The notes under the pieces were generated by a model, which saw only the letters and a program-made list of their open reading frames with translations, was not told the DNA's origin and did no database searches. This document shows positions 1 through 49,458 of a stretch of DNA of 49,458 bases, piece after piece (the stretch's first letter is position 1; every line of letters begins with the position of its first letter). The position numbers and the translations under genes are program-made. The DNA comes from Macrostomum lignano (Eukaryota), in NCBI GenBank assembly GCA_002269645.1, contig NIVC01004343.1, forward strand, positions 1 through 49,458. The letters run 5' to 3'.

Positions 1-1458
1 AATCGTGAATTAGGCGTACCCGACCGTAATCATTCGCAGGGCACACCAGCGCACTCACAATCCGAGCCGCCACCCATCCGAGCACCGACGGTAGGCGGTC
101 AAGGCGAATTTCTCTCAGAATTTGCATTTGAAAAGCTTCAGCGTACTCGTAAAGATTCACAGACTCGTAGTTGCTGACCTCGACAGACTTCAGGTTTTCT
201 CGCTGCACATTCGTAATCCGAAAATCCCTCAGACACACCATCAAGAATAAACTGCTTTCTGTCCAGCGGCAGATCAATCGACTCCAACTCTTCCATCCAT
301 GCCTCCAGCTTTAGGTCAGTTGATAAAACAGAGGAAGTTAAAACAGGATCGACGCGCAGTCAGTGCAGAGGCCTGCTGACCTCAGCACCATCATCCCTGT
401 GCGCCATCGCCGCTGAGTGGCCAAGTCCACAACGCCGGCACCGATGAGCGAAACGGCAGTTCCGCCTTGAGCATCCAGATTCCTTGTTGAAATCAAAGCA
501 GGGTGGCTGCAGGCTTTGTCTTGGCCCCCGGTCAACTCTGGCAGTCGGTGCACTCTGTGGGGCCATCAGATAGGTGGCAACTCGGCCAAGGTCAGATCCG
601 CGCGACTCCCATGACGTCTCACCATCTTCACTCAGTCTGCACTCGTCATCAAACCTCATGACTCGAGCCTTGTCGAACCCGAAGTCAAACAGCTCGCCAA
701 TGCGCGCAGTGTAACGCAGGTAGTCTCACAACTCTGACACATCAGGCTGGCCGCCCAGCCGCTCTTCACCAACCTGCCATCATCCAGCAACTTAAGCATG
801 ATTCGAGCATTCGCCGAGATCCAGTCTCCAAACGTCAGCGACTCAACAACAGCTTCCTTCACTCTGAAGGTGACTCTCCCTGATTTGTCAATGGACTGAG
901 TCACTCCGGCCTCCTGCTGCTTCCGCTTGTTAATAAACTCAGGGATTCGGTACACCTTGCCTACAGACCGACTGGGCTCTTGCTGGGCAGCATCTTCATC
1001 GTCAGACCACAGGTTAATGAGCAACTCACCGGGATTCTTTGACGTCGCAGGCCTTCGCTGAAGTTGGCTGACTTCCGCCTGAAGCAGAGCTGCCTCCTTG
1101 CGTAGCTTTAGCAGTCGGAGCTGCTTCTCAGCCTCCACCAGCTCGTCGTCCAGGCCGCCAGCCGCGTCAGACTCTTGACCATGTTGTACCGACTCGTTCG
1201 CGATAAAAGGCAGTTGCCTCTCCGCCGTAGCGCCGTTTCTTATTTCATGCGTCGTCACTGTGGCAGCTTCATCTTGCTCCTCGTCCTCGTCGTCTGCATT
1301 CTCAAGATCGGAGGCGTGCCCTCGAAGTGCGCCCTCAGCCGCAATAAAAGTTCACATTTTCTGTCTTGTGTTGAAAGCCCTAGGCTCTGAAGCTTCTCAC
1401 GTAGCGCCCTTACAGTGCTAGGCGCTTCGGATGCAACTGGCTCGTTAGGGTTTGGCAT
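1..1458 (-). mobile_element. Decayed DIRS/Ngaro-like (tyrosine-recombinase) retrotransposon, 5' part: gag-like ORF1 and start of the RT ORF; runs off the window edge
   Basis: Minus-strand ORF pieces 1458..1255, 1258..~770 and ~770..360 join across frameshifts and one TGA into a gag-like protein: SAP-like N-terminus (VRALREKLQSLGLSTQDRKCELLLRL), LTFGDWISANARIM, DYLRYTARIGELF..VMRFDDECR and C-terminal CFDFNKESGCSRRNCRFAHRCRRCGLGH. It is followed at ~360..1 by FILDGVSEGF/RI...IVSALV..ND.GRVRLIHD, which is typical of the RT ORF N-terminus of DIRS-group elements (family motifs recalled, not searched). Confidence 0.8.
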
Positions 1459-1547
1459 GATTGTGCAAAAAACTTAAGCGGAGAGCTGCACGCAAATTGA
1501 GTCAGAAAACGCGGTGAGAGGCTCACCTAAAAAGGCTAGCAGGCGGA

Positions 1548-1712
1548 GGGGCCCCCACCTGCATCTGTGAGGGGCCCCACCTGCATCTGTGAGGGGCCCC
1601 CACCTGCATCTGTGAGGGGCCCCCACCTGCATCTGTGAGGGGCCCCCACCTGCATCTGTGAGGGGCCCCCACCTGCATCTGTGAGGGGCCCCCACCTGCA
1701 TCTGTGAGGGGC
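1548..1712. repeat. 23-bp GC-rich minisatellite (GAGGGGCCCCCACCTGCATCTGT), about 7 copies
   Basis: Tandem copies read directly. Confidence 0.95.
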
Positions 1713-2213
1713 CCCCACCCCACACAGATGCACAGAGACAGCAAAGGGGGCGGGCTGATCACTAAAGCCGGTTTGCACAGGCGCAAGCACCCATGCAAAC
1801 CAAAGCATTTTCACGCAAATTTTACATTCCCAGAGCGACTCTTTAATTTCTTGACCGCCTTAAAAGTAGCGGTCGATTTATTTAGCAAAATAAAATTCCT
1901 AACAATTTTTTGAGTACTTGAGGGCTACTGATTTGCTAAATTCGGATACAGAGAAAAGCTGCGATCAGAGACCGCGCCATAATATGTAAGCGGCTGCTTA
2001 CTGTATAAGTAAGTGAGAAGAGAAAATGCAGTACATTGTGTGCAAACAAGCTAAAAAAGACACGCTCAATTTAATTGGCACAGAGTAAAAACCCTCAAGC
2101 CAGTGTGGTGGCAGTGACAAACTACCAGAAAGCATTTATTGTTGTAATTACAGAAGGCATTATCTTGGCATTGCAACCATGATAGCTTTTAATAGTAAAC
2201 TTGGCTGTTACCT

Positions 2214-2342
2214 ACTTATGTCGAAACCTAAGTAGCGTGTAACGACATAAGACCTACTTATGTTTCGAAACCTATGTAGCGTATAACGACATAAGATCTA
2301 CTTTTCGAAACCTAAGTAGCGTGTAACGACATAAGACCTTAT
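2214..2342. repeat. About 43-bp tandem repeat, 3 copies (TCGAAACCTAAGTAGCGTGTAACGACATAAGACCT...)
   Basis: Three imperfect direct copies read directly. Confidence 0.85.
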
Positions 2343-3061
2343 TTCGTTATACAGTAAGTGGTGTACGCAGCAAGTTTTGGTGTCTCTTGGTGAGCGCGCG
2401 TTCCATTAGATGATAAAATTTGAGCTCCTGTCAATTGAACCCACATTTGTTAACAACAGTTTGAAAAAAGAATACAAACGCAATTGAAAACTTTATGGGG
2501 CATTGCCTGTGTGAACTGGGGTACTAGCTACTCAGAGGCTTGATAAGAGCTCTACCCCCATTCAAAGTATTACCTAGTTGTAGGGTCCGAACTCTGAGCC
2601 TTAATTAATCTCGTGTGTTGCGAGTTTCAATGCAGCGAATTTGCTCGACAATGTCATTGTGTGGATAGGTTAAGAGAGAGTTACACGTTTAAAGAAGCTA
2701 GTGGTATGGTCAGCTTTCTACGAGTATAATTGCATTCCACACCCAGAGAACTCACGCACACGCACGCTCACGCACGTGTCAGAGGTCAGAATGAGACACG
2801 TGAATGTCATTAAAAAATAGAATTACAACAATCATACACTATATATAGTCACGAATTTATTTGAAACCTGCTGCTATAGAGCTCAAGCAACAGAACAAGC
2901 GAGAACCTTAGTAAGTAAAGAGATTGTTGGAGCTCTTCATTTCTACTATAGCTTTTAATTTTCTCAAGCTGTGATTAGTGTCTACTGCAAGTAACTCCGT
3001 TCACAAATATCTTACAGTACTATTCAGTTTACTCACTTCAAAGGAGCATCAAAGCTTAGCA

Positions 3062-5463
3062 ATGACAACAATCAGTCATCTTGAAGCCGATGCTGAGTCG
3101 GAAAAGTTTCTCAGTCAGTTCACCAACATGCACTACGGTGGCCAGAAGACATCGGAGCTCTACAGCGACTGGTCTGATGAGTATGAGAAGGTAAGCACAC
3201 TCAAGACAGCAAATGCCGCTTTTTTGATTACACCTGACCTAATATGAAGGCTGCATATGGCTGTTCAGTCCAACGACTGGGGGGGGGGGGGGGGTCGCCA
3301 AGCGCACCCTCAATTACCCCCAGTCCCAGCTAATGCTGGTGCCAATTTTACCGCAATGCAGAGCTAAGTGTCTTGCTAAATGACATAAAATGTTCCGAGT
3401 TGTTCGAGAATAAAACCCCCGACTTTTCAATCGTGAGTCCGACTCCCGTCACTTGACTTGTCTGCGATATCAAATTACCAGTGAAAACACCTTGGCACAA
3501 TTATGAAAGAATTTAGTTCCGTTATAATATCGCAGATATTTCTCTAAATTGTATTCTGGCAAGAACATAATTGATAAAATAAATCTATATATTTACTGCA
3601 AACAGAATTTTCTGAACATGACCAGCGGATATGAACACCCGGAGCGCATTGCCGACATTGCCGCGTCAGTGCTGCCCGACAAAACTTGTCGAATTCTCGA
3701 CGTCTGCGCTGGCACCGGACTTGGCGGAGCTGCGGTAGGAGTTCTTTGACTATATCCTGCTGATAGAACTAATATAAGGCATTCCATCTGCAAAGTTTGA
3801 ATCTCTTGGGCATTTCAGCTACAATAACCCTGAACAGTAAATATTTTATTTGTGTTTCTCTTGTATATATCTTGTAATTAGGCCAAACTTTATGATCCCA
3901 CGGCTTGAACATATTTTTGCTACATTTGTACGTCAGCCGTTGTGAGCTGAAATAACTGAAGTAAAGAAGATAACAAAACCGTTGTATTCTTAGGTCCTTT
4001 GTGATATCTATCAATTCACCAATTCATCCCGGTTATATTTTTTATTTTAAATTGATCTCAAACTAATCTCAAACTGATCTCAAACTAATCTCAAACTAAT
4101 CTCAAACTGATCTCAAACTGATCTCAAACTGATCTCAAACTGATCTCAAACTGATCTCAAACTGATCTCAAACTGATCTCAAACTGATCTCAAACTCATC
4201 TCAAACTCATCTCAAACTGATCTCAAACGACCATCGTTAAGCTGAAGAAGCGCGGCTTCGACAATATCGACGCCTTGGACGGCAGTGCGGGAATGCTGGA
4301 AAAAGCCAGACAGAAAGGCATCTACATCTGCATCGTCCAGGAGGTGATTGGTACCGGGCCGCTTACTAAAGTAGAGAAAGGTGAGCCTGTAGGTTTTTGT
4401 TGTTTGTGTCCTCTAAACGCACCATGAAATAACAGAGCAAACCACAGATACTAAAATAACTAGATGGGCCACTCGGGCATAGATACTTATAAAACAGCTT
4501 TCTACTTTTAGTTCAGTAGCAGGAAGTATATATAAGCTATTTTATAAAAATAAAGGCTGTTGAAATGACTTTGATAAGTTTCGAAGCCCAAGCTTGCAGC
4601 CGTAAACAGCCTAGCTGCTAATTGGTTCGGGAATAATGTACATTGGCCAGTCCACTTAAATGTACAGGCCGCTTTAGGCTGGAATCCCGAGAAAGGCAAT
4701 AAAAATTGGGGTGGGGCGGGGCGAGGGGTAGTGTGGAAAGGCGCGGTTGGAGGTTTAAGTGGGGGAGGGGGGTAAGAGCAATAAATGAGCCTTGGCTTTA
4801 AAAATAAAATAAAATAAAATAAAATAAAAATAAGTAAATTTAAAATACTTCTGTTTACGAGCGTAACTTGCTACTGAACTGAAAGTAGCTTACACGCAAA
4901 TGTGCTGAGTGGCCCATCTGGTTATTCTAGTATCTGTGGAGCAAACCAAGCAGGGGCAGAGAAGATCAGCAGTAAACCATATTTATTTGGGACTTGTGCA
5001 CGAAGTTTGATTGGATCGGGGGGACTGTAGTGCGATCTGCACCCATGAAGGCCAATCCCCAAGGCACAGGGTGTGTACGTGCCTTACAACCCTGTGCGTA
5101 TGGAGTGGGCTTGTTGTAGCCGTTGCGTTAGGGTGCTCACAGCCTTTCTGTGAACTTTTATTTTACCAAGCAGAATCCGAACGAATTTCAGGTGCCTACG
5201 ATGCCATAGTGACATCCGGTTCATTTGTTCCGGGTCATCTGGGCCCTGGTCAACTGCGAGTCCTGGCTGGCACGCTCAAACCCAACGGCCTGTTCTGCAT
5301 GGCAATGCGAGAGGCCTACCTGGAGACCGACTACCTGCGCGACCTTCAACCCGAGATGGAGCGCATGCAACAGGAGGGAATTTGGAAAATCGAGCGCTGC
5401 GACCGGATGGATAATTATCACAACGGTCTGTCTGGTCGAGTTTTCATCTACAGGCGTCTCTGA
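3062..5463 (+). CDS. METTL27: METTL27/WBSCR27-like class I SAM-dependent methyltransferase, 4 exons, about 222 aa
   Basis: Exons 3062-3190, 3606-3734, 4242-4380 and 5192-5463. All introns are GT..AG, phases 0,0,1, and the total of 669 nt is in frame. Motifs: LYSDWSDEYE, ILDVCAGTGLGG (motif I), GFDNIDALDGSAGMLEKARQKGIY, YDAIVTSGSFVPGHL, LKPNGLFC. Confidence 0.85.
3246..3470 (-). mobile_element. tRNA-derived (CORE-like) SINE remnant in methyltransferase intron 1
   Basis: The minus strand shows a degenerate tRNA-like head (GGGGTTTTATTCTC resembling box B), then TTAGCAAGACACTTAGCTCTGC, which resembles the CORE-SINE motif GGGCAAGACACTTAAC. A homologous partial copy lies at 6758..6895. Confidence 0.55.
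4053..4228. repeat. 11-bp tandem repeat (TGATCTCAAAC), about 16 copies, ending 13 nt before the exon 3 acceptor
   Basis: Read directly. Confidence 0.95.
4443..4938. mobile_element. MITE (496 bp) with about 38-bp TIRs and an 8-bp TSD, in methyltransferase intron 3
   Basis: The left TIR CACAGATACTAAAATAACTAGATGGGCCACTCGGGCAT mirrors 4900..4938. Perfect GAGCAAAC duplication at 4435-4442 and 4939-4946. Confidence 0.9.
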
Positions 5464-6167
5464 AACAATCGTTTTCGTTATGTGCTACTTAAAACAATAT
5501 ATTACTTCTAGATGCCTCTAATCTTCAAAATGACGTCACTTTCCGAAAACTTATCAATTCTGTCAGCCATTTTAACCTTAGAAAGTTCAATAAAACGGCT
5601 GCTAAGACTATCAACAATAAAATTATTGCGAACCCAACTCGCCGAACTTAGTCAATTCTGCGATCTAAATTGCATGCATGCATGCAAAAGCGACGAATTT
5701 CCGTCAGCTTAATCTGTCAACAAGCATCTGCTTGCGAAAAACTGCCGAGGTATGAGTAAACAAAAGAAATTGGACTCTCTATTTGACTCTGACTTTGTAT
5801 GAAATGCCTAATTGCTTATTATAGACACTGCAATGGTGAGCTTGTCAAATGTTGACTCAACGTTGATCAAACAATGCCTGACAATGATAGCAACTGCAGC
5901 TATATGCCCACTGTGCAAGAAAGTCTTGCGTATACAGATGCTCAGTCCCTTATTACACTCACTCATATAATGCATTAGTATTATTAATACTGGAACACAC
6001 ATAAGTATATAACTAGATTATTGGTTGCCTCACTTTTCGTGTAAGCTTACTTAATTTATCGTAATTATGATGAATTGTAAGTTAAAGCTAATTGTCGAAA
6101 GTGACGAAAATAACAAGCACAACAAAAGCAACAAAAGACGTAACCCAGAAAATTAAGATCAAACGGT

Positions 6168-6394
6168 CGTCAGATGAGGGTGCATCAGATGAGAGTGCGT
6201 CAGATGAGGGTGCGTCAGATGAGGGTGCGTCAGATGAGGGTGCGTCAGATGAGGGTGCGTCAGATGAGGGTGCGTCAGATGAGGGTGCGTCAGATGAGGG
6301 TGCGTCAGATGAGGGTGCGTCAGATGAGGGTGCGTCAGATGAGGGTGCGTCAGATGAGGGTGCGTCAGATGAGGGTGCGTCAGATGAGGGTGCG
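6168..6394. repeat. 15-bp tandem repeat (GTCAGATGAGGGTGC), about 15 copies
   Basis: Read directly; nearly homogeneous. Confidence 0.95.
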
Positions 6395-6757
6395 TTCACG
6401 TATCGACGAGTTCGCGCGTGGCCGTGCCTATATAGGCCGGTAGAAGTCAGAACAACCGCATAAGTGGTGAACGGGCTGGGTCCTCTAATACAGGGCCTCG
6501 GTCCCAACGCTCTCATCAGCTGGAAAAGACGCCGCCGGATGTCCTTCTCTACGTGAGGCACCAGAGCAACGAGGCAGATGAGCCGCTGGAAGCGAGTGAG
6601 CATGGTCTTCTGTACGTCTGCATGTTAGGTTCCTATTGGCACTTACTGAACCTCGACTTTGGCTGAATTGTACATGTAAATAAATAATTGATTACACCTG
6701 CCCATAGGGCCAGATGTGCAACCGACAGCTCAGCCGCAGCTATTGCGCGGCGCATCT

Positions 6758-6895
6758 GAAGGCTGCGTACGGCTGTTCAGTCCAAGGACTGGGGGTTGCC
6801 ACACACACCCTCAATTACCACCAACTAATGCTGGCACCCAATTTACAGATGAATGAACTGAAGCAAAGCAGAGTTAAGTGTCTTGCTTATTACAT
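6758..6895 (-). mobile_element. Second, partial copy of the SINE-like repeat at 3246..3470
   Basis: Shared GAAGGCTGC.TA.GGCTGTTCAGTCCAA.GACTGGGGG, CACCCTCAATTACC and GCAGAG.TAAGTGTCTTGCT blocks. Confidence 0.6.
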
Positions 6896-7139
6896 GTTAT
6901 TACATGTCGCTTGCGTTTTTTGATGGTCTCTAGGCTTGTGAGACTTAAGAGACGCTGCTGTTTTAATATTTGATCAGATAGATCAGTTTGAAAAGTTTTA
7001 TAAAATCTAGCTCTCATTGCAATCGAATTTCAAAAAGAGTCGTGAAGTTTGAAAAATAGTTCAAAGATTTGAATGAATTTAAAAATACATTTATAATGCA
7101 AATTCATGCAAAAACCATGACAGCAAAAAACGAATCTAA

Positions 7140-8795
7140 TTACAAATTTACGTCCAGACTGTACTTCAGCACAGCCTGCCAAAGTTTTACCCACAGGGAA
7201 TCGAAAAATGCGCTGTCAAAAGCCGTCAGAAAAATGTAATTGACGATGCCCTCAGAAGCCAGGCTGGGTACTATGGTTGTATATCCGTGACCTCTCCAAA
7301 ACCCTGCGATTGGAATGTCTAGCGAGGCTGCTAAAACTCCGGCCACGTAAACATCGTCAATCCAGAAGAACTGCTTGAACAGAGAGCACAGGTAGATGCT
7401 GGCGACGTGCTTGGCGTTGAGAATGTAGCCGAAGCCCTCGCAGTAGGTTGGGTAGAAACTGCCGGGAAACTCGTCGTAGCTTACCAACCATTTTGACATG
7501 TAAGGCAACGGAGATCTCTGCGGCTTGGCGCCTCGGGTGGCGGAGCAGTAGAAACTGGATGGAGCGCCCTGGCTCAAGAAGGTCGCCAAGTGTGCAACGT
7601 CCGTGAACGTGTCGTCGTCGACCTTGACGAGATACTTGGCCGACTGGCAGTGTCGCACGACCCACTCGTACACAGCCAGGTGCTTGATGCTCATGTTCCT
7701 GTAGTTCTCGGTGTAGTTCAGCTGCACGATGTCGCCGAACCGGTCGCTCTCCGCATCGATCAGAGCCTCGAGCTGCGCTCCGGTCGCTCCGGACTCGTCC
7801 GAGTCTCCCGACGCTGGCCGGCCGAGAAAGAAGGCCACCTCGATGCGGTACCGTCCGACGTACCTGAGCGATCCCCACGTTCTGCGGATGGTCGCTCGAC
7901 GACCGATGTTCTTCGCGTTGCTGTGAACCGCCACCAACGCCAGCAGGTCGCCCGCGGTGCACAGGTGATCCGCCATGCGCACAAAGTCGTAGGTTTGCAC
8001 GTAACGAAGTGCCGGACTCTGGAGGCCTCCGCACTTGCCGGCTGCGCTCTGCAGCTGCTGCTGGGTGACCGCCGAACCCAGCGACTTGAGTTTAGTCAGC
8101 AGCTTTGAGTACAGGCGCGAGTCGCTCGTTCGCTTAATTCGCTCCATGAGAGTTTGTGGCTCAATCGTTTTGTTTTGCTGCGGTTGTTGAGCTTCTATTT
8201 CTTTTGTTGGATTGACGCCTTCGTGTATTGTAGTTTCTTTGTGATCTTTCTGATCAGTGAATGAACCTTTTTGGAACTTTTTTACGTGTTCACGACCGTC
8301 ACTGCTTCCTTTTTGAGACTTCACATGGGCAACTGGGCCGTCGAATGGATCTTCAAGGATGAAATGTTTTCTATCAGCCAAAAAGTAACCTATGTGTTGG
8401 GAATCGGCCCTTGCTTCTTTAAACAAATCTTTTCCCATCTCGCCAGTAGTTTTTAGTGGCGGCTTGGGTTTTAAATTATCAAACCTTTTCGGTGGCTTGT
8501 TATAAGTGGTGCCACTGAGTTCAAGCTTCGGTTCTGCTGAAATGCTCTTTAATGATTTACCTTTGTTTAACGATGGTTCTGTCTCAATGACTGGAGCGCT
8601 GAATTGTTTTCTAGGCCGGCCAAGAAATAACTTGATTCCAAATGACAGCTGCGCAGACAGGGTCAGGGAAATCATTAACAGAAGAAGTAAGTTCCAATGT
8701 CGAAGGCTTAGCTGGAGCAGTAAAGCTGTCCATCGTTGCAGACGGTTGAGCATAGTGAACCGAGAAATAGCTGACACACTCTTTATAAGCTTCAT
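7140..8795 (-). CDS. GT31 family beta-1,3-galactosyltransferase-like protein, paralog A (551 aa, intronless, type II membrane protein)
   Basis: Intact ORF with an N-terminal hydrophobic anchor and long stem. Galactosyl_T motifs RATIRRTW, ESDRFGDIVQLNYTENYRNMSIK, KVDDD (DxD), YPTYCEGFGY and WIDDVYVAG. Confidence 0.9.
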   Translation of the reverse strand: MKLIKSVSAISRFTMLNRLQRWTALLLQLSLRHWNLLLLLMISLTLSAQLSFGIKLFLGRPRKQFSAPVIETEPSLNKGKSLKSISAEPKLELSGTTYNKPPKRFDNLKPKPPLKTTGEMGKDLFKEARADSQHIGYFLADRKHFILEDPFDGPVAHVKSQKGSSDGREHVKKFQKGSFTDQKDHKETTIHEGVNPTKEIEAQQPQQNKTIEPQTLMERIKRTSDSRLYSKLLTKLKSLGSAVTQQQLQSAAGKCGGLQSPALRYVQTYDFVRMADHLCTAGDLLALVAVHSNAKNIGRRATIRRTWGSLRYVGRYRIEVAFFLGRPASGDSDESGATGAQLEALIDAESDRFGDIVQLNYTENYRNMSIKHLAVYEWVVRHCQSAKYLVKVDDDTFTDVAHLATFLSQGAPSSFYCSATRGAKPQRSPLPYMSKWLVSYDEFPGSFYPTYCEGFGYILNAKHVASIYLCSLFKQFFWIDDVYVAGVLAASLDIPIAGFWRGHGYTTIVPSLASEGIVNYIFLTAFDSAFFDSLWVKLWQAVLKYSLDVNL

Positions 8796-9285
8796 TGGGC
8801 TCTACGAATCACTAAAAATCTTTTTCTACGCCTCTTTTTATACATCTTTTCTACCTTATGCTCAGCATTATTGTTTGGTTTAAGGTTCGCATTGTGAGCA
8901 AGAAATTTAGCCTCTGCTGTAGATTATTCTCAGACAGAGTTTCTGCACGCCAAGCGCTGGGTTCTATTCACCGTGCAAACCTCTCGAGTTCACTGGCTGT
9001 TGTCCACTGGTGACATAGTTTGTGTTCTCACTCTCTCAAGAGGCTGCATCTGAAGAGTTTGAAAACCTCAAGAGAGTTTTGGCCTTTATTTGATGACAGA
9101 AAATGTCTTATCTGTGAGATTATTATTAATTACGGCTTGTGCTTGAAGACAGTCAACTCATGTTTTGCGGAAAATGACTTGATTTTCCAGAGCTTTCAGA
9201 ATAATAGTTTGCAATAGCCGAGACTGAATATCAGCCTTTAAGTGAAGTAAGCAAAAATTGAACTTCTGCTCTTACTTTTACCTGC

Positions 9286-9660
9286 TTTCACACCCGCTGT
9301 CACTGTCTATGGCAAAACACCTTCATTTCCACTGACCAAGGAGTTCTATAATTAGCAACCTGGAGTGGAAACAAGTTTTTCAGCTTTACCTCGAGGCCAG
9401 ACTAGCATAAACAGAGTCGCACAGAGCCATAAGACATTCAGTGCTGGCTCCTTTTCTTTACAATTGGCGTGGCCTCATGAGGTAAAACTCGCTTTCACTC
9501 CAGATTGCTACTTATAGAACTCCTTGATTCCACCGACTGACTTCATTTCACACTCGCTGTCACTGTCTATGGCAAAACACTTTCATTTCCACTGACTAGG
9601 GAGTTCTATAATTAGCAACCTGGAGTGGAAACTAGTTTTTCAGCTTTACCTGGAGGCCAG
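9286..9660. repeat. Tandemly duplicated ~260-bp unit containing a ~185-bp MITE-like inverted-repeat element; the second copy is split by the Harbinger and resumes at 12914..13090
   Basis: Unit 1 is ~9286-9545; unit 2 is ~9546-9660 plus 12914-13055. Internal IR: GGAGTTCTATAATTAGCAACCTGGAGTGGAAAC (9340-9372) versus 9491-9523. Confidence 0.85.
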
Positions 9661-10494
9661 GGGGTCTTTCTTGAAAGCTACTTACGATCGGCCATAGACA
9701 TAAGTTGCGATAGTCGCACCTACGGTTTGCTCAAAAGAGTCGCAGGTTGACTTAGCGTAAGAGCGGTCGCAACTTTACGATCTCATAATTTTCCTCGACA
9801 GGCTGTTTCTCGAAACGATCGTATGTCTATGGTCTTTCGTAAGGTGGGTCGTAAATCTACGACTGCTCGAAACCGTCGTAAGAATCATTTTAATAGCTAC
9901 ACCATTTTACCCTCGATTTTGAACAAGGAGAACTTCGAAACCGACAAACTCCTCTTCAATATTGACACTCTATGGTCGGGCACTCAAAATCTACAATCAA
10001 TATTGACAGATCAAGCTTGAATTTTGACAAACTCTGGTTCAATTTTGACAAAACACATTTAGTCAACTTCTCCTGGGAGAAATCGGTAACAAAGTAATCC
10101 AATGAAAGCCTGAACGGAGCGAAAGTTATCTGTGCAAAATCAGCTCATTCTGACCTTGCTTTTGGGATCTACAAGTATTGATAAAATTTATTTTTCTCCA
10201 TCCTCTTACACACAGAGACTAAAATAGCCTGACTGGTTGGGCCGCAAAGTCGGATTCTATTTTGACAGAGTTGCTTCAAAACTGACACTTATGGTTTGTG
10301 TACCCCGAAAGTCCGCTTCATTTTTGACAACTCCTAATCAATATTGAACAGTTTACAATCAGTTTTGACTGCTACCTTATTACATCTGTTCTTCGTTGTG
10401 TATGTTTCAGAAAAAGCCATAAACACATAGCATTGTTAATGATTCAAAAGAAGTATTGTACTCATGTTTTTAAAAAGCACACATTTTTAGATTT

Positions 10495-10868
10495 CTAGAA
10501 TAGGTTAGATATCTGGACATGGGCGGCGAGAGCTTGCGACACCCCCTGCACGATTTCATGTTTCATGATAGCGACATGTGTGCAGTCGATAGCACCAGTG
10601 ACATGTGGCAGTCCGGCGATCAAATGGAATCCGGCCATGGTCTGATTAATTTCAACGTGGCTCCCAAGAAAACGTTCAAAATTTGACATGAGTCTCGTTC
10701 AAGTGTCACAATGTCCAAAATGATGACACGAGGAAATCGATAGCGGTCAATTAGTTCGGAATCGCGCATATACAACGGATCAGCATAATCCCGAAGTCGA
10801 CGATCGCGACCCACTGCACGTTCAGCAGCTCTCATCCGGAGTAGCGCAATCGCAAGCATGAAGTCCAT
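10495..10868 (-). pseudogene. Harbinger (HARBI1-like DDE) transposase, frameshifted and 3'-truncated
   Basis: RLRDYADPLYMRDSELIDRYRFPR and IAGLPHVTGAIDCTHVAI (first catalytic Asp motif) lie in different frames. The downstream DDE region is absent. Confidence 0.85.
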
Positions 10869-11448
10869 TTTCTCAGCTTCTTGAATACACGTATATGCTT
10901 CTATATACTACGCGGCACATATCGTCGGAAACGATACCACCATTGACCATAGACAAGTATTTTTTGCTTCCTGTCAACTTGCGACCTGCGTAAGTTGCGA
11001 GAACTCTAAGTTAGCTTCGAGAAACAGCTTTACGACCAATCTTACGGTGAGTGCAAAGTTCTGACTAACGACTACACTTACATAGAACTTACAATAGTTT
11101 CGAGAAAGACCCTCGGAGACCCTATGGTAAGTGCAGGCGTAAGTCCGAACTTTGCGCTTGGCGTAAGACCAGCTGTAAAGCTGTTTCTCGAAGCTAACCT
11201 AGGGTTCTCGCAACTTACGCAGTTCGCAAGTTATCGAGAAGCGAAAAATGTCGTCTATGGCCGAAGTGGGCAACGATTCCAATGGTTTTTGTCTGCTTCG
11301 GTATATATTCTTTTTGTACGTATATTTTCGGCATATATGATGCAATGGTCCGTAAGAAACATAAAGCAAAAGTGTCTTCAGGAAGGCAAACATATATTTA
11401 TTAGCTCGTACAAAATAGCAAATAATCTAGATAATAGCAAATAACAGT

Positions 11449-12584
11449 TTAATCAATTAGCTTCAACCAAGGCTCATCGAATTTTTTACTACAATCACTT
11501 GAAAAACACCACAACCCTCTCATCGATAATCTCCACCTTGTCGACAGAACGTTTTTTCTCAGCACGTGGTACAGCATCCTGACCTGTCGATCCAAGAGGT
11601 TCAAACGCGAACGTCTATCTGTTGAGAGCTGGAGACAACCATGCAGAGACAAAACAGTTCTAGGGATAGTGCCATCACTGAGGAGTCTCAGCCATAAGTC
11701 GAGCCTGGGAACTGGATGCCTTTATATGTCGTCCAGATTTCATTGTAAATCTTCAGCCGTCAGTATTATTATCAAGTGGTCTCGTAGGTGTGTCATCGTT
11801 ATTGACTCTTTTCGCATCTTGAGCTGGCTCCATATCCATAAATAATTGGTCGAACGACAAATCGATTTCGTCAAGACCGACGTACAGCACGAGTTGAAAA
11901 GTGGTTAAAGCCTGCTCCAGCTAGTCAGCTTGTATGTGTCTTAAGTAATTTTCCAATACTGTATACATTTGTATATGGCATTTGAAATTTTGGTAAGCGT
12001 CCTGCTCATTGAAATCCATGCAGTTTGGCGTAAGTGAAGTTTACATCAAGGACAACTTGATAACTCAGGACCGGAAACGAGCCAATTCAAAGCGAAAAAA
12101 GTATGAGGCTCGTTTAAAAGCATTGTTCTATGGCCCATCCGTATGCGCATGCTTTCAGTTGCCAATGCATACTCGTAAGTTGTCCTTGGTTTACATACTA
12201 TAATAGCATTATAATGCAATGTCTATGGCCAGAAAGTCCTCGGCCGCATTCAATGGTCCTCGGACTTTCTGACCACAGAATGGGCATTATAAAGTTATTA
12301 TCTTATACATATTGGTGCTTAAAATTAATTTCAAAGTTAATTAAATGGACTTCATAGCTCGTACTCGCTACTGTCCTACTGCGTCTGCATGTTGCTGACC
12401 GCGCATTGGGTCGAGATCGTACCCTTCGGGACCACGCTGGTCCTTGCATTATGCGCGATTCTGATCTGATCTGATAGCCTCCCAAACTGCTTTCTTTTTC
12501 CATTGCATCTCGACTTTTTGGTCTTTAGAATCTGATAGTATCGAGGTACTTGTTTACGTAATTCAACAACTCTTCCTTTTCTCC
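11449..12584 (-). pseudogene. Harbinger ORF2 Myb/SANT-like DNA-binding protein remnant
   Basis: MATKCQPNFSPGEKEELLNYVNKYLDTI, then after a frameshift KKKAVWEAI. A coiled-coil-like tail RRSRLNLLDRQVRML lies near 11600. The lower boundary is approximate. Confidence 0.7.
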
Positions 12585-14039
12585 AGGCGAGAAGTTGGGT
12601 TGGCACTTGGTCGCCATGGTCTTTGCTGCTGTCACTTGCAGTATTAAAGATATCGTACCCTGAGATCTCTTCGATAAGTGCTTCTCACGACTGATACCGA
12701 GCAGTCGTAGGGTTAAGATTAACCTTACGAAAGACCATAGACATACCAACGTTTCGAGAAACAGTCTTTTGCGCACAAAGTTACGAGCTCGCAAAGTTGC
12801 GATCGATCATAAGTCGTTTCAAGTTGCGAGACTTTCGAGCAAGCCAAGAGCACTTCCTCCCCAACTTACGTCTATGGTCCGATCGTAAGTTGCTTTCGAG
12901 AAAGACCCCCCAGACTAGCATAGACAGAGTCAGACAGAGCCATAGACATTAAGTGCTGGCTCCTTTTCTTTACAATTGGCGTGGCCTCATGAGGTAAAAC
13001 TCGCTTCCACTCCAGATTGCTACTTATAGAACTCCTTGCCACCGACTGACTTCATTTCACACCCCATCACTGTCTATGGCAAAAACACCTTTATTTTTAC
13101 CTATTTTACACCCGCCGTTACTGTCTACTACACAAACGGCTAGGCTTAAATCGGTACCTTTAAGTACTTTTTCTGCTTCCTTTTTGGTTCTTATTGTGTC
13201 CCATTTGGTGCCAATTTAGCCCAGTACGTAGAGTTCGCATTTACCATAGGCTAACAACTGAAATCGCCTGGAAATTCAGCTTTTTCGGTATCAAATTCGG
13301 GTTATTTCGTAGACATAAAACTCCTAAAACACCAGTCACGTATGCATTTGGTATCCTCTCTCTGTTTACCAGACTGATTCTATAACGTATAGTCCTCTTT
13401 GCACCATTATTTACTTTAGGCCTCCTTTACTTGTAAGTGTTCGCAGTTAAAACCAAATTGATTTCTGTTGTCTGTGGCTTTCTCTGGTTTGCTGACGTAA
13501 AATCTCTTCTAGGACGCTATAACGTCGAACTGCTGGGAGCCGCCCGATTTGAATGAATAAAAAACAAAAAGAACACGAAAGGTATACTGTCGGTGCATGC
13601 TAATGAGTTTAAGGCACAGACATTGGCATTTGGAAATCTCGCACATTCGTAGAGTAAAGATTAAAAATAAAATGCCAACTTCGCAGCTCTCAGTTGAAGC
13701 ATGCAATTATGCAGCTTCCCACGCATTTACCTTTTGACCATATAGACAGTGTATAGTTTGGTTTATAATTAGTGTATTTAAAATGCCAACTATAATAAAA
13801 ATGCTTTGTACAAATACATGTATGTTCCGGCTGAAGTATATTGTACATCTTTATTACAGCACTCTCTAGCCTGCCATAATGGCATTTAGCTTGCCTAATT
13901 AGCATTTCATATTGAATCTGATTGCTTAGCCATATTGGGATTTTTTTCAAATGAAATTTTGTAAAAATTGCGAATGAAAAATTTAATTTGAAGTTTTATA
14001 ATGAAGTTTAGTCTGGCATCCAACCATCTAGGAAGTAGG

Positions 14040-14308
14040 GGTAGGGGCGCGCACCAGACAGGGGCGCTCACCAAGAGATAGGGGCGTCCACCAGAGACAG
14101 GGGCGTCCACCAAGAGACAGGGGCGTCCACCAAGAGACAGGGGCGTCCACCAAGAGACAGGGGCGTCCACCAAGAGACAGGGGCGTCCACCAAGAGACAG
14201 GGGCGCCCTCTAAGAGACAGGGGCACCCACCGAGAGACAGGGGCACCCACCAAGAGACAGGGGCGCCCTCTAAGAGACAGGGGCACCTACCAAGAGACGG
14301 GGACGCCA
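14040..14308. repeat. 20-bp minisatellite (CCACCAAGAGACAGGGGCGT), about 13 copies
   Basis: Read directly. Confidence 0.95.
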
Positions 14309-14657
14309 TTAAACAAAACTTAACAGACTTAAAGTTTTTACTACCGAAAAAAGTCCATCGTTAAATAAAAGCGGAGGAGAAACAAGAAAGTTCTATTTGA
14401 CTTGAATTTTGCTCAAATCCATTGCTCAAAAACTGGTGGCTACTATACAGTACATATAAATGCGAGTAACTGAGGTGAGTCTTGCCCTTAACAAAATTGC
14501 CATCAAGTGCGTCTGAACGAGAGGGAGAGTCTATCGAAGTCAAGGGATAGGGATAGCGTACTCAAACGTGCTCAAAACAGCTGCATTTAGCTCGTAGAAC
14601 AATAGTGACTTTCAAAGTGCTTATTCGAGAGGCACGCAAGCTGCTTGCAGGGGAATT

Positions 14658-16207
14658 TTACAACGCCACATTAAGACTGTGCTGCAATACGGAACGCCAC
14701 AGTTTGTGCTGAACAACATCAAAAAAGTCGCTGCGCTCTGCGGTCAGAAAAATGTAGTCCACTATTGCTTCGGACGCAAGACTCGGCACCAAAGGGGCGT
14801 ATCCGTGACCTCTCCAGAACCCGGATATTGGGACACCCGTTGATGTTGCTAAAATTCCCGTAACGTAAACATCGTCAATCCAGAAGAACGGCTTGAACAG
14901 AGAGCACAGGTAGATGCTGGCGACGTGCTTAGCGTTGAGAATGTAGCCGAAGCCCTCGCAGTAGGTTGGGTAGAAACTGCCGGGAAACTCGCGATAACTA
15001 ACAGACCATTTTGCTTTGCGAGGAAATCTTTGTGGTCTCGCGCTTCTGGTGGCGGAGCAGTAGAAACCGGATGGAGCACCCTGGCTCAGGAAGGTCGCCA
15101 AGTGTGCAACGTCCGTGAACGTGTCGTCGTCGACCTTGACGAGATACTTGGCCGACTGGCAGTGTCGCACGACCCACTCGTACACAGCCAGGTGCTTGAT
15201 GCTCATGTTCCTGTAGTTCTCGGTGTAGTTCAGCTGCACGATGTCGCCGAACCGGTCGCTCTCCGCATCGATCAGAGCCTCGAGCTGCGCTCCGGTCGCT
15301 CCGGACTCGTCCGAGTCTCCCGACGCTGGCCGGCCGAGAAAGAAGGCCACCTCGATGCGGTACCGTCCGACGTACCTGAGTGATCCCCACGTTCTGCGGA
15401 TGGTCGCTCGACGACGAGGTTCTTCGCGTTGCTGTGAACCGCCACCAACGCCAGCAGGTCGCCCGCGGTGCACAGGTGATCCGCCATGCGCACAAAGTCG
15501 TAGGTTTGCACGTAACGAAGTGCCGGACTCTGGAGGCCTCCGCACTTGCCGGCTGCGCTCTGCAGCTGCTGCTGGGTGACCGCCGAACCCAGCGACTTGA
15601 GTTTAGTCAGCAGCTTTGAGTACAGGCGCGAGTCGCTCGCTCCCTCGATTCGCTCCATGATATTCAGGTCAACTAAGTTATCACTCGAAGGTTGAAGACT
15701 GGGATCGCTATATTTCTCTTCCATATTCTTGGCTGGATTTTCAATTCCTTGTTTAGGGAGAAGATTTCGGAATGGATTCTCAGAAATGAAACTGTCTCTT
15801 CCAGCTAGGTACTCGTTAGATAAAGGCTCGTCTGCAATGCCTTGTCTCAACGATTTGATTTTTCTAATCTTTGGTAGGCTAGACTTGAGCGCCGAGATGG
15901 GGCGCTGAATGCTTCTGACTTCAAGTTCAGCATTGCTGCTCAGCTCTAAACTAGGCTCACCATCCAAATTTCGAGCGTCTGGAAGCGAGCTGGCGCCGAC
16001 AACCTTTGGTACAAGCTGTTTTTCGTGACTCAACAGGCTGCTGCCACGAACTGTTAGCTGTAGAGTCACAGTGAGGTACAGCAGAAGTAGGATCAAGCAT
16101 GTCCATCGTCCCAGACTTATGTGCGTCGCCAGTCGGACTATCTTTAGTCGACGGTTCGAATTTGGCGCACCTTTTCCGCACGAAGATAGACCGCCGATGT
16201 GGTTCAT
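14658..16207 (-). CDS. GT31 paralog B, with a single 1-bp frameshift at ~15415 (pseudogene or sequence error)
   Basis: ORF 16207..15272 gives the TM segment, stem and start of the core; ORF 15545..14658 gives the rest of the core. Relative to A and C one C is missing (GCTCGACGAC-GAGG). No other lesions seen. Confidence 0.8.
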
Positions 16208-17213
16208 TGTATCCTTTCTGTTTAACAGTTAGCTAGTTTTATTTGTGCAACAGCCTTTACAGTTGAGCTGAAGTCGCACAATTTAAGTGTGTATATAGCT
16301 AGATCTACATGATCCTCGCTTCTATTTAAACTGCATTGTGCACGTTTCTTTAAAGAGACAATTGAGCTGACTGATGCTGCCTCAACTATGCTCGTATTTT
16401 ATGTACCTAGCTGGGCCGCAGAGCGAAAACCTGGGGTATATAATATGACCATAGACTGCGGCTTCTGCTGCTCTGACATGACCGCTTTGTTAGTGTCGGC
16501 TGCTAAATACATCAGCGAATGTGGAGCGACACATCTATGTAACAGAAATGCACAGCAACGTTGTTGGCTTTTAAAAGCTAAGATATTACGAGAAAAAAAT
16601 TGAAATAATTTGAAAGCGAATTGTGTATGCAAAAACTGCACCAAGAAGTGGTCGTAGGTACAGATACAGTTTTCCCTATGTACTCAATATGTACTCAGAA
16701 ACATTTGAAAAGTTGCCATGCACCCGTTGCGCCAGTAATCAACTTTTCTAGGATCTGCCTTGAAAGTTGCACAACTATATTAACACGCTGAGCAATGGGT
16801 GCATAAATACAAAAATAATGATAAAACCGTTTATTAGTTTCACGTACATAGTTGCAATGTTTGAGTTACGAGTACAATCTGTTTAATCTACAGAAGTTGC
16901 TGGGTTTTAATATTGCTGAGTATATTTGTGAAATATTGAGTTAGCTGATTTTATCAACCAATCTAACCTTTGATAAAATGCACGCATACAACACATGTAT
17001 ACATGTGCATACACTAGCGCTTTCGAAGGCTCAGAAGGTTACTAACTTTTAATCTACACTCAGAAACATATATATTAAAATTACAACCTCGAAACCAGTA
17101 GTCAACAATGACGAGGCTTTAATCCAACTGTAGTGACTATAAGGTTAATGGGAAAGTTAATATATTCTAGATCTTAGCATAAGTGTATCAGATGCTCACT
17201 ATATAAGCTCCCC

Positions 17214-17505
17214 GTTAAAAACGAGGGTTAATCTTGGAAGCAAAATAAACGAAAAGAAACTTTTGATTCGTTAATTTACCACAGTTTAACTTTCGAAAAA
17301 AGCGAATTTAGATTAGTTAAACACAGTCACTTTTGTAGGTTAATTTGGTTAACAAACTCGCAAATTAACGTAAATTTATCCTCCGTAAAGTAAATTAGTG
17401 GAAAACAACGTCAAGTAACGTTCATTTATCCTAAAATCGTGCTAATCGACCTTAGGCTATTAGTTATTTATTAACCCCCCCCCAATATTTACCCTCGTTT
17501 TCAAC
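17214..17505. mobile_element. Possible small MITE between GT31 B and C
   Basis: Imperfect 22-bp IR: GTTAAAAACGAGGGTTAATCTT versus AATATTTACCCTCGTTTTCAAC. No clear TSD. Confidence 0.4.
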
Positions 17506-18045
17506 AAGTCATTAACACTGCCGACAAATTAGACATCTATAATAACAGGAGTCAGGACCGATGTACTGAAAGGAATGAAAATTGCTGTACAAGTCTCGCG
17601 ATCACACTGGAAATTTGGTCGTATTTGATGGCGGTGTGACCTAGCCTTAAGCAAGCAACGCAAACTTTGTAATCGTACAACAAAATTCAGTAGCAAGACT
17701 TATTAAAAATGGAAAAAAAAATTAATTCATCAAAGGATAATTAAAAGGCTGCGGCCTCCGCCTCGAGTCCAATATATAAAAAAGACACAACTAGGCCGTG
17801 AATATACGACGTAGAAGCAATTACTTTTTGGTAGCAGCCAATGAACGAACGCTTCTAGAAATTTTGCGGCGCAAACTACTGCACACCACTAGCTAGCTAT
17901 TTGCATAAATAAGGCAGAAAAGAGAGTGTATTTTATTACATTACACAATTGCATAGTTAAAACTAAAAACATGTAGGTCGGGCTGCTTTCCGCAATCATT
18001 GCGTACAATAGAATATCTGATTTGAGGCACAATCTTAGGACAAGA

Positions 18046-19344
18046 ATGCTTCGGACGCTGACATTCAGTGAGAAACGATACTCTCGGCTGCTACTGCTGA
18101 TGCTGCTGTACACTGCGGTAACGCTTCAACTCTGCGTCACCGGCAGCAGCGTCTACGGCTCTTTGAAGGCCGCAGCTGATGCGCCCAAAACCAAGTCCAG
18201 AGTAGAAGCAGATTTAAAGACTGAACTTCTAATAAACAATAGTTTACCCGTTACCAACACAACGAAAAACAGGCTAAGTACTTTAAAGAAAACACAGAGA
18301 AAGCTGCACACGACCACAGCACCTCCGCTGACTTTGATGGAGCGAATTAAGCGAGCGAGCGACTCGCGCCTGTACTCAAAGCTGCTGACTAAACTCAAGT
18401 CGCTGGGTTCGGCGGTCACCCAGAAGCAGCTGCAGAGCGCAGCCGGCAAGTGCGGAGGCCTCCAGAGTCCGGCACTTCGTTACGTGCAAACCTACGACTT
18501 TGTGCACATGGCGGATCACCTGTGCACCGCGGGCGACCTGCTGGCATTGGTGGCGGTTCACAGCAACGCGAAGAACCTCGGTCGTCGAGCGACCATCCGC
18601 AGAACGTGGGGATCGCTCAGGTACGTCGGACGGTACCGCATCGAGGTGGCCTTCTTTCTCGGCCGGCCAGCGTCGGGAGACTCGGACGAGTCCGGAGCGA
18701 CCGGAGCGCAGCTCGAGGCTCTGCTCGATGCGGAGAGCGACCGGTTCGGCGACATCGTGCAGCTGAACTACACCGAGAACTACAGGAACATGAGCATCAA
18801 GCACCTGGCTGTGTACGAGTGGGTCCTGCGACACTGCCAGTCGGCCAAGTATCTCGTCAAGGTCGACGACGACACGTTCACGGACGTTGCACACTTGGCG
18901 ACCTTCTTGAGCCAGGGCGCTCCATCCAGTTTCTACTGCTCCGCCACCCGTGGCGCGAAGCCGCAGAGAATCGGCAGAGGCAGCATGGCTAAGTGGCTGG
19001 TTAAGAAGGTAGAGTTTCCTCAAAAATATTACCCAACCTACTGCGAGGGCTTCGGCTACATTCTCAACGCTAAGCACGTCGCCAGTATCTACCTGTGCTC
19101 TCTGTTCAAGCAGTTCTTCTGGATTGACGATGTTCACGTGACCGGCACTCTGGCAGCTTCGATGGGTGTCCCGATCGCCGGGTTCTGGAGAGGCCACGGA
19201 TACACCACTTTGGTCCCTAGTCTGGCCTCTGAAAGGATTATGGACTATATTTTCCTAACAGCTTATAAAAATGAATTTTTCGAAGGTCTCTGGATCAAGC
19301 TTTGGCATGTCGTTCTGCGAAACAGTCTGGATGTTAGTCTCTGA
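18046..19344 (+). CDS. GT31 paralog C (432 aa from the first ATG, intronless)
   Basis: Intact ORF. First ATG at 18046 (the track start at 18022 is TTG). TM segment LLLLMLLYTAVTLQLCV and the same GT31 motifs as A. Confidence 0.9.
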   Translation: MLRTLTFSEKRYSRLLLLMLLYTAVTLQLCVTGSSVYGSLKAAADAPKTKSRVEADLKTELLINNSLPVTNTTKNRLSTLKKTQRKLHTTTAPPLTLMERIKRASDSRLYSKLLTKLKSLGSAVTQKQLQSAAGKCGGLQSPALRYVQTYDFVHMADHLCTAGDLLALVAVHSNAKNLGRRATIRRTWGSLRYVGRYRIEVAFFLGRPASGDSDESGATGAQLEALLDAESDRFGDIVQLNYTENYRNMSIKHLAVYEWVLRHCQSAKYLVKVDDDTFTDVAHLATFLSQGAPSSFYCSATRGAKPQRIGRGSMAKWLVKKVEFPQKYYPTYCEGFGYILNAKHVASIYLCSLFKQFFWIDDVHVTGTLAASMGVPIAGFWRGHGYTTLVPSLASERIMDYIFLTAYKNEFFEGLWIKLWHVVLRNSLDVSL

Positions 19345-19607
19345 GCCGGAATGTTTGATCGTTAGCTTGTCGCTTTCACTAGGGGGTGTTTGTTTTTAAC
19401 TGCTAATCTGCTTTCCTAAATGTTTTTTTCACAAATACAAATTTCTACTCTTCAATGCTTTGCTTCGCAAAAACCGTTCTATGGTGCGGTCACTGCTGCT
19501 TGTCACTTGTTGTGCTCGTTTACTTATGGTTTTGTACTGCCATCAACAATCAATTCTCCGTGAGCCTTGGTATTCTCTAATCCTGGATCCTTATTGATCG
19601 TTTTTTA

Positions 19608-19722
<115 letters not shown>

Positions 19723-22379
19723 ATGAGAAATGTTGCCGCTGGCATATCCAGCTCCTTTGTGCTGATGTCTATGGCCGAATGATCAACTTGCTTGCTTTTT
19801 CCGTCTATGTCTATGGGCAAGACCAAATCTACTGCTGCTAAATGGCGATCCTCTGCAGTTTGGTTGAGTTGTCTATCTGCTTGACTGACAATAGGCTCGA
19901 AGCAATAGTTAGAAATGTTATAGTTGCTGATTTTTAATGGACTTATTATCGATTGGACAAAATCGAAAGTTCTAAGATATAATTAGCTATGCAGAATTAG
20001 ACTTTTGCATTTCTACGTACCTGAAGCTAATCACAAATTGCTAATCCCCTACCTGCACTTGTACTATTTAAAAGTGCAAGGTCGTCTCTGTAAATTTGTA
20101 CTTTTAAATCCCAATCCTTTTTGGTGCAATTACAGCATAGCTAATTCCATTAACAAAACCCTAAGAGTGAACCTCAGAAAACCACATCGTACCAAAGTAA
20201 AATTAGCTATGCATATAGTTCTATTGCAACTGGCACGCAAACATTGAACTGCTTGTTCCTAAACACTTAAGAACTTTGACCCGTGCGATAATCATCAGAT
20301 TTTATATGGCATATTAAATACGTTTGCAGATTAATTCAGACTGTGTCACTCTGAGTGTCACTCATTCGGGTCTAATTGACAAATTTTGATGCAGCAAGCT
20401 GGTATATGCGATCCGTACTCTACAGGTAGGACCGTTTTGAAACAAGATTTTTCTACAATTAATGTTAAATGAAGTCAGGTAGAGTTCCAGTAAAACAAAG
20501 AGAGAAAAGAGAACAGAGAAGATTAGAGAGCAGAGATCAAACTGAGAAGATACTCAAAACCTGAGCTGGCCGGATTGCTATTGTGAAGTTTCAAAGGACT
20601 CGATCGGGTCAGATAGAGAGACTTGGTTGGCAGGAGATATTCTCAGTTGTGCGGTATATCAGTAAGCGTTTATGCTGACAATAGCTTGAATAAGTTGCGC
20701 AAAACATTAAAACACAGGTTATATTTGAGCTTATTCTAATGAATTAGATAGCAAATTTATTACGATATCTTTTATTTACAACGTGATCACTCAAATTCGT
20801 CGTATTTAGGGAATTAGGGTGTCACTGGGAAGGTGATGCTGATACCTTTAGGCTAGATGGCCGGCTTTCAGGCTTCCAAATTTGGCTCGTTGCTTTTAAC
20901 GTCCTTAATCTGGAAAAAATGAACAAATTTGCGCCTGTATAAGGCTTTTTACAAGCACTGTTTATTCCCTTTTTGAATTTAATTGCCTTCACAATGGGGG
21001 GCAGAGACAGTTATATTCAGATTTTGTATTCAGTTGGTTCATCGATTTCCCATGCGATTTGCGAGAGAATCCTGCACAGTCACGTGTCAAATTTATGGTC
21101 AGACAAAGTGCGCCTAATTAATGATTAATTTACGAGTACTTAGTATTTTTAAGAGAACAGTTGAAAAGCACCACCACTATTGCTGCATTGCATTGTATAT
21201 AGGCCACAAATTGTTGCGATATCTCGTAAAGGCTCTCGCTCTCTCTCCCGTCAGATATCACCTCAGAGTCCCGGTTATAAATAAATCACCTTACTATGTC
21301 TAGAGTATATATAGCTATATAATATATATACTGCACCTCCCAACCCAGTGAGGTCTACTGTAATTCATCACTGACTTAGTCAGGAATCCATTTAGTTAGT
21401 CTTAAAAGAGGGCGCTATCTCCAGATTACGGATAAAATTGACTACTTTTCAGCGGTGAAAATAACGTAATGAAGAGTCTACAATATATCCTACCAGTATA
21501 TATAGCTGCACTACACTACTGCGCATAAAGCTTATTTGCCTAAATTTCGACTTTTTTGTCAACCAAAGTTATCGATGGGCTACCGTGAGAGAGACTTTTC
21601 GTTGCCCCTATGACTACCGGGTATACCGCGCTTAAAAAAGATACACAGAGTATCACATTCGATTCTAACGAATTCCGACATAGAACCCCGCTGCATGGTT
21701 AGTTATAGTGGATAGTGGATTATGTGGAACGATGTCGTCAAAGACGTTTGAATAACTTGTATATTAAATTACTAATAACCTGTGCTTTCTCTATTCAATA
21801 GCATACCAAATGAACAGTATAATTACTAAAGATAAATTTACAGGCAAACAATTAACCAGAGAAATTGTTTATGCTAAAAAACACTCAATACAAGCATTTC
21901 CAACACACATACACGCATAATGTGAGACAGGCCAAATCTGCGCAAAAGAAATACTTCGTAGTTCTAAACTATGCATAGGCACTAATTGCCAGTCGAGAGA
22001 AGCAACAAAATTATAAAAGTTGTGTCGAATAAGCTCGCATTACATGTATGTATGGAAATACAACACTAATAATTAATACATGACATCCTGACTGCATCAC
22101 GTGGTTGCACCCTGCCAAGTGATGGGAGATCTATATAATAGCTCTGTCCATATTCCCTGAAAACTACTACCATATTTTCCCACTAATCTGACTAACAATA
22201 TTATTAACCATTTCCCTACCCATAGTAACATTTTGCACTTAGTAAACTTACATATTAAAAACGTTTATAAGCATTTGCATCCCACATTTGCTTGTACGCA
22301 GACACGCACTCGCACACACCCTCACACAGGGTCTACAGCGGTCCTTTGACTTTGTAATCGTCAGATTTGTACACATTAT

Positions 22380-22850
22380 TTAGAGATCCCTGTAGGATAG
22401 AAGGTTAATTCAGAGATCCCTGTAGGATAGAAGGTTAATTCAGAGATCCCTGTAGGATAGAAGGTTAATTCAGAGATCCCTGTAGGACAGAAGGTTAATT
22501 CAGAGATCCCTGTAGGACAGAAGGTTAATTCAGGGATCCCTGTAGGACAGAAGGTTAATTCAGAGATCCCTGTAGGACAGAAGGTTAATTCAGAGATTCC
22601 TGTAGGACAGAAGGTTAATTCAGGGATCCCTGTAGGACAGAAGGTTAATTCAGAGATCCCTGTAGGACAGAAGGTTAATTCAGAGATTCCTGTAGGATGG
22701 AAGGTTAATTCAGAGATCCCTGTAGGACAGAAGGTTAATTCAGAGATCCCTGTAGGACAGAAGGTTAATTCAGAGATCCCTGTAGGATGGAAGGTTAATT
22801 CAGAGATCCCTGTAGGACAGAAGGTTAATTCAGAGGTCCCTGTAGACGGA
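22380..22850. repeat. 30-bp minisatellite (CAGAGATCCCTGTAGGACAGAAGGTTAATT), about 15 copies
   Basis: Read directly. Confidence 0.97.
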
Positions 22851-23633
22851 GTTACTCCCTCTCTGCCTTGCAGGTTGGCCTTCATATAGGTGTCTAAATT
22901 CACAACCCAATTGGTCAATTTTCGAGCACCTAAGCCCCAAATGATGAAGTAATGAAATAAATTAAAAAAGCAGTCAAAATCTAGGATCTGATAATAATTC
23001 ATTAAAATGATTAAAATCAAGTCAATACACAAGCTTCGTAGGGATACATATACAAATACATATATTTTTCAGTTGCAATAATACTACTTAGTAGGCAGTA
23101 GTCAGTAGAAAATAGATCGCTTATAGGCAAAATAAATTTTAGATGCAGTTCTGGCACTGGATTCGGTTTCAACACGCGGAATGCCGATTGGCAACTCATC
23201 ACTCACCGCTACTAAAAGTAATATCAATTGAAAAACGATTGCAACAAAATTGCACAATCAGAGATAAAAACAGCGAAACGCACTACTGCTTATAGTTAGT
23301 AGTACAGTACAGAATTATTGCGCAAAAGGGGGTATTAAACTTGAAAAATAAAGCCAAGAAACTAATAGGAAGAAAGTTGAAAGTTGCACAAAGTAAAATG
23401 ATTTCAATTATTAACAGAAAAATGCCTGAAATATACTACTTACTAAATTAGGGTCAACTAAAACCGAAGGACATTAAAAACGTTTTTCAGTATCAGATAG
23501 TTGATTAATTATGCTGCAATTCCTTTTTCCAACTTAAAAATACAAATATATGTACAGTACATACGGGTACCAAGTGATACATACGGGTACCAATTTCGAA
23601 ATTATGCACTTCAAGATCGATACTACAGGTACT

Positions 23634-26600
23634 TTATTTTCCACGCGACAAACTCCACGAGCTCAGCTGCTTGCGCAGGCGCTTGGCTGACAGTCCGGCA
23701 ATGCTTAGTCGAGAGGATGACGAACTTTTGGGCAGGTCCTCGCGAGCCGCCTGCGGGTGATGGGTGGGGACTGACTGGCTGACTGACTGGCTGACTGGCT
23801 GACTGACTGACTGACTGACTAACTGACTGACTGGCTGACTGACTGACTGGCTGACTGACTGGCTGACTGACTGACTAACTGACTGACTGACTGGCTGACT
23901 GACTGACTGACTGACTGACTGACTGACTGACTGACTAACTGACTGACTGGCTGACTGACTGACTGACTGACTGGCTGACTGACTGACTGACTGACTGACT
24001 GACTGACTGGCTGACTGACTGACTGACTGACTGGCTGACTGACTGACTGACTGACTGACTGACTGGCTGACTGACTGACTGACTGACTGACTGACTGACT
24101 GGCTGACTGACTAAAGGAAAAAACGCAGAACACATTGCCTTGTGAAGTGATATTTCACGATAATAAAATCAGTAAAAAACTGCTAGCCAAGATTTGAAAG
24201 GGATTAAAACTGTAAAAAATGAACCTGTGCAGTGAGCAGCAGTGTGGCTGGGTTAGCACGGCCTGACGGGGCTCCAAAGGCGTTTGTAGCGGAACTCATG
24301 GACGAGGCGGTGGCGGCGGCGGACCTAGCAGCGGTGGTTGAGGCAACTGGCAGGGACTGACAGCTGTCCAACGAGGCCAAGCTGGTGTTGGAGCAGCACA
24401 GCTCAGGCCGCTGCACGGGTGGGATAGTAAAGGATTTCATATTTATGAAGTATTAGCTGTCACATGCATTTAAATATACAAATGCTGCGGATACAAACAG
24501 ACAAACACTGGAAAGTGTTTGACGGACCAACTGACGGACCCAATCAAAGACAGACATTTAGGTATACAGACAGGTGCTAAGAAATCTAGACACGACAGAC
24601 TAACGATTAAGTAGCACTAATAATAATAATAATAATAATTGATTACACCTGCCCAAGGTAGCACTAAGCAGACACACTCACCAGTCCAATCAGCCACAGA
24701 CACACTCACCAGAGTCCAATCAGCCACAGACACACTCACCGTAGTTCAATCAGCCACAGACACACTCACCAGAGTTCAATCAGCCACAGACACACTCACC
24801 AGAGTCCAATCAGCCACAGACACACTCACCAGAGTCCAATCAGCCACAGACACACTCACCAGAGTCCAATCAGCCAAAGACACACTCACCAGAGACCTAT
24901 CAGCCACAGATACACTCACCAGAGTCCAATCAGCCACAGATACACTCACCAGAGTCCAATCAGCCACAGACACACTCACCAGAGTCCAATCAGCCACAGA
25001 CACACTCACCAGAGACCAATCAGCCACAGACACACTCACCAGAGTCCAATCAGCCACAGACACACTCACCAGAGTCCAATCAGCCACAGACACACTCACC
25101 AGAGTCCAATCAGCCACAGACACACTCACCGTAGTTCAATCAGCCACAGACACACTCACCAGAGTCCAATCAGCCATAGACACACTCACCAGAGTCCAAT
25201 CAGCCACAGACACACTCACCAGAGTTCAATCAGCCACAGACACACTCACCAGAGTCCAATCAGCCACAGACACACTCACCAGAGTTCAATCAGCCACAGA
25301 CACACTCACCAGAGTCCAATCAGCCACAGACACACTCACCAGAGTCCAATCAGCCACAGACACACTCACCAGAGTTCAATCAGCCACAGACACACTCACC
25401 AGAGTCCAATCAGCCACAGACACACTCACCAGAGTCCAATCAGCCACAGACACACTCACCAGAGTCCAATCAGCCACAGATACACTCACCAGAGTCCAAT
25501 CAGCCACAGACACACTCACCAGAGTCCAATCAGCCACAGATACACTCACCAGAGTCCAATCAGCCACAGACACACTCACCAGAGTTCAATCAGCGACAGA
25601 CACACTCACCAGAGTCCAATCAGCCACAGACACACTCACCAGAGTCCAATCAGCCACAGACACACTCACCAGAGTCCAATCAGCCACAGACACACTCACC
25701 AGAGTTCAATCAGCCACAGACACACTCACCAGAGTCCAATCAGCCACAGACACACTCACCAGAGTCCAATCAGCCACAGACACACTCACCAGAGTCCAAT
25801 CAGCCACAGACACACTCACCAGAGTCCAATCAGCCAGAGACGACACTCACCAGAGTCCAATCAGCCACAGACACACTCACCAGAGTCCAATCAGCCACAG
25901 ACACACTCACCGTAGTTCAATCAGCCACAGACACACTCACCAGAGTCCAATCAGCCATAGACACACTCACCAGAGTCCAATCAGCCACAGACACACTCAC
26001 CAGAGTCCAATCAGCCACAGATACACTCACCAGAGTCCAATCAGCCACAGACACACTCACCAGAGTTCAATCAGCCACAGACACACTCACCAGAGTCCAA
26101 TCAGCCACAGACACACTCACCAGAGTCCATTCAGCCACAGACACACTCACCAGAGTTCAATCAGCCACAGACACACTCACCAGAGACCAATCAGCCACAG
26201 ACACACTCACCAGAGTCCAATCAGCCACAGATACACTCACCAGAGTCCAATCAGCCAGAGACGACACTCACCAGAGTCCAATCAGCCACAGACACACTCA
26301 CCAGAGTCCAATCAGCCACAGACACACTCACCAGAGTCCAATCAGCCAGAGACGACACTCACCAGAGTCCAATCAGCCACAGACACACTCACCAGAGTCC
26401 AAACAGCCACAGACACACTCACCAGAGTTCAATCAGCCAGAGACGACACTCACCAGAGTCCAATCAGCCACAGACACACTCACCAGAGTTCAATCAGCCA
26501 CAGACACACTCACCAGAGTCCAATCAGCCACAGACACACTCACCAGAGTCCAATCAGCCACAGACACACTCACCAGAGTCCAATCAGCCACAGACACACT

Positions 26601-29600
26601 CACCAGAGTCCAATCAGCCACAGACACACTCACCGTAGTTCAATCAGCCACAGACACACTCACCAGAGTCCAATCAGCCATAGACACACTCACCAGAGTC
26701 CAATCAGCCACAGACACACTCACCAGAGTTCAATCAGCCACAGACACACTCACCAGAGTCCAATCAGCCACAGACACACTCACCAGAGTTCAATCAGCCA
26801 CAGACACACTCACCAGAGTCCAATCAGCCACAGACACACTCACCAGAGTCCAATCAGCCACAGATACACTCACCAGAGTCCAATCAGCCACAGACACACT
26901 CACCAGAGTCCAATCAGCCACAGACACACTCACCAGAGTCCAATCAGCCACAGACACACTCACCAGAGTTCAATCAGCGACAGACACACTCACCAGAGTC
27001 CAATCAGCCACAGACACACTCACCAGAGTCCAATCAGCCACAGACACACTCACCAGAGTCCAATCAGCCACAGATACACTCACCAGAGTCCAATCAGCCA
27101 CAGACACACTCACCAGAGTCCAATCAGCCACAGACACACTCACCAGAGTCCAATCAGCCACAGATACACTCACCAGAGTCCAATCAGCCACAGACACACT
27201 CACCAGAGTCCAATCAGCCACAGACACACTCACCAGAGTCCAATCAGCCACAGACACACTCACCAGAGTCCAATCAGCCACAGACACACTCACCAGAGTC
27301 CAATCAGCCACAGATACACTCACCAGAGTCCAATCAGCCACAGACACACTCACCAGAGTCCAATCAGCCACAGACACACTCACCAGAGTCCAATCAGCCA
27401 GAGACGACACTCACCAGAGTCCAATCAGCCACAGACACACTCACCAATCCAATCAGCCACAGACACACTCACCAGAGTCCAATCAGCCACAGACACACTC
27501 ACCAGAGTCCAATCAGCCACAGACACACTCACCAGAGTCCAATCAGCCAGAGACGACACTCACCAGAGTCCAATCAGCCACAGACACACTCACCAGAGTC
27601 CAAACAGCCACAGACACACTCACCAGAGTTCAATCAGCCAGAGACGACACTCACCAGAGTCCAATCAGCCACAGACACACTCACACAGAGTCAATCAGCC
27701 ACAGACACACTCACCAGAGTCCAATCAGCCACAGACACACTCACCAGAGTCCAATCAGCCACAGACACACTCACCAGAGTCCAATCAGCCACAGACACAC
27801 TCACCAGAGTCCAATCAGCCACAGACACACTCACCAGTAGTTCAATCAGCCACAGACACACTCACCAGAGTCCAATCAGCCATAGACACACTCACCAGAG
27901 TCCAATCAGCCACAGACACACTCACCAGAGTTCAATCAGCCACAGACACACTCACCAGAGTCCAATCAGCCACAGACACACTCACCAGAGTTCAATCAGC
28001 CACAGACACACTCACCAGAGTCCAATCAGCCACAGACACACTCACCAGAGTCCAATCAGCCACAGATACACTCACCAGAGTCCAATCAGCCACAGACACA
28101 CTCACCAGAGTCCAATCAGCCACAGACACACTCACCAGAGTCCAATCAGCCACAGACACACTCACCAGAGTCCAATCAGCCACAGACACACTCACCAGAG
28201 TCCAATCAGCCACAGACACACTCACCAGAGTCCAATCAGCCACAGACACACTCACCAGAGTCCAATCAGCCACAGACACACTCACCAGAGTCCAATCAGC
28301 CACAGACACACTCACCAGAGTCCAATCAGCCACAGACACACTCACCAGAGTCCAATCAGCCACAGATACACTCACCAGAGTCCAATCAGCCACAGACACA
28401 CTCACCAGAGTCCAATCAGCCACAGACACACTCACCAGAGTCCAATCAGCCACAGACACACTCACCAGAGTCCAATCAGCCACAGACACACTCACCAGAG
28501 TCCAATCAGCCACAGACACACTCACCAGAGTCCAATCAGCCACAGACACACTCACCAGAGTCCAATCAGCCACAGACACACTCACCAGAGTCCAATCAGC
28601 CACAGACACACTCACCAGAGTCCAATCAGCCACAGACACACTCACCAGAGTCAATCAGCCACAGACACACTCACCAGAGTCCAATCAGCCACAGACACAC
28701 TCACCAGAGTCCAATCAGCCACAGACACACTCACCAGAGTCCAATCAGCCACAGACACACTCACCAGAGTCCAATCAGCCACAGACACACTCACCAGAGT
28801 CCAATCAGCCACAGACACACTCACCAGAGTCCAATCAGCCACAGACACACTCACCAGAGTCCAATCAGCCACAGACACACTCACCAGTAGTTCAATCAGC
28901 CACAGACACACTCACCAGAGTCCAATCAGCCATAGACACACTCACCAGAGTCCAATCAGCCACAGACACACTCACCAGAGTCCAATCAGCCACAGATACA
29001 CTCACCAGAGTCCAATCAGCCACAGACACACTCACCAGAGTTCAATCAGCCACAGACACACTCACCAGAGTCCAATCAGCCACAGACACACTCACCAGAG
29101 TCCATTCAGCCACAGACACACTCACCAGAGACCAATCAGCCACAGACACACTCACCAGAGTCCAATCAGCCAGAGACGACACTCACCAGAGTCCAATCAG
29201 CCACAGACACACTCACCAGAGTCCAATCAGCCACAGACACACTCACCAGAGTTCAATCAGCCAGAGACGACACTCACCAGAGTCCAATCAGCCACAGACA
29301 CACTCACCAGAGTTCAATCAGCCACAGACACACTCACCAGAGTCCAATCAGCCACAGACACACTCACCAGAGTCCAATCAGCCACAGACACACTCACCAG
29401 AGTCCAATCAGCCACAGACACACTCACCAGAGTCCAATCAGCCACAGACACACTCACCAGTAGTTCAATCAGCCACAGACACACTCACCAGAGTCCAATC
29501 AGCCATAGACACACTCACCAGAGTCCAATCAGCCACAGACACACTCACCAGAGTTCAATCAGCCACAGACACACTCACCAGAGTCCAATCAGCCACAGAC

Positions 29601-32600
29601 ACACTCACCAGAGTTCAATCAGCCACAGACACACTCACCAGAGTCCAATCAGCCACAGACACACTCACCAGAGTCCAATCAGCCACAGACACACTCACCA
29701 GAGTCCAATCAGCCACAGACACACTCACCAGAGTCCAATCAGCCACAGACACACTCACCAGAGTCCAATCAGCCACAGACACACTCACCAGACTTCAATC
29801 AGCCACAGACACACTCACCAGAGTCCAATCAGCCAGAGACACACTCACCAGAGTCCAATCAGCCACAGACACACTCACCAGAGTCCAATCAGCCACAGAT
29901 ACACTCACCAGAGTCCAATCAGCCACAGACACACTCACCAGAGTCCAATCAGCCACAGACACACTCACCAGAGTCCAATCAGCCACAGATACACTCACCA
30001 GAGTCCAATCAGCCACAGACACACTCACCAGAGTCCAATCAGCCACAGACACACTCACCAGAGTCCAATCAGCCACAGACACACTCACCAGAGTCCAATC
30101 AGCCACAGACACACTCACCAGAGTCCAATCAGCCACAGACACACTCACCAGAGTCCAATCAGCCACAGACACACTCACCAGAGTCCAATCAGCCACAGAC
30201 ACACTCACCAGAGTCCAATCAGCCACAGACACACTCACCAGAGTCCAATCAGCCACAGACACACTCACCAGAGTCCAATCAGCCACAGACACACTCACCA
30301 GAGTCCAATCAGCCACAGACACACTCACCAGAGTCCAATCAGCCACAGACACACTCACCAGAGTCCAATCAGCCACAGACACACTCACCAGAGTCCAATC
30401 AGCCACAGACACACTCACCAGAGTCCAATCAGCCACAGACACACTCACCAGAGTCCAATCAGCCACAGACACACTCACCAGAGTCCAATCAGCCACAGAC
30501 ACACTCACCAGAGTCCAATCAGCCACAGACACACTCACCAGAGTCCAATCAGCCACAGACACACTCACCAGAGTCCAATCAGCCACAGACACACTCACCA
30601 GAGTTCAATCAGCCACAGACACACTCACCAGAATCAGCCACAGACACACTCACCAGAGTCAATCAGCCACAGACACACTCACCAGAGTCCAATCAGCCAC
30701 AGACACACTCACCAGAGTCCAATCAGCCACAGACACACTCACCAGAGTCCAATCAGCCACAGACACACTCACCAGAGACCAATCAGCCACAGACACACTC
30801 ACCAGAGTCCAATCAGCCACAGATACACTCACCAGAGTCCAATCAGCCACAGACACACTCACCAGAGTCCAATCAGCCACAGACACACTCACCAGAGACC
30901 AATCAGCCACAGACACACTCACCAGAGTCCAATCAGCCACAGACACACTCACCAGAGTCCAATCAGCCAGAGACGACACCCGATGCTGCGGCTTGCCGCA
31001 GGTCGCAGAGCCAGCAGCCGAGGCTGCAGCGGTCCGTCTGGCCGCAGCGGCGGCAGCAGCAGACGGCCTGCCAGCCAGCCGGAAACTCTGCCTGAGGCCG
31101 CTCAATCCGCGACGGAGCGATGCGCCCAGACCGGCTGTGCGGGATTTGCGAGCAGCAAGCGGCTGCCGCTGCGGGGTGGCCGCTAGCGGCGGCGGAGGCA
31201 GCGGAGACAGAAAGACAGAGTCCTGCTGCTGCTTCGGAGTCTATTAAGATAATATTTATTATTTTTGTTTTCAAGGCATGGAAATCAGGTAAATAAAAGC
31301 ATGTTAGCGCAGGTATAAAATGGGTAAATAAAAATGTAAGATTTTTTTTCAAGTTTTGTGTTGACTTTTCAGCTTTCCTTCACTTACAGAGTTCCCTCTT
31401 TCCTCCCCTTCTCTCCTATCTTTCCCCCCTTCTCTCTCCTCTTTCCCCCTTCTCTCCCCTCTTTCCTCTCCTTCTCTCCCCTCCTCCCCTTCTCTCCCCT
31501 CTTTCCTCCCCTTCTCTCCCCTCTTTCCTCTCCTTCTCTCCCCTCTTCCCCCCCTCTCCCCTCTTTCCTCTCCTTCTCTCCCCTCTTCCCCCCTCTCCCT
31601 CTTTCCCCCTTCTCTCCCCTCTTTCCTCTCCTTCTCTCCCCTCTCCCCCCCCTCTCCCCTCTTTCCTCCCCTTCTCTCCCCTCTTTCCTCCCCTTCTCTC
31701 CCCTCTTTCCTCCCCTTCTCTCCCATCTTTCCTCCTCTTCTCTCTCCTCTTTTCTCCCCTTCTCTCCCCTCTTTCCTCCCCTTCTCTCCCCTCTTTCCTC
31801 CCATTCTCTCCCTCTTTCCTCCCCTTCTCTCTCTCCTCTTTCCTCCCCTTCTCTCCCCTCTTTCCTCCCCTTCTCTCTCTCCTCTTTCCTGCCCTTCTCT
31901 CCCCTCTTTCCTCCCCTTCTCTCCCCTCTTTCCTCCCCTTCTCTCCCCTCTTTCCTCCCCTTCTCTCCCATCTTTCCTCCTCTTCTCTCTCCTCTTTCCT
32001 CCCCTTCTCTCCCCTCTTTCCTCCCCTTCTCTCCCCTCTTTCCTCCCCTTCTCTCCCCTCTTTCCTCCCCTTCTCTCTCTCCTCTTTCCTCCCCTTCTCT
32101 CTCCTCTTTCCTCTCCTTCTCTCTTCTTTTCTCCCCTTCTCTCCCCTCTTTCCTCCCCTTCTCTCCCCTCTTTCCTCCCCTTCTCTCCCCTCTTTCCTCC
32201 CCTTCTCTCTCTCCTCTTTCCTCCCCTTCTCTCTCCTCTTTCCTCTCCTTCTCTCTTCTTTTCTCCCTTCTCTCTTCTTTCCTCCCCTTCTCTCTTCTTT
32301 CCTCTTCTTCTCTCCCCTCTTTCCTCCCCTTCTCTCCCCTCTTTTTTCCCTCTCTTCTCTCTCTTTTTCTCATTTCTGTCTTAATTTTCCTTTCTACAGC
32401 ATCCATCCTATTGTCCCATTTTTGTCTAGACCTATTTTCTCCCCCATTTTTATAACTTGAGCACAAAAAAGCCGCACACACCGTCACCAAAATAGAGGAT
32501 TGGTTTGAATAATAAAAAAACTGCAATGTACAGAAAATGGCTACAACAGTCTGTGATGAATAAACAAAAAATCAAACCTTAGCAACCGCAGCTGCACCGG

Positions 32601-34993
32601 TATCGGCACCAGCAAAGCTAGTATGATGCTGGTGCTCTTCATCAAAGCCAGGAGCTCTAGCTGGCGAGTCGGGACAAGGCGAATCGCCCAGCACCGACGA
32701 GTCATGCCCGCTAGCCTGCTGACTATTCGACACTGAGTGCTGCTGCTGCAGGGCAGCCGATACAGCCCTAGTCAGAGTTCGCCTCGGAGTTCGATTCGAC
32801 AAGGCTCGAGTCACGCGTTTACCGAATCGACGAGCTTTAGCGCTTAACTGATGCTGCCGATCAAATACGCCGTTAGTTTCGACACGGAGCTCGTCAACAT
32901 CGACGCGAGCGAAATACGAGTCGACAGACTCGGCCGAGCACGTTGCGGCGCAGATCTGAGCGCAGACGGAGCGCAGAAATGCAGGCTTATCCGCTGAGCC
33001 AATCAGAGCAAAGGACAGTACGAATAGTTCCCCAGATTCTGCTGACCGACACACGAAAGCGAATAATCGACGGATGTCGCTGGGATCCCGATCGTCGGTT
33101 AGGCTGCAGACTCGGCGAACTCGGCTGAGATGGAGCAGCTCCAGGTGACGGTATTGCCGCTTTGGTGGCTTCAGAGCGCTGCTCGATGGCTTGCCGGTGT
33201 GGCTACCGCCTGCGGCGGCTGAGGCTGAGGCGGCCGCACTGCTGCTGGCACCGTTCTTGCGCTGCTTGGAGATCTGAGAGTTGGTGCAAACTAAATATGA
33301 ACTCGGATATATGAGCACACCCTACTCAGATAAATGAGCACACCCTACTCAGATATATGAGCACACCCTACTCAGATATATGAGCACACTCAACTCAGAT
33401 ATATAAGCACACCCTACTCAGATATATGAGCACACCCTACTCAAATATATGAGCACACCCTACTCAGATATATGAGCACACCCTACTCAGATATATGAGC
33501 ACACCCTACTCAGATATATGAGCACACTCTACTCAGATATATAAACACACCCTACTCAGATATATGAGCACACCCTACTCAAATATATGAGCACACCCTA
33601 CTCAGATATATGAGCACACCCTACTCAAATATGAGAAAAACCTACTCAGATATATGAGCACACCCTACTCAAATATGAGCACACCCTACTCAGATATATG
33701 AGCACACCCTACTCAAATATGAGCACACCCTACTCAGATATATGAGCACACCCTACTCAGATATATGAGCACACCCTACTCAGATATATGAGCACACCCT
33801 ACTCAGATATATGAGCACACCCTACTCAGATATATGAGCACACACACCCCACTCAGATATATGAGCACACACACCCTACTCCAATATGAGCACACACACC
33901 CTACTCCAATATGAGCACACACACCCTAAGGGCCTACTCCAATATGAGCACACAACCTATACTCTAATATGAGCACACAACCTACTCTAATATGAGCACA
34001 CAACCTACTCTAATATGAGCACACACCCTACTCCAATATGAGCACACACACCCTACTCCAATATGAGCACACACACCCTACTCTGATATGAGCACCCAGG
34101 TCAATATATCATACCTGCAGATGATCATTAAATAGCAGCAGAGACAAGAAGCTACCAGCCCCAGCCAGAGGCCGATAGCCAGACGAACCATTAGCCAATT
34201 CAATAGCATCAACCCGATCGATAATAACCCGATGCGAGGACAATAGCGAAGGCGGGCAATTTTCAATATCGTTAATAATATCAAACATAGCTAATTGAGA
34301 ATCCGTAGTACGTTTCTCTTCGTTAATATGATCGAGAGCTTTGCGTACAACCGCCAATGCTTGCTGCAGTCCGGCATGATCTGGACTGTCCTCATTAGTA
34401 ACCTTGAGCATGTCGCCCAGCAACAGAGTGACCGACGGCAGCCGCTGCACCGGCCGAATTAGCAGCTCCTTCAAGGACTGCCTCAGGCACTCTTTCCGAC
34501 TTAGGCACAATCGTAGATAAGCGCGAAACCTGGGATCTCGCTGCTCCCAACGGGCCATCTCTTCTTTGGCTTGTTCAACAAAATTTACAAATGGTGGATA
34601 CACTTGGCTGAGCTGGTCGGCCCGGTCTGTGAACACTTTGCCTACCTGACAGGTGTCTGACCAGTTCTCTGTGAGGCGCTGCGGGATTGATAGATTATAT
34701 GAGCTGGCTCTGATTTAGTATAGATTTCAAGTGCTTAGGTGTGCCTGGTCAGCTTATTATAGGTTCTATGTACCTGTCTGTCTGTCTATCTTAGTGTCTG
34801 GCTGTCCCGTTTATCTGTCATAATGTACTGCTGTCTGTTTGCCATTCTGTCTTACTGTATGCCTGCCTGTCTATCTGCCTGTGTGTCTGTCAGTCTGCGT
34901 TTATGTGTCTGTCTGTCTGTCTGTGTGTATGTGTCTGTCTGTCTGTGTGTATGTGTCTGTCTGTCTGCGTGTATGTGTCTGTCTGTCTATATG

Positions 34994-35052
<59 letters not shown>

Positions 35053-35059
35053 GTGTATG

Positions 35060-35098
<39 letters not shown>

Positions 35099-35466
35099 GT
35101 GTATGTGTCTGTCTGTGTGTTATGTGTCTGTCTGTGTGTATGTGTCTGTCTGTGTGTATGTGTCTGTCTGTCTGTCTATATGTGTCTGTCTGTCTGTCTG
35201 TCTGTCTGTCTTGTGTGTATGTGTCTGTCTGTCTGTCTATATGTGTCTGTCTGTCTGTCTGTCTGTGTGTATGTCTCTGTCTGTGTGTATGTCTGTCTGT
35301 GTGTCTGTCTTAGTGTCTGTCTGTCTGTCTTGTGTGTATGTGTCTGTCTGTCTGTCTATGTGTCTGTCTGTCTGTCTGTCTGTCTGTGTGTATGTCTCTG
35401 TCTGTGTGTACGTCTCTGTCTGTGTGTATGTCTCTGTCTGTGTGTATGTGTCTGTCTGTCTATATG

Positions 35467-35505
<39 letters not shown>

Positions 35506-36050
35506 GTGTCTGTCTTAGTGTCTGTCTGTCTGTCTGTCTTGTGTGTATGTGTCTGTCTGTCTGTCTATATGTGTCTGTCTGTCTGTCTGTCTGTCTGTGT
35601 GTATGTCTCTGTCTGTGTGTATGTGTCTGTCTGTCTATATGTGTCTGTCTGTCTGTGTGTATGTCTGTCTGTCTGTGTGTATGTGTCTGTCTGTCATAAT
35701 GTATGTCTATTTATATGTCTGTCTCCCTGTCTTTATGTATGTTTGTCCGTATCTGCCTATCTTCATTAGTGTCTGTCTGTCTATATGTGTCTGTCTGTCT
35801 GTCTGTCTGTGTGTATGTCTCTGTCTGTGTGTATGTGTCTGTCTGTCTATATGTGTCTGTCTGTCTGTCTGTCTGTCTGTGTGTCTGTCTTAGTGTCTGT
35901 CTGTCTGTCTGTCTTGTGTGTATGTGTCTGTCTGTCTGTCTATGTGTCTGTCTGTCTGTCTGTCTGTCTGTGTGTATGTCTCTGTCTGTGTGTACGTCTC
36001 TGTCTGTGTGTATGTCTCTGTCTGTGTGTATGTGTCTGTCTGTCTATATG

Positions 36051-36097
<47 letters not shown>

Positions 36098-39000
36098 GTG
36101 TCTGTCTTAGTGTCTGTCTGTCTGTCTGTCTTGTGTGTATGTGTCTGTCTGTCTGTCTATATGTGTCTGTCTGTCTGTCTGTCTGTGTGTATGTCTCTGT
36201 CTGTGTGTATGTGTCTGTCTGTCTATATGTGTCTGTCTGTCTGTGTGTATGTCTGTCTGTCTGTGTGTATGTGTCTGTCTGTCATAATGTATGTCTATTT
36301 ATATGTCTGTCTCCCTGTCTTTATGTATGTTTGTCCGTATCTGCCTATCTTCATTAGCGTTTACAGTCAGTAACCATGCCTGCACAGTCTGCATGGCAGT
36401 ATTTTTCAATTATAGCCTCTGTCTGCAACCAGCCAGTCTCAGCAAATCTGCACTCACCCTAAGCGCAGCCTCAATATCCCTATGCAATTTGTAGATGGGC
36501 TCCAAGCCGTGAAAAATGATTTCAACAGCCATATCCGGTAGCAGAGCTCCACCAGGCCTGCTCGCGTCGGCAACTTCACGCCTGATAACGTTGACAATAA
36601 CGCCAAGAATGCTGACATAATTAGCTTCGGTGTGAGCCAGCTCCATAGCTTTCTGTAGTCGACGCTGTTGACGAGAATCAACAGGCTGCTGCTGCTGCTG
36701 TTGATTTTGCTGCGATTGTCCAGCCGGAGACGACACACTGTCGATGCCGCACTGACTCGCACCGGCATGATGTCGTTCAGCTACAGGCGACAGAGCGGAA
36801 CTGTCGGCTGTGGCGTCCAGCAAACTGGCTGCGCTGCTCACACCGGACAGACGGTGCAGCGCCGATGATGTCGCCCCGGCAGCTGGACTGGGCAAGCTGA
36901 GAAGCATCAGGTCTGATGGATCTGGCGGACCGGCCAATGATTCTAACGGCTGCTGAGGCGCCAGACGGCGTCGTTTACGCGCTGCGGCGGCGCCGGTAGC
37001 AGAGGAGGCGGATGCAGACGAGGACAGGCCAGCAGTAGCAGCAGCAGCAGCAGAAGCAGAAGATTCCAGACACTGTTGTTTCAATGCATACAAGCTGGCA
37101 GCGAATTGAAAACCATTCTGTATGGCTAGCCAGAACCATTCGCTGCGCACAATGACCGCAGTCGATGCTGATTGGCTGGCAGTTGGCAGCGCAGGAATTG
37201 AACGGAAATCTAACAGATCGTTCACTACGATTTGAGTAACTGCCGGATTAGTGGAGCTTGCTGACGATGATGAAGCGGTCAGTGAAGCGAATGGGACGAC
37301 GGTGCCGCCGGCTTCGCGAGCCAACTGAGCCATCTCGGATGTGTCTGAGTCTGAGTAACCAAAGAAGGCTAGCGTGTTGCCAACGAATGGGCGAAGTCGG
37401 TGCTGAGCGAACTGGATTGAGCATTTAAAAACATTTCTGACATGAACTTGCACAGAAGCAATCGCAACTTGACCTACAGATGATCATCTGGGTGAGTTTA
37501 AACCGATTTTAAGGTGGCTTTGGTACAGCACTTAGGATAGACTTGGTTCTCAGAGATGATCAAAGGAACTCTTAGAATGGGCTAAATTTGATTCTCAGAG
37601 AGGATTAGAGACGATATTCTCAGGGTGGATTAGAGCCGATTCTCAGGGTAGATTAGAGCCGATTCTCAGAGTGGATTAGAGCCGATTCTTAGGGAGGATT
37701 AGAGCCGGTTCTCAGAGTGGATTAGAGCCGATTCTTAGGGAGGATTAGAGCCGGTTCTCAGAGTGGATTAGGGTCGACTCTCATTGTGGATTAGAGCCGA
37801 TTTTCAGGGAGGATTAGAGCCGATTCTTAGGGAGGATTAGAGCCGATTCTCAGGGTGGATTAGAGACGATTCTAAAGGTGGATTAGAGCCTATTCTTAGG
37901 GTGGATTAGAGCCGATTCTTAGGGAGGATTAGAGCCGATTCTCAGGGTGGATTAGAGCCGATTCTTAGGGTGGATTAGAGCCCATTCTCAGGGTGGATTA
38001 GAGACGATTCTAAAGGTGGATTAGAGCCGATTCTCAGGGTGGATTAGAGACGATTCTAAAGGTGGATTAGAGCCGATTCTCAGAGTGGATTAGAGACGAT
38101 TCTCAGGGTGGATTAGAGACGATTCTAAAGGTGGATTAGAGCCGATTCTCAGAATGGATTAGAGCCGATTCTCAGAGTGGATTAGAGCCGATTCTCAGAA
38201 TGGATTAGAGCCGATTCTCAGAGTGGATTAGAGCCGATTCTCAAGGTGGATTAGAGCCGATAATACTCACCAGTTCACCAGTAGTGGCACTAGCCACACC
38301 CGTGGAATGCTCAGCAGCTGAGTCCCTAGCCATCCAGGCCGCCTCCACCCAGTCGGCAGTCATCACCGGTATGCCATAGGTAACCGCTTTCCTATACTTA
38401 GCATCGGCCGTGGACACAGCAATCAAATGTGTGACCTTACGAGACACCTCGGCTCGAATACCGCCGCCTAAACAGTGGACTAAGAAGGCTATCCGTGATA
38501 CGCGAGCCTTCTCGGAGAATCCAGTTAAACAAGCCACGACGCCTCGCATGCCGCAGGAATACACTGGGCGCCTTGGCCAATCTATTGAGACAGATTCGCC
38601 AGAACGATGAAGCAATAGAAGCTGGGCCAGAGCCGGGGGACCGAGCACGCAGTAGCTAGGCGACTTGGACGATTTTGTTCCCAACGATGCCGACGGCGCG
38701 GTTAATCGTTTGAACAGGGCGCAATGCCGATTGAAATCGAATTGATCCGTGATGTAAATTAGGCGATTATAATTGCTAATCATCGGCTTTGGAGATTGAC
38801 TAGATAGATGGGCTTCGATTGACTCGGCGAATTCTATTGGCTGACGGAAGCTCTGCAGGGGGGGAGGTTATAAAACAAATTTAAATTTAAACAAACAATA
38901 AATTAGTCATCTATTAAGTAATGGTAAGTGGTACGGGGGTAAGGAAACAGGGATGGTAGGGTCGTGGTGGGGTCTATGGGGTAAGGAAACAGGGTAAGTG

Positions 39001-39657
39001 GTGTCTACGAGGTAAGGAAACAGGGGTTTTGGGGTCTAAGGGGTAAGGAAACAGGGGTTTTGGGGTCTAAGGGGTAAGGAAACAGGGGTGGTGGGGTCTA
39101 AGGGGTAAGGAAACAGGGGTGGTGGGGTCTAAGGGGTAGGAAACAGGGGTGGTGGGGTCTATGTGGTAAGGAAACAGGGGTGGTGGGGTCTTGGGGTAAG
39201 GAAACGGGGTGGTGGGGTCTAAGGGGTAAGGAAACAGGGTTGGTGGGGTCGTGGTGGGGTCTATGGGGTAAGGAAACAGGGGTGGTGGGGTCTATGGGGT
39301 AAGGAAACAGGGTTGTGAGGGTCCATGGGGTAGAAAATAGGTGTGGTGGGATCTATAGGGTAGGAAACAGGGTTGGTGGGATCTATGGGTGGAGTCTCAG
39401 GGCTAGGGGTGGGGTATATTTGTCTAGGGCCTACAGAATAGAAAAGAGGAAAAAGATGTTTAGTGAATGGAAAGGCTGTAAGGATATCAATTATCCAATA
39501 TAGATCTCACATTAACATTAGCCATTAGTCGCTCATTTGACTGGAGATGCGAGCCAACAACCACAAATAGGCAGTCCTCAGTGCTAGAGGTCAAGGCTGA
39601 CTCAGGCAGATCAAGTGCATCGCCATCCAAGTCACAGGCTTCTTCAAACTCATCCAT
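23634..39657 (-). CDS. ECT2: ECT2/pebble-like RhoGEF (BRCT-BRCT-DH-PH), 8 coding exons, about 1168 aa
   Basis: Exons 39657-39511, 38852-38271, 37411-36458, 34678-34115, 33273-32578, 31240-30980 (or 30953), 24410-24225 and 23750-23634; all GT..AG and phase 0. BRCT1: [60 protein letters not shown]2: [19 protein letters not shown]: [34 protein letters not shown]: [15 protein letters not shown]. The last three exons are low-complexity and less certain. Confidence 0.88.
23769..24112. repeat. (GACT)n microsatellite in ECT2 intron 7
   Basis: Read directly, with GGCT/AACT interruptions. Confidence 0.98.
24669..30979. repeat. 6.3-kb satellite of a 30-bp unit (CCAGAGTCCAATCAGCCACAGACACACTCA), about 210 copies, filling ECT2 intron 6
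   Basis: Read directly. Recurrent variants (GTAGTTC, CATAG, 31-bp GAGACGACAC) and occasional 1-bp indels. Confidence 0.99.
31392..32390. repeat. Polypyrimidine/polypurine low-complexity repeat (CTTCTCTCCCCTCTTTCCTCCC-like) in ECT2 intron 5
   Basis: About 1 kb that is almost exclusively C/T on the + strand. Confidence 0.97.
33300..34095. repeat. 23-bp minisatellite (ATATGAGCACACCCTACTCAGAT) filling ECT2 intron 4
   Basis: Read directly; the unit drifts towards the donor end. Confidence 0.97.
34775..36357. repeat. Compound (GTCT)n/(GT)n microsatellite in ECT2 intron 3, containing a ~590-bp internal duplication
   Basis: The unique tail GTCATAATGTATGTCTATTTATATG...CTTCATTAG occurs twice (~35693-35769 and ~36281-36357). 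Confidence 0.95.
37590..38260. repeat. 23-bp minisatellite (GGATTAGAGCCGATTCTCAGGGT) in ECT2 intron 2
   Basis: Read directly; starts about 10 nt from the donor. Confidence 0.97.
38935..39400. repeat. About 31-bp G-rich minisatellite (GGGGTAAGGAAACAGGGGTGGTGGGGTCTAA) in ECT2 intron 1
   Basis: Read directly; imperfect copies. Confidence 0.9.
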
Positions 39658-39884
39658 ATTTGTTTTGCAGCTGTTCAAGGACTTTTATAAACTAATTATC
39701 TGTTGGACTAGATGGGATGCGAGAGCTGCAACTGGGGGCATATTGAATAAATTTATAAATTTAATATACCTGATAAGAAATAGATTCTTATCAAAGAAGT
39801 GTTTACAATTGACTATTTTTAATTTGCTTGCAGCTACTAGAAGGCTGTTGTACACAAATATAAGTAAGCTACATACAAAATAAC

Positions 39885-40471
39885 CCCTATTGGAATAAAT
39901 GTTAAAAACCCGCGGACGCGCGCTTTAGAAAAGAGTCAAACTATTTTACCGCGCTTTAGGATTATTAAAGATGTTCCGAAAGATCTGCAGTTTCGTCGAA
40001 ATAAAAATTCGCTAACTTTCCAAAATCAAAATTGAAATTTCCCGAAATCATAATTCAGAAAAACAAAGTTTAGTATGATCAACACTCACTTTTTTACTTT
40101 CAATTTACTGCTTAAGTAAAAAGTAATACATGTATATTTAGTAGAAAGTAGTTTATTTTTAGCGACTTTTTAGACACTACCAAAATTTTCACTTCTAAAT
40201 TTTTTTTCGAAATTGAAATTCGCTCTAAAAAATTTCAAATTTTGGAAATTGAATTTTTGGAACATCTCTAAGCTTAATAAATTACGAGTATATAAGCCCC
40301 TTCAACAGAGGTATTATACCCATTTCCATGTATATGTATTTGCTAGAGCAGCAGCCAGTAAGAAAGGGCAGCGCGCGCGCAGGCGCTGCGCCTGTGCGCG
40401 CGCTGCGCTTTAGAAAAATTTCAAAAGTGCGCCGGACACCGTCCGCGGTTTTACAACTTTTTCCTATAGGG
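39885..40471. mobile_element. MITE (587 bp) with imperfect ~33-bp TIRs and an 8-bp TSD, upstream of the ECT2 ATG
   Basis: CCCTATTGGAATAAATGTTAAAAACCCGCGGAC versus GTCCGCGGTTTTACAACTTTTTCCTATAGGG. AAAATAAC is duplicated at 39877-39884 and 40472-40479. Confidence 0.8.
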
Positions 40472-41164
40472 AAAATAACTGAAGTATCTAATTTTATTTT
40501 TAAATATATACTTTAAAAACTAAAAGCTTATGATATGAGTATAATGTACTATATTCTAGGTTGTTGTATTGTAGCAAATGCTGAGACATCAACATTTAGG
40601 AATGGATTGCTGAGCTAGCAAGGCTTGGGGAAAATGCTACGATATAAAGGCTAAGGTCAGAAGCTACATGTATATTTTCTTTGTTTGCTCCCCAATGGGC
40701 ATGCAGATTGCTAGTTAAGTAATGTATGAAAATAGGGTCTGCATACTTTTTTAACTTCTAGAGGTAGAGGGTAGAGAGGCTTTGCAATATAAAGGATAGG
40801 ATAGATATAATGATGTTTTACTTGATTTAAATTTTTTGACTGATACCAACCAATATCCCAGATTTAAATTTAAGTATCCTAAGTTTGGACTAAATGGCAC
40901 TGATATTCTGATACCTATACTATATGGAATGCCAATGGAAATAGCATATAAGGCTTCCAGTCAATTCAGCGACAAGCCAATATGGCGACAACCAATTTCG
41001 CAAATGCTAAAGGCTAGAGAATTAAGCTACTACAACTTGTTGAATTTTAAATATTTATACACTGCCATTGGTCCCTTGAATTTAAATGATAAAAACTGTA
41101 TCAATCAAAGCAATTTTAATCAAAATAATTCTAATCAAAACATTCTCAAAACTGTCTAACATTT

Positions 41165-41300
41165 AATGATGCTTGCTATCTAGGGGATGCTTGCTATTTG
41201 GGGGATGGTTGCTATTTGGATGATGCTTGCTATCTGGGTGGATGCTTGCTATCAAGATGATGCTTGCTATCTGAGGGATGCTTACTATCTGTGGGATGTT
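41165..41300. repeat. Degenerate ~20-bp tandem repeat (GATGCTTGCTATCT core)
   Basis: About 6 imperfect copies. Confidence 0.7.
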
Positions 41301-42429
41301 TTCTATTAAGGGGGAATGTCTGTTATCTTTGTGAAAACTTTATTTTATTGTCTTTCTATTAAGTTTAGAAAAAAAAGAGATCCATAGTAAACATCTTTGT
41401 CCGTGACAATTGTGCTTGAAAAAGATGATTTATAAAACTGAGAAAAGAATCAGTTCTTAAGAAAATGTGCTTTTTAAATTGTTTTTCATGAATAATTTTT
41501 GTTCCTTGCTTATTGCGCACCCTGAAGGGGGCACTACATTGCTAGTAAGATATTTAAGTATTTAGAAGTATTTAATATAGCAATCAACAAATTTATTAGA
41601 GAACTAGGCTGATATATATGCAATTGCAAACCAACCAACCAACCAAAAATTGTTTTTCCATATCTATCTAGGTAGGTATCTATATATTTGCTTTAAAGTT
41701 TTAGAAAAAAACTACTCAACTGATTTTTTTCTAGCTTTATATTTGGCTGGCTGTATTTATTAGCTGGCTATATTTATAAAAGAAATTTTTCCAATATACT
41801 AAAAATGAAAATCTTGCTTGTTTGTTTGTTTGTTTGTACGCAATCGATTAGAGAAAAAATGGCTGGACCGATTTTGTTCGAACTAGCACTGTTCGATCAG
41901 AAATGTTCCCGTGACTGTACATGCATCGTGGCTAAGAAATTGCTCGATGCTAAAGGCATTAAATATTCGAAAAACATGCTTTTTTGCAAAGGTCAAGCAA
42001 ACTTTTCGACTTGAAATGCATTGTAAGAATGCTAGAGAAAAAACTGACTGGTTGAATTCTGATTCTGAAATAGATTGCATCATAACTGAATTGTAACTCC
42101 GACTTGAATTGAAAATGCAGTGTGGAAGCGTAGCACCAGACTTGATTTAAATTGCGTAACCATATTGTTAACTGATACTGACTGACTGAGAAACTGATTA
42201 TGTCATAACTGCTTTGTGTGATTTACTCTATGCTTGGATTTTCAAGTGTTGAATTATATAAGTGCAAAATTTGATGTTATCAAAACGATGAGAGCTAGCC
42301 TAGAGGTGAACAAACTGAACTGCTAAATGCAGTTTGGTTCGAATTGGTTAGAATTTTCATAGAGTAAATAATTTTTTTAATTAAAGCTTTTCAACGTCAG
42401 GAAAACTAAAAGACTTTTTAAAAAGAAGC

Positions 42430-44640
42430 GTCATGTAAAAATCATAGAAGCATCATATAAAAAATCATAGTAGCGTCATATAAAAATCATAGAAGCGTCA
42501 TGTAAAAAATCATAGAAGCGTCATGTTAACAATCATAGAAGCGTCATGTTAACAATCATAGAAGCGTCATGTAAACAATCATAAAAGCGTCATGTAAACA
42601 ATCATAGAAGCGTCATGTAAACAATCATAGAAGCGTCATGTAAACAATCATAGAAGCGTCATGTAAACAATCATAGAAGCGTCATGTAAACAATCATAGA
42701 AGCGTCATGTAAACAATCATAGAAGCGTCATGTAAAAAATCATAGAAATGCCATGTAAAAAATCATAGAAGCGTCATGTAAAAAATCATAGAAGCGTCAT
42801 GTAAAAAATCATAGAAGCGTCATGTAAAAAATCGTAGAAGCGTCATATAAAAATCATAGAAGCGTCATGTAAAAAATCATAGAAGCGTCATGTGAACAAT
42901 CATAGAAGCGTCATGTAAAAAATCATAGAAATGCCATGTAAAAAATCATAGAAGCGTCATGTAAAAAATCATAAAAGCGTCATGTAAAAAATCATAGAAG
43001 CGTCATGTGAACAATCATAGAAGCGTCATGTAAAAAATCATAGAAATGCCATGTAAAAAATCATAGAAGCGTCATGTAAAAAATCATAAAAGCGTCATGT
43101 AAAAAATCGTAGAAGCGTCATATAAAAATCATAGAAGCGTCATGTAAAAAATCGTAGAAGCGTCATATAACAATCATAGAAGCGTCATGTAAAAATCATA
43201 GAAGCGTCATTTAAAAATGATAGAGCGTCATGTAAACATCATAGAAGCGTCATGTAAACAATCATAGAAGCGTAATGTAAAAAATCATAGAAGCGTCATG
43301 TTAACAATCATAGAAGCGTCATGTAAACAATCATAGAAGCGTCATGTAAAAAATCATAGAAATGCCATGTAAAAAATCATAGAAGTGTCATGTAAAAAAT
43401 CGTAGAAGCGTCATATAACAATCATAGAAGCGTCATGTAAAAAATCATAGAAGCGTCATTAAAAAATCATAGAAGCGCCATGTAAAAATCATAGAAGCGT
43501 CATGTAAACAATCATAGAAGCGTCATGTAAACAATCATAGAAGCGTCATGTAAAAAATCATAGAAGCGTCATGTAAAAAATCATAGAAGCGTCAAGTAAA
43601 AAAATCATAGAAGCGTCATGTAAAAAATCATAGAAGCGTCATGTAAAAAATCATAGAAGCGTCACATAAAAATCATAGATGCGTCATTTAAACAAGCATA
43701 GAAGCGTCATGTAAAATATCATAGAAGCGTCATGTAAACCATCATAGAAGCGTCATGTAAACAATCGTAGAAGCGTCATGTAAAAAATCATAGAAGCGTC
43801 ATTAAAAAATCATAGAAGCGTCATATAAAAATCGTAGAAGCGTCATATAAAAATCGTAGAAGCGTCATGTAAACAATCATAGAAGCGTCATTTAAAAAAT
43901 CATAGAAGCGTCATATAAACAATCATAGAAGCGTCATGTAAAAAATCGTAGAAGCGTAATGTAAAAAATCTTAGAAGCGTCATGTAAAAATCATAGAAGC
44001 GTCATTTACAAAATCATAGAAGCATCATTTAAAAAATCATAGAAGCGTCATGTAAAAAATCATAGAAGCGTCATGTAAACAATCATAGAAGCGTCATTTA
44101 AAAAATCATAGAAGCGTCATATAAAAATCATAGATGCGTCATTTAAAAAATCATAGAAGCGTCATATAAAAATCGTAGAAGCGTCATGTAAACAATCATA
44201 GAAGCGTCATGTAAACAATCATAGAAGCGTCATGTAAACAATCATAGAAGCGTCATGTAAACAATCATAGAAGCGTCATGTAAAAAATCATAGAAGCGTC
44301 ATGTAAACAATCATAGAAGCATCATGTAAACAATTATAGAAGCGTCATGTAAACAATCATAGAAGCGTCATGTAAAAAATCATAGAAGCGTCATTAAAAA
44401 ATCATAGAAGCGCCATTTAAAAAATCATAGAAGCGTCATATAAAAATCGTAGAAGCGTCATGTAAACAATCATAAAGCGTCATGTAAACAATCATAGAAG
44501 CGTCATGTAAACAATCATAGAAGCGCCATGTAAAAAATCATAGAAGCGTCATATAAAAATCATAGAAGCGTCATGTAAAAATCATAGAAGCGTCAAGAAA
44601 AAATCATAGAAGCCTCATTTAAAAACTAATGAAAGTGTCA
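42430..44640. repeat. 2.2-kb AT-rich satellite, 22-23-bp unit (CATGTAAACAATCATAGAAGCGT)
   Basis: Read directly; about 95 copies. Confidence 0.98.
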
Positions 44641-45481
44641 TTTAAAAAATTAAGAAGCGTCACGGTAGAATAAAAGAAACGTCATGTCAGACATGAAGGG
44701 TTCATGTAAAAATTAAATGCCATTATAATGCTGTGCTGGGGAGAAAAACTGAGGCTCTCAGAGAATAACTGAGATTACGGGGGGGGGGGGGTTTCTGAGA
44801 TGTCAAAGCAAAAGTCAGAAGCTACTTCAAAGTTCATGTCACGGGGGGGGGGCGCTGATAGAAGAAGAGATGAAGAGTCATGTAAAAAAAAGTAGCACTA
44901 TGTATACATAAAATAAAAGTCATGTCGAAGTTAAAAGATTCATTTGGGAATTGCTACGATGTCAAAGCTTGGTGGAAATCGTTATAGTGCTGTGATTCTT
45001 AAAGAAGGAATCACTAAAATGTCAAGGCTTAGGGGAGAAGAATTGCTGAGATTTCAAGGCTTTAGGTTGGGTTAAAGTTAGGTTTAGGTCAGGTGTGGGT
45101 TGAGGGTTATATTTTATCGGGTTTCAAGGTTAACAGGGGATTTTTTAGATTTCAAGGTTTATGGGGGCCATTGCTGACATGTCAAGGCTTACGGGGGGAA
45201 TAGCTGAGATGTCAAGGCTCACGGGGGTATAAATGAGATTTCAAGGCTAAAGTCAGAAGCTACATGTAGTTTATTGAAAACTTTTTATTACATTATTTGA
45301 TGCCTCCTCAGGGGAGGGATCGCTGATAAAAAAGCGTAATGTAAAAAATAAAAGAAGCTTCATGTCGAAGTTAAGAGATTCATTTGGGAATCCCTACGAT
45401 GTTGAGGCTTGCAGGGAATCGCTATAATGCTGTAGTAGTGCTATAATGACTCTTAGAGAGAATTACTGAAATTTCAATGCT

Positions 45482-45543
45482 TTAGGGTTAGGTTAGGGTT
45501 AGGGTTAGGGTTAGGGTTAGGGTTGGGCTAGGGTTAGGGTTAG
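45482..45543 (+). repeat. Interstitial telomeric (TTAGGG)n tract, about 10 units
   Basis: Read directly; a degenerate counterpart lies at ~45061-45110. Confidence 0.9.
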
Positions 45544-46033
45544 AAGGTTAACAGATATTTTTAGATTTCCAAGGCTTATTGGGGGCATTGCTGAGATGTC
45601 AAGGGGGGAAGTTGATATGTTAAAGCTTGTGGGGGGGATAACTGAGATGTCAAGGCTTACAAGATTTCAAGGATACATGTAGCTTATTAAAAAAACGTGT
45701 ATTGCATTTCTTTGGCTCCCCAACGGGGGCGTAGATTGCTAGTGTTTCTATATTAAAAACATTAAATGCTAGGCCTAGTATAAGCTACTGGTATGGCTAG
45801 TGTGGCCTATATAATATAAATATATATTATGGACCTTTTTAAATTTGCTTAAATATATGTAACTTTTAAAATATTTAAAATATTATGAACTTTCTTTTGT
45901 TTTAAACAGCAGTAAGAAAAACCCATCAATACACAAGCTAGGTTTACCAATAAGAAAAATCAACTTGTTACTTTTATTTAAGATTCTACAATAGAAAGGA
46001 TTGATACTTTCATCTTAAATTATTATACATGCC

Positions 46034-46181
46034 AACCTTAGGAAGCACTCAGCCATTTCTATTGGCAACACACACACATGTAAGTTGCTATTGGCTGAGA
46101 GCAGTCATGTGACCACTATTCTATCCAATAGTGACTTACGTGTGTATTGCCAATAGAAACAGCCAAGTGAATCCCTAGGTT
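46034..46181. repeat. About 148-bp imperfect fold-back (hairpin) element
   Basis: The arm AACCTTAGGAAGCACTCAGCCATTTCTATTGGCAACACAC..TAAGTTGCTATTGGCTGAGA pairs with the reverse complement of 46120-46181. Confidence 0.75.
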
Positions 46182-48067
46182 ATGCCCAAGCATGAAGTCA
46201 TTAGAAATATCAGACCCTAGGCATTGAACTCATCCTATTATTAAAAATGTGGGCTCTATGGGTAGAAAATCTTCAAAAAGATAGGCTAAGAACTAGGCTA
46301 CAAGATTTAGAATCTAAGAAGTTAATAACCCACTTTAAGGCAGAAAATCTACTAAAATATAAGATATAACCCTTTGATCCTAGCAACCCCTGGACGAGAG
46401 ATAAGAAATAAGATAAGTTAAGTGCCATTAAGACTGCTTAGGGCTTAGGCCAATAATACATAATATGCTACCTACCACCAACTCAATTTAATAAATTAAA
46501 AATAAAATATACTAAACTAAATCTTATACAAGACTTTACATGATACACTCAGGGTTTTCTTTTTCGCCAGAGACGAGGTGCAAAATCGCACCCTATGCTC
46601 ACTTTATGGTGCGATTTTAAGGCTCAAAGTGCGATTTCTCTTTTTCTTATATTAAGGTTATGAGACCACACCTTAACCGCACCTACGTTTCAATTTCAGG
46701 GTGCAATTTTAAAATTTAAGGTGCATACGCACACTACGCACAAAAATAATCCCAGGATACACTACGAGGACATTAGGAGAACATTAGAACATTACGACAT
46801 TACGAGAACAAGTATTAATAGATGCATGTTAGAAAACAATAAGGAACTACAACACACTACTCACTTACACATAGAGATGATAATACTAAATACAGGTCTT
46901 GACAGATCTTATATAACAGGTGCACACTCATGGATATTTCTTAAATGTTCTTAAGAAAAAAATTACCTTTAAACCAACTGTGAACTAACATTCGTAATTA
47001 AAAAAAGAAAAAATAGATTTAATGCCAGCAACACATAGTTTAAAAACTCACTTTAGAAATTTTTTACAAACATTTGTTAAAATCATATTAAAATTAACGC
47101 TTCACACATTCCTTAGATCATCCGATCTTGAGTTCTAAAGGACTATTCAGAATTTTCGCATTGTGAAAGTTCGATTCGTATGAAGTATCGGTTTAATGAA
47201 GGGCCTTGTACACATATTGAGTTTCCATTCTACGATATGAAAATTCGGTCTTACATGTATATGAAGTTTTGGTCTCATGAGAGACAATAATGCAGTTGTT
47301 TTCGGCGTTGTAAAATTTCGGCCATATGAAAGCGACCAATTTCGATCATAATAATTAATTAGCACCGCGTTTAGTTGCATGGTATGTATACCCATAGTTT
47401 ATACCATCTGTTATTTTCGGATCCAGCATAAAAGTAATAAATAACTTAAAATGTTACAATTTTTGTCTTTGCTTAGAAATTGCCTTTCTTGCCACTAACA
47501 AATTTTTATGGGGATATTTTGGGTCGACCTTAAACAGTAAATTGTGCATTTCATGATTCGTAATTTTATGCAAAGCTTGCTTGTTTTGTGATTCTTGAAG
47601 TTGAGTGAGAGTTTCTCTTTTATACTTTGCTAGCCAGAATTTATCCCATGGCATATTTACATGAACAGGTTACATGTACGCTGCACTACATATATGTACA
47701 TTTCGTACACAAGCTGTATTACGTAATAAGTGAGCAGACGTAAGTGAGACTTCTGTTTTTTCTTATCTGACAACACTTAATAAATTTTTAGGTCTTCATG
47801 CGCCCTCCTAATTCTTTGGCTAATTTGTTGCTAAAAATTATACATAAGAAAAAAACACTAACATTAAATAAATTTAAGTATTACTGCAGGTGCAAAACTA
47901 ATGTACATGCGACACATCCTTATATATTCTTTATGAGAGTTTCACCAAAAAAGATTCAACTCGCACACTTTCAAGGCAATATAATTTTAATAGAAAATAC
48001 AGTGTATATATTACACTGCTACAGTTGGTAATAAAAATGACACAGATTGGACCAAGCTATTGGACAG

Positions 48068-48345
48068 TATTGCTTTTGTCAGCCTAACTGAGAATAAAGC
48101 CATTCCTGTTTCCGTTATTCCGTTCAGCTATTGCTAGTCATATGGCTCAGAAGGTATAAAAATAAAAGAATACGACGCATAGACCAATCGATTCTCACAT
48201 TGGATGGCTTTTTATCACTTTGCTTGTCCTTTATAGTCTATGGCCCATAGACTAAGGCTGCACGCAGCCAAGCCCTTCGCAGTCAGCGTAGGCAGGATTC
48301 TCACTTTGGATGGCTTTATTCTCAGTTAGGCTGACAAAACCAATA
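48068..48345. mobile_element. MITE-like element (~278 bp) with ~38-bp TIRs, possibly TA-flanked
   Basis: TATTGCTTTTGTCAGCCTAACTGAGAATAAAGCCATTC mirrors GGATGGCTTTATTCTCAGTTAGGCTGACAAAACCAATA. Confidence 0.8.
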
Positions 48346-49458
48346 ATGAGTCATTCGAAATTGACAACAAAAGATCTAATAAGACTCTAGAGGGAAAGCG
48401 TTGACACACAGAGAGCACATTGTTTAAAAAATAAAAGAGTATATTTCATATCATACATAGCGATAATACGAGTTAGTTTTTAAATCAACGTTTGGCAATA
48501 AAAAAGCAGTTAAATGACAAAACTATTTAGCAAGTTGATTAGCTACACCTCGTCATCGATGCCTTAAAGTAAAGTCCAGCAAAGAAATTGAAAACCAAAG
48601 ACGCCACACCACACAAAGCATAAACGGCATAAAAGAACTATTAAATAGCTAGTCATTTTTAAAGTAAATTTAGTTAGTTTAAATTTATTTCAATAGCCAA
48701 CAACTTAATAAAACAATATCTGATATACAAGCAAATATTATGTTTTTTAGATTAAAAAAACCAAAAAAATGCCAACAAAAGCACAAAAAAATTGACATCT
48801 CACAGAAGGTTAATTATCTGATAGTAAAGAAAGCCAAACTAAAATGAAACTGCTATGCTTTATTAATTAAGCCAGATCAACTACACTGCTAGATTTAAAA
48901 TACTAAAATAATTTTTATCACTTATATTTTTAAACCTAAATTATCACATACTGTCCTCCAGACAAAAAGAATAAAATTAAAAAGTCTACCAGACAGTTTG
49001 AACTATCCTGAAGCTTTACTATTCCAATATAATTTAACTTACAAAACAAAATCCAACGAAATTTCAACTGATTAGCAGTCTACCATATGAAGAAATATAA
49101 ACAATTAAGCCTACATTTATATATTTATCAAGCTTTTATCAAGTGCAAACACTTGCGTTTTGGAAGCGCTCTTCAGACGAAAACACAATGAGTTAGCTAG
49201 CAAAGTTGTAACGAAAAACGTTATAAATAATAAAATAAGCACTACAGCTTAATAAAACATAATACTGACATTAAAACTTGATTTTCGCGTTGAATATATA
49301 AGAATTAAAAAAAAAAAGAAATTTATTCTGAGTAAAGAAAGCCAATTTCTGTTAAGCATTAGCATTACCTACTGCATGCTGCAAGGACGAAATACTAAGT
49401 ACTCTAATCAATAGAGTCTTCAAAAAAGATTCACATCACGGACTAATTGACGCAGTTA

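What the first reader, a model, noticed from the sequence alone, without database searches (positions are those of the whole stretch)
7140..19344. Three GT31 paralogs with a mosaic architecture: near-identical cores, unrelated stems (patchwork gene conversion)
Seen: A (~8150-7520), B (~15660-15048) and C (~18335-18968) share a ~610-630-bp block (MERI..SDSRLYSKLL to FYCSAT) that is almost identical even at third codon positions. A second ~120-bp block (YPTYCEGFG..WIDDV) is also shared. The TM/stem regions cannot be aligned at DNA level, and the C-termini are protein-similar but heavily changed at synonymous sites. The shared blocks are visibly GC-richer, with C/G-ending codons, than the stems. 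A few private substitutions (NIG/NLG, LID/LLD, VVRH/VLRH) argue against simple assembly collapse. Inference: old paralogs are continually homogenised over the catalytic core (GC-biased gene conversion) while the localisation and specificity modules stay divergent, which would make this a modular glycan-diversification locus.
Basis: partly seen in the sequence, partly recalled or inferred. Interest (0 to 1): 0.75.

Follow-up and report, generated by a model that had tools for sequence, protein, structure and literature searches.

The report
Gene-converted glycosyltransferase paralogs in a flatworm
Three old, neighbouring sugar-transferase genes of the flatworm Macrostomum lignano keep about 720 bases of their catalytic domain almost identical by copying it between one another, while the stems, one active-site loop and the C-terminal ends stay very different; this is a clean example of a well-known process, not a new one.

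Summary
The window is Macrostomum lignano DNA. It carries three intronless GT31 (PF01762) genes: A 7140-8795(-), B 14658-16207(-) and C 18046-19344(+).

- **Identity pattern.** Two blocks are 98-99% identical among the three genes: 612 nt (MERI..FYCSAT) and 105 nt (YPTYC..WIDDV). Synonymous divergence (dS) is 0.007-0.10 in the blocks. It is saturated in the stems, in the 75-81-nt segment between the blocks, and in the last 69 codons.
- **Control.** Against a fourth paralog, D, the same core has dS about 1.3, so synonymous constraint does not explain the identity.
- **Trees.** In a second, homeologous copy of the cluster (L001), stems, linker and C-termini group by paralog (100% bootstrap). The core groups by locus (93%). 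Site incompatibilities need at least 6 exchange events. Recurrent ectopic gene conversion is therefore well supported.
- **GC bias.** GC3 rises to 0.81 exactly inside the tracts, against 0.37-0.56 outside. GC-biased conversion is still not demonstrated, because D has GC3 of about 0.9 over its whole catalytic domain.
- **Unconverted island.** It maps to the β6-β7 lid loop (the acceptor-binding loop, HV2) of the GT-A fold. A role in specificity is plausible but untested.
B carries a 1-nt frameshift in this window, and it is intact in a public contig of the same locus.

This is a new member of a known kind and of modest interest.

The parts
7140..8795 (-). Gene A: intronless GT31 hexosyltransferase, 551 aa. 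It has an N-terminal hydrophobic anchor (aa 36-54) and a long stem of about 160 aa.
   Evidence: ORF. PF01762 E=4.7e-39. The CDS is 100% identical in NIVC01004159.1 and 99.4% in NIVC01004610.1, where the annotated protein is P0002. Kyte-Doolittle peak 2.05.
8148..8795 (-). A stem module (cytoplasmic tail, membrane anchor, stem), specific to this paralog.
   Evidence: 37-43% nt identity to the B and C stems and 95% to the homeolog A_L1. GC3 0.39.
7536..8147 (-). A core block 1 (MERI..FYCSAT, 204 codons): the homogenised tract. It holds the donor-binding half of the domain and the DDD motif.
   Evidence: dS to B is 0.027 and to C 0.007. 9 and 7 differences in 612 nt. GC3 0.81.
7455..7535 (-). 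A linker: an unconverted island of 27 codons, the middle of the β6-β7 lid loop (HV2).
   Evidence: 29-43% nt difference to B and C, and 97% identity to A_L1. Aligns to the K172-T217 loop of β3GalT5 (PMC11969544).
7350..7454 (-). A core block 2 (YPTYCEGFGY..WIDDV, 35 codons): the G-loop and the catalytic-base motif.
   Evidence: 2/105 differences to B and to C, against 24/105 to paralog D (p=3e-6).
7143..7349 (-). A C-terminal module (69 codons), unconverted.
   Evidence: pS 0.76-0.77 and dN 0.21-0.27 to B and C. Groups by paralog with 100% bootstrap.
14658..16207 (-). Gene B: GT31 paralog, 516 aa when intact. In this window it is split by a 1-nt deletion at 15414.
   Evidence: Two overlapping ORFs, 15272-16207 and 14658-15545. 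The intact 516-aa versions are P0025 in L004 (same locus) and P0003 in L001. The indel is localised.
15048..15658 (-). B core block 1 (611 nt because of the deletion).
14973..15047 (-). B linker (25 codons, 2 codons shorter than in A and C), unconverted.
   Evidence: GC3 0.36.
14868..14972 (-). B core block 2.
14661..14867 (-). B C-terminal module, unconverted.
18046..19344 (+). Gene C: GT31 paralog, 432 aa counted from the ATG at 18046 (the listed ORF starts at a TTG at 18022). It has a short stem and lies head-to-head with B.
   Evidence: ORF. PF01762 E=2.4e-37. P0001 is 94% identical and starts at the equivalent ATG. The AF2 model has pLDDT 80.6 and its best PDB match is β3GalT5, TM 0.87.
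18337..18948 (+). C core block 1. It begins at the first residue of the predicted folded domain (aa 98).
18949..19029 (+). C linker (27 codons), unconverted. It is a loop between strands 296-301 and 332-341 in the model.
19030..19134 (+). C core block 2.
19135..19341 (+). C C-terminal module, unconverted.

Best explanation
A, B and C are ancient tandem paralogs of a flatworm β1,3-glycosyltransferase (CAZy GT31). A and B are direct repeats 7.5 kb apart, and C is inverted, head-to-head with B. In the stems, the lid-loop linker and the C-termini they are as diverged from one another as from a fourth, unlinked paralog D. Recurrent non-reciprocal exchange (ectopic gene conversion during repair of DNA breaks, using a neighbouring paralog as template) keeps two tracts almost identical: 612 nt covering the N-terminal helices, the nucleotide-sugar-binding half and the DDD motif, and 105 nt covering the G-loop and the catalytic-base motif.

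Shown here: a 50-fold or greater drop of dS inside the tracts, the tree conflict between tracts and flanks, and the patchwork of shared variants.

Inferred, not shown:
- The high identity of the tracts makes further conversion easy, while 30-48% divergence and indels in the flanks stop heteroduplex extension. This would keep the borders sharp and identical in both homeologous loci.
- Mismatch repair biased towards G/C (gBGC) holds GC3 at about 0.8 inside the tracts.
- Selection removes conversions that overwrite the paralog-specific lid loop (HV2) and C-terminal part. The three enzymes would then share donor and chemistry but differ in acceptor recognition and in stem length.
For: - **Family.** PF01762 at E 1e-37 to 1e-40. 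The DDD motif, the xED-type base and the KW of the lid loop align to human β3GalT5. The model matches 8zwp with TM 0.87.
- **Old paralogs.** C-terminal differences are 66-74/207 among A, B and C, against 74-81/207 to D. Linker differences are 22-36 of 75-81, against 36-39 to D. pS is 0.69-0.90.
- **Homogenised tracts.** Core1 dS is 0.007-0.034 in the window and 0.020-0.041 in L001. Core1 dS to D is 1.32-1.35, so the region has no intrinsic synonymous constraint. Fisher p down to 1e-50.
- **Recurrent, and later than the split of the homeologous loci.** Stem, linker and C-terminus group by paralog (98.5-100% bootstrap). Core1 groups A_L1+B_L1+C_L1 at 93%. Two sites are fixed differences between the loci across all three paralogs. 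Only 2 of 16 informative sites follow paralogy. 47 of 120 site pairs fail the four-gamete test, giving Rm>=6.
- **Very recent exchange.** A_w and A_L2 differ by 10 nt, 6 of them in core1. At 3 of those 6 sites one of the two alleles is carried by only one of the window's B and C, and at a fourth A alone departs from all other copies.
- **Not produced by one assembly step.** The same mosaic is present in three separate contigs of GCA_002269645.1 (L001, L002, L004) and in the window. Variants shared only within a locus cannot come from locus-blind read mis-mapping.
- **GC3.** It follows the tract borders.
Against: - No raw reads, no population data and no second species were available. Single-site 'patchwork' calls could partly be short-read polishing cross-talk between 98%-identical copies.
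- The classical GENECONV-type permutation on polymorphic sites is significant only for A/B (p=0.0016). A/C and B/C are not significant, because all three genes are homogenised together and few polymorphic sites remain.
- gBGC: paralog D has GC3 0.87-1.0 across core, linker and C-terminus (0.69 in its stem). High GC3 may therefore be ancestral. The S>W excess among private changes is marginal.
- Nothing here separates selection from a mechanical divergence barrier as the cause of the unconverted island.
Confidence: 0.85

Rival explanations
1. A single recent event, rather than continual homogenisation: one conversion or chimeric duplication pasted the same core into three old genes.
For: Core identity is high and fairly even (98-99%). 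The tract borders are the same in both homeologous loci, as expected if the mosaic was created once before the loci separated.
Against: The cores group by locus, not by paralog, after the loci split (93% bootstrap). Variants specific to one locus are shared by all three paralogs. Rm>=6. Within-locus paralog dS (0.007-0.041) is at or below homeolog dS (0.034-0.063).
Confidence: 0.08
2. Assembly or polishing artefact: the cores were made alike by collapse or by mis-mapped reads during consensus correction.
For: The window differs from NIVC01004159.1 only by indels and repeat-length changes, including a 1-nt deletion inside B's core. Consensus errors therefore do exist in this region. M. lignano assemblies are known to be hard because of paralogous blocks (PMC10733133).
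Against: Polishing cannot turn about 35% divergence into 1-2% over 612 nt with sharp in-frame borders. The same mosaic appears in three separate contigs representing at least two diverged loci. Variants shared within one locus, and private variants, persist. Each gene is embedded in unique flanks that long reads would span.
Confidence: 0.03
3. Constraint rather than exchange: the core is kept identical by selection on the nucleotide sequence itself, such as codon usage, RNA structure or an overlapping element.
For: Core GC3 is high. Long alternative-frame ORFs overlap the core. Core2 has reduced dS even against D (0.30-0.45).
Against: The same core1 codons have dS 1.3 and 39% nt difference against paralog D. 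Alternative-frame ORFs are expected in 62% GC sequence. Constraint cannot make cores group by locus.
Confidence: 0.02
4. Conversion is real, but the unconverted linker and C-terminus are only mechanical leftovers. Once diverged, with indels, they block heteroduplex, and no selection for distinct specificity is involved.
For: The linker differs by 29-48% and has a 6-nt indel in B. Paralog dN/dS in the C-terminus is well below 1. No sign of positive selection was found. Identical borders in both loci fit a barrier as well as they fit selection.
Against: The island is flanked on both sides by converted sequence. The 3' block is only 105-129 nt, short for independent initiation, which suggests that tracts crossing the island arise and are lost. 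The island coincides with the β6-β7 lid loop (HV2) that forms the acceptor cleft in β3GalT5 (PMC11969544, PMC7185993). This is the 'peak of divergence' pattern predicted for selected differences under conversion (PMC3924837).
Confidence: 0.4

Closest known systems
Concerted evolution by ectopic (interlocus) gene conversion with a 'peak of divergence' (Teshima & Innan model). Textbook cases are the human red/green opsins, RHD/RHCE, the fetal globins and Hsp70.
   Same: Old duplicates with near-identical tracts, sharp borders and tree conflict between tract and flank. An internal island of high divergence sits at functionally discriminating residues (review PMC3924837).
   Different: Here there are three genes in mixed orientation, intronless, in a neopolyploid flatworm with further homeologous copies of the whole cluster. 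The converted part is the donor and catalytic half of a glycosyltransferase. Selection on the island is inferred, not shown.
Human β3GalT5 and B3GNT2 (CAZy GT31, GT-A fold; PDB 8zwp, 6wmm, 7jhi).
   Same: PF01762 domain, DxD motif (DDD), xED-type catalytic Asp, KW in the long β6-β7 lid loop, and predicted fold with TM 0.87 to 8zwp.
   Different: Only 21-24% identity over the structural match. There is an extra helical N-terminal extension of about 50 aa (MERI..LRYVQ) shared with paralog D. Donor and acceptor are unknown.
Loci with variable first exons and shared constant exons (UGT1A, GCNT2; PMC1885805).
   Same: Functional analogy only: several enzymes share one constant module and differ in a variable module.
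   Different: In those loci the constant part is physically one set of exons joined by splicing. Here each gene carries its own copy, kept constant by conversion.
GC-biased gene conversion in multigene families (mammalian histones and Hsp70; ectopic conversion in yeast and Arabidopsis). Cited from general knowledge, not read here.
   Same: GC3 is raised specifically in the converted tracts.
   Different: Direction of change could not be polarised. An unconverted paralog (D) is even more GC3-rich.

Membership tests
CAZy GT31 / Pfam PF01762 β1,3-glycosyltransferase | Match to the family profile above the curated cut-off | tested here: met
   129-137 bits against a cut-off of 23 for A, C and the 3' ORF of B. 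PDB sequence hits are β3GalT5 at 1e-25 and B3GNT2 at 1e-16.
CAZy GT31 / Pfam PF01762 β1,3-glycosyltransferase | DxD metal and donor motif and xED-type catalytic base in register with solved enzymes | tested here: met
   KVDDDTF aligns to TDSDMF (D156-D158), and WIDDV aligns to LEDV (E242/D243) of β3GalT5 (residue roles from PMC11969544). D274-D276 are invariant across 23 homologs.
CAZy GT31 / Pfam PF01762 β1,3-glycosyltransferase | GT-A fold | tested here: met
   AF2 model with pLDDT 80.6. Foldseek top hits are 8zwp (E 9e-21, TM 0.87) and B3GNT2.
CAZy GT31 / Pfam PF01762 β1,3-glycosyltransferase | Type II membrane topology (N-terminal signal anchor plus stem) | tested here: inconclusive
   There is one N-terminal hydrophobic 19-mer per protein (Kyte-Doolittle mean 1.96-2.05), followed by a low-confidence stem. 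No dedicated topology predictor was available.
CAZy GT31 / Pfam PF01762 β1,3-glycosyltransferase | β1,3 transfer of Gal, GlcNAc or GalNAc to a defined acceptor | not testable with these tools
   Needs enzyme assays.
Ectopic gene conversion / concerted evolution | Synonymous divergence in the tract far below that of flanking homologous sequence | tested here: met
   dS 0.007-0.10 against saturated values. Third-position differences 1-3% against 51-59%.
Ectopic gene conversion / concerted evolution | Tree conflict: the tract groups by locus or species, the flanks by paralog | tested here: met
   Tested across two homeologous loci, not across species. Flanks group by paralog at 98.5-100%. Core1 groups {A,B,C}_L1 at 93%.
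Ectopic gene conversion / concerted evolution | Mosaic of incompatible sites and significant fragment tests | tested here: met
   47/120 site pairs incompatible, Rm>=6. All-site run permutation p<=0.0005 for all pairs. The polymorphic-site (GENECONV-like) test is significant only for A/B, p=0.0016.
Ectopic gene conversion / concerted evolution | The pattern holds in raw reads | not testable with these tools
   No read data. Indirect support comes from three contigs plus the window.
GC-biased gene conversion | GC3 raised inside the tracts relative to adjacent coding sequence | tested here: met
   0.80-0.82 against 0.48-0.56 (p 1e-5 to 1e-9) and against stems 0.37-0.55.
GC-biased gene conversion | Excess of W>S fixed changes in the tracts, with new mutations S>W biased | tested here: inconclusive
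   Private changes are 14 S>W to 3 W>S (p=0.056 against composition). Fixed changes could not be polarised. Outgroup D has GC3 0.87-1.0 across core, linker and C-terminus and 0.69 in its stem.
Selected 'peak of divergence' under conversion (Teshima-Innan) | Island of high divergence flanked on both sides by homogenised sequence | tested here: met
   The linker of 75-81 nt differs by 29-48% and lies between blocks that differ by 1-2%.
Selected 'peak of divergence' under conversion (Teshima-Innan) | The island holds residues that make the paralogs functionally different | not testable with these tools
   By homology it is the middle of the β6-β7 lid loop (HV2) that forms the acceptor cleft (PMC11969544, PMC7185993). 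Function was not assayed.

The most novel reading that the evidence does not exclude
The cluster may work as a 'constant module plus variable cassettes' system maintained by recombination rather than by splicing. Gene conversion would force all copies (three per locus, with at least two further homeologous loci seen, one only in part) to share one donor-binding and catalytic module. Selection would protect paralog-specific lid loops (HV2), C-terminal parts (HV3) and stems. An improvement in the catalytic module would then spread to all acceptor specificities at once.
Probability: 0.3. Interest if true: 0.5.

Novelty: new member of a known kind. Interest (0 to 1): 0.35.

Why it matters
- **Teaching and modelling case.** It is an unusually clean case of domain-restricted concerted evolution: dS is 50-fold or more lower inside the tracts, the borders are resolved to within one or two 30-nt windows, and the internal unconverted island coincides with a known acceptor-recognition loop of the GT-A fold.
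- **Annotation and phylogeny.** Trees or duplication dates built from the catalytic domain of these genes will be badly wrong. The core looks younger than the homeolog split, while the flanks are as old as the split from paralog D.
- **M. lignano genomics.** 98%-identical 0.6-kb segments in the three paralogs at each locus are a trap for short-read mapping and polishing. The frameshift in B is a likely example.
- **Glycobiology.** Whether the locus diversifies glycans remains to be tested.

Tried and rejected
- **Classical GENECONV-style permutation** on sites polymorphic among A, B and C has little power here, because all three genes are homogenised together. Only A/B reached p=0.0016. I replaced it with all-site run permutation, Fisher tests, region trees and four-gamete/Rm analysis.
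- **Cross-species test.** The protein search returned only the M. lignano A, B, C and D clusters, plus one D-like Logan fragment, above 50% identity. No orthologs from other Macrostomum species were available, so I used the homeologous locus L001 instead.
- **Independent read or transcript evidence.** Exact-protein look-ups for the window's A and C found no record. No paper mentions the gene identifiers.
- **External GC-rich donor for the core.** No further paralog exists in the annotated proteome. D's core is only 46-69% identical at protein level. Rejected.
- **Alternative-frame ORFs inside the cores** (for example 7357-8034, 18376-19197). Treated as by-products of 62% GC, not as genes.
- **Transposon between A and B.** ORF fragments at 10495-10868(-) looked like a PIF/Harbinger (HARBI1-like) transposase from memory, but Pfam gave no hit. 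Left as unverified.
- **The 2202-aa ORF over the 30-nt satellite** (24639-31247). Judged a frame-preserving minisatellite rather than a gene. It has about 210 copies here against about 20 in L001, and no gene is called there in the public annotation.

Full report
**Source and genes.**
- The best protein matches are Macrostomum lignano hexosyltransferases.
- Window 5450-22845 is 99.74% identical to NIVC01004159.1 of assembly GCA_002269645.1 (locus L004). There are no substitutions outside simple repeats and 11 indels.
- The region holds three intronless genes of Pfam family PF01762 (E 1e-37 to 1e-40): A 7140-8795(-), 551 aa; B 14658-16207(-); and C 18046-19344(+), 432 aa.
- A and B are direct repeats 7.5 kb apart. 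C is inverted, with its start 1.8 kb from B's start.
- B is split into two ORFs in this window by a 1-nt deletion at 15414. The same gene is an intact 516-aa ORF in L004 (P0025) and in the homeologous locus L001 (P0003). The frameshift is therefore most likely a consensus error, or a very recent private change.

- The repeat finder reports the shared block at 96-98% identity between all pairs and the 3' ends at 76-80%.
- In a codon alignment the high-identity tracts are A 8147-7534 / C 18337-18950 (653 nt, 7 mismatches) and A 8128-7578 / B 15639-15090 (590 nt, 2 mismatches). A second block is A 7473-7345 / B 14991-14863 and C 19030-19134.
- Identity in 30-nt windows switches from 33-50% to 87-100% within one or two windows at each border.
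- Differences are 1.3-2.0% in the blocks and 34-37% in linker plus C-terminus (p down to 1e-50). At third positions they are 1.3-2.1% against 55-59%.
- The stems are unalignable, at 37-43%.

**Divergence along the genes.** Nei-Gojobori estimates:

| Region | Among A, B, C in the window | Notes |
|---|---|---|
| Core1 (204 codons) | dS 0.007-0.034 | 0.020-0.041 in L001 |
| Core2 (35 codons) | dS 0.05-0.10 | |
| Stem, linker, C-terminus | pS 0.69-0.90 (saturated) | dN 0.18-0.27 in the C-terminus |

- A fourth paralog D (P0004; L003) serves as the control. It has one phase-0 intron after ..DIVQ, inside what is the 'core' in A, B and C.
- Core1 against D has dS 1.32-1.35 and 39% nt difference. The region therefore has no intrinsic synonymous constraint.
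- In the C-terminus, A, B and C differ from one another (66-74/207) about as much as from D (74-81/207). The four genes are of similar, old age.
- Core2 has 2/105 differences among A, B and C, against 24-26/105 to D (p about 1e-6).

**Tracts and flanks have different histories.**
- M. lignano is a neopolyploid for which three homeologous subgenomes have been proposed (PMC10733133).
- I recovered a syntenic second copy of the cluster, L001 (NIVC01001957.1). It carries A', B' and C' in the same order and orientation and is 85-95% identical to the window.
- I also recovered a third, partial copy, L002, about 99% identical.
- Neighbour-joining trees with bootstrap group stem, linker and C-terminus strictly by paralog (98.5-100%). 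Core1 groups A', B' and C' of L001 together at 93%.
- Of 16 informative core sites, only 2 follow paralogy. Two are fixed differences between the loci shared by all three paralogs. The others join A with C at the tract ends and A with B in the middle (alignment columns 890-1210).
- 47 of 120 site pairs fail the four-gamete test, and at least 6 exchanges are needed.
- Within-locus paralog dS in the core (0.007-0.041) is at or below homeolog dS (0.034-0.063).
- A_w and A_L2 differ at 10 sites, 6 of them in core1. At 3 of those 6 sites one of the two alleles is carried by only one of the window's B and C, and at a fourth A alone departs from all other copies.
- Together these results show recurrent exchange that continued after the loci separated.

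**Artefact.**
- Polishing cannot create 98% identity from about 35% divergence over 612 in-frame nucleotides.
- The mosaic is present in three separate public contigs and in the window.
- Locus-blind read mis-mapping would not produce variants shared only within one locus.
- Individual shared SNVs could still be polishing cross-talk. Raw reads were not available.

**GC content.**
- GC3 is 0.80-0.82 in the tracts, 0.48-0.56 in linker plus C-terminus and 0.37-0.55 in stems. The steps lie at the tract borders; in B, for example, GC3 runs 0.73, 0.15, 0.87, 0.40 along the gene.
- Intergenic GC here is 0.37-0.42.
- This is what GC-biased conversion predicts, because unbiased conversion would not alter the composition of the tract.
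- Paralog D has GC3 0.87-1.0 across core, linker and C-terminus and 0.69 in its stem, in a locus of GC about 0.52. High GC3 may therefore be ancestral and simply better retained in the tracts.
- Private changes in the cores are 14 S>W to 3 W>S, only marginally more than composition predicts (p=0.056).
- The bias is an association, not a demonstration.

**What the modules are.**
- The closest solved proteins are human β3GalT5 (E 1e-25) and B3GNT2.
- An AlphaFold2 model of C (pLDDT 80.6) has a disordered stem (residues 39-86). Its folded domain starts at residue 97-98, exactly where core1 starts (MERI). It matches 8zwp with TM 0.87.
- By alignment, core1 contains the Rossmann-like donor-binding half and the DDD motif (D156-D158 in β3GalT5).
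- Core2 contains the YPxYCxGxGY G-loop region, which aligns with the terminal-sugar contacts Y210, F213 and S215. It also contains the catalytic base in WIDDV (D243).
- The unconverted linker is the middle of the long β6-β7 loop (K172-T217), around the conserved KW (K197/W198). In β3GalT5 this loop closes over the donor and forms the acceptor cleft (PMC11969544).
- In the general GT-A scheme this loop is hypervariable region HV2 and the C-terminal tail is HV3. Both are associated with acceptor specificity, while donor specificity sits in the common core (PMC7185993).
- HV1 (the ASGDSDESGATGAQ insertion) lies inside core1 and is homogenised.
- The three enzymes thus very probably share donor and chemistry. 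They differ in stem length (about 55, 135 and 165 residues between anchor and domain), in the lid loop and in the C-terminal part.
- Whether selection maintains these differences, or a divergence barrier alone does, cannot be decided here. An island of divergence between two converted blocks is the signature described for selected differences under conversion (PMC3924837).

**Comparison and verdict.**
- Mechanistically this is ordinary ectopic gene conversion with concerted evolution of part of a gene, as in the opsins, RH, the globins and Hsp70. I found no earlier description for M. lignano or for these genes.
- It is a new, very clean member of a known kind.
The GC-bias and 'modular diversification' parts remain inference.
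- Interest is modest (0.35). The practical consequences are for dating, for phylogeny and for read mapping in this neopolyploid genome.

Noticed in passing
window 15414 (gene B): A 1-nt deletion relative to NIVC01004159.1 frameshifts B at the NLG codon inside the converted core. The public contig and the homeologous locus both have an intact 516-aa ORF. It is one of five single-base indels between the two otherwise identical sequences.
   Followed up: yes
window 24669-30979: A 30-nt minisatellite of about 210 copies (96% matches) with extreme strand skew (GC skew about -0.48, AT skew about +0.53). It keeps one frame open for 2202 codons (repeat [10 protein letters not shown]). The homeologous locus L001 has only about 20 copies (16014-16614), and no gene is called there. 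It is probably non-coding, but a Thr/Ser-rich repeat next to glycosyltransferases is worth a look.
   Followed up: partly
window 6088-6603 (-), repeat 6168-6395: The ORF holds a 15-nt tandem repeat encoding (APSSD)n, followed by a C-terminal hydrophobic segment. Pfam hits to DUF1180/FAM174-like (E=0.002) and Extensin-like (E=0.008) are weak and below cut-off. It could be a small Ser-rich single-pass membrane protein just downstream of gene A.
   Followed up: partly
L003 10799-11561 and L005 3802-4631: The unlinked paralog D (P0004/P0026) has one phase-0 intron after ..RDIVQ, a position that lies inside the converted core of A, B and C. A, B and C have no intron. This points to intron loss or a retrocopy origin of the A/B/C ancestor.
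   Followed up: partly
window 9286-9660, 9789-9869, 10959-11249, 12698-13038: A nest of direct and inverted repeats lies between A and B: 95-115-nt copies at 88-98% and a 123-nt-arm hairpin. ORF fragments at 10495-10868(-) recall PIF/Harbinger transposases but gave no Pfam hit. This stretch is absent or different in L001 and partly different in L002.
   Followed up: partly
window 14056-14307 and 19610-19720: A 20-nt tandem repeat (12.6 copies) lies a few hundred bases 3' of B. An (AG)55 microsatellite lies about 270 nt 3' of C, and its length differs between the window and NIVC01004159.1.
   Followed up: no
window 8147, 15658, 18337: In all three genes the converted block begins at an in-frame ATG (MERI..). 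This is also the first residue of the predicted folded domain. Paralog D has no Met there.
   Followed up: partly
window 31394-44662: The right half of the window is mostly satellites: 22/44-nt CT-rich, 23-nt, (CTGT)n, 23-nt, 31/62-nt and a 23-nt array of 98 copies at 42424-44662. GC drops to about 0.32 from 40 kb onwards.
   Followed up: no
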